In this document: positions 1 through 64,000 of the stretch, one piece after another | Layout: the number at the start of each line of letters is the position of its first letter | How positions within the stretch are numbered: the first letter of the stretch is position 1 | Assembly (NCBI GenBank): GCA_964373255.1 | Contig: CAYJTG010000003.1 | Span: forward strand, 25,759-89,758 | Length of the DNA stretch: 64,000 nucleotides | Origin: an uncultured archaeon | GTDB lineage: Archaea; Aenigmatarchaeota; Aenigmatarchaeia; GW2011-AR5 | Direction: 5' to 3' | Position numbers and translations under genes: made by a program | Notes under the pieces: model-generated | What the model saw: the letters and a program-made list of their open reading frames with translations, nothing else | Told to the model about the DNA's origin: nothing | The model's database searches: none

Positions 1-178
1 ATAGAATCAGAAAATAGCTTACAACAAAATAATACTTTGTTTTCTCAGATATTTATAGGAAGCAGACGTCCGATTTCTTTATAAGAAGCAACAATTAATT
101 AAGAGAGGGTTTAAAAGTAAACCAACGCTGCAAAACAGCGTTATATTCGTTTTCTCCCCTCCTAAATAAACTGAAGCA

Positions 179-1216
179 ATGTTTCAGTCGATTTGGAGGG
201 ATTTCATGGAACTGAAATATGAAAGAAATAACATATCAGACGTAAGCGACATCCAGCGACGATTCACCAATCCGGCACTCGCAGCCGTAGTATCGATAGA
301 AGCAGAACTTATGAAAGGCGCACGAAAGTACTTTGAAGAACAGAAATTCACAGAAGTTGTGGTGCCTCACATTACACGGGCAACAGGTGCGTGCGAGAAC
401 ATAGATACGATGTTTGGCATAAACTACTTTGGTGAAAGAGCCTATCTTGTGCAGACAGGACAGCTATATCTGGAGACGCTCATTCCAAAACTTGGCGGTG
501 TCTTCTGCATAGGACCAAGTTTCAGGGCAGAACCAGACGTGGATGAAAGGCACCTGACAGAATTTACTCTAATAGAATTTGAGCTGTCCTGCGACTTTTC
601 ACAGCTCTTGATTCATATAGAGAACACAATATACAGCATGGTTCACTCGGTATTGAAAAATAGGAAAGAAGAACTGGAATTATTAGGAACAGATACAGAA
701 CATCTAAAAAGAGCGACAGTCCCATTCAACAGAATAAAATATACAGATGCGATAAACCTGTTGAAGGAAGAGTTTAACGTAGAATGGGGTGATGACCTGA
801 AGAGCAACCATGAAAAATTTATCGTGCACGAGCTTGGTGACAGACCAACATTCATAACACATTATCCGGAGGCGATAAAGTTCTTCAACATGAAAAGAAA
901 CGAGGATAACGAAAAAATAGTCAACAGCGCAGACCTTATCTTGCCGTGCACCGGTGAAGCCGTCGGATCTGCGCAGCGCGAGCACGACTACGAACTTCTG
1001 TCAGGCAAGCTCAAAAAATCTAACATGCTGAAAATGCTGGAGGAACGGGGCGGCTCGATAGAGGATTTTAGATGGTACCTAGATTTTATCAGGAACAACG
1101 GGATTCAGCACTCTGGTTGTGGCATAGGTCTGAATCGCGTAACGCAATTCGTGCTGGCAAGCGGCGACATAAGAACAACAACAGCGTACCCGATGAACAG
1201 GGTGTCGCTGATGTAA
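179..1216 (+). CDS. Archaeal asparagine synthetase A-like protein. Class II aminoacyl-tRNA-synthetase catalytic core (AsnRS/AspRS-like) with no anticodon-binding domain.
   Basis: The 345-aa ORF shows class II aaRS motifs (FRAEP motif 2-like; GxGxGxxR-like 'GCGIGLNRV' motif 3). It has no N-terminal OB anticodon domain. A more likely start is the Met at about 206 (MELKYER). Confidence 0.6.
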   Translation: MFQSIWRDFMELKYERNNISDVSDIQRRFTNPALAAVVSIEAELMKGARKYFEEQKFTEVVVPHITRATGACENIDTMFGINYFGERAYLVQTGQLYLETLIPKLGGVFCIGPSFRAEPDVDERHLTEFTLIEFELSCDFSQLLIHIENTIYSMVHSVLKNRKEELELLGTDTEHLKRATVPFNRIKYTDAINLLKEEFNVEWGDDLKSNHEKFIVHELGDRPTFITHYPEAIKFFNMKRNEDNEKIVNSADLILPCTGEAVGSAQREHDYELLSGKLKKSNMLKMLEERGGSIEDFRWYLDFIRNNGIQHSGCGIGLNRVTQFVLASGDIRTTTAYPMNRVSLM

Positions 1217-1236
1217 TCTGCAAGAGAAAAAGTAAA

Positions 1237-1512
1237 TTACACAAGGCTTACAATTCCCTTGTACATGAAAAACAGGAAAAGAATAGTTGATGCTGTGCCT
1301 CCTAGATTTATGCCAAAAAATATTACGATACCTGCAAAAATATCGGCTGCCCCGTAGATTTTCGCGGTTATATCCCCAACAAGGCTCATAAGGCCTTTGA
1401 TAAACATTATGACCAGTATAATTATCGCAAGTGGCGGCTGGAAATTAAAAAGTATCATAATACCGACAAGAATATCTATGGCTCCTAGAAATTTTATGAA
1501 CATATTTATCAC
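1237..1512 (-). CDS. Small hydrophobic membrane protein with three predicted TM helices, function unknown.
   Basis: The 91-aa ORF is almost entirely hydrophobic. The ORF track starts it on a GTG; an in-frame ATG follows at about 1503. Confidence 0.4.
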   Translation of the reverse strand: MINMFIKFLGAIDILVGIMILFNFQPPLAIIILVIMFIKGLMSLVGDITAKIYGAADIFAGIVIFFGINLGGTASTILFLFFMYKGIVSLV

Positions 1513-1524
1513 TACGCCTCTCTA

Positions 1525-1721
1525 GGCACTGTCAACTTAACGGCTGTTGAAACAAACTGACGCACTAAAGTGCGTCTATCTGCTTTGGCAACAGCCTTTT
1601 CTGGGTGGTTAGCAATGGCTAACCACCCTTATAGCTAAACAAGAAAAGAATCAGGTATTATATTTCTTGTTTGCTATAATATCCAGATTATTTACTTGCT
1701 TCATAATAAGTTGACAGTGCC
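1525..1721. mobile_element. MITE-like non-autonomous element, copy 1 (about 197 bp). Flanked by 12-bp terminal inverted repeats GGCACTGTCAAC / GTTGACAGTGCC. Internal perfect hairpins.
   Basis: TIRs at 1525-1536 and 1710-1721. Positions 1537-1636 are about 95% identical to 56073-56168. Flanking direct repeat CTCTCTA (1518-1524 and 1724-1730). Internal hairpins GACGCAC-taaa-GTGCGTC and GGTGGTTAGC-aatg-GCTAACCACC. Confidence 0.55.
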
Positions 1722-1727
1722 GTCTCT

Positions 1728-2402
1728 CTATAATGAAAATTTTCCCACACCCTTTAGGTTGCTGCCTGTTATCTCAAACTCCACGCTCCGCCCCTCTGGC
1801 AGGCTTCTATGTTTCCTTAGTATAGCAATTCTATGGTTCTCCTTCTCCAGTTTTTTCAGCTCTATAAGCGTCTTGCTCCAGTACTTTGCAATTGTCCTGC
1901 TTGTCAGTTCTATCCTGTCGCCCGCGCTGTATACTTGGTTTGTAACAAGAATAGGGATGCCGTATTTGCGTGTTATTCTCGAAAGAATGGAGTACTGAGT
2001 TGCCAGCTGCTTGTTTACTTTCTGAAAGTTTGTGTCATCCAGTTCTAGCCGGTACAAAGCCACAAGAGAATCAACGATGATCACGCCAATTTTTTTCTCC
2101 TTCTCCACGACACTTTCAAACTCATGCATCTTGTCATTTTGTTCCTTCCAGTCGTGGACGTGTACCATAATTATGTTTTTGAGGTCCTTTTCTGTACCGC
2201 CAAGCTGCGTGAAGCGTTCGAGAGAAAATGATCCCTCGGTGTCCATGTAAATTACCTTCTTGTCCTTCAGGCAGCTCAACGACGTGATAAGTGCTATGTT
2301 TGTCTTACCAGACCCGGCTGGTCCATATACGTTTGTTATTGCGTCCAGCTCAAGCCCGCCGCCAAGAAGCTTATCCAATGGAGAGTTAGTGGGAAGTCTC
2401 AT
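1728..2402 (-). CDS. radB: DNA repair and recombination protein RadB (short archaeal RecA/RadA paralog).
   Basis: 224 aa. Walker A motif GPAGSGKT. The RadB-typical N-terminal 'LDKLLGGGLE' is present. There is no N-terminal HhH domain. Confidence 0.85.
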   Translation of the reverse strand: MRLPTNSPLDKLLGGGLELDAITNVYGPAGSGKTNIALITSLSCLKDKKVIYMDTEGSFSLERFTQLGGTEKDLKNIIMVHVHDWKEQNDKMHEFESVVEKEKKIGVIIVDSLVALYRLELDDTNFQKVNKQLATQYSILSRITRKYGIPILVTNQVYSAGDRIELTSRTIAKYWSKTLIELKKLEKENHRIAILRKHRSLPEGRSVEFEITGSNLKGVGKFSL

Positions 2403-2455
2403 GCTAAAAGTAAACTACAAATGGATTAAAATCCATTTGTAGGCGCAGGCGTGAA

Positions 2456-3082
2456 TTGTATCGTCTGCGGGCGAGCAGAAAGGGCGATATTAGTGCTTTA
2501 AAGATACATGAGTTAATTCTGAATATGCCAAACTTCTATTTTGACATAGAAACTACTGGTTTGGATCCTAAAGACCATAAGATAATAACAATACAGTTCA
2601 TGGAACTGGATTCTATAACATCCAAGCCAAAGGGAGAGTTGATTATACTAAAAGAATGGGAATCCTCGGAAAGAGATATGCTAAAAGAATTCATTGAACG
2701 TTCCAGAATAACAGACGATTACCCGTTTTCTTTTGTCCCCGTTGGCTATAACCTGAAATTCGAGCATAATTTTTTGATAGAAAGGACAAGGGTAAACAAA
2801 TTACAGGTTGTAGATATTTTGAAAAGACCTTTCATAGATTTGATACCTTTTGGAATAGTGATGAACAAAGGTCAGTTCAAGGGGTCAGGGTTAGACAAGA
2901 TAACAGGAAAGAATCGAGAAGGCAGCGTAATACCTAATTGGTATGACAAAAAGAACTATGACGAAATAATAAAATACATACAGAATGAGGCTGAAGAATT
3001 TGTTAAATTTTCTTCTTGGTTATACAAAGAGCTTCCACCAATGCTCAACAAATTCAAGAAAGAGCATGGAATAAATAAATAG
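2456..3082 (+). CDS. DnaQ-like (DEDD superfamily) 3'-5' exonuclease domain protein, YprB / RNase_H_2-like.
   Basis: Exo I motif 'YFDIETTGLDP'. Exo II-like motif 'GYNLKFEHNFL'. 208 aa. Confidence 0.55.
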   Translation: MYRLRASRKGDISALKIHELILNMPNFYFDIETTGLDPKDHKIITIQFMELDSITSKPKGELIILKEWESSERDMLKEFIERSRITDDYPFSFVPVGYNLKFEHNFLIERTRVNKLQVVDILKRPFIDLIPFGIVMNKGQFKGSGLDKITGKNREGSVIPNWYDKKNYDEIIKYIQNEAEEFVKFSSWLYKELPPMLNKFKKEHGINK

Positions 3083-3175
3083 TAAAATTAAACCCGAAAC
3101 TTTAACACAGTGTGTCCGTAACACTTAAATACTTTTAGTATATCATATTACACTAACTAATCTATCCAAGGTGTC

Positions 3176-3520
3176 TTGTGCATGAGAATCGAAATAAGAA
3201 AAAACGGTATGCCCGTTGCAATTGTTACGTTTCATACAAATCCAGAACGCTTCGACTCTGACTACGAAAGAATAAAATTCTTCAAGGAACTGCACGGATG
3301 GAAGCAGACCGTGCCAAAAAACGGTAAGAAGTATCTCTATCACAGGTCTGGTCTGCTGGATGAGGTGCCCCACATCAAGCTGGCCGACTCGGCATTTTTG
3401 ATAGCTATGGAGAACATGGAACGTGTAAGAAAATATTTTGAGGAGTGGTCCGACAAGGTGGAATGTGAGATGCTCCAGGTCATGATGAACGACAGAAAAA
3501 AGCTCGAGCAGTTGATGTGA
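3176..3520 (+). CDS. Hypothetical protein, 114 aa.
   Basis: ORF sits in the gap between the exonuclease gene and cdc48. I recognise no motifs. Confidence 0.35.
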   Translation: MCMRIEIRKNGMPVAIVTFHTNPERFDSDYERIKFFKELHGWKQTVPKNGKKYLYHRSGLLDEVPHIKLADSAFLIAMENMERVRKYFEEWSDKVECEMLQVMMNDRKKLEQLM

Positions 3521-3573
3521 TTTAGTATATTAAGGTGTTAATGACAAAATAAGTCATAAATAGTTCGTAACGG

Positions 3574-5868
3574 TTGGTGTTTTTTATGCCCAACAATGAG
3601 AAAGAAGACGAAGCCATGCTGAAGGTCGGCGAATTGACAGAGCGTGGCGACTTCGGCCGTGGCATTGCTAGAATATCTGCAAAGGACATGAAAAAAATAG
3701 GCGTCAGCGAAGGCGATGTCATTGAGATGGAAGGCAAAAGAAAGACCGGTGCCATAGCTGTCCGTGCTTATCCTGTTGACGTTGGTCTCGATGTCGTGAG
3801 AATGGATGGACTTGCCAGAAGGAACTGTGGTGCAGGCATTGGTGAGATTGTTAAAATAAGAAAGTCCGATGTGAAGGAAGCAAAATCCGTGACTATTGCA
3901 CCGGCTCGCAAAGGCATAATAATTCACATGGGCGGAAACCTGCTGAAACAGAACCTTCTGATGAGACCACTAGCTACGGGCGACATCATAATTCCTAATC
4001 CTATTGTACAGGATCGGAGGTCACAGACAACACTATTTGAGCAGTTCTTTGGCGTCGATTTCGGCGATTTTCTATTTACACCATTCGGCGAAGAGAAGTT
4101 CGCTGTTGTGAGCACCGAGCCAAAAGGTATTGTGCGCGTGACAAGGTCGACAGACGTTGAGCTGCTGCCACAGGCTACAAGGCCCATGGAGGAAGAGAAG
4201 ATCCCCGAGGTCACATACGAAGATTTGGGCGGGCTGCACGAGGAGATAAAAAAGGTTCGCGAAATGATTGAGCTGCCGTTGAAGCACCCTGAGCTCTTTG
4301 AACGTCTTGGTATCGAGCCGCCTAGGGGTATTCTATTACACGGCCCGCCAGGAACCGGCAAGACACTTTTGGCAAAGGCTGTTGCAAATGAGAGCGGCGC
4401 GAAATTTTTTGTTATTAATGGTCCGGAGGTAATGTCAAAATTTTACGGCGAGTCGGAGGAAAATCTTCGTAAGATATTTGAGCAGGGTGAAAAAAATGCG
4501 CCGAGCATAATTTTTATCGATGAAATAGACTCCATCGCGCCTAAGCGCGAGGAAGTCAAGGGCGAGGTTGAGAAAAGAGTTGTTTCACAGCTGCTCACGC
4601 TTCTGGACGGATTGAAATCCCGTGGAAAAATAATTGTCATCGGCGCGACAAACATACCGAATTCGATCGACCCCGCACTAAGAAGGCCGGGACGATTTGA
4701 CCGTGAAATTGAATTAGGCGTGCCCAACAAGGACGGAAGAAAGGAGATTTTGCAGATCCACACAAGGGGCATGCCGCTCGCAAAGAACGTCGAGCTTGAT
4801 AAAATATCTGAAATAACTTATGGCTATGTTGGTGCAGACCTTGCGGCGTTGAGCAAGGAAGCTGCGATGCACGCCCTCAGGCGCGTATTGCCGGACGTAA
4901 GCGCCATAAAAGATGACAAACCAATACCCATAGACATACTAAAAAAGCTCATTGTAACAAAAGAGGATTTTGACCACGCACTAAAGATTGTTGAGCCTTC
5001 TGCGATGAGAGAAGTACTTATCGAGATACCCAACGTAAAGTGGGATGACATAGGCGGACTGGAAGACGTCAAGAAGCTGTTAAAAGAAACCATTGAGTGG
5101 CCGCTTAAATATCCTGATTCGTACGTAAGACTGGGTATAAAACCACCCGCGGGCGTACTTTTATACGGGCCTCCCGGAACTGGAAAGACACTCCTTGCAA
5201 AAGCCGTGGCTAATGAAAGCGGCGCCAACTTTATTTCTGTTAAAGGGCCTGAACTTTTGTCCATGTACGTAGGCGAGAGTGAAAAGCACGTTCGTGAGGT
5301 TTTCAGGCGTGCAAAGCAGGTTGCACCCTGCGTAATATTTCTTGACGAAGTTGATTCTCTTGTACCAAGAAGAGGTACGTCGAACGACAGCCATGTAACT
5401 GAACGTGTTGTTTCGCAGCTCTTGGCAGAGATGTCAGGACTGGAAGATTTGCACGGTGTTATAGTTATCGCTGCGACGAATCGGCCTGACATTATAGACC
5501 CTGCGCTTCTAAGACCAGGTCGGCTAGACAGGCAGATACTTGTCCATACCCCTGACGATGCTGCAAGGCTGGAAATATTCAGGGTGCACACAAAATCTAT
5601 GCCACTTGCTTCTGATGTAGATATAAACGACGTAACAAGCCAAACAAAGGGCTTTTCAGGCGCAGACATAGAAGCCGTATGTCGTGAGGCTGCGTTGTTT
5701 GCGATGAGAAAAAACATAAGCACAGAGCAGGTAACAAGAAAAGATTTCGAACAGGCGCTGAAAGAAGTGAAGCCGTCTCTTACCGAAGAGATGAACCAGT
5801 TCTACGAGAGCATACTGAAGAAGAAAAAATCGCGCGTCATCGAGGAAGAAGTAAACTACATGGGATAA
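3574..5868 (+). CDS. cdc48: AAA+ ATPase Cdc48 / VAT (VCP-like ATPase). N-domain followed by tandem D1 and D2 AAA modules.
   Basis: Two Walker A motifs (GPPGTGKT, twice). Walker B DEID and DEVD. Both SRH regions present. 764 aa. Start possibly at about 3586 (MPNNEK). Confidence 0.92.
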
Positions 5869-5944
5869 TGCTGCATTAAGGAACCTAAGGTTCCTTAGAA
5901 TCCAGACTTAATCCTCCTATTGAAAAATATTTTTTGTGTTTTGT

Positions 5945-6082
5945 ATGAAGTGCATGGTTTGCGAAAGGTCGACACTGTTTACTTATAAGATTCAAGACGT
6001 AGAGGCAGCTTTCTGCCCTGAACATTTGCCTAAACAGATGCAGAAAATCATGATAAAGATTGTAGCGTGCCACAGATTATAA
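5945..6082 (+). CDS. Possible small Zn-ribbon protein, 45 aa, with CxxC...CxxH.
   Basis: ATG at 5945, stop TAA at 6080-6082. Translation: MKCMVCERSTLFTYKIQDVEAAFCPEHLPKQ... It is below the 60-aa cutoff of the ORF track. Confidence 0.25.
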   Translation: MKCMVCERSTLFTYKIQDVEAAFCPEHLPKQMQKIMIKIVACHRL

Positions 6083-6148
6083 GCCAGTGCAACGCCCATC
6101 CGTTTTTATGGTTTTCACGCGTTTCTTGCAGGTTTTCAGAAGAAGTTT

Positions 6149-6682
6149 CTAACCTTTGTGGTACTTCCCCCAGACTTCGACAAACTTCACAAAGTTGTCT
6201 ATTATTTTGAGCCCGTCGCCGCCTGATTCTGGATTGAAGTGGACGCCGAAAAAGGGCTTTTTGGCCTCGCCGATTATTTTGAATTTATACTTTGAAGAAG
6301 AAGCAATGACACTAAAGTTATCTGGGACCTCATCGAATGCATGTGTGCTGTTTTGAATTACGGTAAAAACACGCTTTAAATCGAGAGTCAGTGGGCATGG
6401 GTGTTCTATCTTTACATGATCTGACTTTTCGAATTTGCCTTCTCTGGCTTTGGCACCGTAAGCCACACCAAGAAAAACATATCCGGCACCAATACCAAGC
6501 AGGGGCTTGTTTATTTTCTCAATAATTTTCATATTATCTTTCAAATGTTTCATATTGCCGTCGGAAAGAATAAACCCACCGGCCTTAGCATTCAGGGCGT
6601 CCTTCGGCTTCATGATTTCCTTCTGGCCGCGCACAAATCTTTCGACGTCAGCGCCTTTTCCATTATCAACAATTACAATCAT
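6149..6682 (-). CDS. Class I glutamine-amidotransferase-like protein resembling GMP synthase subunit A. The catalytic Cys and its neighbouring His are substituted, so it is a predicted pseudo-amidotransferase.
   Basis: N-terminal 'MIVIVDNG' and C-terminal 'FGVHFNPE' match the GuaA-A fold. The nucleophile elbow reads 'LLGIGAGYVFLG', where canonical GuaA-A has 'ILGICLGHQLI'. That is Cys to Gly and His to Tyr. Confidence 0.65.
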   Translation of the reverse strand: MIVIVDNGKGADVERFVRGQKEIMKPKDALNAKAGGFILSDGNMKHLKDNMKIIEKINKPLLGIGAGYVFLGVAYGAKAREGKFEKSDHVKIEHPCPLTLDLKRVFTVIQNSTHAFDEVPDNFSVIASSSKYKFKIIGEAKKPFFGVHFNPESGGDGLKIIDNFVKFVEVWGKYHKG

Positions 6683-6745
6683 GAAATCATCTACTTTTTA
6701 TTAGTTAGCATAACCTTTTTATACATACTGTACGTCTTTTGCTGC

Positions 6746-7630
6746 CTATTTTGTCAGTATTATCGGCGGGTCGCTTATTATCAAAGTGTGTTCGGCCTGC
6801 GACACCATGCCGCCCTTTATCTCGCGCAGCACATTGTAGTCGTGAACAATACCGCGCTCTCTCAGTTCGCGAAGTGCTATCCTTACCTTGAATAATGAAT
6901 CTATCGGTATCCAACGCTCGGCGAAAGGCAGGCCGTTAAATGAATCGGCAAAATCTATTATCTTTCTTGCATCTGGATTTCTTACTGGCCTTTTTTCTAT
7001 TAGTGAGAATATGAAAACATTCTCAGAATCTTTTACAGCACCGCCGCCGTCAGTGGCAAATGGCTCTATGGCGATTACCTGGTTTTCTTTCAAACGGTAA
7101 TTGCTGCTGAAAGAAACGTTTGGAATGGTCGGTTCTGTGTGCAGGTCGTAGCGATTTATGCCGTGCCCTGTCAGATTGCTGACAGGTTTGAATCCGAAAC
7201 CTTTTATTGTCTCTTCTATTGTGAGCGCTATATCAGAAATCAGGATGTCTGGCACTGCTATTTTGACTGCTTCTTCCAGAGCCGTCTCTGCTGCTTTCAC
7301 CAAATCATCGTAGTCTTTGTTAAAATTTATCGTAACCGCCGTATCTCCAACGTAACCATCTACGTGGACGCCAACGTCAAGTTTCACTATACTGTTTTCC
7401 TTTATCACGTCGGTATCGTTTTTGGTCGGTGTGTGGTGTGCGGCTATATCGTTTATGGAGATGTTCACAGGAAAAGCCGGCTCCCCGCCTTTCTCTCGTA
7501 TGAGCGCCTCTATTTTTTCAGCGATATCAATTAGTCTTTCATTAACATCTACTATATTCCTGCTCGTCTCTCTGACTTCGGCGGCTATCTTGCCAGCCTT
7601 AATGTACTTTTCCATCACGTCTTTTTCCAT
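6746..7630 (-). CDS. map: Methionine aminopeptidase, type 2 (archaeal/eukaryotic type).
   Basis: 294 aa. The pita-bread fold metal ligand pattern is present (D..D..H..E..E context: 'VHVDGYVGDTA', 'HGINRYDLHTEP', 'IAIEPF'). Confidence 0.88.
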   Translation of the reverse strand: MEKDVMEKYIKAGKIAAEVRETSRNIVDVNERLIDIAEKIEALIREKGGEPAFPVNISINDIAAHHTPTKNDTDVIKENSIVKLDVGVHVDGYVGDTAVTINFNKDYDDLVKAAETALEEAVKIAVPDILISDIALTIEETIKGFGFKPVSNLTGHGINRYDLHTEPTIPNVSFSSNYRLKENQVIAIEPFATDGGGAVKDSENVFIFSLIEKRPVRNPDARKIIDFADSFNGLPFAERWIPIDSLFKVRIALRELRERGIVHDYNVLREIKGGMVSQAEHTLIISDPPIILTK

Positions 7631-7663
7631 GTGATTAATTCTGAGAAGAAGCTTAAATTCTTT

Positions 7664-8917
7664 CTAATGCCGTGAGTTGATTAATTCTTGCAGATTTTTG
7701 TAACCGTCTTTTTTGATGTATTTTGAAACGCCTTTCATCATTTTTTGTGCCAGTCCTAATCCGTAAAACGTGTACGGCGTATAGCCTTCTATTGCGTCTG
7801 CGCCTTGCAGAAAAGTTTCATAAGCGTCCCTGCCGTCAGATATCCCGCCAGTCGCGAATATTATTGTTTCTGGAAACGCCTCTCTTGTATCTCTTACTGC
7901 CCTACGTCTGTACTTTCTTAGAAATCGCCCACTTTTGCCTGCAGTTGCATAACCCCATTTCTCTGCTGGGACATTTTCCTTTTGAACCATGTAAGTATTG
8001 ACTGCTGTAACACCATCACCACCGCCCTTCATCCAACCTTCAACAAGCCTTAGCCATTCTTGCCTGCCTTCTGGCTCGTAGGGTCCCATCTTTACCTGTA
8101 ATAATTTATTTTTTATATATTTTCTTATCATTCTTGCATATTTCTCAAAAATATCTGGCCTGCGAAGCATTGACAGGGACTTCGTATTTGGTGAGAACGG
8201 GTTATACTCAAAGCCAGCTGCGTATGGATTAAAATCGTGAACAAGCACTTCAGCATCATTGTACGCATTCTCGAGCGCATTTTCTATTTCTGTATCTGGT
8301 ATATCTGCGAATTCTTTGTAGCGTATGATATTGGCAGTAGATTCTATTATCACCCTGTTTTTGTTTGGAGCAAAAGAATTTTTACCTTCTTCCTTAATAA
8401 CGTACGGCAAACCACATATGTTTGCAATTATAGGTTTTTTGGGTGCTTCTGAACTCTGATATTTGTTGAGGTTCTTTAGAGCATGGTCTTCACCCATAGA
8501 AGGAAAGCCTTGTGCATTGTATGCATTTTTATTTTTTACATCAACCGCAACCCTTGGTCTGTCATTGCCATCTCTTCTGTCAATTACAAATGTTCCCTTT
8601 GTAAGAAATCCAAATATATAAGAGAGCGGAATAATGGCATCTGCGTTCTTGTCCAAGCCCGCCGCAGTACCGAATGGCTGCATTCTTATGCCTTTGACAT
8701 CAACGGCAAGTTCTGGAAAATCAAAACAACTATTGTGAGCATCTATGACATTTGAATATTTACTGAGCATTTGTAATGCATGTTCATGAACCGCTTCCGG
8801 ATCTTTGTATCTTCTGTAAAGTTCCTTGCGCACAAAATTCTTGAAGAACCAAGGGCTGTGCAGAGAAATATGCATGCCTAGTTTTTCTATTGTCGTGCGC
8901 ATATTTGTAAAATTCAA
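7664..8917 (-). CDS. pyrD: Dihydroorotate dehydrogenase, class 2-like.
   Basis: N-terminal 'FVRKELYRRYKDPEAVHEHA' and 'FGTAAGLDKNADAI...RPRV' match class-2 DHODH. The Ser-containing 'NPFSPNT' is present. C-terminal 'IFATGGISDGRDAYETFLQGADAIEGYTPYTFYG' is the FMN-binding end. The middle region is divergent. Confidence 0.6.
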   Translation of the reverse strand: MNFTNMRTTIEKLGMHISLHSPWFFKNFVRKELYRRYKDPEAVHEHALQMLSKYSNVIDAHNSCFDFPELAVDVKGIRMQPFGTAAGLDKNADAIIPLSYIFGFLTKGTFVIDRRDGNDRPRVAVDVKNKNAYNAQGFPSMGEDHALKNLNKYQSSEAPKKPIIANICGLPYVIKEEGKNSFAPNKNRVIIESTANIIRYKEFADIPDTEIENALENAYNDAEVLVHDFNPYAAGFEYNPFSPNTKSLSMLRRPDIFEKYARMIRKYIKNKLLQVKMGPYEPEGRQEWLRLVEGWMKGGGDGVTAVNTYMVQKENVPAEKWGYATAGKSGRFLRKYRRRAVRDTREAFPETIIFATGGISDGRDAYETFLQGADAIEGYTPYTFYGLGLAQKMMKGVSKYIKKDGYKNLQELINSRH

Positions 8918-9031
8918 TGAAAAGTTTTTATAGGTGTTATAAAAATTTTGTGTGATTCTATGAAATTACAGGCGTGATTGGGCTTTTAACTTGTATAATC
9001 TTTTATACATAAGCTTTAATTTAATTGAAAG

Positions 9032-10054
9032 GTGACAACAATTCCTAGAAATTTTGCCGACAGACTTCTTGATGCAATAGATGAAAGACGGAACCCGAGT
9101 TGTGTAGGTCTTGATCCAACAATAACTGATATACCTGATCACATGAAACGTGCTGTAATTGAAGACTATAAAGTATACGAAATAGATCCTTACGAAAGAT
9201 TAGAAGTTCTATTTCAGGCGACCGGTGAAGTTCTGTTCAGATTCAATAAGGCTATAATTGATGCAACCCACGATATTGTTCCTGTATTCAAACCGAACAT
9301 TGCATTTTACGAATGCTATGGGCCTGAAGGCGAAAAGGCATTCTTAAGAACTTTAGAATACATAAAACAAAAAGGCACACTTGTAATAGCCGACGTGAAA
9401 AGAGAGGACATAGGAAAAACTGCAGGCTTCTACTCAAAAGGCTTTTTAGGAACTGTTGAGCTTATCGACGGAACTTCTATTTCTACTTTCAATGCAGATG
9501 CTGTTACATTAAGTCCTTACGTAGGTTCAGACAGCATTGGCGAATTTACAAAGGTTTGTGCAGAACATGGAAAAGGTGCATTTGTTCTTGACAAAACGTC
9601 CAATCCTTCTTCTGGCGAGTTGCAGGACATGAAATTTGATGATCGACACGGTGGAAGATTGATGTATGAACAGATGGCACTCCTAATAGATCAGTGGGGG
9701 CAACAGCTTAAGGGTGAGAGAGGTTACACATCGTTGGGCGCCGTAGTAGGCGCAATCTATCCAGAACCAGCAGCAAGATGTAGGGAAATGATGGAAAATG
9801 CTTTTATTCTTGTTCCAGCTTATGGAGCGCAAGGTGGCAAAGGCAAGGACACAATACCAAATTTCAATGAAGACGGTTACGGTGCTATTGTAAATAATGC
9901 TAGCAAACTAATATTTGCATACAAGGATGATCTATACAGACCAAAATTCAGTCCAGCCGAATTTGCTAAAGCAGCAAGAGAATCTGCTCTTGTAATGCGA
10001 GAAGACATAGTTGGTGCAATGCGTTCTTCTGGTCGAATACCTTCTGGGTGGTAG
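9032..10054 (+). CDS. pyrF: Orotidine-5'-phosphate decarboxylase, long type-2 form.
   Basis: 'NPSCVGLDPT' followed by 'VIADVKREDIGKTA', the OMPDC type-2 signature. 340 aa. Confidence 0.75.
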   Translation: MTTIPRNFADRLLDAIDERRNPSCVGLDPTITDIPDHMKRAVIEDYKVYEIDPYERLEVLFQATGEVLFRFNKAIIDATHDIVPVFKPNIAFYECYGPEGEKAFLRTLEYIKQKGTLVIADVKREDIGKTAGFYSKGFLGTVELIDGTSISTFNADAVTLSPYVGSDSIGEFTKVCAEHGKGAFVLDKTSNPSSGELQDMKFDDRHGGRLMYEQMALLIDQWGQQLKGERGYTSLGAVVGAIYPEPAARCREMMENAFILVPAYGAQGGKGKDTIPNFNEDGYGAIVNNASKLIFAYKDDLYRPKFSPAEFAKAARESALVMREDIVGAMRSSGRIPSGW

Positions 10055-10055
10055 A

Positions 10056-10742
10056 ATGATAAGTCTTGATCAGTACAACAAATTTTTACTCGACAATGAT
10101 CTTGTTGGCTTTTTTGATCCTTACATAACTTTAAAATCAGGGCGCCCTGGACATTGGTACGTAAATATGCGAGACGCTTTGAAAAATCTTAATCTAAAAC
10201 GCCAGTTAGCTATGTATATGTATGATCTTTGTGGCGAATTAGCACTAAAACCTGATTATTTCTTGGGTGTGCCTGATGGAGCAAAACCACTCGGCGAAGA
10301 GATGAATAATCTCATAAATTACAAAAAACCTTTTGAGATATCAGCAGCGGTTCTACGCGCTGGCAAAAAAGCTCATGGAGATCCGTTGAACAGATATTCA
10401 GTAGGACCACTTACACCGGGAAATCACGTAGTTCTTGTTGAAGACGTGACCACAACCGGCGGCTCTTCGATGGAATATATAATGCGCCTGCAGGAAATTG
10501 GTATATGGATCGATGCACTTGTTTCCTGCGTCAATCGCTTTGAACGTAGGGATCGTAAAAGAACGGTAGAAGATGTGTTGTTAAGAGATTATAATGTAAA
10601 ATATGCGGCAAGAACCGATGCAAGGACTCTCTTGCCTGCTGCCGTTAAGAAGTTTAACCCAAACGAAAAAATCATAACTGATATAGAAGCTTACTACAGA
10701 CAATATGGCGTTGAGCCAATAGAACTTCCTAAAGCTGCTTAA
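10056..10742 (+). CDS. pyrE: Orotate phosphoribosyltransferase.
   Basis: PRPP-binding motif 'VVLVEDVTTTGGS'. Start taken at the Met of MISLDQY, immediately after the pyrF stop. The ORF track begins at 10011, upstream and overlapping pyrF. Confidence 0.85.
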   Translation: MISLDQYNKFLLDNDLVGFFDPYITLKSGRPGHWYVNMRDALKNLNLKRQLAMYMYDLCGELALKPDYFLGVPDGAKPLGEEMNNLINYKKPFEISAAVLRAGKKAHGDPLNRYSVGPLTPGNHVVLVEDVTTTGGSSMEYIMRLQEIGIWIDALVSCVNRFERRDRKRTVEDVLLRDYNVKYAARTDARTLLPAAVKKFNPNEKIITDIEAYYRQYGVEPIELPKAA

Positions 10743-10743
10743 T

Positions 10744-13521
10744 TCACTTCCAGTATATCTTCGTCCTGGCAAAATTTTTTTCGGCTTCTAGTATATCCTT
10801 GTAGAACTGCTCTTTATTGGTATGGAGCATGGCTAAAATTCTGGCTGCTGTTTGCGGGCCTACGCCGTGGCCCGCCAATGCCTCGACAGCCTTTCGCCCG
10901 TAAACAACGACCAAGTCGGACGACCGGCGGATTGTCTGGAATTCGTTGAGTTCTTCTTTTGTCAACTGTTTCTTTTTGAGCTTCTTTTTCACGATATTTT
11001 GCGCGCTTATCTGCCTTGGTCTTAATATTGCTATCAACGCTGACCTGCATTTGGGGCACTGCGGTTGTTCATTGACATCCTTTACCTTTGTGATCAGTGT
11101 GTAGTCCCCGCAGTTCGTGCACAGAAGCCTTATCCTCGTCAATAGAAGCCTCCTCTTGAATGCCCTGAAGATCTCGCCTTCCGGCATTTTTGGCTTCATG
11201 ACTTCCGAGAACTGCTGAACAAGACCCAGTTCGCCCAGATGGCTCAGTCCTTGACTTACGTGCAGTTTTATTTCGCCGTTCTTGATCTTTTCGATCACGT
11301 CTTTTGCGTTTTTAATGTCCATTTTTTCAAGAAATAGTTCTCGCATCGTCTCTGTGTAGGCAGGGCTATCGGCGTATGACGCAACTATCTTGCTGACGTT
11401 TATTTTATCGTATTTCGCGGCTTTCGATATTATGCCAAAGCGCCTCGCCACATGAACGAACCGCCATTTGAACATTGAAGACCTTTCTATCGAATCCTTC
11501 AGCACGTCATCAAAATTCTTCGCCTCCTTGAGAATTCTTTTTACGTCATCGGGTTTCGCAGTTGTCTGGAGCATTATTCTGTACGGGTCATTCTTTATGT
11601 TGACAGACACTCCTGTTTCTGCCGTAATGATGGCGCCCAAGTATTTTGCAAGTGTATTATTGACCAATGATCCAAAGCATGCGTGAACGACGATAAAGTT
11701 CTTGTAGTTTTCGACGAGCACATTTTTTTCATCGGGCACGATGTGCGATGCCTTGTGCTTTGAAAGTATATCCGCCATTTCTTCCAGCGCGTGCTTATCG
11801 ATATCAAACTCTTCCTCAACTTTGTCAAGGTTTTCAGAAGCAATGAGCCGCCTCAGCCGCCCGACACCATGCGCTATACTAAGTGGGACAGGTATTAGCT
11901 CGCCCTCCCACGCGGGTATAGCAGACTCGATGTCTTCCACTGGTTCGACAATAACCTTGTTGCCATCAACTTGAATTATTTTCCATGCACGGCCGGCGCA
12001 AACAAATCTGTTGCCGCTCTGCCCGTGCTCGGCCACGAACTCTTCATCCAAGCTGCCTATAGGCTCGTTCTCAACGATTGAAATAATTCTGTATTGCACT
12101 TTGTTTGGTATCGTTGACAGGTTTTCAAAGTAGTAGTTCCACGCCCGCCTCTTTCTATTAACCAAATACCCTGTTTTTGTTTTATCTAGCCATACGAGGT
12201 GCAGGCTTTCCAGAAACTCAAGAATTTTTATAAATTCCTTTTTTGTGAGATTCCTGTAGGGGTACGCCCCTTTCACAATCTCGTATATTTTTTCATCCGG
12301 TACCGAATAGTATTCAAGCGCTATGCCGATTATTTGTGTTGCCAGTACGTCAAATGCGTCTGTATGTATTTTTACATCTTCCAGTTTTTTGTCGACGGCG
12401 TTCTTTGCGATAACGGCCGACTCAAAAGCGTCTTCTTCGCCTGTAATAATTATGCCCTTGCTCGTTCTTCCAACGCCGTGGCCGCTGCGGCCAATGCGTT
12501 GTATCAACCTTGAGACCTGTCTAGGCGATAAATATTGGACAACTAAATCTATGGAGCCTATGTCAATGCCAAGCTCCAGGCTGCTCGTAGCTATCAGTGA
12601 TTTCAGTGTTTGTGCTTTGAATTTCTGCTCAGCGCTTATTCTTCGCTCTTTTGAGAGCGACCCGTGATGAACGGCCTGCATAAGCTCCCTGTCAAGAGTT
12701 CTTAACCTCGATGACAGCACTTCAGCAGTCTCGCGCGTATTTGTAAATGTCAGAACAGACGTATGGCTCTTAATCAGTTCGTACAAGTGACGCAGCCGCG
12801 TGGTCGTGTTTATCCCAATGAACAGTTCATCGGCAATAGTTCTGTCCTGCATTGTTGGCTTGGGTGATTCTACCTTAATGGTGTATTTTTTTTCTGAATC
12901 GGCGTGTATAATTTTTACATTGCTCCCAAGAAATTCCGCAACTGTCTGTGGCGAACCGACCGTAGCCGACAACCCAATGCGTTGAAAATCGCCGCAAAGC
13001 TCTTTCAGACGCTCCAGTGCTACAGATAATTGAACGCCCCGCTTGTTTTCGACAAGCTCATGGATTTCGTCGACTACAACGAACTTAACATTTTTGAGGT
13101 GCTCGCGCATCGTTTCCCCGGTCAATATAGCCTGAAGCGTTTCTGGTGTTGTAAGAAGGCAGTGTGGGGGTATTTCCCTCTGTGCGGTCCTTTCTACCTG
13201 CGAAGTATCGCCGTGTCGTACTGATATGTCAAGATCAAGCTTGTCGGCCCACCACACCAAACGGTCGAGAAGGTCCCTGTTCAGTGAGCGCAGCGGTGTT
13301 ATATAGAGTATAGATATAGGTTTTAGCGTATCTTTCGCCGCCTTGTCAAAAAGAGGCAGCATTGCCGTTTCTGTTTTGCCGATACCGGTAGGTGCAATTA
13401 TAAGAATATTCGAACCATTCATTATTTCCGGCATACCCATCTTCTGTGCTAGCGTTGGCTCGATAAATCCCTTGTCTCTTATCAGCTTCTGCATTTTTTC
13501 TGAGAACATCTGAAATGTCAT
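10744..13521 (-). CDS. lhr: Lhr-type large ATP-dependent helicase (superfamily 2, DEAD/DEAH), Lhr-core.
   Basis: 925 aa. Motif I 'APTGIGKT'. DEIH box 'VVVDEIHEL'. Helicase C domain. C-terminal CxxC...CxxC ribbon and HhH-like tail. Confidence 0.85.
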   Translation of the reverse strand: MTFQMFSEKMQKLIRDKGFIEPTLAQKMGMPEIMNGSNILIIAPTGIGKTETAMLPLFDKAAKDTLKPISILYITPLRSLNRDLLDRLVWWADKLDLDISVRHGDTSQVERTAQREIPPHCLLTTPETLQAILTGETMREHLKNVKFVVVDEIHELVENKRGVQLSVALERLKELCGDFQRIGLSATVGSPQTVAEFLGSNVKIIHADSEKKYTIKVESPKPTMQDRTIADELFIGINTTTRLRHLYELIKSHTSVLTFTNTRETAEVLSSRLRTLDRELMQAVHHGSLSKERRISAEQKFKAQTLKSLIATSSLELGIDIGSIDLVVQYLSPRQVSRLIQRIGRSGHGVGRTSKGIIITGEEDAFESAVIAKNAVDKKLEDVKIHTDAFDVLATQIIGIALEYYSVPDEKIYEIVKGAYPYRNLTKKEFIKILEFLESLHLVWLDKTKTGYLVNRKRRAWNYYFENLSTIPNKVQYRIISIVENEPIGSLDEEFVAEHGQSGNRFVCAGRAWKIIQVDGNKVIVEPVEDIESAIPAWEGELIPVPLSIAHGVGRLRRLIASENLDKVEEEFDIDKHALEEMADILSKHKASHIVPDEKNVLVENYKNFIVVHACFGSLVNNTLAKYLGAIITAETGVSVNIKNDPYRIMLQTTAKPDDVKRILKEAKNFDDVLKDSIERSSMFKWRFVHVARRFGIISKAAKYDKINVSKIVASYADSPAYTETMRELFLEKMDIKNAKDVIEKIKNGEIKLHVSQGLSHLGELGLVQQFSEVMKPKMPEGEIFRAFKRRLLLTRIRLLCTNCGDYTLITKVKDVNEQPQCPKCRSALIAILRPRQISAQNIVKKKLKKKQLTKEELNEFQTIRRSSDLVVVYGRKAVEALAGHGVGPQTAARILAMLHTNKEQFYKDILEAEKNFARTKIYWK

Positions 13522-13522
13522 T

Positions 13523-14215
13523 TTAATCGATCCTCATGTTATTTATTGCACCTATGTCTGTTCCGTCAAGAAGATAAGCACGGGCGTTCTTTGTGTCGAG
13601 CATCTTTGCTATCGGCCCTAACAGCTCGTCTTTGTTAACAATAGTTGCGCCGCAAAGTTCATTAAATGCCGGCATTATAACAAGTGTTTTGCCATTTAAC
13701 CTCTTCGCCAGCTTTCCTATAACCCAGACCGGTTCAACGTAGACAGCACCAAGCTTATCCCTGAACTTTACGTGAGGCTGGTTGTGCCCTATAACTATCG
13801 TTCTTTTGCCTGTTTTGACATTTCTATGGCCGTGTGTAAGAAAATAGTTTTCGATAGTAATAGAGCTCTTCACTCTTATATTTTTACCCCGCGGTACCAT
13901 TTTTTCTATACCGCCGTCGTGGTTTCCTTTTACAATTATTATATCGTCAAAGTCTAGCAACAAGAAAAACCGGTCGAGCTCGAATTTTTCCTGAAGCGAG
14001 AATCCAAGAACCCTGTGCTTTACATCGCCCAAAAGAATGAGTTTCTTTGTTCGTGTGATTTTTTTCAGCTTATTTATTCTTTTTGCCAGCTTCTCCGGCT
14101 GGCTGGGCATAACTATGCCTTTTTCATAAATGTCTTTTGTTATTCCTATGTGCAGGTCTGCGACGATCAAACATTTGCCTATTTTTAGTGCCGGATAGTT
14201 TTTCAGGAATCTCAT
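13523..14215 (-). CDS. Metallophosphoesterase (MPE), the usual operon partner of Lhr.
   Basis: Calcineurin-like motifs 'VADLHIG', 'LGDVKH', 'VKGNHDG', 'THGH'. Stop is adjacent to the lhr start on the same strand. Confidence 0.8.
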   Translation of the reverse strand: MRFLKNYPALKIGKCLIVADLHIGITKDIYEKGIVMPSQPEKLAKRINKLKKITRTKKLILLGDVKHRVLGFSLQEKFELDRFFLLLDFDDIIIVKGNHDGGIEKMVPRGKNIRVKSSITIENYFLTHGHRNVKTGKRTIVIGHNQPHVKFRDKLGAVYVEPVWVIGKLAKRLNGKTLVIMPAFNELCGATIVNKDELLGPIAKMLDTKNARAYLLDGTDIGAINNMRID

Positions 14216-14226
14216 AACACAATGCC

Positions 14227-16101
14227 TCAGAAACCGAAAATGATTCTTATTATGGTAAGCAGCGACGACGATATGACATTTATTGGATCTGACATTTGTC
14301 CAACAGAAAGCCCAGTAATTACTTCATAACTGCTTTCTGTATCGTTCTGCGATTGGTTTGTGATTTCCATCTCTGTTGTTGGAAGTGACGTATTAAGTTC
14401 TGTGTCATTTATAGCATTAATTACTGGGGGTTCTGCCACATTTATTTCGTTTGTTATATCATTATTTTTGTCGTCAACCCTTACTCGTACACGAAACTTA
14501 TAAACGCCTTTTTCTGTGGTGTTTTCTATCTTGTTCTTAAGATAAAGTATTGTAGACGCTAATGTTGAAAGTTCAACACTCTGTTTATTTGCATCATAAG
14601 TGCCCTTCCACTTATTTTCATTGTTGTCTAACCCTAGTGAAACAGGATTATTGTCTTTGAAAACATACGAGTAAACTGTGAAATTCTTCTGGCTTGTGAA
14701 ATTGTTTGTGATTCTTACGGTTGTTGTAAACTCCTCTTCTATGTGCACGTTTGGCGGGTAGTTTACAACTTCGTACAAGGACACGTTTTGCTTCACAAAT
14801 ACTGTTGTAGTGCCCCCACCACCACCGCTTGTGCCAGAGCTGGATACTATTGTAGTTGTCTTGCAGACCGATGACGAAGACCCCTTAACGTTTATGTTTT
14901 TTGAGTCGATTGCATCAAGGCCTTCTGCAACAATCGCATAGGTGCCGTCAGAAAAAGTGCCGTCACAATTTGATTTTAATTGAACTGGAACTTTCAAGTT
15001 GTACGGTGTGAATTTATTTTCCAGATTCATATTTGTTATATCGCTGATCTTGTTGCCTGTGCTGTTTTTCACGAAAATATCGATAGACGTTTTTGAAGTA
15101 TTGCCCTTGTAAATACTTATAGAAACTTCTGCGGTTTCACCGTATTTTATCTCGTTATCCGATCCCACGTTAACGGATGTTATATTTATGGATGAATCAA
15201 ACTGTGGGCTTGAGCCTTTTACAACGATAACCTTGCTCGCATTATTATTACTCACGTCTGTATCATTGCATCCCGTACTGACAAGGGAAGCTTTGATATA
15301 GTAAGCTTCTGATCCTGTAATGCCATCAGGCGTCCACTGCCTGCCTATTGTTTTTGTGCACAGAAGTTCTGATGTTACTTCCATCGGTGATTTTACGAAA
15401 TTTCCAAAAATATCTTCGACAAAATAGTTTACCGTAGAATTGTGCATGGTATTATTGCACGTTGTATCGTTAACGATTAAATTAAAATTTATTGTCCCTA
15501 TTTCATAAACAACTGAATTTGTGCCTATCGAAAGCTCAAGGTTGCATATAAGTGTGGTGTTTTGCTGAGTCGTATTGGTTTGATTGGTTTGCTGGTTAAT
15601 TTTTGGCTTGTTAACAGCGCCAGGCGTGGGCTCGCATTCTGCAAAGCTGCTGTTGATTATGCAAATGGTTTTACCTTCGGCCGAAACAGGCGAGTATGTT
15701 ATATTGTCAAAAATTTCTGTAGAATTTTTTATCCAGACCGTTTCATTTGCAGAATTCAGAAGGTCTGACCACGAACTGTCTATCACTGGCCCTGTATAAT
15801 TAGAATAATCAGCAAGAAATAAAATCGCGTCCTGTGCAATAACCAAATACCCTCCGGGATTCAAAATCATTGTTCCTTGCCCACCATTTGCAGGCGGCGG
15901 ATTCAATGTATGATCAGTATTACCCGTGTTGAGTTTCCATCCTGTAAGATTGTAGATATCTGAGTCATTATTGTATACTTCTACCCATTCGTGTCCTGTG
16001 TCCGTCCCGTTTGGATTGTGCATTATTTCGTTTATAGAAATTCCATACGATACACTAGAAGAAACAGCTAAAATAAAAATGTACAACAAAATTTTATGCA
16101 T
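14227..16101 (-). CDS. Secreted surface protein. N-terminal signal peptide, lamin-tail (LTD) domain, Asn/Thr-rich region with many N-glycosylation sequons, and a C-terminal TM anchor.
   Basis: Signal-like N-terminus MHKILLYIFILAVSSSVSYG. LTD-like 'ISINEIMHNPNGTDTGHEWVEVYN...GWKL'. More than 25 N-x-S/T sequons. Hydrophobic C-terminus 'LLTIIRIIFGF'. Confidence 0.7.
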   Translation of the reverse strand: MHKILLYIFILAVSSSVSYGISINEIMHNPNGTDTGHEWVEVYNNDSDIYNLTGWKLNTGNTDHTLNPPPANGGQGTMILNPGGYLVIAQDAILFLADYSNYTGPVIDSSWSDLLNSANETVWIKNSTEIFDNITYSPVSAEGKTICIINSSFAECEPTPGAVNKPKINQQTNQTNTTQQNTTLICNLELSIGTNSVVYEIGTINFNLIVNDTTCNNTMHNSTVNYFVEDIFGNFVKSPMEVTSELLCTKTIGRQWTPDGITGSEAYYIKASLVSTGCNDTDVSNNNASKVIVVKGSSPQFDSSINITSVNVGSDNEIKYGETAEVSISIYKGNTSKTSIDIFVKNSTGNKISDITNMNLENKFTPYNLKVPVQLKSNCDGTFSDGTYAIVAEGLDAIDSKNINVKGSSSSVCKTTTIVSSSGTSGGGGGTTTVFVKQNVSLYEVVNYPPNVHIEEEFTTTVRITNNFTSQKNFTVYSYVFKDNNPVSLGLDNNENKWKGTYDANKQSVELSTLASTILYLKNKIENTTEKGVYKFRVRVRVDDKNNDITNEINVAEPPVINAINDTELNTSLPTTEMEITNQSQNDTESSYEVITGLSVGQMSDPINVISSSLLTIIRIIFGF

Positions 16102-16146
16102 AGATTATTTAATATGAAAGCTTAAATCTAAGAATAGCATGTGGGC

Positions 16147-16974
16147 TTATATGGGTTTCCATTCTTTTATTGCCTTTTCATAGCCGTGCGGCGTGCCGAC
16201 GTCAAAAAGGAAGCCGTCATGAACAAATCCTGTAACACTTCCCTTGCTGCTCAGTATAGAAAACAGCTTGTCGGTCATGACCTTCCCGTTTGGCACGTAT
16301 CTTAGTGCTTCAGGCTCAAATATGTAGAAGCTCGCGTCTATTAGATTGGTAGGCGCGTTCAAAGGCTGGTCAATAAATTCTACCACCTGGTTGCCGTGCA
16401 TTCTCACAACACCGTATTCTGTAGGATCGTTCGAATTTGAAAGTAGGATGGTTGCAAGTGCGCCCTGTTTCCTGTGGAAATTAAATAGCTCTGGTATGTT
16501 AGGATTTATGAGCGTATCTACATTCAAGACCGCAAATGTGTCGTGTATTTTTCCCCTAAGAAGCCGCAGAGCCCCCATCTTGCCGAGAGGCTTTTGTTCT
16601 ACAATATAATCTATCTTAACGCCAAATTTGCTGCCATTACCAAAATGTTCAAATATCTTTTCGTGGTTCTCTCCTACAGTAAGAATGATATTTCTTATGT
16701 CAAATTCCTTTAACATGTTTATCTGGTGCTCCAGAACAGGGCGGCCTTTGATCGGTATAAGCGCCTTAGGTATCTCGTATGTTATTGGTCTCAGCATCGC
16801 ACCGTCGCCACCGGCCATTATTACAACTGTATTCAAGTCTGTTTTTGCAAGGCCTCTCATGATAAGTTGTTCAACCGCGTGTGACCTGTTTCTTACATCT
16901 TCATGGTCGATTGTCTTGTCCAGTTTCCTTAGTATGTCAGATTTTATTGTTATAGTAACGCGCTTAAGAGTCAT
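16147..16974 (-). CDS. Fusion protein: N-terminal ribbon-helix-helix (CopG/Arc-like) domain joined to a sugar-1-phosphate nucleotidyltransferase domain.
   Basis: The first ~45 aa 'KRVTITIKSDILRKLDKTI...RNRSHAVEQLIMRGL' fit a beta-alpha-alpha RHH. It is followed by the nucleotidyltransferase motif 'VVIMAGGDGAMLRPITYEIPKALIPIKGRPVLEHQI'. Confidence 0.65.
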   Translation of the reverse strand: MTLKRVTITIKSDILRKLDKTIDHEDVRNRSHAVEQLIMRGLAKTDLNTVVIMAGGDGAMLRPITYEIPKALIPIKGRPVLEHQINMLKEFDIRNIILTVGENHEKIFEHFGNGSKFGVKIDYIVEQKPLGKMGALRLLRGKIHDTFAVLNVDTLINPNIPELFNFHRKQGALATILLSNSNDPTEYGVVRMHGNQVVEFIDQPLNAPTNLIDASFYIFEPEALRYVPNGKVMTDKLFSILSSKGSVTGFVHDGFLFDVGTPHGYEKAIKEWKPI

Positions 16975-17092
16975 TCATACCACGTATCCACAAAAGTATG
17001 AAAAAGTATGAAATTCCAAACTATTTAAACGTGACATCTATGTTTATTGTTGTGGTTTCTGTGGAATTCAATCGACCACAACCACTAAATCT

Positions 17093-17100
17093 TTAAAATT
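17093..17100 (+). promoter_or_regulatory. Candidate archaeal TATA box (TTTAAAAT) for the heptose-kinase gene. The 16975-17120 region is shared by divergent promoters.
   Basis: The A/T box lies about 21 nt upstream of the ATG at 17121. The RHH-nucleotidyltransferase gene is transcribed divergently from the same region. Confidence 0.3.
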
Positions 17101-17120
17101 ATGTTACCAATGGTGTCACT

Positions 17121-18155
17121 ATGATAATAAGAAGCAGGTCTCCTGTCAGAATATCATTCGGCGGAGGCGGAACAGATATACCGCCTTACTGTTTTGAAAG
17201 GGGCGGCTGCGTAGTGTCGGCAACAATAAACAAATACTCCTATGCAACCCTGCAGAGCCGAGATGACCAAAAAATATTCGTAGAATCTGTCGATTTCCTG
17301 AAAAGCACGGTATTTGGAAATATGTCTGAAATCGTCTATAACAATGAGCTTGATGTCCTGAAAGCTGTAATAAAAAATCTCAATCATACAGGCATGGGCG
17401 CTAATATATGGATGAGAAGTGATGTTCCGCCGCGTTCTGGGCTGGGGTCTTCGGCGGCTGCGTTCGCAGCCATGATAGGTCTTTTCAATCACATGCGTGG
17501 TGAGAAGGCAATGACGAACTATGAAATTGCCGAGCTTGCCTACAAGTTAGAGAGGGAAGAGCTGAAAATAGGCGGCGGGTACCAGGACCAGTATGCAACT
17601 GTATTTGGCGGCATAAATTATATTGAGTTTGCAAGCAACGGTATAAAGGTAAATCCGATAAAAATGAAGAAAGATCACGTACTGGAGTTAGAAAAGCACC
17701 TTGTTATTGCCTACGCTGGCGAAAGGCAGGCAAGCGGCGACATAATTGAGGCTGAAAAGAAGGGTTACAAGGAAAATAAAGAAGTCTTTGAAGCGCTTGA
17801 AAAAACAAAACAAATTGCGCAGGAAATAAGATACGCGATAATAAGGGGTGATTTTGAGAGGCTCGGTGCATTGCTGCATGAATCATGGGAAACAAAGAAA
17901 AAACATTCTGCCTTGGTGTCGCACCAACGCATAAATGATATATACGATCTGGCTAGAAAGAATGGCGCCATAGGCGGTAAAGTGTCTGGTGCAGGTGGCG
18001 GAGGGTTTATGTTTTTCCTGTGCGAGCCTAACAAGGAACATAATGTTGTTGCTGCTCTGGAAAAAATCGGTGCTAAACCTGTCAACTTCACATTCGATTT
18101 CGATGGTCTGCAGACATGGGAGCCTGCAAACCGTACCCCCATGATTTTGAATTAA
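17121..18155 (+). CDS. hddA: GHMP-family sugar kinase, likely D-glycero-alpha-D-manno-heptose-7-phosphate kinase (HddA-like).
   Basis: GHMP motif 'PPRSGLGSSAAAFAAMIG'. C-terminal 'GGKVSGAGGGGFMFFL'. Sits in an operon with gmhA and the gmhB-hddC fusion. Confidence 0.65.
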   Translation: MIIRSRSPVRISFGGGGTDIPPYCFERGGCVVSATINKYSYATLQSRDDQKIFVESVDFLKSTVFGNMSEIVYNNELDVLKAVIKNLNHTGMGANIWMRSDVPPRSGLGSSAAAFAAMIGLFNHMRGEKAMTNYEIAELAYKLEREELKIGGGYQDQYATVFGGINYIEFASNGIKVNPIKMKKDHVLELEKHLVIAYAGERQASGDIIEAEKKGYKENKEVFEALEKTKQIAQEIRYAIIRGDFERLGALLHESWETKKKHSALVSHQRINDIYDLARKNGAIGGKVSGAGGGGFMFFLCEPNKEHNVVAALEKIGAKPVNFTFDFDGLQTWEPANRTPMILN

Positions 18156-18172
18156 AATGAAGAAGTGATGTT

Positions 18173-18748
18173 ATGAACTACCTAGAGGAAAAAATGAATC
18201 TTCATAAAAAAATGGTTGATTTATTGGATTTGAAATCAATAGAAAGGGTTGCGGATGCGATATCAAAATGCTATAGAAGCGATGGCAAACTATTGATATT
18301 CGGCAATGGCGGTTCTGCGGCCGATGCGCTTCACTTTGCTGCGGAGTTCGAGGGACAGCTATCATCTGTAGACAAAAATCGGAAAGCGCTGCCAGCCATA
18401 ACACCGTCTAATTTGTCTGCATTGACAGCCATAAGTAATGATTATAATTATGATACTAGCTTTCTCCGTTTTGTTCAAGCTAATGCAAGGTCTAGTGATG
18501 TTGTCGTAGGCATAAGTACAAGTGGCAATTCAAAAAATGTGATTAACGCAATAAAAGAAGCCAAGAACATTGGTGCAACAACAGTTGGCTTTACCGGTTA
18601 TGACGGCGGTCAGTTAAAAGACTTTGTTGACATCCTTATGAATGTTCCTGCTTCTAATGTTTCAATAATACAGGAAGGCCACATTATAGCTTATCATCGC
18701 GTATGTGCTCTTGTTATAAAGGAATTGTTTGGTTATGATGCATTATGA
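18173..18748 (+). CDS. gmhA: Phosphoheptose isomerase (sedoheptulose-7-phosphate isomerase), SIS domain.
   Basis: 'LIFGNGGSAADALHFAAEF' and 'VVGISTSGNSKNVINAIKEAKNIGATTVGFTGYDGG' closely match GmhA signature regions. Confidence 0.85.
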   Translation: MNYLEEKMNLHKKMVDLLDLKSIERVADAISKCYRSDGKLLIFGNGGSAADALHFAAEFEGQLSSVDKNRKALPAITPSNLSALTAISNDYNYDTSFLRFVQANARSSDVVVGISTSGNSKNVINAIKEAKNIGATTVGFTGYDGGQLKDFVDILMNVPASNVSIIQEGHIIAYHRVCALVIKELFGYDAL

Positions 18749-20013
18749 AGCCTGCAGTTTTTTTGGACAGGGATGGTGTAGTAATTACAGCAACGCACCT
18801 AGTTACGAAAATGCAGGAAGTCGAAATAGAAAAAAATGCGCCTGACGCAATAAGAATTTTTAATGATCTTGGATTCAAGGTAATAATAGTTACAAACCAG
18901 CCGCAAGTGGCCCGCGGCCTGTGCACAGAAGAAGACGTCATCAAGATAAATAAAAATATAAAGAAAACCATGGAAAAAGATGGAGCTATAATTGATGATA
19001 TATATTTCTGCCCGCATCATCCGGAGATGCATGAAGATGTGCCGGAGTATGCAAAAAAATATCGAATAGATTGTCGTTGCAGAAAACCGAAGACAGGGAT
19101 GATATTAGAGGCGGCAAAAAAACATGATATAGATCTTTCAAAATCATTTATGATCGGTGATCGCACGGTTGATGCGATGACAGGCAAGAATGCCGGCATA
19201 AAGACAATTCTAGTAAAAACTGGCAGAGCAGGAATGGATGGCAAATACGATACTATTCCTGATCATATATGCGCCGATCTGATGGAAGCTGCAAAACTTA
19301 TCAAAAGATCAGTTACAACCAAGGCTGTCATCCTAGCTGGTGGCAAGGGCGAACGCCTGATGCCATTAACAAAGGACATACCAAAGCCGATGATAGAAAT
19401 AAGCGGCAAGCCCGTCTTGCAGCATCATATAGGACTATTGAAGAAATACGGGATAAATGAAATAATAGTCTGTGCGAGCTATCTTATCGACAAGATAAAA
19501 GACTTTTTTGGAAATGGTAAAAATTTTGGTGTGCAAATATATTATCCCGATGAGCCTGAGCAGCTCGGCACAGGTGGCGCAATAAAGAACGCAGAACAAT
19601 TTATCAAAGGCTGCAAAAATTTTATTGTATTGAATGGCGATGTCGTGACAAACATAAATTTGTCTGCATTACTTGATTTTCACGAAACTAAGGACTGTTT
19701 AGCTACAATTGTTGTTCGTAAGAGTGATCATCCGATAGACAGCGATATCGTTCAGTTGGATGAGAACAGGGTTATAAGGTATATAGGCCGTGGGCAGAAA
19801 AAGCACAAAGTCGCAAATACAGGCATAATGATATTAAAAGCTAGCATACTCGGGCACATAAAGAAGGGTGTATCGAACATCGAGACAGACGTGGTGTTTC
19901 GCATGCTTGATGACTATAAAATTTGTGCATATTTTTCCAACGATTACATAAAGGACATGGGCACTTTTGACAGGCTTGAAAAGGTCCGTAGGGAATTTTC
20001 GCTGATTTCCTGA
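18745..20013 (+). CDS. gmhB-hddC: Bifunctional D,D-heptose-1,7-bisphosphate phosphatase (GmhB, HAD) fused to D-glycero-alpha-D-manno-heptose-1-phosphate guanylyltransferase (HddC-like nucleotidyltransferase).
   Basis: N-terminal 'AVFLDRDGVV', 'CPHHPE' and 'CRCRKPKTGM', which are GmhB motifs. C-terminal 'KAVILAGGKGERLMPLTKDIPKPMIEISGKPVL', a nucleotidyltransferase motif. Confidence 0.8.
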   Translation: MKPAVFLDRDGVVITATHLVTKMQEVEIEKNAPDAIRIFNDLGFKVIIVTNQPQVARGLCTEEDVIKINKNIKKTMEKDGAIIDDIYFCPHHPEMHEDVPEYAKKYRIDCRCRKPKTGMILEAAKKHDIDLSKSFMIGDRTVDAMTGKNAGIKTILVKTGRAGMDGKYDTIPDHICADLMEAAKLIKRSVTTKAVILAGGKGERLMPLTKDIPKPMIEISGKPVLQHHIGLLKKYGINEIIVCASYLIDKIKDFFGNGKNFGVQIYYPDEPEQLGTGGAIKNAEQFIKGCKNFIVLNGDVVTNINLSALLDFHETKDCLATIVVRKSDHPIDSDIVQLDENRVIRYIGRGQKKHKVANTGIMILKASILGHIKKGVSNIETDVVFRMLDDYKICAYFSNDYIKDMGTFDRLEKVRREFSLIS

Positions 20014-20032
20014 GCTTATAAATCTTTAGTTT

Positions 20033-20971
20033 ATGTTGATAGTTATGAAAATGCTTGTAACGGGCGGCGCGGGATTTATAGGCTCAAATCTAGCCGAAGC
20101 ACTTGTGAATGAGGGGCATGAGGTTATAGTGCTTGATAATTTCTCAATTGGCAGGGAGGCTAATCTAAAGAATGTACTAGATCATATAAAATTAGTAAGG
20201 GGCGATATAAGGGATTTTGAACTCCTGTTAAAAATCACGAAAGATATAGATGTTATATTCAATCAAGCGGCTGCATCGTCGTCACACATGTTTTTGGAGA
20301 ATCTGAAAGATGCCTTATCAGTCAACATAGACGGTTTTGTACATATCCTTAATGCCGCGAAGATTAACAACGTAAAGCGTGTTGTTTATGCATCAACATC
20401 ATCCTTGTACGGAAACAACAAGCCACCGTTAAGAGAGGATATGAAAATTGCGCCGGTAAATTTTTATGCATCATCTAAGCTTATGAATGAGCACATAGCA
20501 GCCTTGTACAGCCTTGAATACGGACTGGAGACAATAGGCCTTCGTTACATGAGCATATACGGTCCACGCGAAGAATGCAAGGGACGATTCGCAAACATGG
20601 TAAGCCAGTTCTTGTGGTCGATGCAGAAAAACGAGCAGCCGATAATTTACGGCGACGGCATGCAAACAAGAGATTTTACATTTGTAAAAGACGCTTGCAT
20701 GGCAAATATACTTGCAGCAACTGCCAAGAAGGGCATGAATGATATATTTAATGTTGGCACAGGCAAGTCGACAGATCTTAACAGGCTTGTAGAAATCCTT
20801 AATATGAAATTAAACAAAAGCGTAACACCAAAATACATATCAATGCCTATAAAGAACTACGTATTTTCACAGATGGCGGACATTGAAAAAATCAAGAACG
20901 CATTCGGCTATGAACCTAGATCTACGCTGGAAAAAGGTATCGATGAAATGCTTTCCACAACTCTCAAATGA
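20033..20971 (+). CDS. NAD-dependent NDP-sugar epimerase/dehydratase (extended SDR).
   Basis: 'LVTGGAGFIGSNL' Rossmann motif and a YxxxK context. 312 aa. Start likely at about 20045 (MKMLVTGG). Confidence 0.7.
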   Translation: MLIVMKMLVTGGAGFIGSNLAEALVNEGHEVIVLDNFSIGREANLKNVLDHIKLVRGDIRDFELLLKITKDIDVIFNQAAASSSHMFLENLKDALSVNIDGFVHILNAAKINNVKRVVYASTSSLYGNNKPPLREDMKIAPVNFYASSKLMNEHIAALYSLEYGLETIGLRYMSIYGPREECKGRFANMVSQFLWSMQKNEQPIIYGDGMQTRDFTFVKDACMANILAATAKKGMNDIFNVGTGKSTDLNRLVEILNMKLNKSVTPKYISMPIKNYVFSQMADIEKIKNAFGYEPRSTLEKGIDEMLSTTLK

Positions 20972-21656
20972 GTCCTATCCTTAGCTTAATTATGTTTATC
21001 AGCATTCTCGGCCCGTACTTAAGCTGAAACTTTGAATATTCACCATGCTTCCATATGACAGGTGCCTCAAATATTCTGCAGCCCTTCTTTTTCAGTCGCC
21101 AGAGCAATTCGACATCAAACTCGAATCCATACAGTTTCATATTATTCAGCACGCCTTTAGCTGCTTCTTTGCGAAAGACTTTTGCCCCGCATTGTGTGTC
21201 TTTTACATCAAGATTAAATAGTGTATTAACTATCACGTTGAACGTCTTGCTCGCTATGCGTCTACGCAGTGGCTGCTTTATCGAAATAATAGAATCTTTT
21301 GTGCGCCTAGACGCAATAACACAGTCATAAGATTTCAGGAATTCAAATAATTTGACATACTCTTCTGGCGTTATCGGTTCATCAGCGTCCATGAAGCCTA
21401 CAAGATTGCCGCTGCATCTGCGCAGGCCTTCAACAACGGCTTTCCCTTTTCCCATCCTTTTTTGCTTTATGAGCTTTATTCGCTTGTTATTTTTGGATAT
21501 TTCGCTTACAATCTTCGGCGTGTTGTCTATTGATCCATCAGAAACGACGATTATTTCGTAATCTTTTTTAGTTTTCGCAAGAAAACTGGAATAATCCTCT
21601 AGTGCTTTTTGTATTCTTTTTTCCTCATTAAAAGCAGGTATAACGATCGAATACAT
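20964..21656 (-). CDS. GT2-family glycosyltransferase, dolichyl-phosphate hexose synthase (DPM1-like) type.
   Basis: 'YSIVIPAFNEE', then 'VVSDGSIDNT' and 'MDADE' (DxD). 230 aa and soluble. Confidence 0.78.
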   Translation of the reverse strand: MYSIVIPAFNEEKRIQKALEDYSSFLAKTKKDYEIIVVSDGSIDNTPKIVSEISKNNKRIKLIKQKRMGKGKAVVEGLRRCSGNLVGFMDADEPITPEEYVKLFEFLKSYDCVIASRRTKDSIISIKQPLRRRIASKTFNVIVNTLFNLDVKDTQCGAKVFRKEAAKGVLNNMKLYGFEFDVELLWRLKKKGCRIFEAPVIWKHGEYSKFQLKYGPRMLINIIKLRIGLI

Positions 21657-21659
21657 AAT

Positions 21660-22763
21660 CTAAACCACGCTTTCGTATATTCTGATAAGTTTCTGTGCAA
21701 CAATTTGTTTATTGAATTTTTTTTGTATATGTAAACTTCCATATTTTCCGATTTTTTTATTTAGAGAATCGTCATTTAATAGTATATTTATATGTTCCTT
21801 CATTTGATCCCATTTCCCATAATCAACTAGAAAACCTGTCTTTTTATCCATAACAACTTCTGGAATACCACCTACCTTAGTAGAAACAACTGGTGTACCA
21901 CACGACTGTGACTCTGCTAGAACTCGGGAGAATGCCTCATACCTCGATGGAAGAATAACTACAGAAGCTTTATTATATAATTCAACAAGCTTAGAAAGAT
22001 TAATGTTTCTCAGGAATTCTATGCGTTTGTTTTTTCTAAGTTTTTTTATTGAATCTAACAAATGTCTGTCATACGAATTGCCAACAAAAAGTGCTTTTGT
22101 ATCTTTGTCGTCATTCAAAATTTTTTCTACAATATTGAATGCAATATCGGCACCTTTGTCTTTTGTAAAATTGCTCACAAATAGTATAAGTTTCTCTTTT
22201 TTTATATTTTTGTTTCTTTTGAAAATATTTATATCAACGATATTCGGAAGGATTTCCATATTTTTCAATGTTGCACCAATTTTGAGAAGTTGCATTCTTT
22301 CGTATTGTGTATGCGGCAATATTTTATCAGAAAATCTCAACAAAGGCAAACCCTGCGTCAAATGATAAGATACAAACTGAAGCCATCTAGAAAACCCATA
22401 AATAGGTGGGTGAAAATAGGGTCCAAATATATGCGGTACATTTAATTTTTTTGCTGCTAATAATCCAGCCGTTGCAGGAAAATATCCGTAGTGATGAGAA
22501 TGTACGATATCAAAATTTTCAGAAGCGATGGCGTTTATCATTTTTGATGAATAGTAGAAACGCCTGCCAAATAGGTGTTTTACAGGGATTCTTTTTATTT
22601 CTACATTACCTATGTTGTCTTCTAGCTTCCATCCCGTATTCCATTTTGTGAAAACTGTTATTTCATGCCCCCTTTCCGTTAGATAAGATACCAAGCCTTG
22701 ACAATAAAATGATGCACCTATAATTGATGGGTAGTACGCTGGTGTGACAAAGGCGATTCTCAT
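21660..22763 (-). CDS. GT4-family glycosyltransferase.
   Basis: GT-B fold. C-terminal 'E(x7)E'-like motif 'PSRYEAFSRVLAESQSCGTPVV'. Confidence 0.8.
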   Translation of the reverse strand: MRIAFVTPAYYPSIIGASFYCQGLVSYLTERGHEITVFTKWNTGWKLEDNIGNVEIKRIPVKHLFGRRFYYSSKMINAIASENFDIVHSHHYGYFPATAGLLAAKKLNVPHIFGPYFHPPIYGFSRWLQFVSYHLTQGLPLLRFSDKILPHTQYERMQLLKIGATLKNMEILPNIVDINIFKRNKNIKKEKLILFVSNFTKDKGADIAFNIVEKILNDDKDTKALFVGNSYDRHLLDSIKKLRKNKRIEFLRNINLSKLVELYNKASVVILPSRYEAFSRVLAESQSCGTPVVSTKVGGIPEVVMDKKTGFLVDYGKWDQMKEHINILLNDDSLNKKIGKYGSLHIQKKFNKQIVAQKLIRIYESVV

Positions 22764-22813
22764 ATCCTATTGTAATGTACAATAACTTTTAAACTGTGAT
22801 ATTTTTAATCAAG

Positions 22814-24346
22814 TCATTTCGCCCTACACATGTAAACAGACCTTAAATTAATCCCTCCTCTTGAAATTTCTTTTGTAAGCGTGCACTGCGCATCAAGGAT
22901 TTTTTCAATTTCTTTAGGTAGATTGCTATCATATGTAACATAAACACAGAACGCCAGATCTTGTTTTGTAACATTAGAAATAACAAATCCTGTTGGGTCT
23001 TTGTCAGGATCTACCGTTGATCGTGCAAATTCGCCTGTGACCTTTGAACAGTTTGATTTTACAAAATCTATGCCTTCCCTATAACCATCGAGCATCATTA
23101 TTTCGCTGTCTATGGGCTTGAAATTTGATATATTATCAAGCACATTGTAATGCAGCGTATAATTTGGATACGCATAAACAGACTCCGCGAAAACAGCTGT
23201 GCCAACCAAAAAAATAAACAGAATTTTCACATTGTTTTTCTTTATAAGGTCCAAGCTTCTTGCGCTTATTATGGCTATTAAAGGGATTATAGCAGTCATG
23301 TACCTGTATGTCCATCCATATCTCTGGAACCACAAAAGAATTAAAAATACGAAAAATATGAAAAGTACGCTTCTGTCTATGGATTTCCTCTTTCTAAATA
23401 TAGCTGCAAGTCCTAAAATCATAATGATTCCAAAAAATATGCTTTCTTTTGCCATAAAGATGAACAAATAGCCTATTACAGGTATGCTTATTATGTTGGA
23501 TTGTACGGATTTGCTGAAAACTTCCTGACGCCCGAATGCTGATGTAAGATACTCTTCTGGCGAGAGTATTATACCTGGCAAATTAAGTGTGAATGAATCG
23601 TCCCGTTGCGGAAAATCAACTACATTTCCATAGAAGTGGACCTTTATTGGATATAATGAAAATGGCCATATAATAAAAAAAGTCAATAGAGCTATCAAAA
23701 ATCCCTTCAAAAGAAAATTGTCTATCTCTATCCCTGTTCTTTGTTTTTTTTTGAACCTTATATTTTTTGAGATTATAGCGTGCAGAATGATAGCTATCAA
23801 AAGATAAAGAGACAGGTATTTTGTAAGAAGTGCCAGTCCTAAAAATATGCCGAATAAAACAATGTATTTTTTTGTTGGTTTTTTTATCATTGTAAAATAC
23901 GCAAAAAGTACCGTCAAATAGAAAAATCCAACTATGACTTCTGTCAGATAAAGTCTGCTGAATGTCAGATGTATAATAGAAAATGCTACTAGGATCGATG
24001 AGAAAATAGCAATATAAATATCGTAGTATCTTTTTGCAAAATAATAGGTGAGTCCTATAGTTGCTATACCAAATAAAGCTGGTATTATTCTTAATAAAAT
24101 CTCTGAAAATCCAAAGATACTATAAACAATAGCCCCCAAGTATTTCATGAAAGGCGGCGTAGCGTAATCATTAAAATTGTAGATGAAATTTCCACGTGCG
24201 TATTCTAGGGCTCCGCCAAAATGTGTTCCTTCATTCCAGCTAAATGCCTCCCAGTCAAGATTTGTCAGCCTCATGACAGCTGCGAGTAAAATTATAGCGA
24301 CTAAAACTGCGATTTCTATTTTATTGGTTTTTTTCATGTAAATCAT
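22814..24346 (-). CDS. GT-C-fold membrane glycosyltransferase of the PMT/ArnT type, which depends on polyprenol-phosphate-sugar donors.
   Basis: 510 aa. About 11 TM helices. N-terminal 'RLTNLDWEAFSWNEGTHFGGALEY' loop as in the GT39/GT83 family. Soluble C-terminal domain. Confidence 0.6.
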   Translation of the reverse strand: MIYMKKTNKIEIAVLVAIILLAAVMRLTNLDWEAFSWNEGTHFGGALEYARGNFIYNFNDYATPPFMKYLGAIVYSIFGFSEILLRIIPALFGIATIGLTYYFAKRYYDIYIAIFSSILVAFSIIHLTFSRLYLTEVIVGFFYLTVLFAYFTMIKKPTKKYIVLFGIFLGLALLTKYLSLYLLIAIILHAIISKNIRFKKKQRTGIEIDNFLLKGFLIALLTFFIIWPFSLYPIKVHFYGNVVDFPQRDDSFTLNLPGIILSPEEYLTSAFGRQEVFSKSVQSNIISIPVIGYLFIFMAKESIFFGIIMILGLAAIFRKRKSIDRSVLFIFFVFLILLWFQRYGWTYRYMTAIIPLIAIISARSLDLIKKNNVKILFIFLVGTAVFAESVYAYPNYTLHYNVLDNISNFKPIDSEIMMLDGYREGIDFVKSNCSKVTGEFARSTVDPDKDPTGFVISNVTKQDLAFCVYVTYDSNLPKEIEKILDAQCTLTKEISRGGINLRSVYMCRAK

Positions 24347-25278
24347 CTTTTTGATTTAAGCAAGCCAACGATTAATCCTGTAGCATACGCTATTTCCCGG
24401 ACAAATACTATCGTAAATAAGACGGGATAATAGCCAAGATTCTTTACTCTTAAAAGTATGTAAAAAGGTTTTAAAATGAAATAAAGAACGATGAGAATTA
24501 CCCAAATGAAAAGTGGAAATGTATTTGTTATTGACACCAGCAAAAGAATTATTGTAACAATAACAGAACCAAAAATAATTATATCATACGGCGTTATCAT
24601 GTCTTTGTGCATTTTTATCAAATCTATTTTTGAAATCCCGTTTCGATAGATCTGATTAAATACGCCCCCCAGATTTTTTCTCCTAGAATGATAAACCTTT
24701 ATGTCTGGATTAAATTTTATATTAAAGCCGTTCTTAAAAAGCCGGTGAATGAATTCTGGCTCTTGAAGTCCTACCAGTTTTCTGTTAAAATTAGATTCTT
24801 TGAATATGTTGCTCCTGAATGCTATGTTGCATGCACGCAATCTGTTGCAAGCATCATTCCCATATAGAGTGTTTTTAGGAGTCCTGACAAAATCTATCAT
24901 AAATAAAGCATTTTGAAACTTCGTAGATTTATCAGCATCTATTATATCATCGCCTCCAACCACATCTATATCATCATTCTTGAATTCGTTTACCAGATTG
25001 CTTAGCCAGTCTTTTGATGCTGTACAATCATCGTCTATAAATGCTACTATATCGCCTTTAGCACGTATAGATCCTATATGATAGGCATTACCAATCGTAT
25101 TCAAATCATCTTCAAACCACTTACACCCTAATTTTTTTGCCAATGATATGACACTGTCATTATTTGGAGAAACAATAATTGTTTCGTAAATTTTTGTAGA
25201 CTGCTTTTTCAAACTTTTTATACAGTTTATTAGATCTTTTGAGTTATTTCTTGTAGGGACTACAACAGAAACTTTCAT
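24343..25278 (-). CDS. GT2-family glycosyltransferase with C-terminal TM helices.
   Basis: 'VSVVVPTRNN', 'DDDC' (DxD). Hydrophobic C-terminal 80 aa. Confidence 0.75.
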   Translation of the reverse strand: MKVSVVVPTRNNSKDLINCIKSLKKQSTKIYETIIVSPNNDSVISLAKKLGCKWFEDDLNTIGNAYHIGSIRAKGDIVAFIDDDCTASKDWLSNLVNEFKNDDIDVVGGDDIIDADKSTKFQNALFMIDFVRTPKNTLYGNDACNRLRACNIAFRSNIFKESNFNRKLVGLQEPEFIHRLFKNGFNIKFNPDIKVYHSRRKNLGGVFNQIYRNGISKIDLIKMHKDMITPYDIIIFGSVIVTIILLLVSITNTFPLFIWVILIVLYFILKPFYILLRVKNLGYYPVLFTIVFVREIAYATGLIVGLLKSKR

Positions 25279-26897
25279 GCAATTACACCTGTAACATTAT
25301 ATATTAAAACGGAGTACGCCACCATATCATAATGTGTATAATTTTCAAGCCATCCATAGCAATTTTTATCGAGTGTGAGAAAAAATACACCAACGATATG
25401 TATACCATTTTGAGGTATGCATTTTTCTCTTACATACGATTTAACATAATTATTTGTATAAGATTCAGGAAGTGGTAGTGATAAATAAGCTACTGTTATA
25501 TTTTTCTCTTTTGTGTAAGACGAAACATATTTTAGCCACTGCCCCCAATCCACGTCTGTATCACTTAAATAAAGATAGCCATTTTTTGGTCCACCAACAA
25601 ATTCATTAAAGTAAGATATATTATATGGTAGTATAAGCAGTGCTTCTACTACACTCCACAAAATAAGTAAAATAACAACAATATAAAATAATCTTTTTTT
25701 ACTACCCGAAAATTTTACATGCAAAATTTTACCTAGCATAACAAACATGAAAGGATACATAGGTAAGAGATGCCTAAGACCTATATTTAGTTTTAATAAT
25801 GACAATGCAACAAACAATACAAATAGGGGCAATAAGAGGAAAATTTCATTATAGAAATCAAACTTAATTTTTCTCAAGGCAAATGTAAAAAATAATAGAA
25901 CAAACAGTATTAGAGGTATAGTAGATTTGATTAAAAAAGCTAAGATATAATAGTGAATCCAGCCAGTACTAGAGTATTCGCCAAATAAATATGCGCCGTG
26001 CCCTACGATTTTATGATAGAAATTGTACCCAAATGCAGTAAAATAACTCGTCGCAGGAAGAGGAACATCCATTAAAGTTATAATAGTATTTTTATTACTG
26101 CTAAATGTTTGATTGATGAAATCTTGCGATTTCTCGATAGAATGAACAGTATTATTAATCGTAGACATCTGAAATCCATAAAATGCCCATATTACGATAA
26201 ATGATATTAGATAATAGATTATAATTAATCTTATATTTTTTCGCACCGATCTGAAAATATATAAAAATAGAAACAAGGTTATTGGTATTAATAAAAGTGC
26301 AGTAAATTTACTCAAAAGGGCAAGTCCTAAAAATAAACCTGCTATTATTGAATATTTAATTGTTTTATTGCTGCTAAATTTCCAAAAAACATACATTGCT
26401 ATGAATATAAATGTAGCAGCCACGATGTCTGTGGTTGCCAGAGAGCTATGTGCCAATATAGTTGGTTCAAAGCTGAATAGTGCAAGAACAAACAAAGCTG
26501 CTTTGTCACCATATAGTTTTCGAGCCCATATAAAAATAAAAACACCTAAAATTAAGGACGTAAAAGCAATAGGTAATCGTGTAATAAATAAATAGTAATC
26601 TATTTCATAAGAGTTTGCAATGTTTGACATGTTGAATGGTTTATTTTGCCATACAGGATTATTGTCAAAATAGAGGAAAAAACTGTTAATATAATAAGCC
26701 AGTGGTGGATGAAACCTGTATGCAAAAGGTGAAAAATCTCCGTGCTGTACAGTATAGCGTCCTGTACCTGGATAGAATTGTTCGTCAAGGACGGGCGATT
26801 GTGATGAAATTATGTAAATAATTTGCAAAAGCATGAAAATCAGAATTAATGCTGCGATAATTTCTGTCCTTTTTTTTGTGATATGAACTAAATGCAT
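25275..26897 (-). CDS. GT-C-fold membrane glycosyltransferase of the PMT_2/ArnT type, a second paralog.
   Basis: 540 aa and polytopic. N-terminal 'LDEQFYPGTGRYTVQHGDF...YRFHPPLAYYI' loop typical of PMT_2. Confidence 0.6.
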   Translation of the reverse strand: MHLVHITKKRTEIIAALILIFMLLQIIYIISSQSPVLDEQFYPGTGRYTVQHGDFSPFAYRFHPPLAYYINSFFLYFDNNPVWQNKPFNMSNIANSYEIDYYLFITRLPIAFTSLILGVFIFIWARKLYGDKAALFVLALFSFEPTILAHSSLATTDIVAATFIFIAMYVFWKFSSNKTIKYSIIAGLFLGLALLSKFTALLLIPITLFLFLYIFRSVRKNIRLIIIYYLISFIVIWAFYGFQMSTINNTVHSIEKSQDFINQTFSSNKNTIITLMDVPLPATSYFTAFGYNFYHKIVGHGAYLFGEYSSTGWIHYYILAFLIKSTIPLILFVLLFFTFALRKIKFDFYNEIFLLLPLFVLFVALSLLKLNIGLRHLLPMYPFMFVMLGKILHVKFSGSKKRLFYIVVILLILWSVVEALLILPYNISYFNEFVGGPKNGYLYLSDTDVDWGQWLKYVSSYTKEKNITVAYLSLPLPESYTNNYVKSYVREKCIPQNGIHIVGVFFLTLDKNCYGWLENYTHYDMVAYSVLIYNVTGVIA

Positions 26898-26940
26898 AAA
26901 ATCATCTCTATAGTTATAGAAAAAATTAAATTACGCAAAA

Positions 26941-27915
26941 TTAATCATAGACATTTTTTCCTTCTCTCTTCCACCATTCCACAGTAGATTTAATTCCATC
27001 TTCTATACCAACTTTTGGTGACCACCCTAGCAATTTCCTAGCCTTTTCTATGGATGCCCGAGTTTCTGAGGGATCAGAAGGGTCACGCTTACCGTATTTT
27101 ATTTCTGCCTTCTTTCCAGTATGCATTTCTATGAGTTGCACAATGCTTGAAATCTCTATCATCCTGCCGCTGCCTATGTTGAAGAAATTGCAGCCTCTTT
27201 TCTTTGACTCAAGGCATTTTCTGAGTGCCTGAACAACATCGCTGATAAAAACAAAGTCACGCTTCAGTCTGCCGTGGTCGTACAGTGTTATCGGAATTCC
27301 CGCGTCGATATTCATGATGAATTTCTGTATTGCCATGTCAGGCCTGCTTCTTGGGCCGAACACAGTAAATAGTCTCGGTCCAAATACAGTGATTCCATAC
27401 AGACTGTTGTAAACTGAGCACATAACTTCACATTCTTTTTTTGTGGAAGCGTAGACAGACGTTGGATTGTCGGTTGGCGTATCTTCCGAGAAAGGTGGCT
27501 TCTCATTTCCGTAAACTGCTGACGTTGATGCAAACACAATTTTATTTACGTCAAATTTTCTTGAGCATTCAAGAATAACAGATGTCCCGTAGACATTTGA
27601 TCTTACGTATTCGAGGGGCTTTTCTGCGGATTCGCGGACGCCCGCTTTTCCAGCCAAATGAAATATAACGTCAAAGCTGTTTTCTTTGAATATATTTTCC
27701 ATTGACTTGTAATTACTAACGTCGTCATCAATAATTTTGACGCCTAGGTTCTTTAGAAGTGCTACGTTATGATTTTTTATCGGTCTTTTATAGAAATTAT
27801 CAAAATTGTCTACAACAATTACATGAAAATTTTGCATTGCAAGCTTCTCAGCAACATGCGAGCCTATAAAGCCGGCGCCGCCTGTAATCAGGATAGTGCT
27901 TTCTTTGTTTTTCAT
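26941..27915 (-). CDS. NAD-dependent NDP-sugar epimerase/dehydratase, UDP-sugar 4-epimerase-like.
   Basis: 'ILITGGAGFIGSHV' and a YASTK-type 'VYASTKKECE' motif. 324 aa. Confidence 0.75.
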   Translation of the reverse strand: MKNKESTILITGGAGFIGSHVAEKLAMQNFHVIVVDNFDNFYKRPIKNHNVALLKNLGVKIIDDDVSNYKSMENIFKENSFDVIFHLAGKAGVRESAEKPLEYVRSNVYGTSVILECSRKFDVNKIVFASTSAVYGNEKPPFSEDTPTDNPTSVYASTKKECEVMCSVYNSLYGITVFGPRLFTVFGPRSRPDMAIQKFIMNIDAGIPITLYDHGRLKRDFVFISDVVQALRKCLESKKRGCNFFNIGSGRMIEISSIVQLIEMHTGKKAEIKYGKRDPSDPSETRASIEKARKLLGWSPKVGIEDGIKSTVEWWKREGKNVYD

Positions 27916-27920
27916 AAGTC

Positions 27921-28643
27921 TTAATTTCTAGAAAGTTTTTTAAACACACTTTGTTTCCTTATAAGTTTCAGCCTGAGAATAAGCACGTCAAGGAACATCT
28001 TTAGCGGGTCCAGTTTTCCTATCTTTGTATCCTCCTTGTGAACCCAGTATATAGGCATTTGATAAAGACTGTAATTATTTTTCCTTATTTTGTAGAACAG
28101 TTCGACATCGAACACCCATCTGTTGCTTTTCATATCTCTAAAAATATTTCTGGCGATTTCTTTTTTAAACCCCTTGAAGCCACAAAGGGTATCCTTTATT
28201 CTTATACCAAAAATTATATTCACGTATGAATTGAAAATCGTACCAAGAGCCTTACGTATTAGTGGCTGCTTCTTCACAACGGATTTTTCCGATGCCCGCG
28301 TGCCGACGACCACATCATATTTTTCGATAAATTCTTCCATGTTTTTTATTTCATCCGGGTCTATGGAACCGTCGGCATCTATAAAAATTACGTACTTGCC
28401 CATTGAAGCCATGACGCCAGTCTTTACGGCGTGACCCTTTCCCATATTCCTTTTGTAAGAAACAAGCCGCACATTCTTTCTGCCTTTTACCATAGAGTCC
28501 ACAACTTTTTCTGTGCTGTCAGTGGACCCGTCATTCACAATTATTATATCATATTTGCCTGGGGTGCAAACTTTGAGCAATTTGTTTAGGAACGGCGTGA
28601 CCCTTGTTTCCTCATTGTAGCACGGTACGACTATTGTTATCAT
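27921..28643 (-). CDS. GT2-family glycosyltransferase, dolichyl-phosphate hexose synthase type.
   Basis: 'MITIVVPCYNEE', 'VNDGSTDST', 'IDADGS'. 240 aa. Confidence 0.8.
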   Translation of the reverse strand: MITIVVPCYNEETRVTPFLNKLLKVCTPGKYDIIIVNDGSTDSTEKVVDSMVKGRKNVRLVSYKRNMGKGHAVKTGVMASMGKYVIFIDADGSIDPDEIKNMEEFIEKYDVVVGTRASEKSVVKKQPLIRKALGTIFNSYVNIIFGIRIKDTLCGFKGFKKEIARNIFRDMKSNRWVFDVELFYKIRKNNYSLYQMPIYWVHKEDTKIGKLDPLKMFLDVLILRLKLIRKQSVFKKLSRN

Positions 28644-29797
28644 TTAATCAGCTTTGTTGCATTGTATAAATCAAGATATTTATTAAGTACTTTTTGCTTG
28701 TCGAATTTTTTTGATAATTTTATCGATTCCTGTGACATTATTTTTGAAGTTTTTTTATTTGAAAGTATGTATATTATAGCCTTTGATATATCATCGCTAT
28801 TTTTCCGCCTGACAAATACAGCGCACCGGCGGTTAAGTACTTCTTTTGTCCCGGAAACCTTTGTAGCTATTACCGGAAGACCTGCTGTAATAGCTTCCAT
28901 AACCACAAGTGGCATACCCTCCCTGAGTGAAGGCAACACAAAGACGTCTGCAGACGAATATATTTCTGGTAGTTTATAGAATGGTACCGTACCTGCAAAA
29001 TAAACATTATTTTCTATCTTATATTCTTTGGTTACTTTTATCCAAGGATTTTCTTTCAAATCCTGTTCGTGTTCAAGACCACCAACTAACACAAATTTTA
29101 CATTTTTGAATTTTTCCGCAACCTTTTTTACAGACTTCAGCAAATATGGAATACCTTTTGTTTCTGTCAATTTTCCTACAAAAAGCACAACAGGCCCATT
29201 TATTTTGTTTTTTATTTTCCATGACTTGTTTGAAGATTTAGAAAATGTTCCTGATTGCGTAAAATTCTCTATAGTGATCACTTTATCACCTTTTATGCCC
29301 CTTGATATCATTCCACTTCTCATGGAGTCTGCAACGGCTGTCGCCATGTTAGACTTTTTTATCACAAAGCCCTCAAGCCTGTTGAAAACCCTGTTCGCAA
29401 CGCCTATCTCTTTGTCGGGAACTGTCCACGCAGGGCTGTGAGACGTATATACAATTTTTGTTTTCTTTGGCAGAAATTCTCTGAAAAGCATTATAGGAAA
29501 TGCCGTAAATGTAGTATGCATATGAAGTATGTCAGGTTTTATTGCTCTTATTTTCTTAATACATTTTATGCCGTACAACAAATCTTCTATGATTGCAAGC
29601 AATTTGTTGGATCTTATAGCTGAGTCTACAATCACGTAATCGGCGATTTTTTTGCTTGTCGATTTTCTTGAAACGATGCTTACATTTTCACCATTTCTTT
29701 GCAAATATTTTGCAAGCTCGTAGACTATTATTTCGATGGCCCCGCTTTTTTCAGGTGGTACAGATACCTGGCTTGAACATAAAAGCATTATACTCAT
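28640..29797 (-). CDS. GT4-family glycosyltransferase.
   Basis: GT-B fold. 'LPSLREGMPLVVMEAITAGLPVIATKVSG'. Confidence 0.8.
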   Translation of the reverse strand: MSIMLLCSSQVSVPPEKSGAIEIIVYELAKYLQRNGENVSIVSRKSTSKKIADYVIVDSAIRSNKLLAIIEDLLYGIKCIKKIRAIKPDILHMHTTFTAFPIMLFREFLPKKTKIVYTSHSPAWTVPDKEIGVANRVFNRLEGFVIKKSNMATAVADSMRSGMISRGIKGDKVITIENFTQSGTFSKSSNKSWKIKNKINGPVVLFVGKLTETKGIPYLLKSVKKVAEKFKNVKFVLVGGLEHEQDLKENPWIKVTKEYKIENNVYFAGTVPFYKLPEIYSSADVFVLPSLREGMPLVVMEAITAGLPVIATKVSGTKEVLNRRCAVFVRRKNSDDISKAIIYILSNKKTSKIMSQESIKLSKKFDKQKVLNKYLDLYNATKLIK

Positions 29798-29859
29798 TAT
29801 TTCACCCTAGAAATGTAAGTGTAATAAAGTCTTAAACTCTTAAGCATTAAAAATAGTTC

Positions 29860-30555
29860 ATGGAAGTTACAGAAATCGAAAAAATGTCTGATATCGAAGA
29901 CAATCATTGGTGGTTTTGTGGCAAAAGAGATTTGGTAAAAAAACATATAGGAAACAAATCTGGCTTACTGCTTGATATAGGTTGTGGGACTGGCGCCAAT
30001 TTAAAGGCATTCTCACAATCGGCTAATTCAGTTGGTGTCGAATTTTCAAAAGACGCACTTAAATTATGCAGAAACCGTGTCGATAACCATCTAGTAAGGT
30101 GCTCTGCGGAAAAACTTCCTTTCAAAAACAGCATATTTAACAGCATAACAATACTGGATGTTCTTGAACACTTGGATAAAGATGTAGATTCTATGAAAGA
30201 AATCAGGCGTGTATTAAAAATTTCCGGGAAGGCTATAATTTCTGTACCTGCTCACATGTTTCTATGGGACGAGCATGATGTTCTTCTTCACCACAAAAGA
30301 AGATATTCGATGAAAGAGCTAGAATGCAAGTTGAAGAAAACGGGATTTTATATCAAAAAAATTTCTTATTGGAACTTCTTGTTATTTCCGTTGGTTGCCG
30401 TTTATAAATTCTTAAATAATGGCACTGATACAAAAAAAACTAATATGTATCTAAATGCGCTTTTGTACTCTGTGCTTTCAATCGATAATTTTCTAATAAA
30501 AAGAATGTATTTGCCTATTGGTGTATCTATTTTTTGTGTTGCCGAGAAGCAATAG
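29860..30555 (+). CDS. Class I SAM-dependent methyltransferase.
   Basis: Motif I 'LLDIGCGTGAN'. Motif post-I 'ITILDVLEHL'. Confidence 0.78.
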   Translation: MEVTEIEKMSDIEDNHWWFCGKRDLVKKHIGNKSGLLLDIGCGTGANLKAFSQSANSVGVEFSKDALKLCRNRVDNHLVRCSAEKLPFKNSIFNSITILDVLEHLDKDVDSMKEIRRVLKISGKAIISVPAHMFLWDEHDVLLHHKRRYSMKELECKLKKTGFYIKKISYWNFLLFPLVAVYKFLNNGTDTKKTNMYLNALLYSVLSIDNFLIKRMYLPIGVSIFCVAEKQ

Positions 30556-31711
30556 CGTCTTCAAACGCATCTTCGTATAATTTTACCAATTTGTTCCAAT
30601 CGAAATCTTTAACCTTCTTATAATTGTTCGAGATAAATTTATTTCTCATAGTTTTGTTAGAAAGTATCTTAATTATCGCATTAGCCAATTTATCAGGATT
30701 TTTAGGTTCCACAAGCAGGCCGTTCTTGTTATTTTCTACTATTTCCGGAATTCCAGCAACGTTCGTAGTTATGATAGGGCAACCACTGGCCATGGCTTCT
30801 ATGAATACGATTCCAAACCCTTCATAAAGCGTAGGAAGCACGAAAACGTCTGCCGACTTGTAAGCATCTATTTTCTCCTGTTCGTCGAGAAATCCGATAA
30901 ATTCTATATTTTTGTCTAGCCCTAGTTTATGGCATAAGTTTTCTATTTCGTTATTTTTTTTATAACCTACAAAAACGCATTTTACATTAGGAAATTTTTT
31001 AATTACCTGTTTCATAGCTTGCACAAGATACTCTGGACCTTTGCGTGGTATTGGCTGTCCAACAAAAAGTATCATTTCTTCTTCAATCTCATATTTTTCC
31101 CTGAAGTTGCCTTTCTTTTTATTAAATATGTCAAGGTCAACTCCTATAGGCATATGTCTTATACGACCTTCTGTAACGCCAAACTTCTTGATTTCCTGCA
31201 TTTCCCATTGAGTGAGTGCACCTACGATATCGGATTTAAAAAGAGGCAAGTGGGAAAACCAGTTTTTTAATCTAAGTGGATTTAACGGAAACGAATTTTG
31301 CATACCATTATACTTTATTTGGTACGATAGTGGATCGTCTATTGTCTTTACTACATAAGGATCATGGTAAAGTCCCATAACGTTGTGAACCACTGGTATG
31401 TTTTTCATTTTCTTCCTTATCGTCGCATAACTGGATATGGAAGCCATAAATCCCATGAAATGCGCATTTATAACGTCAAAATCATTTTTTAGCATGTAGA
31501 CGAGAGAAGAAGGAAAATATGGATTGAATCTTCGCACATTTATACCGTCTATATTTTCTACTTTTCTTGCATCATGAATTTTCATGACAGAACTGGATGT
31601 TAGCACAGTTACTTCATGCCCTTTTTCTATTAGTTTTTTTGCCAACGCATACTCTGTCCAGCCTTTTATGCCGCGAACAACGCCACCACATGTTGTTATC
31701 AATATTCTCAT
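30527..31711 (-). CDS. GT4-family glycosyltransferase.
   Basis: 'VLPTLYEGFGIVFIEAMASGCPIITTNVAGIPE'. Confidence 0.85.
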   Translation of the reverse strand: MRILITTCGGVVRGIKGWTEYALAKKLIEKGHEVTVLTSSSVMKIHDARKVENIDGINVRRFNPYFPSSLVYMLKNDFDVINAHFMGFMASISSYATIRKKMKNIPVVHNVMGLYHDPYVVKTIDDPLSYQIKYNGMQNSFPLNPLRLKNWFSHLPLFKSDIVGALTQWEMQEIKKFGVTEGRIRHMPIGVDLDIFNKKKGNFREKYEIEEEMILFVGQPIPRKGPEYLVQAMKQVIKKFPNVKCVFVGYKKNNEIENLCHKLGLDKNIEFIGFLDEQEKIDAYKSADVFVLPTLYEGFGIVFIEAMASGCPIITTNVAGIPEIVENNKNGLLVEPKNPDKLANAIIKILSNKTMRNKFISNNYKKVKDFDWNKLVKLYEDAFEDAIASRQHKK

Positions 31712-31914
31712 AGATTTAGTAAATCTGTTAAATTTAAATATTAATGTTGTACACTATAGATGACCCTCCTTGCGTTTAAAACCGCAGGTTTTTGCTAGTG
31801 CTAAAAGAAGGTCACGTTATGTGTTCCTGCCATACGAGCACATCTCAGGGCTTGCCTATTTATGATTTTGTGCTAATTGAGATTTGTACAGCCCTCTAGA
31901 TACACGGTGAAAAA

Positions 31915-32604
31915 ATGAACCAAAAAGAATACTATAACAAAATAGCGTCTGAGGAAATTAAGGTTGTTCATGAGACTATACAGTTTGTTTCGAAGAGATT
32001 AGAAGATACTGTAGTATACAATTCTGGTTTAAATAAAAATGATGTTATACTTGATTTAGGTTGTGGTGAAGGTAAATTGGAAAAGAGGCTAAAAAACAAT
32101 TTTATAATAGGTGTTGATATTTCAATTGGAGAGATAAGAAAAGCAAAACTGGGTAAATTTGTTCTATGTGATGCAAACAAATTACCATTTAAGACTAATG
32201 CATTTGACAAAATACTTTCTATGGAAGTTATTGAACACTTACCAAGTCTGAATCAAGTGTATGAAACAGTTGCAGAAATGCATAGAGTTCTTAAAAATAA
32301 TGGTACTGCAGTTGTGTCGACACCAAATCGTGATTCTTTGATTTTCTTTTTCACTCACATTTTCAGGGGCAAAAGAAATCCTAATTCGGCACTTCATCCT
32401 ACAATGTTAAGCATGAATTATTTAAAAAAGATTTTCTGTAAAAATGGATTTATAATAAAAAAAATCCAAAGTTATCTACTTCCGCTTCCTTTCCCTAGAT
32501 ATGAACATATTACACCAGAACCTATACTAAAAGCCCTGTTCTACATTGGAAATATATCAAAACCTATAAGTACTGGATTTATAATAAAGGTTCAGAAAAA
32601 GTAG
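31915..32604 (+). CDS. Class I SAM-dependent methyltransferase.
   Basis: 'ILDLGCGEGK' and 'ILSMEVIEHL'. Confidence 0.75.
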   Translation: MNQKEYYNKIASEEIKVVHETIQFVSKRLEDTVVYNSGLNKNDVILDLGCGEGKLEKRLKNNFIIGVDISIGEIRKAKLGKFVLCDANKLPFKTNAFDKILSMEVIEHLPSLNQVYETVAEMHRVLKNNGTAVVSTPNRDSLIFFFTHIFRGKRNPNSALHPTMLSMNYLKKIFCKNGFIIKKIQSYLLPLPFPRYEHITPEPILKALFYIGNISKPISTGFIIKVQKK

Positions 32605-32630
32605 CTACGACGAGGAGATAATTGTTTGCA

Positions 32631-33296
32631 CTATTTTTTCCACGCCTTTACGATTATATTCTCACCAAGACTCATAAATGACTTTTTAAAATGCACCCCA
32701 AATCTAGAAAATATAGGCAATGACAAATTTGTATCTTTTATAAAAGCAATTTCAAATCCATGCATTTTTAGCAACATCGATAGTGTAGATTTTGTAAAAA
32801 ACCTTATATGTTGACCATCCATGCTAAAAGCTGGATCAGCTATCGAAATTCCGAATAAAAGGCGAATTCTATTCCAAATGCCTGCAAGATTTGGTGTAGT
32901 TATTATAAGTATCCCATTTTTTACAAGTACTCTTTTTATTTCTTCCAAAAAAGAATCTGTATCAAAAATGTGTTCTATTATCTCACCAGCGAAAACACAA
33001 TCAAAGCATTCATCACCAAATGGTATGTTATATTCTATATCATTTATAACTACGTTTATTTTCCTTGATTTGGCTATTTTAGCTGCACTTTTTGACAACT
33101 CGCATCCAAAAACACAGTTTTCATTATTTACAAAAAATGTGCTGATAGATCCATCGTAGCAACCAATATCAAGAACTCTTTCATTTTTTCCTAATAAGCT
33201 TTTGACTATTTCTAATCTTATTATATCTTGTTTGTGAGAATGCCATTTCGTTGAATAAAAGTCTGAATAATATTTTTTCTTTAGCATAAATATCAT
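32631..33296 (-). CDS. Class I SAM-dependent methyltransferase.
   Basis: 'VLDIGCYDGS' and 'VFAGEIIEHI'. Confidence 0.72.
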   Translation of the reverse strand: MIFMLKKKYYSDFYSTKWHSHKQDIIRLEIVKSLLGKNERVLDIGCYDGSISTFFVNNENCVFGCELSKSAAKIAKSRKINVVINDIEYNIPFGDECFDCVFAGEIIEHIFDTDSFLEEIKRVLVKNGILIITTPNLAGIWNRIRLLFGISIADPAFSMDGQHIRFFTKSTLSMLLKMHGFEIAFIKDTNLSLPIFSRFGVHFKKSFMSLGENIIVKAWKK

Positions 33297-34027
33297 TGAC
33301 TATGATCAATATAAGGCATACGTATAAATTTTTTGCCTAATGATTTAAAAAATCTAGGGATTTTGAGATTTTTATAACAGAATATATACAGATTATTAGC
33401 TGTTATTATATACCGATGTTTTATTCTATCATATACAGAATTTCTTCTGACCTTTTTGGCATATGCAATGGACTCGAAAAAACCGAAATCATTGAATTTT
33501 CGTGACTTTAGTATATTTTCATCAATAACTTTTTTTGGACCATTATGAAATCTGTCATGAAATGCTATAATTCCACCATCCGTAAGAAATGGTTCCCAGT
33601 TCTTAAAATCATTTAATGCGGCCGAGTAAGAGTGCTTACCATCGATCCATAAAAATTCGATTTTTTTATTCCATTTCTTGGCAGCTTTTTCTGAAGTTGT
33701 AATCAACGGTTTTACAAATTTTGAAACCCTATATTTTTTTATATTATTCTTAAATTCTTGCAGTGTGGAGATATTTTTCTTTTGAAAAATATCATGGCAC
33801 TCCCGACTTCCTATATGAGGATCTATAGCGTAAACGTCTACACAGTTACCTGCCATACTGCCTTTCGCCAAACAAATTGTAGATCGGCCTTTCCAACTTC
33901 CTATTTCAACTATGGACTTTCCTTTTGTACATTTTTTTGCATTATTATACAGAAACATACCTTCCCTTACAGTTAAAAATCCTTCAGTGTTACGTACTAC
34001 ATCTTTAATTATACTTAAAGATCTCAT
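33293..34027 (-). CDS. SAM-dependent O-methyltransferase, Methyltransf_24 / TylF-MycF-like.
   Basis: 'IVEIGSWKGRST' and 'LWIDGKHSYSAALNDF', typical of this macrolide/sugar O-methyltransferase fold. Confidence 0.55.
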   Translation of the reverse strand: MRSLSIIKDVVRNTEGFLTVREGMFLYNNAKKCTKGKSIVEIGSWKGRSTICLAKGSMAGNCVDVYAIDPHIGSRECHDIFQKKNISTLQEFKNNIKKYRVSKFVKPLITTSEKAAKKWNKKIEFLWIDGKHSYSAALNDFKNWEPFLTDGGIIAFHDRFHNGPKKVIDENILKSRKFNDFGFFESIAYAKKVRRNSVYDRIKHRYIITANNLYIFCYKNLKIPRFFKSLGKKFIRMPYIDHSQ

Positions 34028-34031
34028 GGAA

Positions 34032-34970
34032 TCACCCTAATTTTGATAGCCCTCTCCTGTGTTTTATATAGCCGACCCAGAAATGAATTGCACGAAAAGG
34101 ATTTAACACGTATAATAGAAATGCACTTCCAAAAAAGTCCCTGGATACGCGCCATAAATATGCAACTGGAATAAAAAATATTATGTTAATAATTGTAAAC
34201 AATAAATATTCTTTTATTATTAAGGAAAATAAAAAAATGGCATAAAAAATCATGAACAATGACAAATATGATAACGTCTTAAATTGTTGAATAAGCGACT
34301 CTTGATGTATAACCCTTCCGTACCAAATTGCCTGACGTTTAATTTGACTAAAAGTATATGGATCTTTGTGGTAAATAACTATATTCGGGGCAAAAACAGT
34401 CTTAAAATTATTCTGCATAGACCGGCGTGCTAGGTCTATTTCATCGTTGCCTATAAGGTTTTCATTATACCCGCCTATTTTCCAGAATGATTTTTTCAGG
34501 TAGCAGCTAAATGCCACATCGGGTAACCCAGCATTGAAAACAACAGACTTCTGCTTGTATTCCCATGTTTTTTTCCTGTATGCGAGTTGCGCTCTTCCTA
34601 TTATGTTCGTGGGTGGGACTGCGTCTGTCCTGTTAACAACTATATCTACATCATACTTTTGAAACGCTTCTACGACTTTCTTGAAATAATTTTTATCGAG
34701 CAAAACGGCATCGGCATCCATGAACTGAAATATTTCCCCGCGGGCTTTCCTCGCCCCATAGTTCCTACTTACAGTAACGCCTGCTTTTGGTATCATGAAA
34801 ACTTTTTTTGTATACTTTCTTGCTATTTTCACTGTATCGTCTGTAGATCCTCCATCAACAACGATTACTTCTATTTTTTTGTACGTCTGTTTTTTCAAAG
34901 ACACAAATAAATCTTCTATGTCGTGTTCCTCGTTCAAAGTAGGTATAATAACGCTCACAAGTTTTGTCAT
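34032..34970 (-). CDS. GT2-family glycosyltransferase with C-terminal TM helices.
   Basis: 'VSVIIPTLNEE', 'VVDGGSTDDT', 'MDAD'. Confidence 0.75.
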   Translation of the reverse strand: MTKLVSVIIPTLNEEHDIEDLFVSLKKQTYKKIEVIVVDGGSTDDTVKIARKYTKKVFMIPKAGVTVSRNYGARKARGEIFQFMDADAVLLDKNYFKKVVEAFQKYDVDIVVNRTDAVPPTNIIGRAQLAYRKKTWEYKQKSVVFNAGLPDVAFSCYLKKSFWKIGGYNENLIGNDEIDLARRSMQNNFKTVFAPNIVIYHKDPYTFSQIKRQAIWYGRVIHQESLIQQFKTLSYLSLFMIFYAIFLFSLIIKEYLLFTIINIIFFIPVAYLWRVSRDFFGSAFLLYVLNPFRAIHFWVGYIKHRRGLSKLG

Positions 34971-35962
34971 AACTTATCAATCTCACTAAATATTTTTTTG
35001 AATTGACCAACATTTTGTTTTTCCATGAACCCATTTCTGACAAACTTTTTGCATCTCTTTGATATTCCAAGTTTCTTATTTCTATCGTATTCATGCACTT
35101 CCATTATTTTGTTTGCGATGACTTCTGGTTCAATACTATTAATTATTAAATTTGGAAATTGTTTTGATATATACTCAGACACCCCGGCATTTTTGCTGAC
35201 AACAGGTATAACACCCGCCGACATGGCTTCAAGTACGCTTACTCCAAATACATCGAACTGGGCTGGATGAACATATATGGAACATTTTTCCATATAGGTT
35301 TCAAGATTCTTTACGTAACCTTCTACATGCACGCCTGGTATTTTTTCTCGTATAAGACGTCCTGATCTGCCTACCACAAATAGTTCCCATTCCTTATCTT
35401 CGTTCAAAATTTTGAACGCGTCACCAAGTTGTTTTAATCCTTTTTTTTTGTCCTTTTCCGCTATGAAAAGGAGTTTCTTGGAGTATATATCAGGCTTAAC
35501 GTGAAGAAAGGGTTGGGCACAGAATGGTGGGTGAACAAAAACTGGTACGTCAAAATACTTTTTTGTTAATTTCATGTAGTATTTAGTATCTGTTATAAAA
35601 GCATCAGACATAGATAGAAGTTTTATGATGAACTGACGTTTTTTGTTGTTGATGTTAGGAAAGTTGAACAGCGTAGATTCTTTCATAAAGGTTATGATTT
35701 TCGACCCGGTTGGTTTGCCACGCAGAAAAGGGTAGAGTTCCGATGGCCCTTCGCATAAATATACATCGTCTTTTGGGATTCTTAGGGAGTTTATAAATCC
35801 TGAACCTACGTTAGAAATTATTGGTATTGACTTTGGTATGCCAAACCTCTTCATGTAGAATATCCTGTCGCATACTGCTTCTGCGTATTTGAGGTTGCAG
35901 TAGTGTGGAGTAAATGTGAGAAAAGTTGTCATGTATATCATTATCCATTTTGATATCGTCAA
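34967..35962 (-). CDS. GT4-family glycosyltransferase.
   Basis: C-terminal 'VHPAQFDVFGVSVLEAMSAGVIPVVSKNAG'. Confidence 0.72.
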   Translation of the reverse strand: MTISKWIMIYMTTFLTFTPHYCNLKYAEAVCDRIFYMKRFGIPKSIPIISNVGSGFINSLRIPKDDVYLCEGPSELYPFLRGKPTGSKIITFMKESTLFNFPNINNKKRQFIIKLLSMSDAFITDTKYYMKLTKKYFDVPVFVHPPFCAQPFLHVKPDIYSKKLLFIAEKDKKKGLKQLGDAFKILNEDKEWELFVVGRSGRLIREKIPGVHVEGYVKNLETYMEKCSIYVHPAQFDVFGVSVLEAMSAGVIPVVSKNAGVSEYISKQFPNLIINSIEPEVIANKIMEVHEYDRNKKLGISKRCKKFVRNGFMEKQNVGQFKKIFSEIDKL

Positions 35963-36000
35963 CTCAATGTGTGAGATTCAATTATTAAAATCTAGCTCAT

Positions 36001-36912
36001 TTAATTCTGACTAAACCACTTTATAGTCTTTATAAGTCCTGTTTTCAGATCTGTTTCTGACTGCCATTTAAGGATTTTTTTTGCCTTTGATATATCTGGC
36101 TTTCTTTTGATAGGGTCATCGGTTCCAATTGGGGTGAATATTATATTAGATCTGGATTTTATGATCTCCTTTATTTTTTTTGCAAGATCAATTATTCTTA
36201 TTTCTGAAGGATTTCCTATATTGAACACATCATTATATTTTGAGAACGCTGCTGCGCATATACCATCTACAGTGTCTGTAACGTAACAAAAGCTTCTTGT
36301 CTGCTTTCCGTCACCGTAAATTGTAATGTCTTTGTTACCCAGTGCTTGTGTTATAAAATTTGGCATAACCCTGCCATCGTCTTTTCTCATTCTTGGACCG
36401 TAAGTATTGAATATTCGTAGTATGCAATAACTTATATTGGATTTTTTGCAAAATGTGTATGTAAGTGCCTCGCCAAATCTCTTTCCTTCATCGTAGCAGC
36501 TTCGCTCGCCAACAGGATTTACATTACCATAGTATGTTTCTTTCTGTGGGTGTTCCTTTGGGTCGCCATAAACCTCAGAAGAAGACGCATAAACAAACCT
36601 TGCGCTATTTTTCTTTGCAAGATTTAGCATATTATAAGTACCAAAAGAATTTGACATCATTGTTTCGATTGGCATATTCTTATAAAATTTCGGCGACGCG
36701 AGGGATGCAAGATGAAATATTATATCCACTTTTATATTTGCCTTAATCGGCTTTGATACATCAGCCTTAATTATATTTATTCTACCGTCTAGATTTGCCT
36801 TCGATCCAGAAAGAAAGTTATCGATTACAGTAACATCGTGCCCTTCATTATATAACTTTTCGCAAAGCCAAGATCCTATAAATCCTGCCCCGCCGGTTAC
36901 CAAGCATTTCAT
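36001..36912 (-). CDS. uxs: UDP-glucuronate decarboxylase (UDP-xylose synthase)-like SDR.
   Basis: 'CLVTGGAGFIGSWLCEKL', 'SSSEVYGDP...YDEGKR' (YxxxK). 303 aa. Confidence 0.7.
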   Translation of the reverse strand: MKCLVTGGAGFIGSWLCEKLYNEGHDVTVIDNFLSGSKANLDGRINIIKADVSKPIKANIKVDIIFHLASLASPKFYKNMPIETMMSNSFGTYNMLNLAKKNSARFVYASSSEVYGDPKEHPQKETYYGNVNPVGERSCYDEGKRFGEALTYTFCKKSNISYCILRIFNTYGPRMRKDDGRVMPNFITQALGNKDITIYGDGKQTRSFCYVTDTVDGICAAAFSKYNDVFNIGNPSEIRIIDLAKKIKEIIKSRSNIIFTPIGTDDPIKRKPDISKAKKILKWQSETDLKTGLIKTIKWFSQN

Positions 36913-37730
36913 TTATCATTCTCCTCCTCCATAGGCGGCGGGATTATAAGCCCTTCGTAGGCCATCTTGTTGGCATTTTCGTAAGCCTCGATAGTGCTGA
37001 TATCTATCCAGAATGGGAGCTTTCTCAAAAATCCACATAATTTATTTTCTGCTGCGAGTTGTGGAAAAAGCGAGTTCTCTACTTTGGTTTTTTCTCTAGG
37101 TAAAAGATCAAAAACATCTGATACCTCGATTATATAGTAGCCGCCATTCGCGAATTTCGATGGCGCTTCTGGTAATTTTGGCTTTTCGACAAATTTTTCT
37201 ATAAGATCGAACCCATTTACATTCTTTATTTTTGCTATTCCGAATCTGTTTAATTCATTTTCAGGAGCTTCGAACAATAGAACTGTCGAAGAAACGCCAA
37301 GTTCTTTTCTGGCACGATTGTGGTATTCTACCATTTCGTAGAGATTAAAATTGGTAAGGTTATCGCCATAAACAACAATTATTTGGCCTTTTCTGATGCC
37401 GAGTTCCTCTAGTATGTATCTTATGTCGCCTGCTGTTTCTTTTTGTGGAACAGGTATTGTTTTTATAGGAATTTTATAGCCTGCATTCTTAAGATAAAGA
37501 TCAATGCACATGCCATGTATGTGCGACAGTGTACGCTCCTGTATATCATCGCCGATTGTACCTGGTATAGCAACAATTATTTCGTCTACACTTGCATTGA
37601 CGCTCTTAATAACCCAGTCAATCATAGGGCTTCCTTTTATCGGAAGCAGTGGTTTTGGTATGCCATACGTGAGTGGCCTTAATCTCGTGCCTTTTCCAGC
37701 AGCCAAAATTATCGCTTTCATTTCTACCAA
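36909..37730 (-). CDS. Sugar-1-phosphate nucleotidyltransferase, UDP-glucose pyrophosphorylase-like.
   Basis: 'KAIILAAGKGTRLRPLTYGIPKPLLPI'. Confidence 0.75.
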   Translation of the reverse strand: MVEMKAIILAAGKGTRLRPLTYGIPKPLLPIKGSPMIDWVIKSVNASVDEIIVAIPGTIGDDIQERTLSHIHGMCIDLYLKNAGYKIPIKTIPVPQKETAGDIRYILEELGIRKGQIIVVYGDNLTNFNLYEMVEYHNRARKELGVSSTVLLFEAPENELNRFGIAKIKNVNGFDLIEKFVEKPKLPEAPSKFANGGYYIIEVSDVFDLLPREKTKVENSLFPQLAAENKLCGFLRKLPFWIDISTIEAYENANKMAYEGLIIPPPMEEENDK

Positions 37731-39019
37731 CAGACCCCTTCAAAGTTTTTTACCTTATCTTTGTTTAGAACCTTTCGCCCTTCAATAATTATGCTATTTC
37801 GCATAACAGAAAAATCTTTATCGGTCAAATTTTTAAACTCGTCCCATTCTGTAAGAATAAGGCACGCATCTGCGCCATCCAGCGCATCCGAACAGCTTTT
37901 TGCATACTTTATATAAGAATAGATTTTTTTGAAATTTTTAGACGCCTTTGGATCGTAAGCCACTATTTTGCACTTGTTTTTCTTTAATTCTGATACTACG
38001 TCTATAGCAGGTGAATCTCTTATGTCGTCTGTATTCGCCTTAAATGCCAAACCAAGCACAGCTATAGTTTTTCCATCGAGATTTGGGATTTTATTTCTTA
38101 AAATATCGACAATAGTTACCCTCTGGTATTTATTCAATTTCAGGATACTATCTAGAATACCAGCTTCATAGCCTAGTTGTTTTGCCTTGCTATAGAGTGC
38201 ATTTATATCTTTTGATAAGCAGCTGCCGCCGAACCCTACGCCTGCACTCAGGAACATATCGCCAATGCGCTTATCATATCCTACACCACGCGCGACATCG
38301 TATGTATCTATGCCTAGTTTTTTGCAGATATTTCCGATTTCATTTATCAGTGATATCTTTGCTGCAAGAAATGCATTGGAAGCGTACTTGACCATCTCTG
38401 CTGTTTTTACGCTCGTAATCATTACATACGCATTAAAGTCTCTATACAACGCTTTAACTACAGATTTTGTTTTTTCGTCGCTAACCCCAATAACTATTCT
38501 GTCGGGGTAAAGAAAGTCATTTATTGCTGAGCCCTCACGAAGAAATTCTGGATTAGAACATACGCCAAAATCTTTTCCGCTTTTCTTGTGCGAAAATTTT
38601 TCCATGATAGGCACTATAATTTCTTCCGTTGTGCCTGGTATAACACTACTTTTGATAACTATGACATGAAAGCCTTTTTTATCTTTTATAATTGAACCTA
38701 TTTGCTTGGAAACATTTTCAACATATGATGTGTCAACGTGATTATCATTCCTGGACGGCGTCCCAACGCAAATAAATGTTATAGAACTGTTGTTAACCCC
38801 ATACTTGAGGTCTGTTGTTGCTTTTATCAGGCGTGCCGTCTTTTTGAGCGCATCTTCTAAGCCTGATTCCGTAATCGGAGGCTTTTTTGCATTTATCTTA
38901 TCTATCTTCTTTTTATCTACATCAACGCATATTATGTTATGCCCTTTTAATGCAAAACCTACACCAGTACAAAGGCCTACATAACCTGCACCAATAATTG
39001 ATATACGCATGGCAACCAT
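37724..39019 (-). CDS. ugd: UDP-glucose 6-dehydrogenase.
   Basis: 'ISIIGAGYVGL' and the catalytic 'GFGGSCLSKD' Cys motif. 431 aa. Confidence 0.9.
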   Translation of the reverse strand: MVAMRISIIGAGYVGLCTGVGFALKGHNIICVDVDKKKIDKINAKKPPITESGLEDALKKTARLIKATTDLKYGVNNSSITFICVGTPSRNDNHVDTSYVENVSKQIGSIIKDKKGFHVIVIKSSVIPGTTEEIIVPIMEKFSHKKSGKDFGVCSNPEFLREGSAINDFLYPDRIVIGVSDEKTKSVVKALYRDFNAYVMITSVKTAEMVKYASNAFLAAKISLINEIGNICKKLGIDTYDVARGVGYDKRIGDMFLSAGVGFGGSCLSKDINALYSKAKQLGYEAGILDSILKLNKYQRVTIVDILRNKIPNLDGKTIAVLGLAFKANTDDIRDSPAIDVVSELKKNKCKIVAYDPKASKNFKKIYSYIKYAKSCSDALDGADACLILTEWDEFKNLTDKDFSVMRNSIIIEGRKVLNKDKVKNFEGVCW

Positions 39020-39066
39020 CCTATAAAATTCTTCGTGATAACTTTAAACAATAAATAAGCCTAAAA

Positions 39067-40008
39067 CTATACATTATTGCGCCAATATCCAAGCATATCT
39101 TTAAGTGTTTTGTCTATAGGTATAACAGGCGCCCATCCTATGGACTTGATTTTTGTGTTGTCACCGACAAATATCGGATCCTCCAGAATGCGCAATTTTT
39201 TCGGGTCCTTCTTCACCTTCACCCTCGCATCAGAAAATGAAACCAATTTATTTAGCAAATCTCCGACCTTGTATCTATTCCCTGTGCAAACATTGTAAAC
39301 GTCTCCAAATACGCCTTTCTTGGCAAGCAGCCATACGGCCTTTACAGCATCTCTTACATCGGTATAATCTCTTATACCTTCTAAATACCCGACGTCTGCT
39401 GCATTTCTTTTATTATTCTCTACCTCTGCAATCATCTTTGAAAAATCGGAGCATGCGTCATTGGTCTTTTTTGGCCCTGTTACATTGAAAAATCTGGCGC
39501 GAATTATTTTCATCTTGTACGCATGCCAGTAAAGATAAGCAAGCATATCAGTTCCTATTTTACTGACTGCGTAGGGGGAGGATGGCCTAAATTCTTTTGT
39601 TTCTTTGACTGGTATTTCATTTTCGTAATTGAGTCCATACTCTGCAGAAGAGCACGCAACGATTATTATTGGATTAATATTAGCCGCCCTGACAGCTTCA
39701 AGCAAATAAAGCGTGCCTATTATATTTGTTCTGAACGTATTTTCAGGATCCTTCCAAGATGGCATAACGAAGCTCTGCGCAGCTAGATGAAATATATAAT
39801 CGGGGGCAACCTTTTTGATTATTCTTTTCAACTTTTGTTTATCTGTTATATCGCAAACTTCAAGTTTCAGGTTTTTTTCAATATGTGATATGTTTTTTAT
39901 ATTTTCGTTTTTGTGAAGTATTCCATAAACTCCAATATTTTCTGATATAAGCAAATCAGCCAGGTGCGACCCTATAAACCCACCTATGCCAGTTATCAAT
40001 GCTTTCAT
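39067..40008 (-). CDS. NDP-sugar 4,6-dehydratase-family SDR. GDP-mannose / GDP-heptose 4,6-dehydratase-like.
   Basis: 'ALITGIGGFIGSHL', 'SSAEYG', 'SPYAVSKIGTDMLAYLY'. 313 aa. Confidence 0.6.
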   Translation of the reverse strand: MKALITGIGGFIGSHLADLLISENIGVYGILHKNENIKNISHIEKNLKLEVCDITDKQKLKRIIKKVAPDYIFHLAAQSFVMPSWKDPENTFRTNIIGTLYLLEAVRAANINPIIIVACSSAEYGLNYENEIPVKETKEFRPSSPYAVSKIGTDMLAYLYWHAYKMKIIRARFFNVTGPKKTNDACSDFSKMIAEVENNKRNAADVGYLEGIRDYTDVRDAVKAVWLLAKKGVFGDVYNVCTGNRYKVGDLLNKLVSFSDARVKVKKDPKKLRILEDPIFVGDNTKIKSIGWAPVIPIDKTLKDMLGYWRNNV

Positions 40009-41522
40009 TATTTCACTACCTTGAAAAGAAATTTTAATATCCTACCTGAAACCTTGATATTAATCTCGGACAACATTTTTATATCTGACTTTTTGACGAC
40101 TTTCGAAAGCAAGATAAAAACCAAATACACTGTAAAACCAATTATCAAGCTTATAATTGCCTCTAGAATTGATTCGGTAACCAGAGTATTTTTGACAAAA
40201 AATATTATTATAGTTGCTATAATGCCGCCTACGAAAACCTTTACCATTTCGGAAATGCTGAAACCTATTTTTATGTATTTCCCGAGAGATTTGTAGGACA
40301 TAGTTATCGCCAACAAATAAGAAATCATAGAGGATATCGCAGCGCCTATTATTCCTATCAAATTAATGAGCAACAAATTAAGTGTAAAATTTATAGCCGC
40401 AATGAAGATAATTATCCTCGTAGTTATTTCTGGTTTACCTATACCTAAAAGGCTTATGTACATTATAGAAAATATACTCTGAAATATAGCGCTTACAGTC
40501 AGTATTTGAAGCAAAGGTGCTGCATTTATATAAGATGGCCCAAACACGAGATTTAATGTAATCTCAGGAAATGTTATTAGTATTATTGCAAATGGTATAA
40601 TAAAAATAAATAAAAATTTAAGCAGCAATGAAATGCCAGAATCTAAAGCGTACCTTTTATCAGAGTTCCATATGGCAGAAACTGATGGAAGCAGAACTAT
40701 TCCTATAGCACTAGAAAACACAAGCAGAAATTGCGCAGTAGGCATAGCAACCTGGTAAAGCGCTACATCATTCAGAGAAAGGAAAAATGCTATCATAAGA
40801 CTGTCGATAGACGCTATTACTGTAGCCGCAAAAACTCCGGCAAATACGGTAAGGCTGAATTTCAATAGCTTTTTGGCTACGCGTGGTCGCACAGATTCTG
40901 TGTCATACGTCCTGTATCGTTTAAAAACGTAAAATACTAGAGCGGCATTTATTACAGCTCCAGAAATTAGATAGCTTAAAGCGACACCACTTGCTCCAAG
41001 AGAGAGAGAAAACGATAAAATAAGAAACCAAATAATTAAAAGTCTGACAGGTTCAATGAGTGCATATGATTTGATCTTATTCAAACCTTGAAGAACTGAT
41101 TTAAGGACGACAAATCCGATAAGAAATTCTATACTCATTATTTGTACAATTATTTTTGCTGATGCGTCATGAAAAAAATTTACAGCTATTATATCTGATA
41201 AAAAGAACAGCGTGACAGATATTATTAAACCTACAAAAAATTGCGAAATAAATGAATAATATATAATAGACTTTAGATTGGCGAATTCCTTTTTACTCTG
41301 AAATTCCGATATAAATTTGGTGACAGCTTGGCCAAGACCAAAATCCTTAAAGACCCCAAAAAAATATAAAAATGCTAGCACAGAATAGAACATACCAAAA
41401 TCTAAAACACTGAGGTTACGGGCAAGATATATTCTTAATCCATAACCTAGCAATGTCCCTGCTAGACCTATGATCAATACAGTAAATGTGCTTTTAGCAA
41501 TATGCTCTTTATAGTTTTCCAT
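40008..41522 (-). CDS. MOP-superfamily oligosaccharide flippase, Wzx-like.
   Basis: 504 aa. About 12-14 TM helices. The Wzx-typical N-terminus 'NYKEHIAKSTFTVLIIGLAGTLLGYGLRIYLAR'. Confidence 0.8.
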   Translation of the reverse strand: MENYKEHIAKSTFTVLIIGLAGTLLGYGLRIYLARNLSVLDFGMFYSVLAFLYFFGVFKDFGLGQAVTKFISEFQSKKEFANLKSIIYYSFISQFFVGLIISVTLFFLSDIIAVNFFHDASAKIIVQIMSIEFLIGFVVLKSVLQGLNKIKSYALIEPVRLLIIWFLILSFSLSLGASGVALSYLISGAVINAALVFYVFKRYRTYDTESVRPRVAKKLLKFSLTVFAGVFAATVIASIDSLMIAFFLSLNDVALYQVAMPTAQFLLVFSSAIGIVLLPSVSAIWNSDKRYALDSGISLLLKFLFIFIIPFAIILITFPEITLNLVFGPSYINAAPLLQILTVSAIFQSIFSIMYISLLGIGKPEITTRIIIFIAAINFTLNLLLINLIGIIGAAISSMISYLLAITMSYKSLGKYIKIGFSISEMVKVFVGGIIATIIIFFVKNTLVTESILEAIISLIIGFTVYLVFILLSKVVKKSDIKMLSEINIKVSGRILKFLFKVVK

Positions 41523-41736
41523 TAAATAACCTCAACGTAATGTGCATGTTATTATTGTTTCTGTTTAAATCACGTATCGATAATTTTTTAACGTCATCCT
41601 CAAGCAAGTAAAGAATTATATATATTACAGTTTGCGTCATATATGCTTAGAAAGTGAGACTTTCTAGATGCTAAAAACTTGTGCTTTTTGGCATAACTAA
41701 CAATAAAACTAACAAAATTTTTGGTGGTGAAGTAAC

Positions 41737-42831
41737 ATGCAAATATGCATGCTTTCAGAACTCTTCTATCCGTATATGCTTGGGGGTGCTGAAAGGCGAT
41801 ACTATGAGATAGCCAAAAGGCTTGCAAAACGCCATGAAATAACTGTATACGCGTTAAGATTGAGGGGGGTTCCTGATAAAGAAGTTATAGATGGTATAGA
41901 AATAAGAAGGCTTGGAATTTCTCATCCTCTCAATAGAAGGAGTTTCATGCCTCTGGCCAGCTATTTTCCTGCATTTCTCAAAGCTGTAAAAAATGAATAT
42001 GACGTTATAGACGTCAACCAAGGAATGGCTTCTTTTATGGGCATCGTGAAACCTATCATTAAAAAGCCGATGGTTGCGACATTTCATGATATTTATTGGA
42101 ATAAATGGAATCGTCATTTTGCTTTTCCGTATTCTAACATAGGTAAATTTATGGAATTCGTATGGTCTAAAACAAAATATACAAAAATAATAGCTAATTC
42201 ACCTGAAACAAAGGAAAAGCTAGAAAACTTAAAATTCAGATCGACAGTAGAGATGATACCAAGCGGCGTGGACATGCGGCTGATTAATAGTATAAATGGC
42301 AAAAAAGGGGGAAATACAGTCGTGTATGTCGGCAGGCTAGAGGGCTATAAAAATGTTGAGACTGTCCTACACGCTGTGGCAAAGGTAAGAGCAAAAATTC
42401 CAGATATAAAGCTAAATGTTGTTGGTTCGGGGCCGAAAGAAGCGGAACTCAAAAAATTAGCCAGTGATCTTTCAATAGATGCCGAATTCTTTGGATTTGT
42501 CGATGAAAAAAAGAAATTTGAAATTATCAAGTCTTCTGACGTACTGATAAATCCATCGTTTGTTGAAGGTCTCGGCCTGATTGTGTTGGAAGCCATGGCG
42601 TGCAAAGTGCCTGTTATAGCAAGGGATCTTAAATGTTACTTCTTTTGTAACGGCAAAAATTCTGTACGGTACACGAATAAAGAAAAACTCCCAGAACTTA
42701 TCGTAGACATCATCCAGAATAAAAACCGAAGAAATGCAATGGCTCGAAATGGTTACCAAACGGCAAAGCAATTTTCGTGGGATGAAACGACAAAAAAAAT
42801 AGAAAATCTCTACAAAAACTGCTTACACTAG
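41737..42831 (+). CDS. GT4-family glycosyltransferase.
   Basis: 'INPSFVEGLGLIVLEAMACKVPVIA'. Confidence 0.8.
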   Translation: MQICMLSELFYPYMLGGAERRYYEIAKRLAKRHEITVYALRLRGVPDKEVIDGIEIRRLGISHPLNRRSFMPLASYFPAFLKAVKNEYDVIDVNQGMASFMGIVKPIIKKPMVATFHDIYWNKWNRHFAFPYSNIGKFMEFVWSKTKYTKIIANSPETKEKLENLKFRSTVEMIPSGVDMRLINSINGKKGGNTVVYVGRLEGYKNVETVLHAVAKVRAKIPDIKLNVVGSGPKEAELKKLASDLSIDAEFFGFVDEKKKFEIIKSSDVLINPSFVEGLGLIVLEAMACKVPVIARDLKCYFFCNGKNSVRYTNKEKLPELIVDIIQNKNRRNAMARNGYQTAKQFSWDETTKKIENLYKNCLH

Positions 42832-42888
42832 CTTGGCGGTGTTGTCAATTAAAAAGGCTTTAATACTTTTTCCTTTACACTTAGGTAC

Positions 42889-43848
42889 ATGAAGAATGAA
42901 AAAATACTTATCACAGGCGGCGCCGGTTATTTAGGGTCGGTTTTAACAGAACACCTTGTCAATCTTGGCTATGACGTAGCAGTTTTAGATAATCTTATGT
43001 ACAACCAAAACTCACTCCTGCACCTGTTTCACAATAAAAACTTCCGGTTCATAAATGGTGATGTAAGGGACACGGAATTATTGAAAAAAATAGTCCCGAA
43101 TTTCGATTTTATTCTCCCTTTAGCAGCAATAGTTGGCGCAAACGCATCAGAACGCGATAAAGAACTTACCAAATCTGTTAATTATGAAGCAATTGCGTCC
43201 ATCAATAAAATAAGAGACCAGAAAAGACAGAAGATAATTTTTCCTACAACAAACAGCGGTTACGGAACTAAAAGCAGCGACATTTATTGTACAGAAGAAA
43301 CACCACTAGAACCTATATCGATTTATGGCACAACAAAGGTCGAGGCAGAGAGAGAGCTGTTGAAATCTAACAATACAATAACGCTTAGATTAGCCACATG
43401 CTTCGGGTTCTCGCTAAGAATGAGGATAGATCTCTTGGTAAATAACTTTGTATACAAAGCGATAAAAGACGGCTACATTGTACTATTCGAAAAGAACTTC
43501 AAAAGAGATTTTCTGCACGTTCGTGATGCTGCCAGATGTTTTGTTCATTGTATAGAGAATTTTGAATCGATGAAAAATGAACCCTATAACGTAGGCTTGG
43601 AAGATGCAAACCTGTCAAAAGAGGAACTATCACTAAAAATTAAAGACATACTAAAAAGTACTGCTCAAAAAGACCTTTACATACACGCGTCAGAAATAGG
43701 TAAAGACCCCGACAAAAGAAACTACATTATTTCAAACAAAAAAATAATGTCTGCTGGATTTAAGTGTAGATATTCTTTGGAAGACGGAATAGAAGAACTA
43801 ATAAAAGGGTATGAACAGCTTTTTGATAAACACTACACAAATTTTTGA
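42889..43848 (+). CDS. NAD-dependent NDP-sugar epimerase/reductase (SDR).
   Basis: 'ILITGGAGYLGSVL', 'YGTTKVEAE' (YxxxK). Confidence 0.68.
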   Translation: MKNEKILITGGAGYLGSVLTEHLVNLGYDVAVLDNLMYNQNSLLHLFHNKNFRFINGDVRDTELLKKIVPNFDFILPLAAIVGANASERDKELTKSVNYEAIASINKIRDQKRQKIIFPTTNSGYGTKSSDIYCTEETPLEPISIYGTTKVEAERELLKSNNTITLRLATCFGFSLRMRIDLLVNNFVYKAIKDGYIVLFEKNFKRDFLHVRDAARCFVHCIENFESMKNEPYNVGLEDANLSKEELSLKIKDILKSTAQKDLYIHASEIGKDPDKRNYIISNKKIMSAGFKCRYSLEDGIEELIKGYEQLFDKHYTNF

Positions 43849-43857
43849 GGCGATTTA

Positions 43858-44811
43858 ATGGCATTGAAGGCTAAAAAAATAGTTGTTGCTGGTGCTTCTG
43901 GATTTCTTGGGAGGAATTTTACACATTCTCTAACTAAAGCTGGGTATAAAAATGTCATTGTACTAAGCTCTAAGGATTACGACCTTACAGAGCAGATAAA
44001 AGTAAGGCAAATGTTTGCGGATTTGAAGCCTGAAATCATCATCAATCTTGCAGGGTACGTAGGTGGTATATTAGCAAACAAAACCTATCCTGCTGACTTC
44101 TGCTACAGGAACCTTATAATGAACGCAATGCTTCTTCATGAAGCTTATATAAATAATGTAGAAAAAATAATTTCGTGCATAGGTGGCTGCAGCTATCCGG
44201 CAAACGCACAAAGCCCTATAAAGGAGGAAAACCTGTGGGAAGGCTATCCGCAAAAAGAAAGCGGCCCGTACTCTGTGACAAAGCGCATGGTTGCTGAGCA
44301 GGGTAATTCATACAGGCAGCAGTACGGGCTGAACGCCGTTACTGTTGTTCCTGGCAACATGTACGGCCCGTACGATAATTTCTCACTGAACAATTCACAT
44401 GTTATTCCGGCGTTAATAAGAAAATTTTACGAGGCAAAGAAAGAACACAAAAACGAGGTAGTCGTATGGGGCAGTGGCAAACCTACAAGAGACTTTGTTT
44501 TTGTGGAAGACGTAGCAGAATGCCTTATAAAAGTCCTAGAGGATTATAACGGTCCGCAGATAATAAACATATCGTCCGGCACAGAAGTACCTATACGAGA
44601 ACTTGTAGAAACAATATCAGAACTTATCGGCTTTGATGGAAGTATAGTATGGGACTCGTCCAAACCTGACGGCCAGATGAGAAAAATATTTGACGTCACA
44701 AAAATGAAAAACATTCTTGACTTTGAATGCAGAACAGATCTAAGAACCGGCCTGAAAAAAACGATACAGTGGTTTGAAGAGAACTACGAAAAAGGTACTG
44801 TAAGATTGTGA
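43858..44811 (+). CDS. GDP-L-fucose synthase-like 3,5-epimerase/4-reductase (GMER/Fcl family). Alternatively a GDP-6-deoxy-heptose reductase.
   Basis: 'KIVVAGASGFLGRN', 'GNMYGPYDNFSLNNSHVIPALIRKFYEA', close to the Fcl signature 'NLYGPHDNF...SHVIPALLRRFHEA'. Confidence 0.75.
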   Translation: MALKAKKIVVAGASGFLGRNFTHSLTKAGYKNVIVLSSKDYDLTEQIKVRQMFADLKPEIIINLAGYVGGILANKTYPADFCYRNLIMNAMLLHEAYINNVEKIISCIGGCSYPANAQSPIKEENLWEGYPQKESGPYSVTKRMVAEQGNSYRQQYGLNAVTVVPGNMYGPYDNFSLNNSHVIPALIRKFYEAKKEHKNEVVVWGSGKPTRDFVFVEDVAECLIKVLEDYNGPQIINISSGTEVPIRELVETISELIGFDGSIVWDSSKPDGQMRKIFDVTKMKNILDFECRTDLRTGLKKTIQWFEENYEKGTVRL

Positions 44812-44907
44812 AATACGAACACAACTGGCGATATGTAATGATCGTACATATTGCATTGTTCAAGTGGAAGAACATGGAATCGGAGTTGACTTTGAAGCAT
44901 AAAACAG

Positions 44908-44931
44908 TCTTTACTTAGTTCTTTACTTAGT
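44908..44931. repeat. Perfect tandem duplication of a 12-nt unit (TCTTTACTTAGT, twice) across the stop codon of the 44923-45447 gene.
   Basis: Read directly from the sequence. Confidence 0.5.
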
Positions 44932-45447
44932 TAATTCTACGTGAAGCTCTTTTGCCGGAAATATCCACGCGAGTCCTGAATTTTCATAAAGCCACGGAAA
45001 CCTATTTGCTATAGGCGACATCCAAGAAAAAAATCTGCTGAACACAAGGTTTGTCGTAACTTCAGAAAAATGGAATTTGTAGTAGTAGCTCAGATTGTTG
45101 CCTGCCATAAATGGCGCAAAGCTCTCCTTTGTAAAATACCACTTGTGGTGCGGATGGTAGGCGCTCGGTATTGTGGCGTAAGGCACAACTATGTACGCCC
45201 TGCCGCTTTTTTTTAGCACCTTGTGTATTTCTGACATCGCCTTTTCAAAGTCTTTAACGTGCTCTATCGTGTGCTCTGTAAATATTTCATCTATACTGTT
45301 TTGTTTGAATTTTTCTGACAAATTACATACGTCCACAACAACGTCGGGCTTCACGGCCTTAGATATATCGCAGTTTACGTAGCCTTGTTTCCGTTTAGCG
45401 CCACAACCAATATAAAGTTTTGCCATAAAATCATTTTCCTCTTGCAA
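44923..45447 (-). CDS. Small SAM-dependent methyltransferase-like protein.
   Basis: 'LYIGCGAKRKQGYVNCD' and 'IFTEHTIEHV', resembling the Methyltransf_11 family. 174 aa. Confidence 0.5.
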   Translation of the reverse strand: MQEENDFMAKLYIGCGAKRKQGYVNCDISKAVKPDVVVDVCNLSEKFKQNSIDEIFTEHTIEHVKDFEKAMSEIHKVLKKSGRAYIVVPYATIPSAYHPHHKWYFTKESFAPFMAGNNLSYYYKFHFSEVTTNLVFSRFFSWMSPIANRFPWLYENSGLAWIFPAKELHVELTK

Positions 45448-46189
45448 AATCGAAAACGGTCTTTTGTGTCTTCTCGATACTACAGATCTTTTTTATTTTC
45501 GATACGTTGACATTGTACGCCTCTTTCTTCAGTTTGTAAAGATTTTTATCAAGGCGTACTCCAACAAATTTAGCCGCCTCCTCTAACTTGATTGTTCCGT
45601 CACCGCAGATATTGAATATTTCATTTTTTTGGTTTCTTATCTGATAAATTATTCTAGCAACACCAGACGTGTTTATGTACTGGTATTCGGATCTTGGGCT
45701 GACAAACAACGTGCCTTTTGTCATAAGGTCGAATATGGCGTTCTTCTTCAGGCCTTCCCCAACCATACCACCGAGTCTTGTTATCAGCCAGTCGTTTGTG
45801 TATTTTTTGACGATCTGTTCGCACAGCCACTTGCCGAACCCGTAATTGCTGAGCTTCTCAGGCGTAATCTTTGCGTCTTCTCTGTTCCTTTTTGTGTCTG
45901 AAACGTCATTATAGACGTCTATAGACGATATCAGTATGTATTTCTTGAATCTGAAATCCACAACTGTATTCAATACCGACAATACATTGAGTTCAAAATC
46001 TTTTTTTGGGTCCTCCGCGGCCAGCCTCTTCTTTGAAGAACCGCCTGCGTTTATAAATATATCACAGTTGCTGCCAACAAAGTCTGTATAATTATCCCTG
46101 TCTATACCAGCAAAATCTATTCGTTTTGACTGAAGATATTTTCCTATTGCTGATCCAACAAATCCCTTATACCCAAGCAAGTATATCAT
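45431..46189 (-). CDS. Short NAD(P)-binding Rossmann protein. dTDP-4-dehydrorhamnose reductase / epimerase-like.
   Basis: 'IYLLGYKGFVGSAI' glycine-rich N-terminus. 252 aa. Confidence 0.45.
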   Translation of the reverse strand: MIYLLGYKGFVGSAIGKYLQSKRIDFAGIDRDNYTDFVGSNCDIFINAGGSSKKRLAAEDPKKDFELNVLSVLNTVVDFRFKKYILISSIDVYNDVSDTKRNREDAKITPEKLSNYGFGKWLCEQIVKKYTNDWLITRLGGMVGEGLKKNAIFDLMTKGTLFVSPRSEYQYINTSGVARIIYQIRNQKNEIFNICGDGTIKLEEAAKFVGVRLDKNLYKLKKEAYNVNVSKIKKICSIEKTQKTVFDFARGK

Positions 46190-47151
46190 TTGATATCAGC
46201 CTTCCTGAACTTTATGTATCCTTTTGTGAAATAATAAAACCTTGACAGTGGTATAATCCATATGAAAATCAATAGTTTTAACTTTTCACCAATTGATCCG
46301 TCTTTATCTTCGACTAGTTTTCTACCAGCAATTATCAAATATATTAAAACTATGAATATTGCTGCTGTGGCATAAAATGCCGCCGAATAAAGAAACGCTA
46401 AAAGCAGGAAAGGCGAAAAGACACTTGGCCATATAGTTGCTGGCATGCCATTTTTATAAAAATATTTTTTGTACAATTTGGCGTGCTTTCTTATGAGCAG
46501 ACCATCATAGAGGAATGTCCGCTGGTTTTTAATCCTGTAAAACACAGAAACTTTTTTTGAAATATGTGTCATCCTTGCTTTTTCACAATACACCATTTTG
46601 TAGCCGCTTTCTATAACACTCCACGCGAGGTCTGTATCTTCTCTGGCTATTTTAAACCTTTTGTCAAATCCGCCGATTTTTTTTATTATGCTCATCCTGT
46701 AGGCGCTGTTATGCCCTATGAACTGCAAATAATCGTTTTCCATGTGGTACCAGAAAAGCCCTTTTTTATCAGCGGCAGTCCGTCCTATAACTCCGCCAAC
46801 GGATTTGTCTGAAAACGGCTTTACAATCTCTTCCATCCAGTTTTTTTCGACGATGCAGTCGGAATCTACAAAAATAACTATTTCGCCCTTTGCCATATCG
46901 ATGCCTGTATTTCTTGCGGCGTTTCTTCCTGGTGTTTTATCGACAAGAATTTTCAGCCTCTTGCTCTTCTTTGCGTATGCGTTCAGCATTTCAAGCGTCC
47001 CGTCTGTTGAGCCGCCATCAACGGCAACAATCTCGTAATTCTTGTAGTCAGACCTGAGCATTGCATCAATGGTTTTTTTCATGAGGTCTTTTCTATTATA
47101 AACAGAAATGACAACAGAAACTGATAATTCTTTCATTTTAATCGCCTTCAA
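46186..47151 (-). CDS. GT2-family glycosyltransferase with C-terminal TM helices.
   Basis: 'VSVVISVYNR', 'VDGGSTDGT', 'VDSDC'. Confidence 0.8.
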   Translation of the reverse strand: MKAIKMKELSVSVVISVYNRKDLMKKTIDAMLRSDYKNYEIVAVDGGSTDGTLEMLNAYAKKSKRLKILVDKTPGRNAARNTGIDMAKGEIVIFVDSDCIVEKNWMEEIVKPFSDKSVGGVIGRTAADKKGLFWYHMENDYLQFIGHNSAYRMSIIKKIGGFDKRFKIAREDTDLAWSVIESGYKMVYCEKARMTHISKKVSVFYRIKNQRTFLYDGLLIRKHAKLYKKYFYKNGMPATIWPSVFSPFLLLAFLYSAAFYATAAIFIVLIYLIIAGRKLVEDKDGSIGEKLKLLIFIWIIPLSRFYYFTKGYIKFRKADIK

Positions 47152-47182
47152 ATAAGAAAATGTATTGTTATATTTTGAGTTT

Positions 47183-48361
47183 TTAGACTGTCTCGTTGAA
47201 CCGTACCCTGAAAAGCTTGACCTCTCCGCCCCAGCTATTTACGAATTCGAAACTGTTTAGACCTACGCCGTTGAACAGAAACATCCTTGTAAACAGCGCA
47301 TTTTCCAGTTCTGGTGTCATAAAGAGGAGTGTTTGCCTTGAACCGTCTAACCATAAGGTCCCCTTGACCTCTGCCGCTGCGTCGTTATACAAATTGAATG
47401 CACCCTGACGGTCGAAGTACCATAATTTCTCTACGCGAAGAAGGTTGTTTTGCTGCTGCAGAAAAGGCCTGAGCGTGCCATTTGTCTCGTACAAAACAAA
47501 CGCGCTGTCTTGTGCAACCCTGTAATAGAATGCTATAGCGTTCTGGTCTAAAACAGGTCGCGCGGATTCTAGCGGTATTATGACGTAGTTGTGCCGCTGC
47601 CCATAGTTCGGCGCATTTGTCGGGTTCCACGTGGCGAAATAAGTCCACCACTGGCTTTTACCTATAAGATCCGAGGACGCGATATAGTAGAGTTCATCGC
47701 AGTCGGGCTTTTTATAATCTTTCAGAATTTTCACAGCTAACGTCTCGTTGCCTGTGAACAGTGTTGTTCCGATGTCCTGTATTCGTGCCCTTGTAACAGT
47801 TCCGTCTTTATAAAACAATACGCGGTTTATGCCGTGGTCTTGCTGCTCAATAACGATCCCGGTTTTTGTTTCGTCGGTTGGCAATGTTATAGTAGAACCC
47901 TGAGATGCTCCATCAAATACAATAGCACGCCGAGCTATGCCAGTTATAAAATGCCCTGGGTCCCAGTACGTTGCGATGACGGCGCATTCCTTTGTATTGT
48001 TCTTTATCCAGTTAAGTGCCTCCCACCAGTTGTCCGAAAGCACGGTACCAGAACACTCTGAGATTCTTAGACTATCGAGGTAATAGACATTCACAAAAAA
48101 TATGAATATTATAACCAAGAGAACGAATGAAAACAGTTCTCTGTTATTTATCCTTTTGCCAAAACGTGCACCTATGGCTATAAGAAATATAACAGCGGCA
48201 CCTATATAGAGCTGTAATGAATATCCGTCAATCCAGTCCTGGGACGTCATGGAACCACAGGTTGTTTGTACGCCACTAAAGAGAATCAACAGCACATATA
48301 TGATTACTATACTGATGATGCCTGCAGTAAATTTATTCGCGTTTATGTCCATGCTAATCAC
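47183..48361 (-). CDS. aglB: C-terminal part of AglB/STT3 oligosaccharyltransferase. Three TM helices followed by a periplasmic catalytic domain with a WWDYG-type motif.
   Basis: 'TYWDPGHFITGIARRAIVFDGAS' lies immediately after the third TM helix, as the WWDYG block does in STT3/PglB/AglB. The reading frame is offset from the upstream TM ORF. Confidence 0.55.
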   Translation of the reverse strand: MISMDINANKFTAGIISIVIIYVLLILFSGVQTTCGSMTSQDWIDGYSLQLYIGAAVIFLIAIGARFGKRINNRELFSFVLLVIIFIFFVNVYYLDSLRISECSGTVLSDNWWEALNWIKNNTKECAVIATYWDPGHFITGIARRAIVFDGASQGSTITLPTDETKTGIVIEQQDHGINRVLFYKDGTVTRARIQDIGTTLFTGNETLAVKILKDYKKPDCDELYYIASSDLIGKSQWWTYFATWNPTNAPNYGQRHNYVIIPLESARPVLDQNAIAFYYRVAQDSAFVLYETNGTLRPFLQQQNNLLRVEKLWYFDRQGAFNLYNDAAAEVKGTLWLDGSRQTLLFMTPELENALFTRMFLFNGVGLNSFEFVNSWGGEVKLFRVRFNETV

Positions 48362-49541
48362 TCATGTTCTTATCCTCACCGCTAGCCAAACGGAACAATT
48401 TAGAAAATAAAATTCCTGCAGCTATAGCTACCGGGGCTGAAAACAGTATTGTAAATCTTATAGCAACAAGTGTTGCCAAGAATGGGCCAACAAACCATAT
48501 GGCGAGCAAAATAATTGTGTCAAGGTGCTGCCTCTTTTTTATAAACGAAAATAATAGGTAGATAATACAGAATATCATGAGGAAAAATGGCGAGCCTATG
48601 CGGTTTATTATTTCCTTGGCGTCAGAAGGGTTCTGAAGCTCAGCGACAGACACATAAACATTCGGGAAGGTTCTTGCTTCGCTTTTGATTTCCGGAAACT
48701 GGATTGGTCCTGTTATCGTGGAAACGATAGGGTTGACGCCGAAAACCGGAACGGTAAAGGCGAAGAACAGCAAAATAATTATGACATAAGAAAATATCGG
48801 AGACCTATAATTGTGTAATGTTTGCCTTGCATTTTTTGTTTTTATGAAACTTGTAACGATCTTTAGAAACACAAATCCTGTTATCAGCCAAACAACAAAC
48901 CAGAATCCGCTCCATGTATAGTACCACGCTGTAAGTGCTAAGCCGGCTGCAATTGAAAGTACGATTGTTTTCTTTCGAAATCCTTGTTCCAACGATATTT
49001 TATGCGCTACAACAAAAAGTGCCATGACAACTAGAGGCATCAGAAGGACTATTCCGTCGCTGTCCGGGTCGCCGCCAAGCGTTCGCGCTATAATCGATGC
49101 GTCAAACATGATAAATGCCGCTGCCAGCACACCCGCCTTCCTGTCGTACAGTGTTTTGGCCAAAAAATACATTGGTATAGCCATCAGGGCAGCAAGAAAT
49201 GCTGGAAACCATATAAGAAACTGAAATAGTGACGTGCCTTGCGAAAATATATGGTAAAACATATATGCGTATGCGCTGAAATAGACGTAGAAATCTTGGC
49301 TTATAACTCTGTCAACACCAAAAGGCGCCTGCGCAAGTTCATTTCTTGCTGGAAGTGCTCCACCGTTGTTAACTATATCTTCTATATCTCTGGCAAAATT
49401 GTACGAGTCAATATTTCTGAGGTAAGGCCACCTGTAATCTATAAGTCTTATATACATCCCAAGAATCATGATTACAACAAGAGCTATGATCACCCAGCGT
49501 TTACTCAGAAATGCCAACAACGTGTTCTTGTTTATTAACAT
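48354..49541 (-). CDS. aglB: N-terminal membrane domain of AglB/STT3 oligosaccharyltransferase (about 10 TM helices).
   Basis: 395-aa polytopic ORF with first-loop acidic motifs ('RNIDSYNFARDIEDIV', 'GGDPDSDG'). It ends in a TAG that overlaps the start of the downstream catalytic-domain ORF by 8 nt in another frame. Confidence 0.5.
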   Translation of the reverse strand: MLINKNTLLAFLSKRWVIIALVVIMILGMYIRLIDYRWPYLRNIDSYNFARDIEDIVNNGGALPARNELAQAPFGVDRVISQDFYVYFSAYAYMFYHIFSQGTSLFQFLIWFPAFLAALMAIPMYFLAKTLYDRKAGVLAAAFIMFDASIIARTLGGDPDSDGIVLLMPLVVMALFVVAHKISLEQGFRKKTIVLSIAAGLALTAWYYTWSGFWFVVWLITGFVFLKIVTSFIKTKNARQTLHNYRSPIFSYVIIILLFFAFTVPVFGVNPIVSTITGPIQFPEIKSEARTFPNVYVSVAELQNPSDAKEIINRIGSPFFLMIFCIIYLLFSFIKKRQHLDTIILLAIWFVGPFLATLVAIRFTILFSAPVAIAAGILFSKLFRLASGEDKNMSD

Positions 49542-49600
49542 ATTTGCATATGTTTGAGAAAAATGTTTAAATACCGATTATTTAGATAGGATTCCATATT

Positions 49601-49700
49601 CGTATGATGATGGTCGACGTGAGAGGCATTATCTGTCGATAATGCCTCTAGCTGACATATACGTCAACTGACGTATATGTCTACGTCGACCATCATACTT
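49601..49700. repeat. Structured palindromic element: an outer inverted repeat enclosing two perfect 12-bp hairpins with 4-nt loops.
   Basis: Outer arms CGTATGATGATGGTCGACGTG (49601-49621) and TACGTCGACCATCATACT (49683-49700). Hairpin 1 AGAGGCATTATC-tgtc-GATAATGCCTCT (49622-49649). Hairpin 2 GACATATACGTC-aact-GACGTATATGTC (49654-49681). Confidence 0.6.
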
Positions 49701-49716
49701 TAATGGAATTCCATCA

Positions 49717-50829
49717 TTATTTGCCAATAATTCTTGTTATCTTTGGCAAAAGAAACCGTGCAAGTTTGAATTTCGGGAGTTTTTTCCATTCGTCGCTGAG
49801 CTTGTCGTAATCAAAGCCGTCGAGCATGGACAGGACGTAACCAAAATCTTTGAACATCCCATCGATTTCTTTGTTTGTCAGTTTTCTGTATATCATTCTC
49901 AGCATATACTGCTTCTCTATTTCCCATGCTATATCCTTTTTCCACATTTTTTCATAGCTGCTGAGAAAATGTTTGCTGAACGTACCTTCTTTCAGCGCGC
50001 TGTTTATTACATCAGCGGCGTGCTGCGCCGCCATCATCGAGTACATTATTCCGCCTCCAGTCAGCGGCTTATTCTGGCCGCACGCGTCGCCTATCAGGAG
50101 CGCGTTGTTCTCGTAGCTTTTTGTGTAAGTGTACGGTATCATGTAGGCGTACATCTTACCCGGTGGCAGGTACGTTTTCTTGACAAAATAGTCAAAGTAA
50201 TCTTTTGGCCGTACGCACGTCATTATTCCGTACTCGTTGTTTTGCGGTATAATCCAAGAAAAGAAATCCGGCGAGAAATATTTGTTGAAAAATACGCTTA
50301 TGTCGCCTTCCATTTTTTGCCGTGTCTTCACCATTATACCCAGCGCGACTTTTGGATTTTCTATATTCATTGCACGCCTTACAACAGAATTAGTGCCGTC
50401 ACACCCGACGACAATTTTTGCCCTGTATTCTTCGTCTTTTGTCTTAACGACCGCACAGTTTTCAGCAAACTTGACCGATTCGACGGTTTCATAAGAAATG
50501 TCTGCATTTTTCCTTGCGTTTTTTCTAAGAGACCTGCCGAACATTTTCCTTCTGAGTATGTATGCGTAAGGCTCGTCTGACTGAAGGGAAAACGTGTGCC
50601 CGGAAGGCGATACGCATTCCATTTTGTTTATTCTGAATTTTACAAGCTTTTTGGCAGAACCACCAAAAATGTTGTCGAACCTTGTAGAAACTATGCCGCT
50701 GTCCTTTGGAATTACTTTTCTGTTTTGCTCCAAAATAAGCACGCTATACTTTGGGTTTATCCTTGACGCCAGGTAGCTTCCAGCGATACCGGCACCGGCA
50801 ATAACAACGTCGTACATGACAACACTCAT
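49717..50829 (-). CDS. FAD-dependent geranylgeranyl reductase family protein. Candidate polyprenol / dolichol reductase.
   Basis: 'YDVVIAGAGIAGSYLA' FAD-binding site. 370 aa. GGR/FixC-like. Confidence 0.72.
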   Translation of the reverse strand: MSVVMYDVVIAGAGIAGSYLASRINPKYSVLILEQNRKVIPKDSGIVSTRFDNIFGGSAKKLVKFRINKMECVSPSGHTFSLQSDEPYAYILRRKMFGRSLRKNARKNADISYETVESVKFAENCAVVKTKDEEYRAKIVVGCDGTNSVVRRAMNIENPKVALGIMVKTRQKMEGDISVFFNKYFSPDFFSWIIPQNNEYGIMTCVRPKDYFDYFVKKTYLPPGKMYAYMIPYTYTKSYENNALLIGDACGQNKPLTGGGIMYSMMAAQHAADVINSALKEGTFSKHFLSSYEKMWKKDIAWEIEKQYMLRMIYRKLTNKEIDGMFKDFGYVLSMLDGFDYDKLSDEWKKLPKFKLARFLLPKITRIIGK

Positions 50830-50877
50830 TCACTAAAAATTATTAAAGATTATAAGTGCAAGTTGCTTGTAATGCTC

Positions 50878-50889
50878 CCGTAATTACGG
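50878..50889. promoter_or_regulatory. Perfect 12-bp palindrome CCGTAATTACGG, about 30 nt upstream of secF. Candidate transcription-factor site.
   Basis: Read directly from the sequence. Located in the GGR / secF divergent intergenic region. Confidence 0.25.
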
Positions 50890-50919
50890 CAAGGGATTAA
50901 AAGATGTGCATAGAAGTGC

Positions 50920-51768
50920 ATGTATATGTTCACCGACAAGCACTGGAAAGCATTCATGTGGATAACAATAGTGTTCCTTATCTTTTCTGTTGCGCTGCTG
51001 GCAAACAACATAATAACAACGGGTTCTTTTCTGGAAAGGGATATAGACCTGAGCGGTGGAAAGTTAATAACGGTCGAGGTGAAAGATGCTGACATAGGTA
51101 AAATAAAATCTGCAGTTCCGTATGCAAATGTTCGCCTAACGTCAGGCGCGACAAGGTTCCTGCTTGTGGAAATGCCTTTTGGTGCCGATGAAAATGACGT
51201 GCTCGAACAGATAAGAAATATTGCTGTCCTGCAGGGTGAGCCTAGCATACGCATCGTAGGTCCTTCAATCGGCAACATTTTTTTTCAGCAAGCACAGACG
51301 GCTATGATCGCTGCATTTGTGCTGATGGCGATTACGGTTTTCATGCTCTTCAGGGCAGTAGTTCCGTCGTTGATCGTGCTTTTTGCCGCACTGACAGATA
51401 TTCTGGGCACGATGGCTGTACTTTCTATAATAGATATGCCGTTGTCATTGCCCGTGATAGGTGCGCTACTTGCCTTGATAGGTTATTCTGTCAGCACCGA
51501 CATACTGCTGACAACAGAACTGCTAAAAAGCGGCAGAACCGACTATTCTAAAAGCATAAGAAAAGCTGCGAAAACCGGGATAACCTTAACCGGGACTGCG
51601 CTGATAGCTTTGGTGTGTATGTTCTTCCTAGCTGGTTCGACTGTGATACAGCAGATTGCCCTTGTAATGCTCATAGGCCTGGTAATAGACATGCCTGCTA
51701 CGTGGTTCACGAATGCCGGTGTGCTTCGGTTGTGGATAGAGAGAAAGCAAAGGGGTGCTCAGCGATGA
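50920..51768 (+). CDS. secF: Protein-export membrane protein SecF.
   Basis: 282 aa. Six TM helices and a periplasmic loop. Overlaps the secD start (ATGA). Confidence 0.82.
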   Translation: MYMFTDKHWKAFMWITIVFLIFSVALLANNIITTGSFLERDIDLSGGKLITVEVKDADIGKIKSAVPYANVRLTSGATRFLLVEMPFGADENDVLEQIRNIAVLQGEPSIRIVGPSIGNIFFQQAQTAMIAAFVLMAITVFMLFRAVVPSLIVLFAALTDILGTMAVLSIIDMPLSLPVIGALLALIGYSVSTDILLTTELLKSGRTDYSKSIRKAAKTGITLTGTALIALVCMFFLAGSTVIQQIALVMLIGLVIDMPATWFTNAGVLRLWIERKQRGAQR

Positions 51769-53381
51769 ATACGTTTTTGAAAAATCCTAGAGTGCTCATA
51801 TGGATTTTTTTCATAGTTGTTTCTATAATTGTTATAGCGCCAAATCCAAATCCACATGGTTTTGTTGTTGTCTCCGTCAACAGAACAATAGTCAACAATA
51901 TTGATCTTGGAGAAGTGATTTACACAGTAGACGACAAACCTGCAACAGCCGACATGTTTAACGATAATTATTTTGGTATAGTCAAAATTGGCACGGGCAA
52001 AGGAATAAAGTATGTGAATCTAAACGGTACGCTCGGCATCGGTGCAAACAGCGTGCCTTCTACAAATATAAGGTTCGGGCTTGACATAAAAGGTGGTGTC
52101 CGTGCCATCCTCGAGCCCAACGTTTCTACAAACGCAACTTTAGATCAGGTAATATCCACGCTTGAGGAGAGAATCAACTTCTATGGTCTGCGCGAGTCTG
52201 TCTTCAAACCGATTTATTACGAGGGTAAAGGCTTCATAGAAGTAAACATAGCAGGCGGCACAAAAGAGGAACTCAAAAATCTTATAGAGAGTCAGGGAAA
52301 CTTCGAGGCCAGGATACCGTTTACCGTATCTGTAACGGGCAACCAATTCGCGCTGAAACTGGACAAAAATTATGCAGTGCCTGTAGAAAATTCTTCCATA
52401 GTTATCGACGGCAAAAATGTACATACCGGCGAGCCGTTTTATTTGTCGGGCATTGATTTCATGCTCAACGACATAAATTCCGGCCGCGTTAACATCACCG
52501 CAAAAGTCTTTGGTGGTGATGACGTAGTCACAGTATTTCTAGATCCGCAGAGAACAAGAATAGAAAAGCTGGCAGACGGCTACAGCTGGACGTTCTCAGT
52601 TCAGCTGAGCAAAACAGGCGCGCAGAAATTTGCATACGTCACAAACAATATCAACCAGCTCGCCACAGGATACCTGGAATCGCCGATAGTCTTTTACCTG
52701 GACGGTAATTTAGTAGATTCTCTCAACATAGCATCATCTCTTAAAGGCAGAACAGAAACAGAGATCGCAATTAGCGGCGGCGCCGACACACAAAAAGAAT
52801 CCTCCCGTGAGATGGTACAGCTGCAGTCGATACTGCGATCGGGCGCGCTCCCGACTACCGTTGAGATTGTCCAGCTTGACACTGTTTCTCCAACCCTTGG
52901 CGCAGGGTTCCTGAAGAGTGCTATCTTTGCTGCGCTTGCTGCGCTGCTTGGCGTCATTATTTTTGTATCGCTGCGGTACAGAAAGCCAAAGCTGGTCGTA
53001 CCGATGATTTTTATATCAATAACAGAAATACTTATTGTCATTGGCGTGTCGACCATTATTGGATGGACGGTTGACCTAGCCGCTATAGCAGGCATAATCG
53101 CGTCAGTCGGCACAGGCATAAGCGACCAGATAATAATTCTTGACCGCGCATTAAGAAAAGAGGGGGAATACGAAGAAACGCTTCATGAAAAAATAAAGAA
53201 GGCGTTCTTTGTCGTTTTCGGCACAGCCGGCACTGTTATTGCGGCGATGCTGCCGCTTATGTTTATCGGCTTCGGGCTGCTGCGCGGCTTCGCACTCATA
53301 ACGATAATAGGCGTGCTTGTAGGAATCCTGGTAACGCGCCCTACCTACGGCGTTATTATTGAACGCCTCATGAAGGAATAG
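51765..53381 (+). CDS. secD: Protein-export membrane protein SecD.
   Basis: Start taken at the Met of MNTFLKNPRV, overlapping the secF stop. Large periplasmic domain followed by a C-terminal six-TM bundle. Confidence 0.82.
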   Translation: MNTFLKNPRVLIWIFFIVVSIIVIAPNPNPHGFVVVSVNRTIVNNIDLGEVIYTVDDKPATADMFNDNYFGIVKIGTGKGIKYVNLNGTLGIGANSVPSTNIRFGLDIKGGVRAILEPNVSTNATLDQVISTLEERINFYGLRESVFKPIYYEGKGFIEVNIAGGTKEELKNLIESQGNFEARIPFTVSVTGNQFALKLDKNYAVPVENSSIVIDGKNVHTGEPFYLSGIDFMLNDINSGRVNITAKVFGGDDVVTVFLDPQRTRIEKLADGYSWTFSVQLSKTGAQKFAYVTNNINQLATGYLESPIVFYLDGNLVDSLNIASSLKGRTETEIAISGGADTQKESSREMVQLQSILRSGALPTTVEIVQLDTVSPTLGAGFLKSAIFAALAALLGVIIFVSLRYRKPKLVVPMIFISITEILIVIGVSTIIGWTVDLAAIAGIIASVGTGISDQIIILDRALRKEGEYEETLHEKIKKAFFVVFGTAGTVIAAMLPLMFIGFGLLRGFALITIIGVLVGILVTRPTYGVIIERLMKE

Positions 53382-53384
53382 AAT

Positions 53385-53475
53385 AGTATCTCCGAAAGTG
53401 AGGTATACGCCTCTTGGCGTATACCTCGGTAGAGGATTACTGCCAACAGGCAGTAATCCAACTTTCGGAGATACT
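53385..53475. repeat. Structured palindromic element with the same architecture as 49601-49700: a perfect 15-bp outer stem enclosing two perfect 11-12-bp hairpins with 4-nt loops.
   Basis: Outer arms AGTATCTCCGAAAGT (53385-53399) and ACTTTCGGAGATACT (53461-53475). Hairpin A GAGGTATACGCC-tctt-GGCGTATACCTC (53400-53427). Hairpin B GGATTACTGCC-aaca-GGCAGTAATCC (53434-53459). Lies between the convergent secD and nac genes. Confidence 0.6.
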
Positions 53476-53484
53476 GTAGAAAGT

Positions 53485-53826
53485 TCATTTTTCTTCTTTC
53501 TCGGCTTCTCTCAGCTCTACGATGGCTTTTGCCAGGTCATTGTCAAGCTCCTCGAGCTTTTTGACGACCGTCTCCCTGTCTTTGCCGGTCTTGTCCATAA
53601 CCATTTTTATGTCGTCCTCGTTGACTGGCACGGACTCCGAGACCTCGCCCGTAACCTGGTAGATGTCGCGGCCCATCATATTAGCCAGCATGACCTCCGG
53701 GTTGGAGATTATTATGCTCTTCGATTTTGTTTTTATGACAACTACGTCCGCAGGAATCTGCTGCACATTCATGTTTAGTTTCTTCATCACCTTTTCAAGC
53801 TTTTTCGGGTCGGGCGCTCCAAACAT
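53485..53826 (-). CDS. nac: Nascent polypeptide-associated complex protein (NAC alpha), with a NAC domain and a C-terminal UBA-like tail.
   Basis: 'KKLEKVMKKLNMNVQQIPADVVVIKTKSKSIIISNPEV...' Start taken at MFGAPD. The ORF track extends the ORF 5' to 53922. Confidence 0.8.
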   Translation of the reverse strand: MFGAPDPKKLEKVMKKLNMNVQQIPADVVVIKTKSKSIIISNPEVMLANMMGRDIYQVTGEVSESVPVNEDDIKMVMDKTGKDRETVVKKLEELDNDLAKAIVELREAEKEEK

Positions 53827-53996
53827 TGTACCACCAATTTGCCTTGGCATTGTCAACTTAAGGAGCACATAGTGGAATCGAAGATTCCACTTGTGCAGGT
53901 GAAGCTTTGCTTCACCATGCATTAGCCGTTGCTAATGCTCCAGAAAGGGGTGTTATCATTTGCCTTTAATTATTTTCATTCCCTAAATTTAAAGGT

Positions 53997-55184
53997 ATGC
54001 TGGAAATATTTTTGTTTCTGGTACTGGGAATTATTCTTGGCATAGTCATGGGGCTGATACCTGGCGTGCATCCCAACATGATTGTCTTGCTGGTTCCGCT
54101 TTTCGCCGCGCTGTCGCTTAACCCGTTCAATATCTTGGCGCTCATTATTTCTATGGGCATAACAAATTCATTTGTAGATTTTGTTCCATCCATCATGCTC
54201 GGCGCCGCAGACCCAGGAAAGGAACTTTCTGTTTTGCCTGGGCACCGTCTGCTATCAGCTGGCCACGGTTACGAGGCCGTGAAACTTGCAGTCGTAGGCG
54301 GCCTAGGCGCTGTCATTTTGGTTTCACTGCTTCTTCCTGTCCTGCTTTTCGCCATCCCGGTAATTTATGATACAATAACGCCTCATATCTATCTTCTCCT
54401 GATATTTGTCGTGCTCCTAATGGTCTTGTCTGAAAACGGGAAGAAGAAAATGCTCGCACTGCTGGTTTTCTTTTTATCAGGTCTGACGGGCATTATGACC
54501 AGCCATCTGCCCGTTGACAGCACGATAATTTTATTTCCTATATTTTCGGGTTACTTTGGTGCGAGCATGCTTTTACTCCAGATACGCAGAAAAACGGCGC
54601 TCCAGCGCCAGACACTGTCGTACGACTTTGTTTCAAAAAAGACGGTGAACAGGTCTGTTATCTCAGGAACGCTAGGCGGCGTAGCATCAGGCTTCCTGCC
54701 TGGCATTGGTTCCAGCGAAATAGCAACATTAGCGACGGTGGATAAAAATGACAGATCTTTTCTTCTCACTATAGGCGCACTCACATCGGCAAATATGATT
54801 CTGTCTGTGCTGAGCCTGTACCTGATAAGCCACTCGCGAAGCGGGCTGGCTGTAGCTATAAGCCAGTTAATTACCCTGACCTTTGCAGATGTAATTTTTA
54901 TCGTTGCCCTGGTGCTGGTTGCCTCTAGCGTATCGGTTGTCGTGACGCTCGTACTGGCGCGTGTGGCTGTAAATTACATTTCAAAAATTAACTACGCTAT
55001 TTTAGGAAAGTTTGTGATTGCAATGATAGTGATCGTGGCGTTTATATTTACAGGTCCTCTTGGTATTTTTCTTCTGGCTGTGTGCACGGCCCTAGGCGTT
55101 TTGACGAATTTTCTCGGGATAAAGCGCGGGAATCTCATGGGTGTGCTCATACTTCCGACGATCTTATTTTACGCTGGCCTGTAG
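53997..55184 (+). CDS. TctA-family (DUF112) polytopic membrane protein. Putative permease.
   Basis: 395 aa. About 10-12 TM helices. Repeated 'GLIPGVHPN' and 'GFLPGIGSSE' motifs, as in TctA. Confidence 0.6.
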   Translation: MLEIFLFLVLGIILGIVMGLIPGVHPNMIVLLVPLFAALSLNPFNILALIISMGITNSFVDFVPSIMLGAADPGKELSVLPGHRLLSAGHGYEAVKLAVVGGLGAVILVSLLLPVLLFAIPVIYDTITPHIYLLLIFVVLLMVLSENGKKKMLALLVFFLSGLTGIMTSHLPVDSTIILFPIFSGYFGASMLLLQIRRKTALQRQTLSYDFVSKKTVNRSVISGTLGGVASGFLPGIGSSEIATLATVDKNDRSFLLTIGALTSANMILSVLSLYLISHSRSGLAVAISQLITLTFADVIFIVALVLVASSVSVVVTLVLARVAVNYISKINYAILGKFVIAMIVIVAFIFTGPLGIFLLAVCTALGVLTNFLGIKRGNLMGVLILPTILFYAGL

Positions 55185-55509
55185 AATGAAATCCTGAAAA
55201 ATGTAATTATAGCATGGTTTTATAGATGTGATAAAACTCTTATAGTGAATCAATTCTATGTTCTGCCAGGATTGCATCAGCATGCAAAGGGAATGCAAAC
55301 AGCTTGTATGAGTTGAAACGACTATTTCTGGCTTTTCATGTAGATATAATGAGCTTTCATGCTGTTTCTTCATAGAAACCGTCAGAAAAATTTCAGCTTA
55401 CTAGTTACAACGAGGAAATAATATTCTGTTTGCCTTCTTGTATTGCTATAAAAACGTTATTTTGCAATGATTCCTATGAAGTAAGTCAGGCTTACTTTAT
55501 TTTTGGAGT

Positions 55510-55695
55510 GTGATAACGATGGGAGACGCATTGGTTGTAAAAAGCAAGGTTCGTGCATGGGCAAAGAAGAAGAAAATGAATCTTGGTGGCGACGCCGTTG
55601 ACGCGCTAAACAAGGAAATTGTAAGGCTTGTTGACCGCGCATCGGAGCGTGCAAAGGCTAATAGAAGGTCGACGATAAAGGGCAGAGACGTTTAA
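55510..55695 (+). CDS. Small histone-fold-like DNA-binding protein, apparently truncated (alpha1-L1-alpha2-L2, no alpha3).
   Basis: 'GDAVDALNKEIVRLVDRASERAKANRRSTIKGRDV' parallels archaeal histone alpha2-L2 '...ASEAIKLARHAGRKTIKAEDI'. 61 aa. Likely start at the Met of MGDAL (about 55519). Confidence 0.45.
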   Translation: MITMGDALVVKSKVRAWAKKKKMNLGGDAVDALNKEIVRLVDRASERAKANRRSTIKGRDV

Positions 55696-55757
55696 AAAGA
55701 TGCTGAAAAGAATACAATATTTTAGTTTTCTTTTTATTTTAATCATGCTAGAAAAAA

Positions 55758-55955
55758 TTACCCGATATAATTTTCATCTTCTTCCGGTGTTGTGTCCTCG
55801 GGCATTTGGTTTTCTGGTGTGTTCTCGAGTTCCGGCTTCCTGCTCCTTCTTATACGCTCGACGGGGCCGAGGTATTTGCTTGTAACCTTCTTCCCGTTCC
55901 TAATAGAAGAATAATAATATTTTCTGCCGTTGATTACCTTTATGTGCCTGTTCAT
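55758..55955 (-). CDS. Small basic protein with an acidic C-terminal tail, 65 aa.
   Basis: 'KVINGRKYYYSSIRNGKKVTSKYLG' beta-hairpin-like basic motif followed by an acidic tail 'EDTTPEEDENYIG'. A MITE copy lies in its upstream region. Confidence 0.35.
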   Translation of the reverse strand: MNRHIKVINGRKYYYSSIRNGKKVTSKYLGPVERIRRSRKPELENTPENQMPEDTTPEEDENYIG

Positions 55956-56060
55956 GCGCTACCACTTTCCGTTCGACTGTAGACATGTCGTGGTCTGCAG
56001 TATTTAAAATTTTAGTTAGCGCAATTGCTAAATCGTAAAACATAAAATGCGTGTAAGATT

Positions 56061-56180
56061 GGCACTGTCACCTTAACGGCTGTTGAAACAAACTGACGCA
56101 CTAAAGTGCGTCTATCTGCTTTGACAACAGCCCTTTCTGGGTGGTTAGCAATGGCTAACCACCCTTAAGTTGACAGTGCC
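56061..56180. mobile_element. MITE-like element, copy 2 (about 120 bp). Same TIRs and core as 1525-1721 but without the ~77-bp internal segment.
   Basis: TIRs GGCACTGTCACC (56061-56072) and GTTGACAGTGCC (56169-56180). Flanking direct repeat TAAGATT / AAAGATT. Confidence 0.55.
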
Positions 56181-56199
56181 TGAAAGATTGAAGAAAATG

Positions 56200-58929
56200 T
56201 TATTCAAGTACGACCTTCTTTCCCAATGAGCCGTGGAAGCTGATGAGGACCTCTCCGCCGCAGTCGCACAGGCCTCTTATAGGCGCGCGCCTGTAGCTAC
56301 GGTTGCACGATTTGCACACAAATTCGTCCCATCCGCCCAGTTCGCCGGCTGTATTTTCGTTCGTATCTTCGGTATGGTTGTATGCGATGTCGATGTCCTT
56401 TTTTGTGGTGCGCCTTTTTCCCAGCAGCAGGTCTCCTAAGCTTACCTGCCGTCCGTTTCCAAGCAGCTCTGACTTTTCGACGCCTACCGCAGAGAGAATT
56501 CTTTCTATCGGCGGAAACAGCTGGCTCTCGATATAGTAGTTCGAGTCGATTGGTATGTTGTGCTTCTCGGCGTACGCCGGGTCTTCTGCGCGCTTTGAAA
56601 GCATCAGGTTGCCCTTGATAATAACAAATCCTATCCGATCGCCGATCTTTGGCGCGTCGTATGGGTTTCTTGCCGCAAGCTTCCTTGCAAGCTCTATGTG
56701 CGGAAGAATGCCTTTGTAGCTGTCCAGCCCCTGTGTGATGCCCTTTATGATTGTCAGTTTTTCCATCGGTATCTCGTTCTTGCGCAGCTTGTTCAATATG
56801 CCCTTTATGTAATCTATTGCCTTCTGTACGTCCCCTTCCTTGAGTATTATGTTCAGCGTTGTCATCATCGTCTCGCTCACGAGGGCACACCAATCTCTTC
56901 GCACGGTCTCGATGCCGCGCATGTCTATCTCATCGGTCCACCCGTTATCTGTCTGTTCGAACTTCCAGCCGGCGTATCTCTTTTTTGACAGGATAAGAAA
57001 CGTCCTGTATATTTTCTCAAACTGCAGTTCCAGCTGGCCTGGCAGGTTTTCTGTGACGAATTCTGATATCTTTTTGCCAGTCTCTTTGGCCTCATCCAGA
57101 TTGGTCGTTTTTGTCTTGATGAACATGGAATCCGTGTCAGCGTACAGAACCTCAAGCCCAAATTCTTTTTCCACCAGATTTTTTGTCTTTTCCAGATTTT
57201 CGCGCCCGAAGGCTGTTATAGAGTTCGCAACGTCGATCATGTAAAGCCTTGCCCTCACGTATCCCGTATACCCGTAGAACGAGTTTGACATGTCCTTCAA
57301 TGCGAGCTGCTTGGCGTTGAGGATTCTTCTTTCTTCGCCGGTTTTTGTTTTCATGAGTCCTTTAATTTTGCTTCGCGTCTCGATAAGCCTTTCCAAAACA
57401 GAGGGAAATATTCCCTTGTATAAGTCTTGGTCCACGAAAAGTGTGCCGATCGGCGATTCGTGGTGCTTTAGATCTGCTGTCTCTGATGTAAGGACGCTGT
57501 CTGGCGAAATGTTGTACGTCCTCATGATGGAAGGGTAGAGGCTCTTGAAATCCAGGACTATGACGCACGTATCTGCGTGCAGGCCTTTATTTGGCTCCAG
57601 CACGGTGGCGCCCTTGAGCTCTTTTTCTTCTCGTTCTTTTGTGCGCCTGTAGAGCTCCTGCCTGGAGTGCGCCGATGACATGACAACATCCCTTTTCTTA
57701 AACTCGTGAAGAAGCATTGTCTCTATCCTTTTTGTCTGCCCACCGAAGGTATCCTGAAGAAGGACGCCTGATATCTTTGAAAGCTCAAAGAATTTGTTGA
57801 GCATTCCCTTTTCTATGAGCAGTTTCATCGACAGGTCCGCGTCCTTTCTCGAGTACTCAATGAATTTTACCATATTCTGCCTTGTGCTGTTCCAGAGCTC
57901 TGCCATCTCCGAGTACGCAACCCCGTGTTTTTCCTCGTCGAGGAGCTTCTTTGCTACTGTTCTTAGGTCGTAGCGGTGCAGCTTTACCCACGGGTCTCTT
58001 TTCAGTATCTGGTAGGGGTCAACAACAACGCGCCCGGCTACAATAAACTCCTGGGTTATGCCATAAGTTTTGGAAAATGCGTCCTTGTCACACCTTCCTA
58101 TTGACAAAGGCAGCTTGTTTTGCTTTAGCCTTTCGATTATGTAAGGCAGGTCAAATGAATTTATGTTGTAGCCTGTTATTATGTCGGGATCATAAGAATC
58201 GATAATGCACAGCAACTCTTCGAGCATCTCCTTTTCGTTTCTAAAGCCCCTTACGCCGTCGCCAAAAAATGGTTTCGCCACAAGAACTGTGGATTTTGAG
58301 CCCCTGAAGTCCGGCCTGAAAGAGAGCGATACCATAACGATTGGGTCGTGCCTCGCGTCAACGGGCTTTTTGTCGTCCGAAGGTATGCATTCAATATCAA
58401 GGGCCATATAGCTGAGTGGCGCGTTCTCCAGGCTCTCAACGGGGTTTATTTTGTCTGCCTTGTAAGCCGCGACCTTTGACCTCACTGTTTTTTGTTCGTG
58501 TGTGCCTTCGACCTCTACCCACTGCATGCCGTTAAGTCCGTGGTCTACCATGAACCTGTACTTGAACATGATATCCGCTTCGTACACGTCCTGTGCGATA
58601 CCTGTGGATATGAGCTTCTCCCTGACGTGCGGCACGTCCTGCGGGTTGAACAGCATGACCTTGAGCATCTTTGTTTTGCTCTTCTGATAGCCGAGCGGGA
58701 TGAATTTTTCTGTTGGCTCGATGTCTTTTATTTCTTTCATGCCCTCGACGGCCGTAATGGCTTTTCCTGCCGTCATTTTTTCGCTCAGCCTCATGTAGAA
58801 GTAGGGAGTTACCTTGTCGTAAAGTACACAGCACGGTGCCCCGTTTTCTGTGCGCCCAAATATTCTTATAATGGGCTTGTTAGTATTGACAAAATAGTCT
58901 ATGTCTAATATCTGCATTTTGAAAAGCAT
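56200..58929 (-). CDS. polB: Family-B DNA polymerase (PolB) with an intact 3'-5' exonuclease domain and a C-terminal Cys4 zinc-ribbon extension.
   Basis: Exo I 'LDIECIP', Exo II 'YNINSFDLPYI', Exo III 'YSRKDADL'. Pol motif A 'DFKSLYPSI', motif B 'KDMSNSFYGY', motif C 'YADTDS'. C-terminal 'CKSCNRSYRRAPIRGLCDCGG'. Start at the Met of MLFKMQILDIDY, preceded by a GGGGGT Shine-Dalgarno-like sequence. The ORF track extends 5' to 59037. Confidence 0.9.
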   Translation of the reverse strand: MLFKMQILDIDYFVNTNKPIIRIFGRTENGAPCCVLYDKVTPYFYMRLSEKMTAGKAITAVEGMKEIKDIEPTEKFIPLGYQKSKTKMLKVMLFNPQDVPHVREKLISTGIAQDVYEADIMFKYRFMVDHGLNGMQWVEVEGTHEQKTVRSKVAAYKADKINPVESLENAPLSYMALDIECIPSDDKKPVDARHDPIVMVSLSFRPDFRGSKSTVLVAKPFFGDGVRGFRNEKEMLEELLCIIDSYDPDIITGYNINSFDLPYIIERLKQNKLPLSIGRCDKDAFSKTYGITQEFIVAGRVVVDPYQILKRDPWVKLHRYDLRTVAKKLLDEEKHGVAYSEMAELWNSTRQNMVKFIEYSRKDADLSMKLLIEKGMLNKFFELSKISGVLLQDTFGGQTKRIETMLLHEFKKRDVVMSSAHSRQELYRRTKEREEKELKGATVLEPNKGLHADTCVIVLDFKSLYPSIMRTYNISPDSVLTSETADLKHHESPIGTLFVDQDLYKGIFPSVLERLIETRSKIKGLMKTKTGEERRILNAKQLALKDMSNSFYGYTGYVRARLYMIDVANSITAFGRENLEKTKNLVEKEFGLEVLYADTDSMFIKTKTTNLDEAKETGKKISEFVTENLPGQLELQFEKIYRTFLILSKKRYAGWKFEQTDNGWTDEIDMRGIETVRRDWCALVSETMMTTLNIILKEGDVQKAIDYIKGILNKLRKNEIPMEKLTIIKGITQGLDSYKGILPHIELARKLAARNPYDAPKIGDRIGFVIIKGNLMLSKRAEDPAYAEKHNIPIDSNYYIESQLFPPIERILSAVGVEKSELLGNGRQVSLGDLLLGKRRTTKKDIDIAYNHTEDTNENTAGELGGWDEFVCKSCNRSYRRAPIRGLCDCGGEVLISFHGSLGKKVVLE

Positions 58930-58981
58930 AATAATACCCCCGAATGAAACATTTCGTTTTATTTCATAATGTTCTTTACTA

Positions 58982-60115
58982 TTACTTTCCGAATATCTGG
59001 ACCTGCTTTGCATCCCTTGTTTCAAGGTCGATGACAACCGGCCGGAAGTCTGCGAGCATCGACCCTGATGTGGCTATTGTAACTGATTTGTAATTCGTGA
59101 CCTGTGACCCGCTGGCGTGGCCGAAGCACACGATGTCCGGGGTGTCTTCGAGCACAAAGTAATTTTCCTCTGATACCGCCTTTCCGTGGCCGAGGTAACG
59201 CTTTTTTAGCATGCTTAATTCAAATTCGTGTATGACGAGTATCTTTACCCCGTTTATCTCCAGAAACGCCGGATCGCTCAGTGATAATATTTTCCCCGTG
59301 CTGAACTGAACCGGCAGTCTTGGATAAGCGCCGCGTGTGTCCCGCTCGCCCGGGATAAATACAACCTCTTTTTCTCTGCAGTACCTGTCTACCATTCGTT
59401 CGAACGTGCCTATATCACCGACGTCGCCTGCCACAACAAGGTATTTTATATCTTCATTCTCAAACCATAAAAAGAATTTTTCTATTTCACCGATAGGCGC
59501 CTCATCGATCATCAGGTTAGAAACAAGGCACACTTTCCCCCAGCCGACAGTTGGCTGTCGCAGCGGTATGTCCGGCTGTATGACCTGCTTTCCGAACAGG
59601 ATGTTTTTTGATGAAATGGCCCTTATCGCAACGACGTCGTCTGTACCTATATCAGGCTTACCCTCAAAAATGATTGAGGCCGCCCCTGTGTTGTCTTCGA
59701 TATCGACGGTGGTCTTGTCGCCGTTGTCCCTTATGTCACGCACAATTCCTATAACGTAGGACTCATCGAGGTACGCGCCGACCTTGTTTATCGAGACGAA
59801 CGGTTTTCTTATTCTGCTTGTCAGTATTTCTCTGATTTTTTCGTACTTTGCCCTGTAAAAATTTGCAAAATCATCTGGTGTCAGCGTGGTTTTCGGCGCT
59901 GTCAGATTTTTGATTATTTTTATTTCGTCTTTTTTTGCTGCGCTTTCTCTGTGCGCAAAATCCGGCCTATCGAGTACGAGGTCTCCGCCAACCATGCCGC
60001 TGATTTGTTCGTCTGTTATCGTTGCTAACAAATCCGGTGTCAGAAGCTTGCCCTTGCTCAGCAGCTTTTTTACGATTTCCTCTTTCATGCTAAAGATACC
60101 GCCTTTATAGATCAA
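58982..60115 (-). CDS. DP1-like protein, homologous to the PolD small subunit / eukaryotic polymerase B-subunit. Its calcineurin-like phosphoesterase motifs look degenerate.
   Basis: 'FLWFENEDIKYLVVAGDVGDIG' matches the DP1 'YLxIAGDxVDG' block. The DxH position reads 'VSNLMID', the GNHD position reads 'IPGERD', and the GHxH position reads 'CFGHAS'. 377 aa. Confidence 0.55.
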   Translation of the reverse strand: MIYKGGIFSMKEEIVKKLLSKGKLLTPDLLATITDEQISGMVGGDLVLDRPDFAHRESAAKKDEIKIIKNLTAPKTTLTPDDFANFYRAKYEKIREILTSRIRKPFVSINKVGAYLDESYVIGIVRDIRDNGDKTTVDIEDNTGAASIIFEGKPDIGTDDVVAIRAISSKNILFGKQVIQPDIPLRQPTVGWGKVCLVSNLMIDEAPIGEIEKFFLWFENEDIKYLVVAGDVGDIGTFERMVDRYCREKEVVFIPGERDTRGAYPRLPVQFSTGKILSLSDPAFLEINGVKILVIHEFELSMLKKRYLGHGKAVSEENYFVLEDTPDIVCFGHASGSQVTNYKSVTIATSGSMLADFRPVVIDLETRDAKQVQIFGK

Positions 60116-60130
60116 AACGTCTCTTGATGA

Positions 60131-61390
60131 TTAGCTGAACTTGCCGTCAAGAAACTGCACTACCCTGTCAAAGGCACTTCCGGTAACCGATAAAACAATT
60201 TCCCTCGTTCTTCCATGACGACCGTTTGATACGACCTTCGTCGTTATTATGCTCAGCATGTCTAATTCGCCTATAAGATCGCTGACCCTGCGCTGTGTTA
60301 ACGGTTTCAGCCCGTTGCCATCACAGGTTGCCTTATACGCCTCGTATACGTCCCCTGTAAATATCCTTTTGTCGTTCCATCCTTTCTGGGTTTTCATTTT
60401 TTCTGTGACCTTGATGATTGCGTATAAAACTGCCTGAGAGTGTGTTGGCTGGGCTTTTATGCCTTCTGTTATGCGGTCCAGGTCCATTTTCTGCTCAGCC
60501 ATGTCAACGTGCTGCTCTTCAACGGCGCTGTGCCCCATTCGTTCGGCAACCTCGCCTGCCACGCGCAAGAGGTCTAGCGCCCTTCTTGCGTCACCGTGCT
60601 CCTGTGCAGCTATGGCAGCGCACTTGTTTATAACCGCCTCGTCAACAGCGCTTGGTATAAAGCCGTGTAACACCCTTTCTGTGAGTATGTCTTTAATCTG
60701 GGCTGCGTTGTACGGCCTGAACAAGATTTCTTCCTCAGACAGCGATGATCTGATGCGGAGGTCTAGGTTGTTCTGCAGTGAGAGGTCGTTGGTTATGCCG
60801 ACAACGGTTATGTAGCTGTTCTTGAGCTCGTGATTTATGCGTGTGAGGTTGTACAAAAACTCGTCCCCGATCTTCTTCACCAAGGTGTCGACCTCATCCA
60901 GAACAAGAATAATTGTGCTATTCATACGTTCAACCCTGTCAAAAAATTTTCTGTAAAGCACGTTTGTCGGCAGGCCTGTATCAGGGACGTGTTCACCAAG
61001 CTCTTTCAGCAGCTGTGCGACAAGCCTGTATTCTGTGTCTGCCACCTTCTTCATCTTACAGTTTATGTAGACAACGCGGAGCTTTGGGCTGTTTGCCATA
61101 GAAATGAGCTGGCTTGCGACAAATTTCATGGTTATTGTCTTTCCGGTACCGCACGTGCCGTAAATAAATATGTTGTTTGGCCGGTAGCCCTTCAGCACCG
61201 GCGCGAGGACCGAGCTTATCTGTCCTATTTCGTTGTCACGGTGTGTGATCTTCTCAGGAATAAACAGCGATGTCAAATAGTTCTTGTCCCTAAAGATGTT
61301 GCCCTTATGTATGTATTGAGAAAATATGTTGCTACTAATGCTTGTCTTTTGGACCAGTCTTGACACTACCAACACCCCACCAGAAATCAT
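60131..61390 (-). CDS. orc1: Orc1/Cdc6 replication initiator, an AAA+ ATPase with a C-terminal winged helix.
   Basis: Walker A 'GTCGTGKT', Walker B 'ILVLDEVD', sensor motifs. 419 aa. Confidence 0.9.
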   Translation of the reverse strand: MISGGVLVVSRLVQKTSISSNIFSQYIHKGNIFRDKNYLTSLFIPEKITHRDNEIGQISSVLAPVLKGYRPNNIFIYGTCGTGKTITMKFVASQLISMANSPKLRVVYINCKMKKVADTEYRLVAQLLKELGEHVPDTGLPTNVLYRKFFDRVERMNSTIILVLDEVDTLVKKIGDEFLYNLTRINHELKNSYITVVGITNDLSLQNNLDLRIRSSLSEEEILFRPYNAAQIKDILTERVLHGFIPSAVDEAVINKCAAIAAQEHGDARRALDLLRVAGEVAERMGHSAVEEQHVDMAEQKMDLDRITEGIKAQPTHSQAVLYAIIKVTEKMKTQKGWNDKRIFTGDVYEAYKATCDGNGLKPLTQRRVSDLIGELDMLSIITTKVVSNGRHGRTREIVLSVTGSAFDRVVQFLDGKFS

Positions 61391-61800
61391 TACATTATGA
61401 CAACCACGCCAAACAGTAATGATTCAACCACAATATAAGTAAAAACAACCCAAAGTAATTACACCATTATTTCTCTTGGAGGATATATAAACATATCTCT
61501 ACTGGAAATCAACGTTACTGAAAATATAGTTTCAAAACAAGACAGCTCCCCTATATTTCTTGTGGAACTTTTAAACAAACAATTACATAAATAACACTGT
61601 TATAAGAAAGAAAGGGTACGTTTTGTGTTTCTTTTCTTCAAAACTTGTTCTCACCACTAGTCGTTCATTAGAAATAATGGGGTCTGCTATACAGAAATGC
61701 GTATAAATTGCGTGATACCGTACTAATTCCCGATAAAACCAATAATAATCCAACAACACAATAACAGACCAAACCAATTTGTTCTTGCTTATTCCACAAT
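61391..61800. promoter_or_regulatory. Candidate replication origin (oriC): an AT-rich intergenic region next to orc1 carrying ORB-like TCTnnTGGA repeats.
   Basis: Direct repeats TCTCTTGGAGG (~61472), TCTACTGGAAA (~61498) and TCTTGTGGAAC (~61558). An inverted copy ATTCCACAAT (~61791) lies across an AT-rich stretch (61570-61790). The arrangement sits directly upstream of orc1. Confidence 0.4.
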
Positions 61801-62202
61801 TTCGAACTTGAAACCATAGTTGATTACCCCAGCGGCCCCGTCTTCGTATAACTTCCTGAAGACCATCCTTACAGGCTTTCCAATAACTATATTTTTATGA
61901 TCACCCACAATATGGCTGCTTACAACAGGCCCCTCGTCCAGTTGCACAAGGGCCATGGCATACGGGACATGTTTTTCAAAGCCCTCTGGCGCAGTATGGA
62001 TGACTGTGTAGGATAAAATCTTACCGCTGCCAGAAAACTGAAACTTCTCAATTTCCTCATGGCCGCAGCCCATGCAAACCGACCTTGGCGGAAAATGCGT
62101 CTGGTTGCACGATTTGCACCGTGTGCCTACCAATGCATATCTATGCTTCGCCAGTCTCCACGACATTGCAACAGATCCACTGTGTGACATGATTATCAAC
62201 AA
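61789..62202 (-). CDS. DUF35 Zn-ribbon / OB-fold protein, the scaffold partner of archaeal thiolase and HMG-CoA synthase.
   Basis: 'CKSCNQTHFPPRSVCMGCG' rubredoxin-like ribbon followed by an OB-fold region. 137 aa. Confidence 0.8.
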   Translation of the reverse strand: MLIIMSHSGSVAMSWRLAKHRYALVGTRCKSCNQTHFPPRSVCMGCGHEEIEKFQFSGSGKILSYTVIHTAPEGFEKHVPYAMALVQLDEGPVVSSHIVGDHKNIVIGKPVRMVFRKLYEDGAAGVINYGFKFEIVE

Positions 62203-62477
62203 AACTTTGGAGAACGCCCAGCATAGATTTCCGTTTCATTTATCGGGTACATTAAAAGGTTTTTTCTAATATTAGGATTTTTGCTAGGCACACACGCATA
62301 AATTACACCTTCTACAAATTTGTGGTAAAAATAGCGTATTTTTGAGGTATGTCCGCCCCACTTTACAGTTACAATACTATCAGACTCTAAGTGCCTACCA
62401 TTACTATCTGGCGAACCCCAATGTCCAAAGGGTGGCCATCCATTAAATCTGTATTTCCATGTATAATTACCAATCAT
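62196..62477 (-). CDS. Hypothetical Trp-rich small protein, 93 aa, lying between the thiolase and DUF35 genes.
   Basis: The ORF fills the whole gap. It has no recognised motifs. Coding status is uncertain. Confidence 0.25.
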   Translation of the reverse strand: MIGNYTWKYRFNGWPPFGHWGSPDSNGRHLESDSIVTVKWGGHTSKIRYFYHKFVEGVIYACVPSKNPNIRKNLLMYPINETEIYAGRSPKFC

Positions 62478-62480
62478 ATC

Positions 62481-63650
62481 CTACACCTTCCTCGGTTCCT
62501 TTCCGAAAATATTTACTACAGCCGTCGCGCCAGAGCCGCCAATGTTCAGGTTCAGCCCGATTTCTGCCCCATTGATTGGGTTGAAGCACTCGCCACGCAG
62601 CAACTTTGCTATTTCAACGACCTGCCTGACGCCTGTTGCGCCGACAGGATGCCCGCAGACCTTCAGGCCACCGCACGTATTTGTTGGAATATCACCATTA
62701 ATATCTATAGCACCATTTTCAACAAACCTGCCACCTTTACCCTTTTCGACAAAGCCCAAGTCTTCCATCGCGATTATTTCATTTATGGTAAAGCAGTCGT
62801 GAACCTCTGTTGCGTCGATCTTGTTGTGATCAAAATTAGCCATTTCAAACGCCTGCTTTGCGGCAGCTTTTGTCGCCAGCAGTTCTGTGTAAGACTTCCT
62901 GTCATGCAGCGCAATAGAATCGCTGCCCTGGCCAGTACCAAGAACATAAATCGGCTGAACATCCAAATTCTTCGCTACATTTTCACTTGTAAGCACAACA
63001 GCAGCTGCGCCGTCCGTTATAGGCGAACAATCATACAACCTTAACGGATCAGCAATCATCATTGACGTAAGCGCGTCCTCAAGCGTAATAGCCATCTGGA
63101 ACTGTGCAAGCTTGTTTTTCAGCCCGTTTCTGTGGTTTGTCACGGCTACAGATGCAAGCTGTTCAGATGTTGTGCCGAACTCGTGCATATGCCTTCTTGC
63201 CATCAGTGCATACAGTCCGGCAAACGTTAATCCAATCGCTGCCTCCCATTCCTGGTCGCCTGCAGCTGCAAGCGTTGTTAATGCCCCAGATCCATGTACG
63301 TCAGTCATCTTCTCGACGCCGACAACAAGCGCAGCGTCTATATGACCAGAAGCAACAGCAAAATAAGCGTCACGAAACGCCACCGAGCCAGAAGCGCAGG
63401 CAGCCTCACAGCGCGTTGCAGGAATGTTACCAAGGCCGAGATTATCAGCAATAAGCGCGCCAAGATGTTCCTGGCCGACAAACCGGCCGGCTGACATGTT
63501 GCCGACGTACAGGCTCTGTATTTTTCCTTTTTCAATTTTCGCATCCCTTATCGCGCCAAGCCCTGCTTCTACGCCCAAATCACGCAGCGATTTATCCCAC
63601 AGCTCGCCGAATTTAGTCTGGCTTGCGCCGACAACAGCAACGTTTCTCAT
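62481..63650 (-). CDS. Archaeal-type thiolase (acetyl-CoA C-acetyltransferase).
   Basis: 'VAVVGASQTKFG'. Active-site Cys in 'CEAACASGSVA'. C-terminal 'NTCGGLKVCGHPVGATG'. Confidence 0.85.
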   Translation of the reverse strand: MRNVAVVGASQTKFGELWDKSLRDLGVEAGLGAIRDAKIEKGKIQSLYVGNMSAGRFVGQEHLGALIADNLGLGNIPATRCEAACASGSVAFRDAYFAVASGHIDAALVVGVEKMTDVHGSGALTTLAAAGDQEWEAAIGLTFAGLYALMARRHMHEFGTTSEQLASVAVTNHRNGLKNKLAQFQMAITLEDALTSMMIADPLRLYDCSPITDGAAAVVLTSENVAKNLDVQPIYVLGTGQGSDSIALHDRKSYTELLATKAAAKQAFEMANFDHNKIDATEVHDCFTINEIIAMEDLGFVEKGKGGRFVENGAIDINGDIPTNTCGGLKVCGHPVGATGVRQVVEIAKLLRGECFNPINGAEIGLNLNIGGSGATAVVNIFGKEPRKV

Positions 63651-63970
63651 TGAGTAACACCCTGTTTATTTTTAACCCCTTTTTTCACTCTTTTGAACCT
63701 CCTGACAAGCCCGTAAGGATCGTTTAATCCAAACACATCAATCAATACTATATCCGGGTTGATTTCAGAACACTGGCGTAGAGCGGCTTCCTCGTCGGTA
63801 TACAATGAAAACGAACGGCAGTGTTCTACAAAATATTCTGCTAAAGGCTGTGCGCAGCCAGTTCTTTTTGTTATAGCAAGTACAGTACTTTTTTCGTAGT
63901 CCTCTTCAACAGTTATAAACCCCCTCCCACGCTGTCCAGTTTTTACGTCTTTTTGTGTTGTAACATACAT
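63647..63970 (-). CDS. ORF upstream of the thiolase, probably partial at the window edge. It might be the 3' end of HMG-CoA synthase, but this is unconfirmed.
   Basis: Overlaps the thiolase start by 4 nt. The window ends at 64000. I recognise no diagnostic motif. Confidence 0.25.
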   Translation of the reverse strand: MYVTTQKDVKTGQRGRGFITVEEDYEKSTVLAITKRTGCAQPLAEYFVEHCRSFSLYTDEEAALRQCSEINPDIVLIDVFGLNDPYGLVRRFKRVKKGVKNKQGVTQ

Positions 63971-64000
63971 TGGGTTACAAAACTTATCTACGTAAATAAC

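What the first reader, a model, noticed from the sequence alone, without database searches (positions are those of the whole stretch)
47183..49541. The oligosaccharyltransferase AglB is split by a frame change into a TM ORF and a catalytic-domain ORF
The 395-aa polytopic ORF stops at 48354. It overlaps, in a different frame, the start (48361) of a 392-aa ORF that carries three TM helices and then the WWDYG-type block ('YWDPGHFITG...FDGAS'). Together they are about 787 aa, a normal AglB length. This is either a recent frameshift (pseudogene), a sequencing error, programmed frameshifting, or a functional two-piece enzyme. Which one it is decides whether the glycosylation island is still active.
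Basis: seen in the sequence. Interest (0 to 1): 0.6.

Follow-up and report, generated by a model that had tools for sequence, protein, structure and literature searches.

The report
Naturally two-gene archaeal oligosaccharyltransferase AglB
The enzyme that attaches sugar chains to proteins, normally one polypeptide, is encoded here as two adjacent genes, and this split is old, conserved and under selection across a group of tiny archaea (Aenigmarchaeota), so it is not a broken gene or a sequencing error.

Summary
On the minus strand, a 395-aa ORF (49541..48354) is the STT3/AglB membrane domain. A 389/392-aa ORF (48352 or 48361..47183) follows in another frame and carries 3 TM helices plus the globular domain with YWDPGH (the WWDYG motif). 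It is not a recent frameshift, an error or a programmed frameshift. All of the best 120 database hits of each half are stand-alone halves. In 60 species-level Aenigmarchaeota loci where the junction is visible, 57 are split at the same alignment column, in the loop between TM12 and TM13. Stop/start spacing and frame offset both vary. In three genomes a methyltransferase gene sits between the halves. Both halves show dN/dS of 0.03-0.28 and keep the catalytic motifs. AlphaFold models of the halves (pLDDT 88 and 94) match the membrane and C-terminal parts of AglB, PglB and STT3. More distant relatives are fused. A few fused forms nested in the split clade look like re-fusions. The most likely reading is a translationally coupled two-subunit oligosaccharyltransferase. 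Assembly and activity are inferred, not shown. I found no description of a split AglB in the searchable literature. I rate it a new variant of a known enzyme, of moderate interest.

The parts
48354..49541 (-). aglB-N: 395-aa membrane subunit, TM1-TM12 of the STT3/AglB GT-C fold
   Evidence: Pfam PF02516 E 2e-27. AF2 model pLDDT 88.2, pTM 0.88, 12 TM helices. Foldseek best hits are AfAglB 7e9s/3wak, yeast and human STT3, and PglB, E 4e-9 to 1e-5.
47183..48361 (-). aglB-C: 389 aa from ATG 48352, or 392 aa from GTG 48361. It has two lineage-specific TM helices, TM13, and the extracytoplasmic globular domain.
   Evidence: AF2 model pLDDT 93.6. Foldseek best hits are PglB 6gxc/5ogl/3rce, the C. jejuni PglB C-terminal domain 3aag, and Pyrococcus AglB soluble domains. 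A profile of the C-half aligns to STT3A residues 473-553.
48350..48365 (-). Junction: ATG AGT GAT TAG C ATG. N stop TAG 48356-48354; candidate C starts GTG 48361-48359 and ATG 48352-48350; TGA in the C frame at 48364-48362.
   Evidence: The close relatives L067 and L060 have ATG at the position of the window's GTG.
48373..48380 (-). GGTGAGGA, a purine-rich Shine-Dalgarno-like stretch inside the conserved G-E-D-K codons of aglB-N. It lies 11 nt before GTG 48361 and 20 nt before ATG 48352.
   Evidence: Junction DNA of 45 loci. The Glu codon is GAG in 19/27 versus 46.5% in the background, and GAG is associated with tight junctions. This is suggestive only.
49407..49409 (-). D45 in LRNIDSYN, the EL1 acidic residue (counterpart of the FDPYFNY Asp of eukaryotic STT3)
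   Evidence: Invariant in 57 N-halves. Coordinates checked. The motif assignment is by inspection and from prior knowledge.
49056..49070 (-). D158-P-D-S-D162, the second acidic (DXD/DNE-type) motif
   Evidence: phmmer aligns GGDPDSDGIV to GSYDNEGIA of human STT3A. D158, P159, D160 and D162 are invariant.
48633..48665 (-). P293-NVYVSVAELQ-303, the EL5 loop motif (SVSE/TIXE type) with E301
   Evidence: Invariant P293, N294, V295, S298, V299, E301, Q303. This is the only low-pLDDT stretch (287-302) in the model, as expected for the flexible EL5 loop.
48456..48458 (-). R362 in AIRF, the conserved Arg of TM11
   Evidence: R362 and F363 are invariant and conserved in all fused outgroups.
47951..47965 (-). 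W130-D-P-G-H134 (preceded by Y129), the WWDYG-motif equivalent
   Evidence: Invariant in 60 C-halves. Aligned on WWDYG of STT3A.
48053..48334 (-). The three TM helices of aglB-C (residues 7-28, 38-64, 70-100). Only the last corresponds to TM13 of fused AglB.
   Evidence: The alignment with fused and other split forms shows that 0, 2 or more extra helices precede TM13 in different lineages.

Best explanation
This is an intact AglB oligosaccharyltransferase encoded as two adjacent, separately translated genes. It is the product of an old gene fission in the short cytoplasmic loop between TM12 and TM13, inherited across a large clade of Aenigmarchaeota (DPANN archaea). aglB-N supplies TM1-TM12, with the metal-binding and catalytic acidic residues (D45, D160/D162, E301 in the EL5 loop) and the conserved Arg362. 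aglB-C supplies TM13 (here preceded by two extra helices) and the extracytoplasmic globular domain, with the WWDYG-type motif that binds the +2 Ser/Thr of the sequon. The two genes are co-transcribed. The second is translated by re-initiation or coupling at a start codon that overlaps or directly follows the first gene's stop, probably helped by the GGnGAGGA stretch in the last codons of aglB-N. The two membrane proteins then assemble into a heterodimer with the same architecture as single-chain AglB/PglB/STT3. Shown here: the identity of both halves, the conservation and position of the split, separate genes, purifying selection, and conserved motifs. Inferred: co-transcription, coupling, physical assembly and activity.
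For: (1) All of the best 120 hits of each half are stand-alone halves of 300-520 aa, mostly Aenigmarchaeota, with adjacent locus tags. (2) In 60 species-representative loci with the junction visible, 57 are split and 3 fused. N always lies directly upstream of C on the same strand. (3) In the 39 split pairs aligned, the junction falls in the same alignment column in 37; the other two (L030, L037) are offset by a few residues or by a mis-chosen start. The N-half ends ...GEDKxxx[DE] and the C-half begins with M. (4) The distance from the N stop to the C ATG is -14..+16 nt in 46 loci and 33-172 nt in 8. In L017, L018 and L057, about 650 nt holding a SAM-methyltransferase gene (PF08241, E 2e-21) separate the halves. 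Frame offsets are 34/14/9 and all three stop codons are used. (5) dN/dS is 0.03-0.28 for both halves in every pair with unsaturated dS. Window versus the 70%-identical syntenic relative L067 gives pN 0.19 and pS about 0.8. (6) Catalytic and recognition motifs are invariant in 57 N-halves and 60 C-halves. (7) AF2 models of each half are confident and match the corresponding parts of solved OST structures. (8) Fused homologues align collinearly with N then C. (9) N and C distance matrices are correlated, r = 0.87, with 0 of 999 permutations reaching that value. (10) A separate Logan assembly (ERR4904392) carries the same two genes, translating to identical proteins.
Against: There is no expression, proteomic or biochemical evidence. 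Whether this genome also has a fused AglB paralogue outside the 64-kb window is unknown; fused AglBs exist in other Aenigmarchaeota. The Shine-Dalgarno reading rests on a codon-bias statistic that is not corrected for phylogeny. The actual start codon of aglB-C (GTG 48361 or ATG 48352) is undetermined.
Confidence: 0.85

Rival explanations
1. Recent frameshift mutation (pseudogene) or sequencing/assembly error in an otherwise single aglB gene.
For: In the window alone, two ORFs in different frames overlapping by 8 nt look like a 1-nt indel. Fused AglBs are the rule outside this clade.
Against: The same split at the same column is found in 57 of 60 related species-level genomes, down to 27-40% identity. 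dN/dS is 0.03-0.28 in both halves. A TGA in the C frame immediately precedes the GTG, which leaves only 5 nt for a hypothetical indel. A second assembly encodes the same two proteins. Motifs are invariant.
Confidence: 0.01
2. Programmed ribosomal frameshifting or stop-codon read-through joins the two ORFs into one polypeptide.
For: The stop and start are adjacent or overlapping in most genomes. In L013, L034, L042 and L066 the ORFs are in the same frame, separated only by TAA followed by ATG.
Against: There is no conserved frame relation (offsets 34/14/9), no conserved slippery sequence, and variable spacers of up to 172 nt. A whole methyltransferase gene lies between the halves in three genomes. 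Nearly every C-half has its own ATG at the aligned first column. In the window the region between the C-frame TGA and the N-frame TAG (AGTGAT) has no slippery heptamer.
Confidence: 0.03
3. The halves have diverged in function and no longer form one oligosaccharyltransferase. For example, aglB-N could act alone as a GT-C glycosyltransferase and aglB-C as an independent membrane-anchored binding protein.
For: The halves are separate genes and can be separated by another gene. The C-halves have acquired variable numbers of extra TM helices.
Against: The two are strictly adjacent, co-oriented and co-inherited in all 60 loci, and their distances correlate (r = 0.87). Both keep exactly the motifs that in solved OSTs cooperate at one active site: the EL5 Glu and acidic residues in N, and the WWDYG motif in C. 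Several lineages appear to have re-fused them. In the literature as I recall it, isolated C-terminal domains of AglB/PglB have been crystallised, but only as soluble domains without activity.
Confidence: 0.08

Closest known systems
Single-chain archaeal AglB (e.g. Archaeoglobus fulgidus AglB-L, PDB 3WAJ/3WAK/7E9S), bacterial PglB (3RCE/5OGL/6GXC) and eukaryotic STT3
   Same: The fold is the same in both parts (Foldseek). The Pfam STT3 membrane domain is present. The acidic motifs, the EL5 SV(A)E motif, the TM11 Arg and the WWDYG-type motif are all there. The genomic setting, among glycosyltransferases, sugar epimerases and a flippase, is also the same.
   Different: It is encoded as two genes broken between TM12 and TM13. 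WWDYG is YWDPGH. Two extra TM helices precede TM13 in this lineage. The C-half is not recognised by Pfam-A or NCBIfam at significant scores, and NCBI annotates several C-halves as 'hypothetical protein'.
Fused AglB of other Aenigmarchaeota and Undinarchaeota (P0265, P0293, P0390, P0275; 700-840 aa)
   Same: These are the closest full-length relatives (27-36% identity). They are collinear with N then C and share the WWDPGH-type motif.
   Different: They are single ORFs with a short K/R-rich TM12-TM13 loop and no GEDKxxxD|M junction signature.
Alg13/Alg14 (EpsF/EpsE) versus fused Agl24/MurG-type glycosyltransferases of the same pathway
   Same: This is a glycosylation enzyme that exists as one polypeptide in some lineages and as two adjacent genes in others. 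The published interpretation is one fission followed by several re-fusions (PMC8993221). That is the same pattern I infer here.
   Different: It is a different fold (GT-B, soluble or peripherally anchored) and a different reaction. The AglB split cuts a polytopic GT-C membrane protein inside its helix bundle.

Membership tests
AglB/STT3/PglB oligosaccharyltransferase (GT-C, CAZy GT66) | N-terminal polytopic membrane domain of the STT3 type | tested here: met
   Pfam PF02516, 97 bits versus a cutoff of 24.5. AF2 plus Foldseek give AfAglB, STT3 and PglB as top hits, TMq 0.6-0.7.
AglB/STT3/PglB oligosaccharyltransferase (GT-C, CAZy GT66) | 13 TM helices, with the C-terminal domain outside the cell | tested here: met
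   There are 12 TM helices in N plus the last helix of C, which aligns with the single post-junction helix of fused relatives. This lineage has 2 additional helices, 15 in all, an odd number, so the predicted topology is kept. Topology itself is inferred, not measured.
AglB/STT3/PglB oligosaccharyltransferase (GT-C, CAZy GT66) | Acidic metal-binding/catalytic residues in EL1 and the DXD/DNE-type motif | tested here: met
   D45 and D158/D160/D162 are invariant in 57 sequences. DPDSD is aligned to YDNE of STT3A.
AglB/STT3/PglB oligosaccharyltransferase (GT-C, CAZy GT66) | EL5 loop with an SVSE/TIXE-type motif (catalytic Glu) | tested here: met
   PNVYVSVAELQ is invariant at 7 of 11 positions, including E301. 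It lies in the only disordered loop of the model. Assignment to the motif is by inspection.
AglB/STT3/PglB oligosaccharyltransferase (GT-C, CAZy GT66) | WWDYG motif in the C-terminal globular domain | tested here: met
   YWDPGH is invariant in 60 C-halves and aligned onto WWDYGY of human STT3A by hmmsearch. It is a variant at positions 1 and 4.
AglB/STT3/PglB oligosaccharyltransferase (GT-C, CAZy GT66) | DK or MI motif forming the Ser/Thr pocket | tested here: inconclusive
   A conserved helix R190-I-Q-D-I-G-T-T-L-F (I191, D193, I194, L198 are invariant or at least 90% conserved) is a candidate MI-like IxxIxxxL motif. No residue-level structural superposition was available.
AglB/STT3/PglB oligosaccharyltransferase (GT-C, CAZy GT66) | Catalytic subunit is a single polypeptide | tested here: not met
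   There are two ORFs here and in 57 of 60 related loci. This is the point of difference, not a reason to exclude homology.
AglB/STT3/PglB oligosaccharyltransferase (GT-C, CAZy GT66) | Transfers a lipid-linked glycan to Asn in N-X-S/T | not testable with these tools
   This needs biochemistry or glycoproteomics.
Programmed ribosomal frameshift gene | Conserved frame relation and slippery site; no independent initiation of the downstream ORF | tested here: not met
   Frame offsets are 34/14/9, spacers range from -14 to +172 nt, and a gene is inserted in 3 loci. ATG starts at the aligned first column.
Pseudogene (recent frameshift) | Relaxed selection and sporadic phylogenetic distribution of the lesion | tested here: not met
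   dN/dS is 0.03-0.28 in both halves. The split is clade-wide at one column.

The most novel reading that the evidence does not exclude
The TM12-TM13 loop of the oligosaccharyltransferase is a natural hinge that evolution has cut and re-joined repeatedly. There would be one old fission in the YWDPGH clade, a possibly independent one in the L069 (WWDQGH) lineage, and four or five re-fusions. The free-standing C-subunit, with 0, 2, 4 or more added TM helices, would behave as an exchangeable sequon-recognition module. Its stoichiometry or identity could then be varied independently of the catalytic membrane core, giving a prokaryotic two-subunit OST with properties that single-chain enzymes lack.
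Probability: 0.25. Interest if true: 0.65.

Novelty: new variant of a known kind. Interest (0 to 1): 0.55.

Why it matters
In the literature I could read (reviews and phylogenomic papers), AglB, PglB and STT3 are treated as single polypeptides that carry both the catalytic membrane domain and the sequon-binding domain. A split version that is conserved and under selection shows that the enzyme can be assembled from two membrane proteins cut between TM12 and TM13. That has three practical consequences. First, it identifies a tolerated split site for engineering and for structural work on the C-terminal module. Second, it affects genome surveys of N-glycosylation in DPANN archaea: the C-half has no significant Pfam or NCBIfam hit and is often labelled 'hypothetical', so length or domain filters could misclassify these organisms as having a truncated or missing AglB. 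Third, for this window it means the surrounding glycosylation gene cluster should be read as active.

Tried and rejected
(1) I tried an AlphaFold prediction of the concatenated or paired N+C sequence to test assembly. (2) Frameshift, read-through and pseudogene readings were examined and rejected (see rivals). (3) Split intein or trans-splicing: the junction sequences (...GEDKNMSD / MDINANK...) carry no intein-like blocks and the halves are contiguous with fused homologues. I did not pursue this further. (4) I looked for a second STT3 homologue in the window by tblastn with the two halves and six fused relatives. Only the known locus was found. (5) tRNA and Rfam scans of the window to help place the organism returned nothing. 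The taxon is inferred from the nearest relatives, which are Aenigmarchaeota MAGs. (6) Eight full-text searches and three papers read gave no description of a split AglB/STT3. The key subscription paper (Nikolayev et al. 2020, Mol Phylogenet Evol) is not held, so prior mention there cannot be excluded. Internal nodes are weakly supported, so the number of re-fusions and the placement of L069 are tentative.
Full report
OBSERVATION. The two ORFs exist exactly as described, on the minus strand: 49541..48354 (395 aa, ATG) and 48361..47183 (392 aa from GTG). The junction reads ...GGT GAG GAT AAG AAC ATG AGT GAT TAG C ATG GAC ATA.... The downstream ORF can start at GTG 48361, overlapping the upstream ORF by 8 nt, or at ATG 48352, 1 nt after the stop. 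Gene callers used the ATG for the identical database protein P0001 (389 aa). The two closest relatives with this region, L067 and L060, have ATG where the window has GTG, so either start is possible. In the downstream frame a TGA (48364-48362) immediately precedes the GTG. A hypothetical single indel joining the frames could therefore only lie within 5 nt.

WHAT THE TWO ORFS ARE. The upstream ORF is the STT3-type membrane domain (Pfam PF02516, E 2e-27, profile 7-369 of 405; NCBIfam archaeo_STT3 partial, positions 1-261 of 831). Its AlphaFold2 model, built from a 57-sequence alignment, has pLDDT 88.2 and pTM 0.88 and shows 12 TM helices. The only disordered stretch is 287-302, the EL5 loop. Foldseek against the PDB returns A. 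fulgidus AglB (7e9s, 3wak), yeast and human STT3, and PglB as the 19 hits with E <= 0.001.

The downstream ORF has no significant Pfam or NCBIfam hit. However, a profile of 17 homologues aligns its ATYWDPGHFITGIARRAVVFDGASQ block onto [25 protein letters not shown] of human STT3A (E 4e-7). Its model (pLDDT 93.6) has three TM helices followed by an alpha/beta globular domain. Its best structural matches are full-length PglB (6gxc, 5ogl, 3rce), the C. jejuni PglB C-terminal domain and the Pyrococcus AglB soluble domains.

Motifs that cooperate at the active site of solved OSTs are divided between the halves. All are invariant across 57 N-halves and 60 C-halves:
- In N: D45 (LRNIDSY), D158-P-D-S-D162 (aligned to YDNE of STT3A), PNVYVSVAELQ with E301 in EL5, and R362 (AIRF).
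- In C: Y-W130-D-P-G-H134.
So the 'TM ORF' is itself the catalytic core, and the 'catalytic-domain ORF' is the sequon-recognition module plus the last TM helix.

IS THE SPLIT REAL AND OLD? A second assembly of a public run (Logan, ERR4904392) carries the same two genes, 395 and 389 aa, translating to proteins identical to the window's. More importantly, every one of the best 120 database hits of each half is itself a stand-alone half (C: 296-488 aa; N: 386-519 aa). They are overwhelmingly from Aenigmarchaeota MAGs, often with consecutive locus tags.

A scan of one genome per GTDB species returned 65 loci, nearly all Aenigmarchaeota. In 60 of these the junction is visible. 57 are split and 3 are single ORFs, and the N-half always lies directly upstream of the C-half on the same strand. 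In a MAFFT alignment of 39 concatenated pairs plus two fused forms, the junction falls in the same column in 37 pairs. The N-halves end ...F-S-K-L-x-R-M-x-T-G-E-D-K-x-x-x-[D/E] and the C-halves begin with Met. L030 is offset by 3 residues, and L037's offset came from a mis-chosen start.

The DNA context of the junction, by contrast, is not conserved. The distance from the N stop to the nearest C-frame ATG is -14..+16 nt in 46 loci and 33-172 nt in 8. All three relative frames occur (34/14/9), including four cases of an in-frame TAA directly followed by ATG, and all three stop codons are used.

In L017, L018 and L057 a complete SAM-dependent methyltransferase gene of about 220 aa (PF08241, E 2e-21) lies between the two halves. 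In those genomes no frameshift or read-through could join them.

Nei-Gojobori dN/dS is 0.03-0.28 for both halves in all six pairs with unsaturated dS. Between the window and its 70%-identical, fully syntenic relative L067, pN is 0.19 while synonymous sites are saturated (pS about 0.8). Pairwise distances of the N- and C-halves are tightly correlated (r = 0.87; 0 of 999 permutations reach this value). These results exclude a pseudogene, a sequencing error and programmed frameshifting.

WHERE THE CUT IS. The N-half ends after the helix that follows the conserved A-x-R-F helix, that is, after TM12. Fused relatives have a short K/R-rich loop at this point and then a single helix (TM13) before GTVLSDNWW...WWDPGH. 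The cut is thus in the TM12-TM13 loop. With the N-terminus inside and the C-terminal domain outside, that loop should be cytoplasmic; this is inferred from the known topology of the family.

After the cut the C-halves differ between lineages. Some have only TM13 (e.g. L008, L017, about 305-320 aa). The window, L067, L002 and L003 have two extra helices with a conserved TTC-containing loop. Others have four or more (L048, 468 aa). Extra helices come in pairs, which preserves the topology.

EVOLUTION. An exhaustive HMMER search of 1.8 billion representatives with the C-half finds 816 relatives. The best 24 or so (E < 1e-46) are stand-alone C-halves or fragments (167-435 aa). Below about 1e-42, hits of 700-1200 aa appear and soon predominate; these are full-length AglB/STT3 matched in their C-terminal third. 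Named examples of the nearest fused proteins are Aenigmarchaeota and Undinarchaeota.

In NJ trees (100 bootstraps), all YWDPGH-type split forms fall in one 100%-supported clade, together with the fused L010, L044, L054, P0265 and P0395. The fused outgroups lie outside. L010, although a single ORF, still contains the relic ...SEDKSVGD-M-K... of the stop/start junction. The most parsimonious history is one fission followed by several re-fusions through loss of the stop codon. Internal nodes are weak, so the number of events is uncertain, and fused calls in single MAGs could also be assembly artefacts.

A more distant Aenigmarchaeota locus (L069, 36% identity, WWDQGH) is also split after TM12, with an ATGAGTGA overlap. 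In the tree it falls outside the main clade with low support. The fission is therefore either older than the main clade or has happened twice at the same structural site.

HOW IT MOST LIKELY WORKS. Shown: two separate, adjacent, co-oriented genes, each under purifying selection, each folding in silico into the matching part of an OST, and with complementary active-site motifs. Inferred:
- The genes are co-transcribed.
- aglB-C is translated by coupling or re-initiation at the overlapping or abutting start.
- The two membrane proteins assemble, with TM13 and the extra helices packing against the N-half bundle and the globular domain sitting on EL1/EL5. This recreates the single active site in which the N-half acidic residues and E301 activate the Asn and bind the metal and lipid-linked glycan, while YWDPGH binds the +2 Ser/Thr.

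The codons of the conserved G-E-D-K tail read GGnGAGGAyAAr, a purine-rich Shine-Dalgarno-like string 11-20 nt before the C start. The Glu codon there is GAG in 19 of 27 loci, against 46.5% elsewhere in the same genes (binomial p 0.011). Six of the eight GAA cases are loci where the C start is at least 33 nt away (Fisher p 6e-4). Neither test is corrected for shared ancestry, so this is only suggestive.

CONTEXT. The pair sits in a glycosylation cluster that is conserved in L067:
- Polysacc_synt flippase, 40008-41522
- GT4, 41737-42831
- NAD epimerases/dehydratases, 42889-44811 and 45431-46189
- GT2, 46186-47151
- aglB-C and aglB-N
- An FAD-dependent reductase of the geranylgeranyl-reductase/lycopene-cyclase type, 49717-50829
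- Divergently transcribed SecF/SecD, 50920-53381
No second STT3 homologue is present in the 64 kb.

COMPARISON WITH WHAT IS KNOWN. By homology, fold and motifs this is a member of the AglB/STT3/PglB family. It departs from the family in being two polypeptides. The full-text library gave no paper describing a split AglB/STT3. A 2024 review of archaeal N-glycosylation and two phylogenomic papers on the pathway do not mention one. The main survey of AglB across Archaea (Nikolayev et al. 2020) is not held, so I cannot exclude a mention there. The nearest published analogy is Alg13/Alg14 versus fused Agl24/MurG-type enzymes, interpreted as one split with multiple re-fusions (PMC8993221).

LIMITS. 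There are no expression or activity data and no model of the complex. The organism is identified only through its relatives. The trees are distance-based. The rest of the genome is unseen.

VERDICT. It is a new variant of a known kind, of moderate interest (0.55).

Noticed in passing
L017:2120-2782, L018:3335-3991, L057 (about 650 nt between the halves): A SAM-dependent methyltransferase gene of about 220 aa (PF08241, E 2e-21) is inserted between aglB-N and aglB-C in one sub-lineage. The N-tail Glu codon there is GAA rather than GAG.
   Followed up: partly
window 49717-50829 (-): An FAD-dependent reductase (Lycopene_cycl / FAD_binding_3 hits, geranylgeranyl-reductase-like) lies directly upstream of aglB-N and is syntenic in L067/L068. 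It is a candidate polyprenol/dolichol reductase for the lipid carrier. Only a Pfam scan was done.
   Followed up: no
L069:1596-3936 (Aenigmarchaeota HY051 MAG): A much more divergent AglB (36% identity, WWDQGH motif, 470 + 311 aa) is also split after TM12, with an 8-nt ATGAGTGA overlap. It falls outside the main split clade in the NJ tree, so the fission is either older or occurred a second time.
   Followed up: partly
L013, L034, L042, L066 junctions: In four genomes the two halves are in the same reading frame, separated only by TAA immediately followed by ATG. One point mutation would re-fuse them.
   Followed up: partly
L010:3-1661, L044:2402-4927, L054:2864-5038; P0265, P0395: These are single-ORF (fused) AglBs nested within the split clade. 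L010 retains the ...SEDKSVGD-M-K... junction relic, which suggests secondary re-fusion. An assembly artefact in single MAGs is not excluded.
   Followed up: partly
C-half N-termini, e.g. window 48053-48334; L048, L052, L020, L014: The number of TM helices preceding TM13 in the C-half varies between lineages (0, 2, 4 or more). The window's group has a conserved TTC(G/A/N) motif in the loop between the two extra helices. Some N-halves (463-468 aa, e.g. GW2011_AR5) carry an N-terminal extension of about 65 aa.
   Followed up: no
window 44923-45447 (-): The methyltransferase ORF is only 174 aa and matches just the C-terminal part of the Methyltransf_11 profile (positions 41-95). The syntenic relative L067 has a 282-aa methyltransferase, and in a different order relative to the epimerase. 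It may be truncated or rearranged.
   Followed up: no
window 1-64000: No tRNA genes (ARAGORN) and no Rfam family at gathering threshold were found in the whole 64 kb. GC content is 40.2%.
   Followed up: yes
(database annotations): NCBI labels several C-halves 'hypothetical protein' and some N-halves 'STT3 domain-containing protein'. JGI gives the two halves different OST-related names. Almost all C-halves have no precomputed Pfam domain.
   Followed up: partly

Follow-up and report, generated by a model that had tools for sequence, protein, structure and literature searches.

What is a perfectly paired palindrome doing in the gap between a GGR-like gene and aglB in an archaeal genome? An earlier note on this stretch of DNA (64,000 nucleotides, hereafter called the window) described a 100-bp element of three hairpins at this place and offered four candidate roles: a DNA cruciform, a protein-binding site, a structured RNA or a transposon-derived palindromic element. 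We conclude, with a probability of about 0.9, that the palindrome is an old, non-coding MITE copy, inserted where the stop codon of the GGR-like gene lies. Among the suggested roles it is the transposon-derived element that is borne out, by terminal repeats, 9-bp duplications and identical copies; the readings as a terminator or as a catalogued RNA fell away. For annotation, this means that the GGR-AglB structure is to be entered as a transposon relic, and not as a regulator, an origin or an RNA gene.

The element and its locus

The structure is present as it was described, but it is larger. The outer inverted repeat consists of 14 base pairs that are 100% complementary, or of 16–19 bp if a 3-nt ATG/CAT bulge is spanned, and inside it stand two 12-bp hairpins, both perfect and each with a 4-nt loop; an inverted-repeat search also scored the second as 13 bp with a 2-nt loop. 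The outer arms extend further, imperfectly, to 49585 and 49715; the whole unit (hereafter called E1) measures 131 bp and not 100 (Table 1). The TAAA/GAAT bubble and the CAT bulge make its outer stem asymmetric. RNA folding of both strands, a check proposed in the earlier note, gave −73.3 kcal/mol for the minus strand (z = −12.3) and −72.3 kcal/mol for the plus strand (z = −11.1). As DNA, E1 folds with −42.5 kcal/mol (z = −12.1). Both strands are predicted to adopt the same Y-shaped three-way junction.

Table 1. Features of E1, its flanks and the second element E2, in positions of the window
Feature	Position	Strand	Remarks
Whole element E1, decayed copy of the Y-shaped MITE family (131 bp)	49585-49715	-	End-to-end alignment with the L010 and L043-L060 copies
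Left terminal inverted repeat GATGGAATTCCAT	49703-49715	-	1 substitution relative to family consensus GATTGAATTCCAT
Right terminal inverted repeat ATGGAATCCTATC	49585-49597	-	2 substitutions relative to family consensus ATGGAATTCAATC
4x4 internal bubble	5' side TAAA 49699-49702; partner GAAT 49598-49601	- (5' side)	Kept in every full-length copy
3-nt CAT bulge, 3' arm	Within the ATCATCAT run 49606-49613		Kept in every full-length copy
Outer stem, low-coordinate arm ATGATGGTCGACGT	49607-49620	.	Pairs perfectly with 49683-49696; covariation helix 1
Outer stem, high-coordinate arm ACGTCGACCATCAT	49683-49696	.	Inverted-repeat match
AGAG-type hairpin 1: AGAGGCATTATC, loop TGTC, GATAATGCCTCT	49622-49649 (arms 49622-49633 / 49638-49649)	.	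12 bp, perfect
Conserved junction AGCT between both hairpins	49650-49653		
GAC-type hairpin 2: GACATATACGTC, loop AACT, GACGTATATGTC	49654-49681 (arms 49654-49665 / 49670-49681)	.	12 bp, perfect
Left flanking direct repeat CAAATAAT	49716-49723	-	Target-site duplication remnant; holds the GGR stop codon TAA (49719-49717)
Right flanking direct repeat TAAATAAT	49577-49584	-	Target-site duplication remnant
TTTAAA, likely AglB TATA box	49566-49571	-	Downstream of E1, about 27 nt before the ATG (49541)
E2, more diverged copy of the Y core	53383-53480	-	15-bp outer stem, 12-bp and 11-bp hairpins, 4-nt loops, all perfect

The two neighbouring genes lie on the minus strand and leave a gap of 175 nt (49542-49716), in agreement with the earlier description. 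The upstream ORF (49717-50829) matches Pfam Lycopene_cycl/FAD_binding_3 and encodes a GGR-like FAD protein, and the downstream ORF (48354-49541) encodes the STT3 N-terminal domain of AglB. E1 is bordered by two direct repeats that match at 7 of 8 positions and lie one base outside the 9-bp register of the family. The left repeat holds the GGR stop codon, so E1 landed at the very end of the GGR gene.

Several relatives also have an STT3 gene directly after GGR, and in the four closest of them, L003-L006 (numbers with the prefix L designate loci and contigs of our comparison collection), the orthologous gaps span 42–61 nt and contain a TATA-like box and no element, although these relatives are distant (GGR 50–61% identical) and do not amount to a strain-level empty site. 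Subtracting the 131-bp element and one 8-bp repeat from the 175-nt gap leaves about 36 nt, the same order as the gaps of the relatives. The L003 gap can be aligned with the promoter segment of the window, where TTTAAA, likely a promoter element of AglB, corresponds to GTATTTAAG. Because TTTAAA lies downstream of E1, the insertion would have left the AglB TATA box intact. The earlier note had regarded structure-free orthologous gaps as the sign of a chance palindrome. The gaps are indeed structure-free, yet they indicate an insertion at this site, and that test was too narrow.

We have no evidence for a regulatory role at the GGR-AglB locus, because a T-tract is missing, the AglB promoter lies beyond E1 and the relatives do without the element. 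The insertion may well have been neutral, or nearly so, for both genes, and GGR-like transcripts probably read into E1 and carry it as a 3' extension.

A separate observation concerns AglB itself. The AglB region of the window (47183-49541) consists of a 395-residue protein with the STT3 N-terminal domain only, followed, with an 8-nt overlap, by a 392-residue ORF that has no Pfam match. The same short STT3 ORF is found in L004 and L005; in L004 a separate ORF follows directly, and the L005 sequence ends too early. Since relatives share the two-ORF layout, we gave up the suspicion of a frameshift; the division of AglB seems instead to be conserved.

A MITE family in Aenigmatarchaeota

Searches of the window with the arms of E1, both exact and with two mismatches, returned only E1 itself, and by sequence the element looked single-copy. 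The family was found by searching for architecture rather than sequence, as the earlier note had advised. We scanned GGR loci from 40 related metagenome-assembled genomes (MAGs) for two adjacent perfect hairpins inside an outer repeat. The scan uncovered a homolog (L010 2366-2497) in a different Aenigmatarchaeota MAG; its locus, between TctA transporter and methyltransferase genes, is unrelated to the GGR-AglB gap. The L010 copy has the same junction bases as E1 (G, AGCT, T) and about 20 nt on each side that are identical to the flanks of E1, and its stems differ from those of E1 by paired changes. A pattern made from the conserved flanks then retrieved 18 loci from a metagenome collection. 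The covariance model of the family scores E1 itself at 107.8 bits (E = 3.8e-28).

The copies are 131–135 bp long, almost all stem and without coding capacity. Their 13-bp terminal inverted repeats, GATTGAATTCCAT and ATGGAATTCAATC, are exact in nearly all full-length copies and run on into a long, slightly asymmetric outer stem that encloses the two hairpins. Twelve complete copies are flanked by perfect target-site duplications (9/9), each of them different (for example CATAGTTCC, CTGTTATGG and TCAGAATCG). Eight full copies share one identical 132-bp sequence in different flanks, mostly in a single metagenome (Ga0233420), which represents a population and not a closed genome; three further copies carry 1–3 substitutions against this sequence or run off the end of a contig. 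All copies lie between genes, and both orientations relative to the neighbouring genes occur. The neighbours of the metagenomic copies are housekeeping genes, among them those for ThrRS, TruD, an intein-containing RNR and Ogg. The homologs of the GGR-like protein assign the source organism of the window to Aenigmatarchaeota; the RNR beside one metagenomic copy is closest to Aenigmarchaeota proteins, and its affinity places the metagenomic host in the same phylum.

It is the small size, the terminal inverted repeats, the duplication of fixed length and the recent identical copies that identify the family as a MITE. The host phylum, Aenigmatarchaeota, is a DPANN lineage whose genomes are tiny and compact, and a MITE family is now documented in it.

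Some copies have peculiarities of their own. L045 1486-1617 has perfect terminal repeats but no target-site duplication (3/9), as expected after recombination between copies or an adjacent deletion. In L055 (2358-2590), a full MITE with the duplication TCAGAATCG sits 3 nt from an older core-only copy, so that two members stand in tandem. The MITE of L046 abuts the RNR stop codon, with TAG rebuilt from the duplicated target and the first G of the element. The RNR in question is a class II ribonucleotide reductase with a LAGLIDADG intein (L046 5241-8768), which also occurs at L065 752-4219, again in Aenigmatarchaeota.

Mobility of such copies would depend on a transposase acting in trans, which would bind the terminal repeats and cut DNA with a 9-bp stagger. 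The mobilising enzyme is most likely of the DDE type and encoded elsewhere, a class that we read solely from the terminal repeats and the 9-bp duplication. Neither the window nor 60 related loci (about 720 kb), nor viral contigs, plasmid records or phage records, yielded an autonomous element or a transposase whose terminal repeats match those of the family. Searches of all loci for the terminal repeat with two mismatches returned MITE ends and chance matches only; scans of viral contigs with a two-ended pattern, or with the terminal repeat alone, gave 0 matches; and blastn against plasmid and phage records gave none. Long-range inverted repeats in the window comprise a solo end of another family (E3, below) and no parent insertion sequence. 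Pfam annotation of 28 ORFs around the metagenomic copies, with an all-against-all comparison of the unannotated ones, revealed neither a transposase nor a recurring neighbour. A parent insertion sequence is therefore the one defining feature of a MITE that did not turn up within this limited search.

E1 probably has siblings in the samples from which it came. Logan contigs reach it from the GGR side in two runs and from the AglB side in four, and the stretch common to both sides is exactly 30 nt long, GAATTCCATTAAAGTATGATGGTCGACGTA. This 30-mer runs from GAATTCC of the left arm and begins one base past the point where the left end of E1 departs from the family consensus. With a de Bruijn assembler run at k = 31, which we take to be the setting of Logan, an overlap of 30 nt would mean a repeated 30-mer with more than one context in the sample, and such a repeat would be the reason why short-read assemblies break exactly there. 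Moreover, contig L001 starts inside E2, and L065, a contig from the same samples, breaks off about 27–30 nt into a copy whose terminal repeat differs, GCTCTGTAGAAA. These breaks suggest sibling copies in the same organism or community. Some contig ends in the collection are library artefacts: positions 1-23 of Logan contig L002 are Illumina adapter sequence (CCTACACGACGCTCTTCCGATCT).

The folded core

Perfect hairpins are more frequent in the window than expected, with 11 observed against about 2 in shuffled sequence. Two of them belong to a second element, E2 (hairpin pair at 53385-53475), which differs from E1 in sequence and is alike in layout. E2 starts 2–4 nt past the SecD stop codon (53379-53381), between convergent genes, and has neither a recognisable terminal repeat of the family nor a target duplication. 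A covariance model built without E2 nevertheless scores it at 58.4 bits (E = 1.3e-13), and its DNA fold has a z of −14.3. The covariance model found two further copies. One of them, L055 2358-2455, is a core without the family terminal repeat and lies 3 nt from the full MITE; the other, L058 1080-1174, has a terminal repeat that is unrelated, AGCTCTGTAGAAA, and combines an 8x8 bubble with a flanking repeat of about 9 bp.

We assessed the pairing in an alignment of six subfamilies, with the inner module set to a common orientation (228 cells, 38 pairs). Paired cells make up 99.6% of the 228, and G-U pairs occur in two of them. Compensatory changes on both sides, with Watson–Crick pairing kept, are found in 22 of the 38 pairs, including 7 of 12 pairs in helix 2 (the AGAG-type hairpin) and 11 of 12 in helix 3 (the GAC-type hairpin). 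None of 500 shuffles, and no slid register, approaches the covariation of the family. Next to the junction there is hardly any variation (CGT/ACG, AGAG/CTCT, AGCT and an unpaired G and T), and the distal stems and loops vary between subfamilies.

The pairing also persists in copies that have otherwise decayed. The stems of E1 are fully paired (38/38) despite three substitutions in the 26 nt of its terminal repeats, and those of E2 are fully paired (38/38) in an element without a recognisable terminal repeat. If the stems of E1 had decayed at the rate of its ends, about nine stem substitutions would be expected, a soft figure because the variants at the ends were possibly inherited from the source copy. 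Flank decay is, in addition, a noisy clock, because L010 has perfect ends yet a 7/9 flanking repeat. Simple neutral decay of an inactive transposon does not account for the perfect stems of the old copies E1 and E2. The young copies L047 and L050 carry single uncompensated stem mismatches.

The constraint on pairing appears to act on DNA and not on RNA, because G-U pairs are avoided, both strands fold equally well and copies occur in either orientation. We infer that the near-exclusive Watson–Crick pairing and the conserved junction reflect constraint on folded DNA; a strand-specific RNA function is probably not what lies behind them. Two processes could produce such a pattern. If only source copies with an intact Y transpose, this requirement for mobility would account for the conserved junction. 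Intrastrand template switching at replication could let the hairpins, with their 4-nt loops, correct their own sequence, and dead copies would then retain perfect stems while paired positions diverge rapidly. The two are compatible, and both may act.

With the asymmetric outer stem as reference, the two-hairpin module points one way in some copies and the other way in others. E1, L043 and L053 form one orientation class, and L010, L044 and L057 form the other. The inner modules of E1 and L044 are 85% identical when one of them is flipped, as against 62% in the same orientation. The inner module has therefore been inverted more than once, and the likely cause is recombination or template switching between the perfect outer arms. 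Together, the Watson–Crick covariation, the repeated inversion of the module and the perfect stems in copies with decayed ends could make the family useful for the study of palindrome evolution.

Alternative readings and related elements

Could the palindrome be a product of chance, or of assembly? The source genome is metagenome-assembled, and nothing else speaks for an artefact; E1 has the identical sequence in four independent Logan assemblies and is for this reason no artefact of assembly. Against chance stand the fold z-scores of −11 to −12, with 0 of 200 shuffles matching the fold of E1. Homologous copies also occur in other genomes and metagenomes; the family and the identical assemblies have already refuted this reading, and we leave it next to no probability. 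An improbable, though not negligible, alternative is that the host has co-opted the MITE, with the Y acting on RNA as a 3'-end stabiliser, a processing site or a terminator of the upstream gene. Such a role would fit the position of E1, E2, L010, L046 and L053, each 0–9 nt from the stop codon of the upstream gene, but where a genome is compact and its intergenic gaps are short, such proximity is to be expected. Likewise, E1 and L010 point in the same direction as both of their neighbours, whereas L048, L054, L057 and L050 are antisense to both of theirs. The perfect stems of E1 and E2, in copies with decayed or unrecognisable ends, also suit a retained function; the rarity of G-U pairs, which RNA tolerates, does not suit a function in RNA. 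Relatives keep the same gene pair without the element, and Rfam gave no match at the gathering threshold anywhere in the window, nor any on E1, E2 or E3 at E values up to 1. Scans of the window for tRNA and tmRNA found nothing. A terminator was rejected: E1 is followed by TAAATAATCGG, the first T5 tract comes about 25 nt further on, past the TATA-like box, and copies lie in both orientations. Given the 9-bp duplications and the housekeeping surroundings, and because the partner genes are missing, we set aside four further candidates that the architecture had brought to mind: a retron non-coding RNA, an attC site of an integron, an H/ACA RNA and a REP/RAYT element. A composite transposon with E1 and E2 as its ends was also dismissed, the SecD-SecF-GGR block being syntenic in relatives that lack these copies.

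The inversion of the inner module raises a different question, namely whether the outer repeats are recombination sites of a programmed switch whose flipping alters the expression of AglB or GGR. The module is known in both orientations across subfamilies, as a switch would require, but no subfamily or locus has both, and five assemblies of this locus (four from Logan and the MAG) show a single orientation. The invertible part is only about 62 bp long, there is no recombinase gene nearby, and rare recombination or template switching between 14-bp inverted repeats would suffice without any programme. We consider such a switch very improbable. The reading of E1 as a MITE leaves room for a further proposal, which is possible but which we think doubtful: that the Y core is a functional module, recognised as folded DNA (a cruciform or a single strand) by the transposase or by a junction-binding protein of the host. 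Selection, or self-correction of the palindrome, would then maintain its perfect pairing well beyond the decay of the terminal repeats, and the family would represent a structure-dependent class of archaeal mobile element, with a payload that is shared between GATTGAATTCCAT-type and AGCTCTGTAGAAA-type ends and flips within its own outer stem. If the Y core were needed for mobility, this would point to a transposase that reads the shape of DNA; it is the sole route by which the family would go beyond a routine finding.

In most respects the family resembles known prokaryotic MITEs. Like Chunjie of Geobacter, Nezha of cyanobacteria and Correia/NEMIS of Neisseria, it is non-coding, falls within 100–250 bp, has terminal inverted repeats and target-site duplications, occurs between genes in many copies and has very stable predicted folds (PMC3184786). 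Chunjie also makes 9-bp direct repeats (PMC3184786), and MITEs have already been reported to be dense in some DPANN genomes (PMC11602168). By contrast with the MITEs compared, the present family resides in Aenigmatarchaeota and has no sequence match in the annotated collections that we searched; it folds as a Y, with a three-way junction, and not as one long hairpin; its inner module is flipped between subfamilies; and no parent insertion sequence was found for it.

Among the published elements that we compared, bcr1 of the Bacillus cereus group comes closest in architecture; it is about 155 bp long and resembles a mobile element, with short direct repeats, a cruciform-like pair of stem-loops and compensatory changes (PMC3184786). 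For bcr1, transcription is reported and the discussion of structure concerns the RNA; its structural stability has reportedly been lost several times, whereas even old copies are perfect here. Moreover, bcr1 is bacterial and has 5-bp direct repeats; the present family is archaeal, has 9-bp duplications and shows no sequence relationship to it.

Other short palindromes invite comparison as well. REP, BIME and REPIN elements (RAYT) and those derived from IS200/IS605 are, like the copies described here, short extragenic palindromes. They cluster after genes, and the enzymes concerned recognise hairpins and not linear sequence. However, these types lack MITE-type terminal repeats and duplications, whereas our family has exact 9-bp duplications, and no gene for RAYT/TnpA (Y1 HUH) was seen next to any copy. 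Integron attC sites are similar in combining variable sequence with a conserved fold directly after a stop codon, and some long attC sites have branched tips. They differ in their R''/R' core sites, which are missing here, and our family has housekeeping flanks in conserved order and target-site duplications.

The window and the related loci contain further palindromes. A different MITE family, E3, is present in two copies (window 1525-1721 and 56061-56180) that are 97% identical over 107 nt. E3 has terminal repeats GGCACTGTCAAC and also folds into a Y. Both of its copies have 9-bp flanking repeats that match at 8 of 9 positions (GCCTCTCTA/GTCTCTCTA and TGTAAGATT/TGAAAGATT), and a further palindrome of about 77 nt (about 1632-1708) is nested as an insertion in the first. 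The NAC-TctA gap (window 53846-53950) contains a single E3-type terminal repeat, GGCATTGTCAACTTAAGG, with three short perfect hairpins after it (fold z = −5.7); this may be a broken or a different small element. A perfect 13-bp hairpin, CTACAAATGGATT AA AATCCATTTGTAG, occupies positions 2415-2442; on one side of it lies a RadA/Rad51-like gene (1728-2402, minus strand), on the other an RNase H-like ORF (2456-3082).

Sequences unrelated to E1 are found in two smaller arrangements. A mini Y of about 60 nt occurs in Aenigmatarchaeota at L035 2525-2584 and L028 15773-15836 and consists of TTACA, a 10-bp hairpin, GCA, a second 10-bp hairpin, A and TGTAA. Tandem hairpin pairs, with 3-nt loops usually closed by GC...GC, are present at L028 12928-12979 and L032 13023-13080. 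The two tandem pairs lie at similar distances from GGR and might represent a conserved small RNA.

Follow-up and report, generated by a model that had tools for sequence, protein, structure and literature searches.

The minus-strand gene at 49717..50829 of the window, by which we mean the whole 64-kb stretch of DNA analyzed here, encodes a flavoenzyme of the geranylgeranyl reductase (GGR) family. It is one of some 150 proteins of a clade, here called family A, in which an aspartate invariantly replaces the cysteine known as Cys47 in canonical GGRs. Our preferred reading, to which we give a probability of about 0.5, is that the window GGR is the general prenyl reductase of its lineage, an Asp variant that possibly also saturates dolichol. 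It would thus act as the general FAD-dependent geranylgeranyl/polyprenyl reductase of this group of Aenigmarchaeota, the DPANN phylum of the source organism, and its position upstream of aglB would reflect a conserved genome architecture at the edge of a glycosylation island rather than an operon.

The open reading frame is a real gene whose product has the GGR fold. Counted from its first start it comprises 370 aa; however, translation most likely begins at the ATG at 50817, which gives 366 aa, because an identical public protein (P0001) is 366 aa long and the homologues all begin with MYDV. The AlphaFold model (pLDDT 92.8) displays the three-domain GGR fold, and its closest matches in the PDB are Ta0516 (3oz2, TM 0.84) and the Sulfolobus enzyme Sa-GGR (3atq and the 4op entries, TM 0.79-0.80), with FixC, halogenases and monooxygenases ranking behind them. 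The same two enzymes were the best matches when solved structures were searched with a family-A profile. Against TIGR02032 (“geranylgeranyl reductase family”; NCBIfam GG-red-SF) the protein scored 149.8 bits with an E-value of 1.3e-43, which is slightly below the curated cutoff of 158.8 bits for the whole-protein HMM score; by this profile comparison it is nonetheless a clear homologue. Other family-A members scored 131-152 bits with this model, and members of a second Aenigmarchaeota family, family B, scored 208-225 bits. The identification as a GGR-family flavoenzyme, made in the original prediction from the letters alone, is therefore borne out by both the profile match and the fold.

Further profile searches placed the protein at a distance from the characterized enzymes. 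Its Pfam matches were limited to Lycopene_cycl, FAD_binding_3 and Trp_halogenase, and with the DGGGPL reductase equivalog models NF041080, NF041160 and NF041385, whose cutoffs lie at 580, 780 and 700, it reached 72.8, 35.9 and 48.1 bits, respectively; these models are lineage-specific, and family B also scores under their cutoffs. A polyprenol reductase of the eukaryotic type (SRD5A3/DFG10) could be discarded, as the model is that of a soluble flavoprotein and there was no Pfam match to steroid 5-alpha-reductase. No ferredoxin or ETF partner, as known for some GGRs, is present beside the gene. Family-A proteins are currently annotated as “NAD(P)/FAD-dependent oxidoreductase”.

We then considered the sequence motifs of the family. 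The FAD-binding GxGxxG motif (GAGIAG, residues 12-17) and the LxGD motif (LIGD, residues 245-248) are both (nearly) invariant in the family alignment. The cavity motif PxxYxWxFP is kept as P187-D-F-F-S-W-I-I-P195, with Phe in place of Tyr and Ile in place of Phe; within family A, W192 is invariant, with conservation of 90% or more at P187 and P195. The RxxFD motif of the FAD switch reads R94-K-M-F97-G, and its Arg and Phe, but not its Asp, are conserved to at least 90%. The stretch K42-D43-S44-G45 is invariant in all 28 aligned family-A members, and D43 aligns with Cys47 of canonical GGRs in a MAFFT alignment comprising the Ta and Sa GGRs and 50 homologues. The same pairing was obtained by hhalign between the profiles of families A and B, while a single HMMER alignment to Sa-GGR placed a gap at D43 and the Cys opposite S44. 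Judged by any of these alignments, the Cys47 site of the window GGR holds no cysteine. Relative to Ta0516 and Sa-GGR (3atq, 4opc), the protein thus shares the fold, GxGxxG, LxGD and a PxxYxWxFP-type motif (PDFFSWIIP) at 18-20% identity and a length of 366 aa as compared with 397-453, and it differs from both in having Asp for Cys47 and RxxF instead of RxxFD.

Cys47 is conserved across archaeal GGRs and essential in the Sulfolobus enzyme, and some uncharacterized GGR paralogs also lack it (Rao & Driessen 2024, PMC10821996). The window GGR, which probably functions as a GGR, falls outside the canonical archaeal enzymes by alignment and profile score on two counts, Cys47 and the curated HMM cutoffs. 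Without the cysteine that is reportedly essential in Sa-GGR, it may differ from canonical GGRs in chemistry or substrate. In the reading we favor, D43 presumably takes over the role of this cysteine next to the flavin.

The aspartate marks a phylogenetically coherent group. Close homologues of the window GGR, at 47-64% identity, are all from Aenigmarchaeota among the matches listed, and the 197 proteins retrieved include 149 of the Asp type and 40 of the Cys type. In a neighbor-joining tree the Asp-type sequences are monophyletic, and their sister is a Cys-type clade of Aenigmarchaeota from hot springs and vents. Family B, for which a Cys-type query from the phylum gave more than 1000 matches (examples are P0187, P0240 and P0277), keeps the cysteine within P-V-Q-C-T-G and matches PF22578 (GGR_cat). 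The two families occur in the same phylum, have the same short architecture (about 355 aa in family B) and are homologous over their full length (hhalign probability 100%, 30% identity). Their genomic settings differ. In several genomes family B overlaps a cis-prenyltransferase gene or lies 1 nt downstream of it, and its neighbors in several genomes are GGPPS, isopentenyl-phosphate kinase (IPK) and AcnX, or a CDP-alcohol phosphatidyltransferase; unlike family A, it never adjoins secF or aglB. In the literature searched we found neither the Asp-type clade and its secF/aglB synteny nor the cis-prenyltransferase–GGR operon of family B, while the idea that GGR paralogs saturate polyprenols has been published before.

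The original prediction took the adjacency to aglB as pointing strongly to a reductase for the glycan carrier lipid. To see how far this adjacency extends, we scanned one genome per GTDB species with family-A-specific peptide patterns, which yielded 80 loci, about 48 of them family A. About 30 Aenigmarchaeota species, with identities of 39-64%, share this arrangement of a GGR and a following aglB on one strand. In 22 of 30 loci the oligosaccharyltransferase gene follows the GGR in the same direction at a distance of no more than 10 kb, and order and strand are kept in 32 of the 33 loci that show both genes. Their spacing ranges from 52 nt to 6.6 kb, and the genes inserted between them recur: a flippase-like membrane protein (PF03706), a GT2 of ~231 aa that resembles Dol-P-sugar synthases and a PMT_2 GT-C, as well as a methyltransferase and a B12-radical-SAM protein. 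By their family assignments the GT2, the PMT_2 GT-C and the PF03706 protein are genes of polyprenyl-phosphate-dependent glycosylation, and the kept order together with these insertions goes beyond random synteny.

These data are an argument for a dedicated dolichol or polyprenol reductase, that is, for family A serving only the carrier lipid of AglB while another GGR, or scavenging from a host, supplies the membrane lipids. The tightest conserved neighbor of family A is, however, secF and not aglB. Of the 39 family-A loci with enough upstream flank, 34 have secF as the divergent neighbor within 600 nt, whereas aglB lies within 500 nt of the GGR in only 6 of 30 loci (12 of 33 by a more inclusive count of adjacency). 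Moreover, the most divergent family-A lineages (L043, L045 and L048) keep secDF and have a nucleotidyltransferase, LigT and NrdD downstream of the GGR, with no aglB nearby. On these grounds the adjacency to aglB is real and conserved in a sub-clade, but looser than the link to secF, and it is part of a housekeeping block: the arrangement Cdc6–phosphoesterase–PolB–TctA–NAC–SecD–SecF, divergent from GGR and followed at some distance by AglB, is collinear in most family-A loci.

The interval between the two genes also bears on a dedicated role. In the window, the first part of aglB is the next gene downstream of the GGR on the same strand, across a spacer of 175 bp. The prediction that the two genes are separated by a structured element holds: the spacer folds as a three-way junction with perfect palindromes of 12-14 bp (MFE -66.9 kcal/mol, z = -11.6), and the structured portion from the GGR stop to the aglB promoter (49585..49715, minus strand) consists of an outer stem and two perfect 12-bp hairpins at 49622-49649 and 49654-49681. 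An Rfam scan gave no match in the spacer and two chance-level matches, both within the GGR coding region. The palindromes are single-copy in the 64-kb window. The element is not conserved in relatives, whose spacers measure about 50-130 nt, and the Logan contigs of the same organism end 35 nt beyond the GGR stop. About 35 nt before the aglB ATG lies a TATA-like box, GTATTTAAAC. On the other side of the GGR, the ~100-bp divergent region common to it and secF (50830..50925) contains CTTATAAT / TTTAATAATTTTT, TATA-like boxes rich in A and T that precede the GGR ATG by 20-40 nt and would act as promoter elements. Because the hairpin-rich spacer separates the genes and aglB has a TATA-like box of its own, co-transcription of the two is unlikely, and we infer separate transcription units. 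The GGR would then be expressed from its own promoter region, divergently with secF, and aglB from its own, an arrangement that argues against a dedicated partnership.

The oligosaccharyltransferase itself is encoded in two pieces. Part 1 (48354..49541, minus strand; PF02516, E 2e-27) is the 395-aa N-terminal transmembrane part of STT3 with DPD at residue 158. Part 2 (47183..48361, minus strand) is a separate open reading frame for three transmembrane helices and a soluble domain with YWDPG, a variant of WWDYG; its ATG follows the part 1 stop by 1 nt. The window and all 29 related loci that show both halves share the position of the split. Part 1 ends with a conserved ...GEDKxxxD followed by the stop, and part 2 has a new ATG of its own and an N-terminus rich in Lys; at one locus (L038) the break is an in-frame stop. 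From these sequences the split aglB reads as a conserved two-gene oligosaccharyltransferase and not as a sequencing error. We found no description of a split AglB in the literature.

The wider neighborhood combines housekeeping and glycosylation genes. Divergent from the GGR, on the plus strand, are secF (about 50926-51768) and secD (about 51765-53381), which together span 50926..53381, followed by NAC, TctA, PolB, the phosphoesterase and Cdc6. A 142-aa open reading frame at 50850-51278 was rejected as a gene, since it runs antisense to secF and its apparent conservation is the secF signal. Downstream of aglB, a low-GC glycosylation island of 27 kb (20033..47151) holds GT2 and GT4 glycosyltransferases, two PMT_2 GT-C proteins, a Wzx-type flippase, sugar epimerases/dehydratases, a UDP-Glc dehydrogenase and methyltransferases. 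A thiolase and its DUF35/OB-fold partner lie at the end of the window (61789..63650, minus strand). The archaeal mevalonate pathway begins with the thiolase/HMGCS/DUF35 complex, and the pair suggests that the organism may make its own isoprenoid units. A cis-prenyltransferase was found neither in the window nor in the family-A loci, which again speaks against a reductase devoted to dolichol.

A membrane-lipid GGR distinct from the window protein would favor the dedicated role, and we therefore looked for a second homologue. The window, 64 kb of a 123-kb contig, contains one GGR only, and the 20-kb family-A loci contain no second one. The 11 identified family-B assemblies and the 47 family-A assemblies have none in common, and no large contig is common to the family-A and family-B match lists among the matches listed. 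A candidate pair in one genome, MEM5791592 (family A) and MEM5792285 (family B), was set aside: the accessions are near each other, and the contig sizes favor neighboring assemblies. None of the 24 Aenigmarchaeota genomes in a published table is assigned more than one K17830 (GGR) (Li et al. 2021, Data Set S1). Two of these genomes, AR5 and DRTY-6_2 bin 201, have one GGR each along with GGGPS and DGGGPS (Li et al. 2021, Data Set S1). Both are carriers of family A (loci L014 and L045), and because both encode GGGPS and DGGGPS they need a membrane-lipid GGR. The CG genomes are scored 0 for GGR and for GGGPS/DGGGPS (Li et al. 2021, Data Set S1), yet they do carry a family-B protein, P0254, so the KO table is not fully reliable.

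Taken together, these comparisons make family A probably the sole GGR of its genomes. The observation that the original prediction had named as counting against itself, a single GGR in the genome, is accordingly the somewhat better supported outcome. Under our preferred reading, this probable sole GGR would act on the precursors of archaeol-type lipids, whose C20 chains it would saturate. Like HVO_1799 of Haloferax, it may in addition saturate the isoprenes at the omega end of the dolichyl phosphate that carries the glycan. A sole GGR would not exclude a dolichol-only role, because a DPANN organism might scavenge its membrane lipids. Indeed, DPANN archaea often lack lipid synthesis. The CG genomes, with a family-B GGR despite their zero scores for GGGPS/DGGGPS, and the clustering of family B with cis-prenyltransferase and GGPPS in other assemblies point the same way.

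Precedents from other organisms bear on the range of substrates. The original prediction invoked a Haloferax paralog dedicated to dolichol saturation, but the published case does not fit this description: in Hfx. volcanii the GGR is HVO_1799, and deleting it abolishes saturation in dolichol phosphate as well as in diether phospholipids (Rao & Driessen 2024, PMC10821996). The mutant still shows partial saturation of dolichol at the alpha position, and the four other GGR paralogs of this species are uncharacterized (PMC10821996). The precedent supports one promiscuous GGR for both lipid classes and not a dedicated paralog. In the account available via PMC10821996 (Naparstek et al. 2012), HVO_1799 is the only genetic precedent for omega-isoprene saturation of dolichyl phosphate by a member of the GGR family. 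Compared by description in that account, it differs from the window GGR in being the main GGR, which also saturates diether lipids, and in not being reported next to aglB. The mycobacterial heptaprenyl reductase HepR, again as described via PMC10821996 (Abe et al. 2022), is a GGR homologue that reduces the omega and E units of a Z,E-mixed polyprenyl diphosphate, and its activity implies, within that description, that a GGR homologue can be devoted to polyprenyl reduction. On the same descriptive basis it differs from family A in being bacterial, and family A has no linked cis-prenyltransferase.

Weighing these points, we consider a dedicated dolichol reductase unlikely. The glycosylation genes between GGR and aglB, the aspartate and the sub-threshold GGR scores, which mark an atypical enzyme, speak for it; the lack of a detected second GGR in the window, loci and assemblies compared, the GGGPS and DGGGPS of AR5 and bin 201, the stronger linkage to secF, the separate promoters and the dual function of the Haloferax enzyme speak against it. 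The prediction of a carrier-lipid reductase from adjacency survives in part, in that the adjacency recurs across species with glycosylation genes inserted.

An equally improbable reading at the other extreme is a GGR for membrane lipids only, whose proximity to aglB is an inherited order in the Cdc6–PolB–TctA–NAC–SecDF–GGR–AglB block with no link to glycosylation. The collinearity of this whole block of unrelated housekeeping genes in most loci agrees with it, as do the variable spacing between GGR and aglB and their GC content of 41-44%, which is core-like as compared with 30-40% in the island. However, GGRs are promiscuous, and the sole archaeal knockout affects dolichol too (PMC10821996); order and orientation relative to aglB are, moreover, kept despite repeated insertions.

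A bolder variant, that family A is a DPANN-specific Asp-for-Cys GGR dedicated to the dolichol glycan carrier, perhaps to its alpha-isoprene, in a module with the two-subunit AglB, seems to us more doubtful than either of these. Least probable is a GGR-fold flavoenzyme turned to another substrate or chemistry by the change from Cys to Asp, for instance a polyterpenoid reductase or the alpha-isoprene reductase of dolichol: the aspartate of all family-A members at a site essential in Sa-GGR, the partly kept RxxFD (RKMFG) and the alpha-saturation that persists in the Haloferax mutant, which implies that another enzyme exists (PMC10821996), are set against a conserved cavity motif and overall fold, the uncharacterized paralogs that also lack the Cys (PMC10821996) and the absence of any sequence feature pointing to a specific alternative substrate.

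The general-reductase reading itself has to accommodate several observations: a KO table of doubtful reliability and a window covering 64 of 123 kb of the contig, scores under the TIGR02032 cutoff and far under those of the DGGGPL reductase equivalogs, the missing cysteine, and an order of GGR and aglB that is almost always kept around dolichol-linked glycosylation genes. Should family A be no more than the housekeeping GGR, our result would mainly correct annotation and would also show that adjacency to aglB is by itself a weak indicator of function.

The enzymes of archaeal dolichol saturation are partly known, with one genetic case for the omega position and none for the alpha position, and most GGR paralogs are uncharacterized. 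A phylum-restricted clade with Asp in place of a supposedly essential Cys offers a natural experiment on how GGRs work. Its conserved place bordering the N-glycosylation locus makes it directly testable by heterologous expression whether such an enzyme serves as a lipid reductase, a carrier reductase or both.

The gene neighbourhoods of geranylgeranyl-reductase-like flavoenzymes (GGRs) in other Aenigmarchaeota bear on the original prediction that the GGR adjoining aglB, the oligosaccharyltransferase gene, is a dolichol reductase. In several genomes, members of family B, the second Aenigmarchaeota GGR family, which retains the cysteine, either overlap with a cis-prenyltransferase gene or directly follow it (L085, 4334-7668; L097, 2303-5142; L094/L095, 3307-5790), and their further neighbours are GGPPS, IPK and AcnX, or a CDP-alcohol phosphatidyltransferase. 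Because of this neighbourhood, family B is a stronger candidate for a polyprenol/dolichol reductase than the aglB-adjacent GGR. At L055 (10001-11972), a cis-prenyltransferase gene lies no more than 300 nt downstream of a Chloroflexota GGR homologue; therefore, the pairing occurs in bacteria too. In the window itself, a thiolase and a DUF35/OB-fold protein (61789-63650, minus strand) are predicted to form the mevalonate pathway's archaeal acetoacetyl-CoA thiolase module, and their expected partner, HMG-CoA synthase, would lie past the window end.

Among the related public loci, L039 (QMSS01000037.1) is labelled Thermoplasmata, yet it carries the complete Aenigmarchaeota SecDF-GGR-AglB synteny and is therefore probably mis-binned or mis-labelled. 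Two distinct copies of family A, the GGR clade that includes the window gene, are present in one MAG (SMAG_U8047; L034/L037, DATDUC01) with 45% and 52% identity to the window's copy, which suggests a mixed bin or a duplication.

Perfect palindromes in the spacer between GGR and aglB make up a 130-nt three-way junction (49585-49715; MFE -66.9, z -11.6), which is single copy and matches no Rfam family. The junction is absent from the corresponding spacers of relatives (50-130 nt), and in public assemblies built from short reads of this organism, contigs end exactly at the structure. At L005-L037, one small gene set recurs as insertions separating GGR from aglB: a PF03706 LPG_synthase_TM-like protein on the opposite strand (20 loci), a GT2 of ~231 aa (16 loci), a PMT_2 GT-C (15), a methyltransferase (6) and a B12-radical-SAM protein (4).

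The aglB gene consists of two ORFs (47183-49541, minus strand), the first encoding the STT3 transmembrane part with its DPD motif and the second three transmembrane helices and the YWDPG domain. The break falls at an identical position in 29/29 related Aenigmarchaeota loci (within L001-L047; 37-72% identity), and at L038 it comprises an in-frame stop followed by Met. Our literature search found no description of a split AglB oligosaccharyltransferase; the two-ORF aglB is a conserved split enzyme.

A 27-kb glycosylation island (20033-47151) has 30-40% GC against a background of 44-50%. Among the proteins encoded there are two PMT_2 GT-C enzymes (22814-24346 and 25275-26897), a Wzx-type flippase (40008-41522) and four methyltransferases. 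The island is probably a locus for surface glycans that is hypervariable or was acquired horizontally. The adjoining cluster of a GHMP kinase, a SIS-domain isomerase and a HAD-nucleotidyltransferase fusion (17121-20013) resembles a pathway for nucleotide-activated heptose.

Follow-up and report, generated by a model that had tools for sequence, protein, structure and literature searches.

The window (the whole 64-kb stretch of DNA that was analysed) has a GC content of 40% and is assigned by its SecD homologues to the DPANN phylum Aenigmarchaeota; a SecD scan of a genome collection matched a single, distant relative. A short element, here termed E1, lies between the convergent genes secD and nac. 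The genes around it are housekeeping genes (STT3, FAD oxidoreductase, secF/secD, nac, tctA, PolB and Cdc6), together with a glycosylation cluster. E1 is 93 bp long and has no coding capacity of its own; the plus-strand ORF 53398-53778, which crosses it, starts within the element and runs antisense to nac, which it overlaps. The parts of E1, its relatives E2 (in the window) and E3 (on contig L010 of a related metagenomic Aenigmarchaeote) and the neighbouring GGCAC elements are listed in Table 1.

Table 1. Positions of the elements, their parts and the genes next to E1 (window coordinates, except for E3)
Feature	Position (strand)	Size, sequence or structure	Remarks
secD	51765-53381		convergent with nac
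nac	53485-53826		convergent with secD; true start 53826
E1 left target-site duplication	53379-53383	TAGAA	includes secD stop codon TAG (53379-53381)
E1 full repeat unit	53384-53476	93 bp	T + 91-bp junction + G
E1 three-way junction	53385-53475	91 bp	
E1 outer stem, 5' arm	53385-53399	AGTATCTCCGAAAGT	terminal inverted repeat; 15/15 complementary to 53461-53475
E1 hairpin A	53400-53427	12 bp, loop TCTT	homologous to hairpin 2 of E2/E3
E1 hairpin B	53434-53459	11 bp, loop AACA	minus strand TGTT, as loop 1 of E2/E3
E1 outer stem, 3' arm	53461-53475	ACTTTCGGAGATACT	
E1 right target-site duplication	53477-53481	TAGAA	abuts the 93-bp unit
E2 core	49607-49696 (+)	14-bp outer stem, two 12-bp hairpins	junction strands G / AGCT / T
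E2 probable full element	49584-49715 (+)	AGATAGGATTCCAT / ATGGAATTCCATC	outermost imperfect inverted repeat
E2 possible left duplication	49577-49583	ATTATTT, 7 bp	tentative: AT-rich region, boundaries not independent
E2 possible right duplication	49716-49722	ATTATTT, 7 bp	overlaps FAD-oxidoreductase stop codon 49717-49719
E3	L010:1390-1477 (-)	13-bp outer stem, two 12-bp hairpins, 4-nt loops	junction G / AGCT / T, as E2
GGCAC MITE copy 1	1525-1721	120-bp MITE with nested 77-bp insertion	7/8 matching flanking repeats
GGCAC MITE copy 2	56061-56180	120 bp	7/8 matching 8-bp flanking repeats
GGCAC element 3, truncated variant	53846-53958	left end GGCATTGTCAACTTAAGG, three consecutive hairpins inside	degenerate right end
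Duplications of GGCAC element 3	53838-53845 and 53959-53966	TTTGCCTT	perfect, 8 bp

Architecture and insertion site of E1

An earlier note on this DNA had described a 15-bp outer stem around two hairpins of 11-12 bp with 4-nt loops, about 91 nt in all, and this description was exact. From one end to the other the junction reads AGTATCTCCGAAAGT / GAGGTATACGCC TCTT GGCGTATACCTC / GGTAGA / GGATTACTGCC AACA GGCAGTAATCC / A / ACTTTCGGAGATACT, with junction strands of 0, 6 and 1 nt. A single three-way junction was predicted from each strand. The minimum free energies of the two RNA strands were -67.2 and -63.8 kcal/mol (z = -14.3 and -12.1; 0 of 200 shuffles reached the same stability), and the DNA folding energy was -40.6 kcal/mol (z = -14.6). 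With its perfect outer repeat, an inversion of the inner part of E1 ("flip/flop") is indistinguishable from an inversion of the whole element.

A count of perfect hairpins with 11- or 12-bp stems gave seven in the window, every one with a 4-nt loop, against about 0.2 with an 11-bp stem and none with a 12-bp stem in the shuffled window. A relaxed descriptor was also used, comprising an outer stem of at least 7 bp and two hairpins of at least 7 bp each. E1 and E2 were its sole matches in the window; none was found in 30 shuffles, and none in 52 kb from four related genomes. When the 64 kb were folded in 120-nt pieces, the two most stable were E1 (-68 kcal/mol) and E2 (-65 kcal/mol), the mean being -21.5 and the standard deviation 7.2. 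On the hairpin counts, the descriptor scan and the folding energies together, the layout of E1 and E2 stands far above chance, and the frequency was not the random one that the earlier note had named as refuting its reading.

The repeat unit extends beyond the 91-bp junction. An extra T at one side and G at the other (C and A on the other strand) were kept in every copy with a readable flank, namely the read-throughs into the proteins P0121, P0122 and P0123 described below, and beyond these bases the flanks diverge. The unit was therefore taken as 93 bp. The ends of E1 are T-AGTATCTCC, and the end sequence of the E1 type is TAGTATCTCCGAAAGT.

Identical 5-mers abut both ends of this unit, for which the chance is about 1e-3 with fixed boundaries; the TAGAA duplication was seen at the DNA level for a single copy, E1. 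Removal of E1 and one TAGAA gave TAG-AAAGT-TCA, with 5 nt between the stop codons of secD and nac, so the stop-to-stop distance was formerly just 5 nt in this reconstruction. The empty-site sequence expected at the secD-nac junction is GAATAGAAAGTTCA. The insertion would thus have entered the 5-bp target TAGAA in this 5-nt gap, and duplication of the target would have left secD and nac both intact. In its present position the 91-bp core starts 3 nt past the secD stop codon and 9 nt past that of nac.

Relatives of E1 in the window and in other genomes

E1 and E2 lie in opposite orientations in the window, the minus strand of E1 aligning with the plus strand of E2. The earlier note had called the sequences of the two elements unrelated; this was not borne out. 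In hairpin 2, 20 of 28 positions matched between E1(-) and E2 (GAGGTATACGCCAAGAGGCGTATACCTC and GACATATACGTCAACTGACGTATATGTC) by reading of the alignment, and by the same reading all stem differences were compensated. The central CCTCTA and the TGTY loop were common to both. The predicted fold of E2 reaches its outermost repeats and a weak homology to the flanks of E3 runs past the perfect core, but the boundaries of the full element (Table 1) were chosen after these flanks had been seen. A pattern made from the positions common to E1 and E2 was found at one locus in the JGI metagenome collection, and this locus is E3.

E2 and E3 were 91% identical by column, and each stem difference was a double change that keeps a Watson-Crick pair. 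In the outer helix 4 of the 13 common pairs differed and one pair was deleted, and the helix was still perfectly paired. In the two inner hairpins, also perfectly paired, 1 of 12 and 2 of 12 pairs differed. Conservation between E2 and E3 was highest in the loops (TGTY and AANN), at the closing GT/AC pairs and in the junction strands; loops and junction strands were partly conserved in E1 too. Across E1, E2 and E3, 18 of 39 pairs had changed on both sides and 97.4% of cells were paired, a count made on three sequences with a structure derived from the same three; slid-partner controls gave 1-4 doubly changed pairs. The three unpaired cells were a register artefact in E1 hairpin 1, with no pair broken in its own register. 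With E2 and E3 as its sole sources, a covariance model recovered E1(-) at 67 bits and had no further match in 125 kb, although much of the score is one of shape, the reverse strand of E2 itself reaching 74 bits. E2 and E3 are a sister subfamily of E1, and all three elements have diverged as copies within one mobile family. The earlier suggestion of a family with conserved shape and divergent sequence was thus supported by the doubly changed pairs, with the amendment that its members are related copies that have diverged.

The outer helix of E2 and E3 varies most and is perfect all the same, and this suggests that base pairing itself is kept rather than a fixed protein-binding sequence. The inner palindromes and the outer repeat might instead be duplex binding sites for dimeric proteins, a transposase or a host factor, in which case the covariation would reflect half-site symmetry and no folding would be needed. 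Every helix is indeed a perfect palindrome with a fixed 4-bp centre, and the neighbouring IS6-like MITE conserves its terminal repeats. Set against this, the outer repeat of E2 and E3 is the least conserved part and still perfectly complementary, the variable positions are symmetric in every member, which is unexpected for weakly constrained positions of a protein site, and conservation is higher in the 4-nt centres than in the arms. Half-site symmetry was judged very unlikely as the explanation.

The earlier note had counted three instances of the architecture, the third being the core of the MITE at 56061-56180. E1 and E2 are alike; the MITE is of looser build and belongs to another family. 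Its interior consists of a nested stem around a 7-bp hairpin and an 11-bp perfect hairpin. The end common to the three GGCAC elements of the window is GGCAYTGTCAACTTAA, and the ends of the copies at 1525-1721 and 56061-56180 are GGCACTGTCA(A/C)CTTAA. These ends carry GG tips and a cTGT...caa motif, as do IS6-family ends (PMC7986276). The GGCAC MITE is a family separate from E1, E2 and E3, with IS6-like ends. The truncated third element lies 12 nt upstream of the nac start codon, where the nac-tctA gap is 170 nt in the window and 51-53 nt in relatives. The long nac ORF 53485-53922 (-) starts inside this element and is a mechanical extension. A 77-bp insertion (1632-1708) in the right arm of copy 1, missing from copy 2, has the inverted repeat AAACAAGAAA...TTTCTTGTTT and may itself be a very small element that entered the MITE. 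Inside the GGCAC elements, too, perfect hairpins with loops of 3-4 nt follow one another in strings. The window has 11 perfect hairpins of 9 bp or longer, of which 8 were inside inserted elements, and relatives had 0-1 such hairpins; hairpin-rich interiors are a theme of the small elements in this genome.

The members of the E family occupy different sites. Window positions 1750-4976 and L010 are syntenic, with a nucleotide identity of 67-78%. In L010, E3 stands upstream of radB; the window has no family member at the corresponding site, so that E3 and the members in the window are at non-orthologous sites. No clear target duplication was seen for E3. In the intergenic region upstream of radB where L010 has E3, the window has a lone perfect hairpin of 12-13 bp (2415-2442, CTACAAATGGATTAAAATCCATTTGTAG). 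Relatives share the gene order STT3, FAD-oxidoreductase, secF, secD, nac, tctA with the window. The STT3-FAD gap is 48-62 nt in relatives and 175 nt in the window, and E2 is thus absent from this conserved site in the relatives. At the secD-nac region no empty site comparable to that of E2 was seen: L006 has a spacer of 123 nt without a family element, and L008 and L009 carry a GATase gene. SecD identity to the closest relatives compared is 65-73%.

Further copies were found when six-frame translations of E1, E2 and E3 were used as protein queries. Three NCBI proteins (P0121, P0122 and P0123) begin with translated E1-type copies that differ from E1 at one or two residues. The GNAT protein P0123 is on another contig than P0121 and P0122; all three are probably from the same genome as E1. 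There are therefore at least three further near-identical copies of the E1 type, known from protein translations only. The DNA changes that they imply were uncompensated, by inference from codons, and the flanks of P0121 and P0122 are compatible with 5-bp duplications within the ambiguity of the codons. E1 accordingly shows the size, terminal inverted repeats, target duplication and several copies that characterise a MITE, the copies being known in part from protein translations. With the site polymorphism seen for E2 added, the family would fall within the operational definition of a MITE.

The N-terminal extensions of P0121 and P0123 from E1-type copies are spurious; P0122 looks wholly spurious and runs antisense through an apparent tRNA gene. 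Logan contigs L002-L005, from the same organism, stop at elements: at 53407/53408 in E1, at 49682 directly after hairpin 2 of E2, at 53913 within the 53846-53958 element and at 56101 within the 56061-56180 MITE. The last of these, the end of L005, lies 30 nt past a copy-specific variant at 56071, which agrees with k = 31. The breaks at E1 and E2 imply common or variant sequence from about 53378 and to about 49711, which extra copies and strain variants would give alike.

Several other features of the window and of L010 were observed. The CDC48/AAA ATPase gene of L010 (about 6200-8190) is interrupted in frame by about 660 aa (CVDGDTE...LFAHN) resembling an intein, and the CDC48/AAA gene of the window (3574-5868; comparison site 4435-4456) lacks this insertion. 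Beside E3, at L010 1500-4503, a stretch of low GC (30-34%) holds a small membrane-protein ORF and an 817-aa ORF, the latter a putative DNA methyltransferase by eye. These ORFs have no counterpart at the matching window position, and the segment may be an inserted island. In the window, genes for PolB, a PolD-small-subunit-like phosphoesterase and Cdc6/Orc1 stand in a row (56200-61788). The gap of about 400 nt after cdc6 (61391-61788) has a 23-nt imperfect inverted repeat (61461-61483 / 61661-61683); it may be a replication origin, 8-12 kb from the elements.

Propagation of the family and the probable part of the fold

The reading that was favoured, with somewhat better than even confidence, is that of a new family of structured, non-autonomous, MITE-like elements. 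A folded strand or a cruciform would be needed in their propagation, selection for the fold would act in the lineages that remain competent for transposition, and the elements would be mobilised in trans. Compensating changes would keep the fold while the sequences of the helices, above all of the outer helix, drift. Some step of propagation would require that one strand be folded, or that a cruciform be extruded, and the shape would be read by the transposing enzyme or by a host factor. Lineages that keep the fold would continue to be copied, and daughter copies would decay through uncompensated changes. The enzyme would be encoded elsewhere, by default a DDE-type transposase making staggered cuts; this type is favoured by the target duplication.

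A folded intermediate is suggested by the variation being greatest in the outer helix with pairing still perfect, the reverse of what a terminal repeat read by sequence would show. The uncompensated changes in the E1-type copies known from proteins are those expected of decaying daughter copies. Among the approximately 38 ORFs of the window that were scanned no transposase was found, which is consistent with a non-autonomous element. Since compensating changes have kept its helices perfectly paired, the folded shape of E1 probably matters for its spread. The role of the fold is something we infer, since internal hairpins are not required in classic TIR-MITEs, which manage without them.

Perfect Watson-Crick pairing could also be obtained from hairpin-templated correction without selection. 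In its full form this would be a functionless, mutational upkeep of palindromes, in which strand switching at a hairpin during replication copies the change of one arm into the other. The stems of the three DNA copies, all perfect and without wobble, are what such a process predicts, and long perfect hairpins are enriched in this genome relative to its relatives. It would leave unexplained why members are dispersed over non-orthologous sites, why a duplication flanks E1, why there are extra copies almost identical to it and why loops and junction strands are conserved, and the extra copies appear, from their codons, to bear mismatches that were not corrected. Upkeep of this kind was considered highly improbable as the whole account.

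An element useful to the host was also weighed, such as a structured RNA or a transcript-end element (a bidirectional terminator, a stabiliser of mRNA 3' ends or a small RNA) that had spread and been co-opted, or had arisen in place. Both the secD and the nac transcripts probably enter E1, given its distance of 3 and 9 nt from the two stop codons. The RNA fold is very stable on both strands, and covariation, the usual signature of a functional RNA, is observed among E1, E2 and E3. Against these points, the members differ in gene context, E1 standing in a convergent pair of genes, E2 in a tandem one (beside the STT3 start) and E3 in a divergent one, and related genomes have no members at the orthologous sites. 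Not one G-U pair was found in about 113 bp of family helices, which is unusual in RNA. Transcription termination in archaea depends on oligo-T and has no need of hairpins. Searches of Rfam gave no match at the gathering threshold, nor any at E up to 10; the best sub-threshold match on E1 was to a miRNA model (23 bits against a threshold of 86). A host RNA or transcript-end function was regarded as distinctly unlikely, and the proposal of the earlier note that the element might be a bidirectional terminator or a small RNA was set aside on the mixed contexts and on the Rfam result. An intrinsic or bidirectional terminator was likewise rejected for its inconsistent placement at 3' ends. Other RNA classes fitted no better. 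The hammerhead was rejected for the 0-, 6- and 1-nt junction strands, too short for its core, and a K-turn was dropped after a check of the junction strands by eye; a scan for tRNA and tmRNA found none.

Movement as single-stranded DNA by an HUH (Y1) enzyme that recognises folded hairpins, in the manner of REPIN/RAYT or of the hairpin ends of IS200/IS605 (PATEs), would account for a shape that is kept while the sequence drifts. It would agree with the conserved loops and junction strands, and with the lack of a clear duplication at E3. The stems of the three DNA copies contain no G-T pairs, and P0121 and P0122 imply three uncompensated changes, each of which would be a G-T wobble on the same strand, a coincidence of just 1 in 8; both points lean the same way. 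Y1 HUH transposition (IS200/IS605) generates no target duplication, and this route is therefore weakened by the 5-bp duplication flanking E1. The GTAG/CGTC tag is also absent, the inner hairpins are not copies of one another, and genes for HUH, RAYT or TnpB proteins were not found in the scanned part of the window. The HUH route, the chief alternative to the favoured reading, was accordingly held to be unlikely.

The favoured reading, a non-autonomous element that passes through a folded form, leaves the manner of recognition to be considered. A structure-specific transposase, one possibility named in the earlier note, may be at work. The stronger proposal, in which the enzyme that mobilises or processes the family reads the DNA (or RNA) three-way junction by shape and not by sequence, was thought unlikely. 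Were it true, the outer helix would be free to vary, and the sequence read would be confined to the junction strands and the loops (TGTY and AANN).

Comparison with known systems

MITE density is high in some DPANN genomes (PMC11602168), and literature searches yielded only this census-level mention of MITEs in DPANN. The small mobile elements of these archaea have been counted in censuses and hardly characterised. The E family offers a clean case of helix sequences that drift with perfect pairing. This points to propagation through a folded intermediate and opens a way to the enzyme that would read the fold. There are practical consequences too. Small elements such as these and the neighbouring MITEs break short-read assemblies, as at the ends of the Logan contigs, and they lead gene callers to add false N-terminal extensions (P0121 and P0123). 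The genome is very compact, and insertions in it abut stop codons (E1 and E2) or sit 12 nt before the nac start (53846-53958).

The closest known kinds are structured bacterial MITEs and REPINs; collections from Rfam, viruses, plasmids and phages gave no match. Viral contigs scanned with four patterns yielded no family member, BLAST against plasmids and phages no family match, and six-frame translations of E2 and the GGCAC MITE no match in the protein database.

IS6-family ends have GG tips, cTGTt and caaa motifs in the terminal inverted repeats and 8-bp duplications (PMC7986276). E1, E2 and E3 were not assigned to IS6-derived MITEs, as these end motifs are absent and, in place of 8 bp, the duplication measures 5 bp in E1 and perhaps 7 bp in E2. 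We know of no autonomous IS that matches the ends of the E family.

A REPIN consists of two inverted copies of one imperfect REP that form a single long hairpin, with a GTAG/CGTC tag and without target duplication (PMC3116915; PMC3733652). E1 and the REPIN/REP/BIME elements with their RAYT are all tiny, intergenic, palindromic repeats with apparent selection on the fold, spread within a genome and an enzyme supplied from elsewhere. Unlike a REPIN, E1 encloses within an outer helix two inner hairpins that differ from each other; it lacks the tag and is flanked by a 5-bp duplication. Membership of the REPIN/REP-RAYT class was rejected because the inner hairpins differ, the terminal tetranucleotide tag is absent, the duplication is of 5 bp and a Y1 transposase was not found in the window.

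The attC sites of integrons are imperfect hairpins with extrahelical bases and R-box core sites, and occur in cassette arrays next to intI. E1 was not taken for an attC site, its stems being perfect, without the GTTRRRY/RYYYAAC core, and the elements standing as single copies between housekeeping genes. The AAV ITR, of which 125 nt fold into a T shape, forms the end of the viral genome, where as a hairpin it primes replication and an HUH Rep protein nicks it. Like E1, it has an outer stem around two short perfect palindromes and is of similar size, a likeness of shape only. E1 differs as an internal chromosomal insertion with a target duplication, without a Rep gene, Rep-binding repeats or a terminal position.

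The structured prokaryotic MITEs (Correia/NEMIS, ERIC, BOX, RUP and RPE) share more with E1. Both are shorter than 150 bp, non-coding, bounded by terminal inverted repeats and flanked by a duplication, and both occur in several copies between the genes of a compact genome without a transposase of their own. Unlike these MITEs, the whole of E1 is a three-way junction of three perfect helices. The terminal helix of the E family is the part most variable between subfamilies with pairing kept, the opposite of the sequence-read terminal inverted repeat of MITEs. If the shape is what is read, the family would be an archaeal counterpart of the structure-read elements, which include attC sites, REP/RAYT and the hairpin ends of parvoviruses, and DPANN archaea would then harbour structure-specific mobile DNA of a new class.
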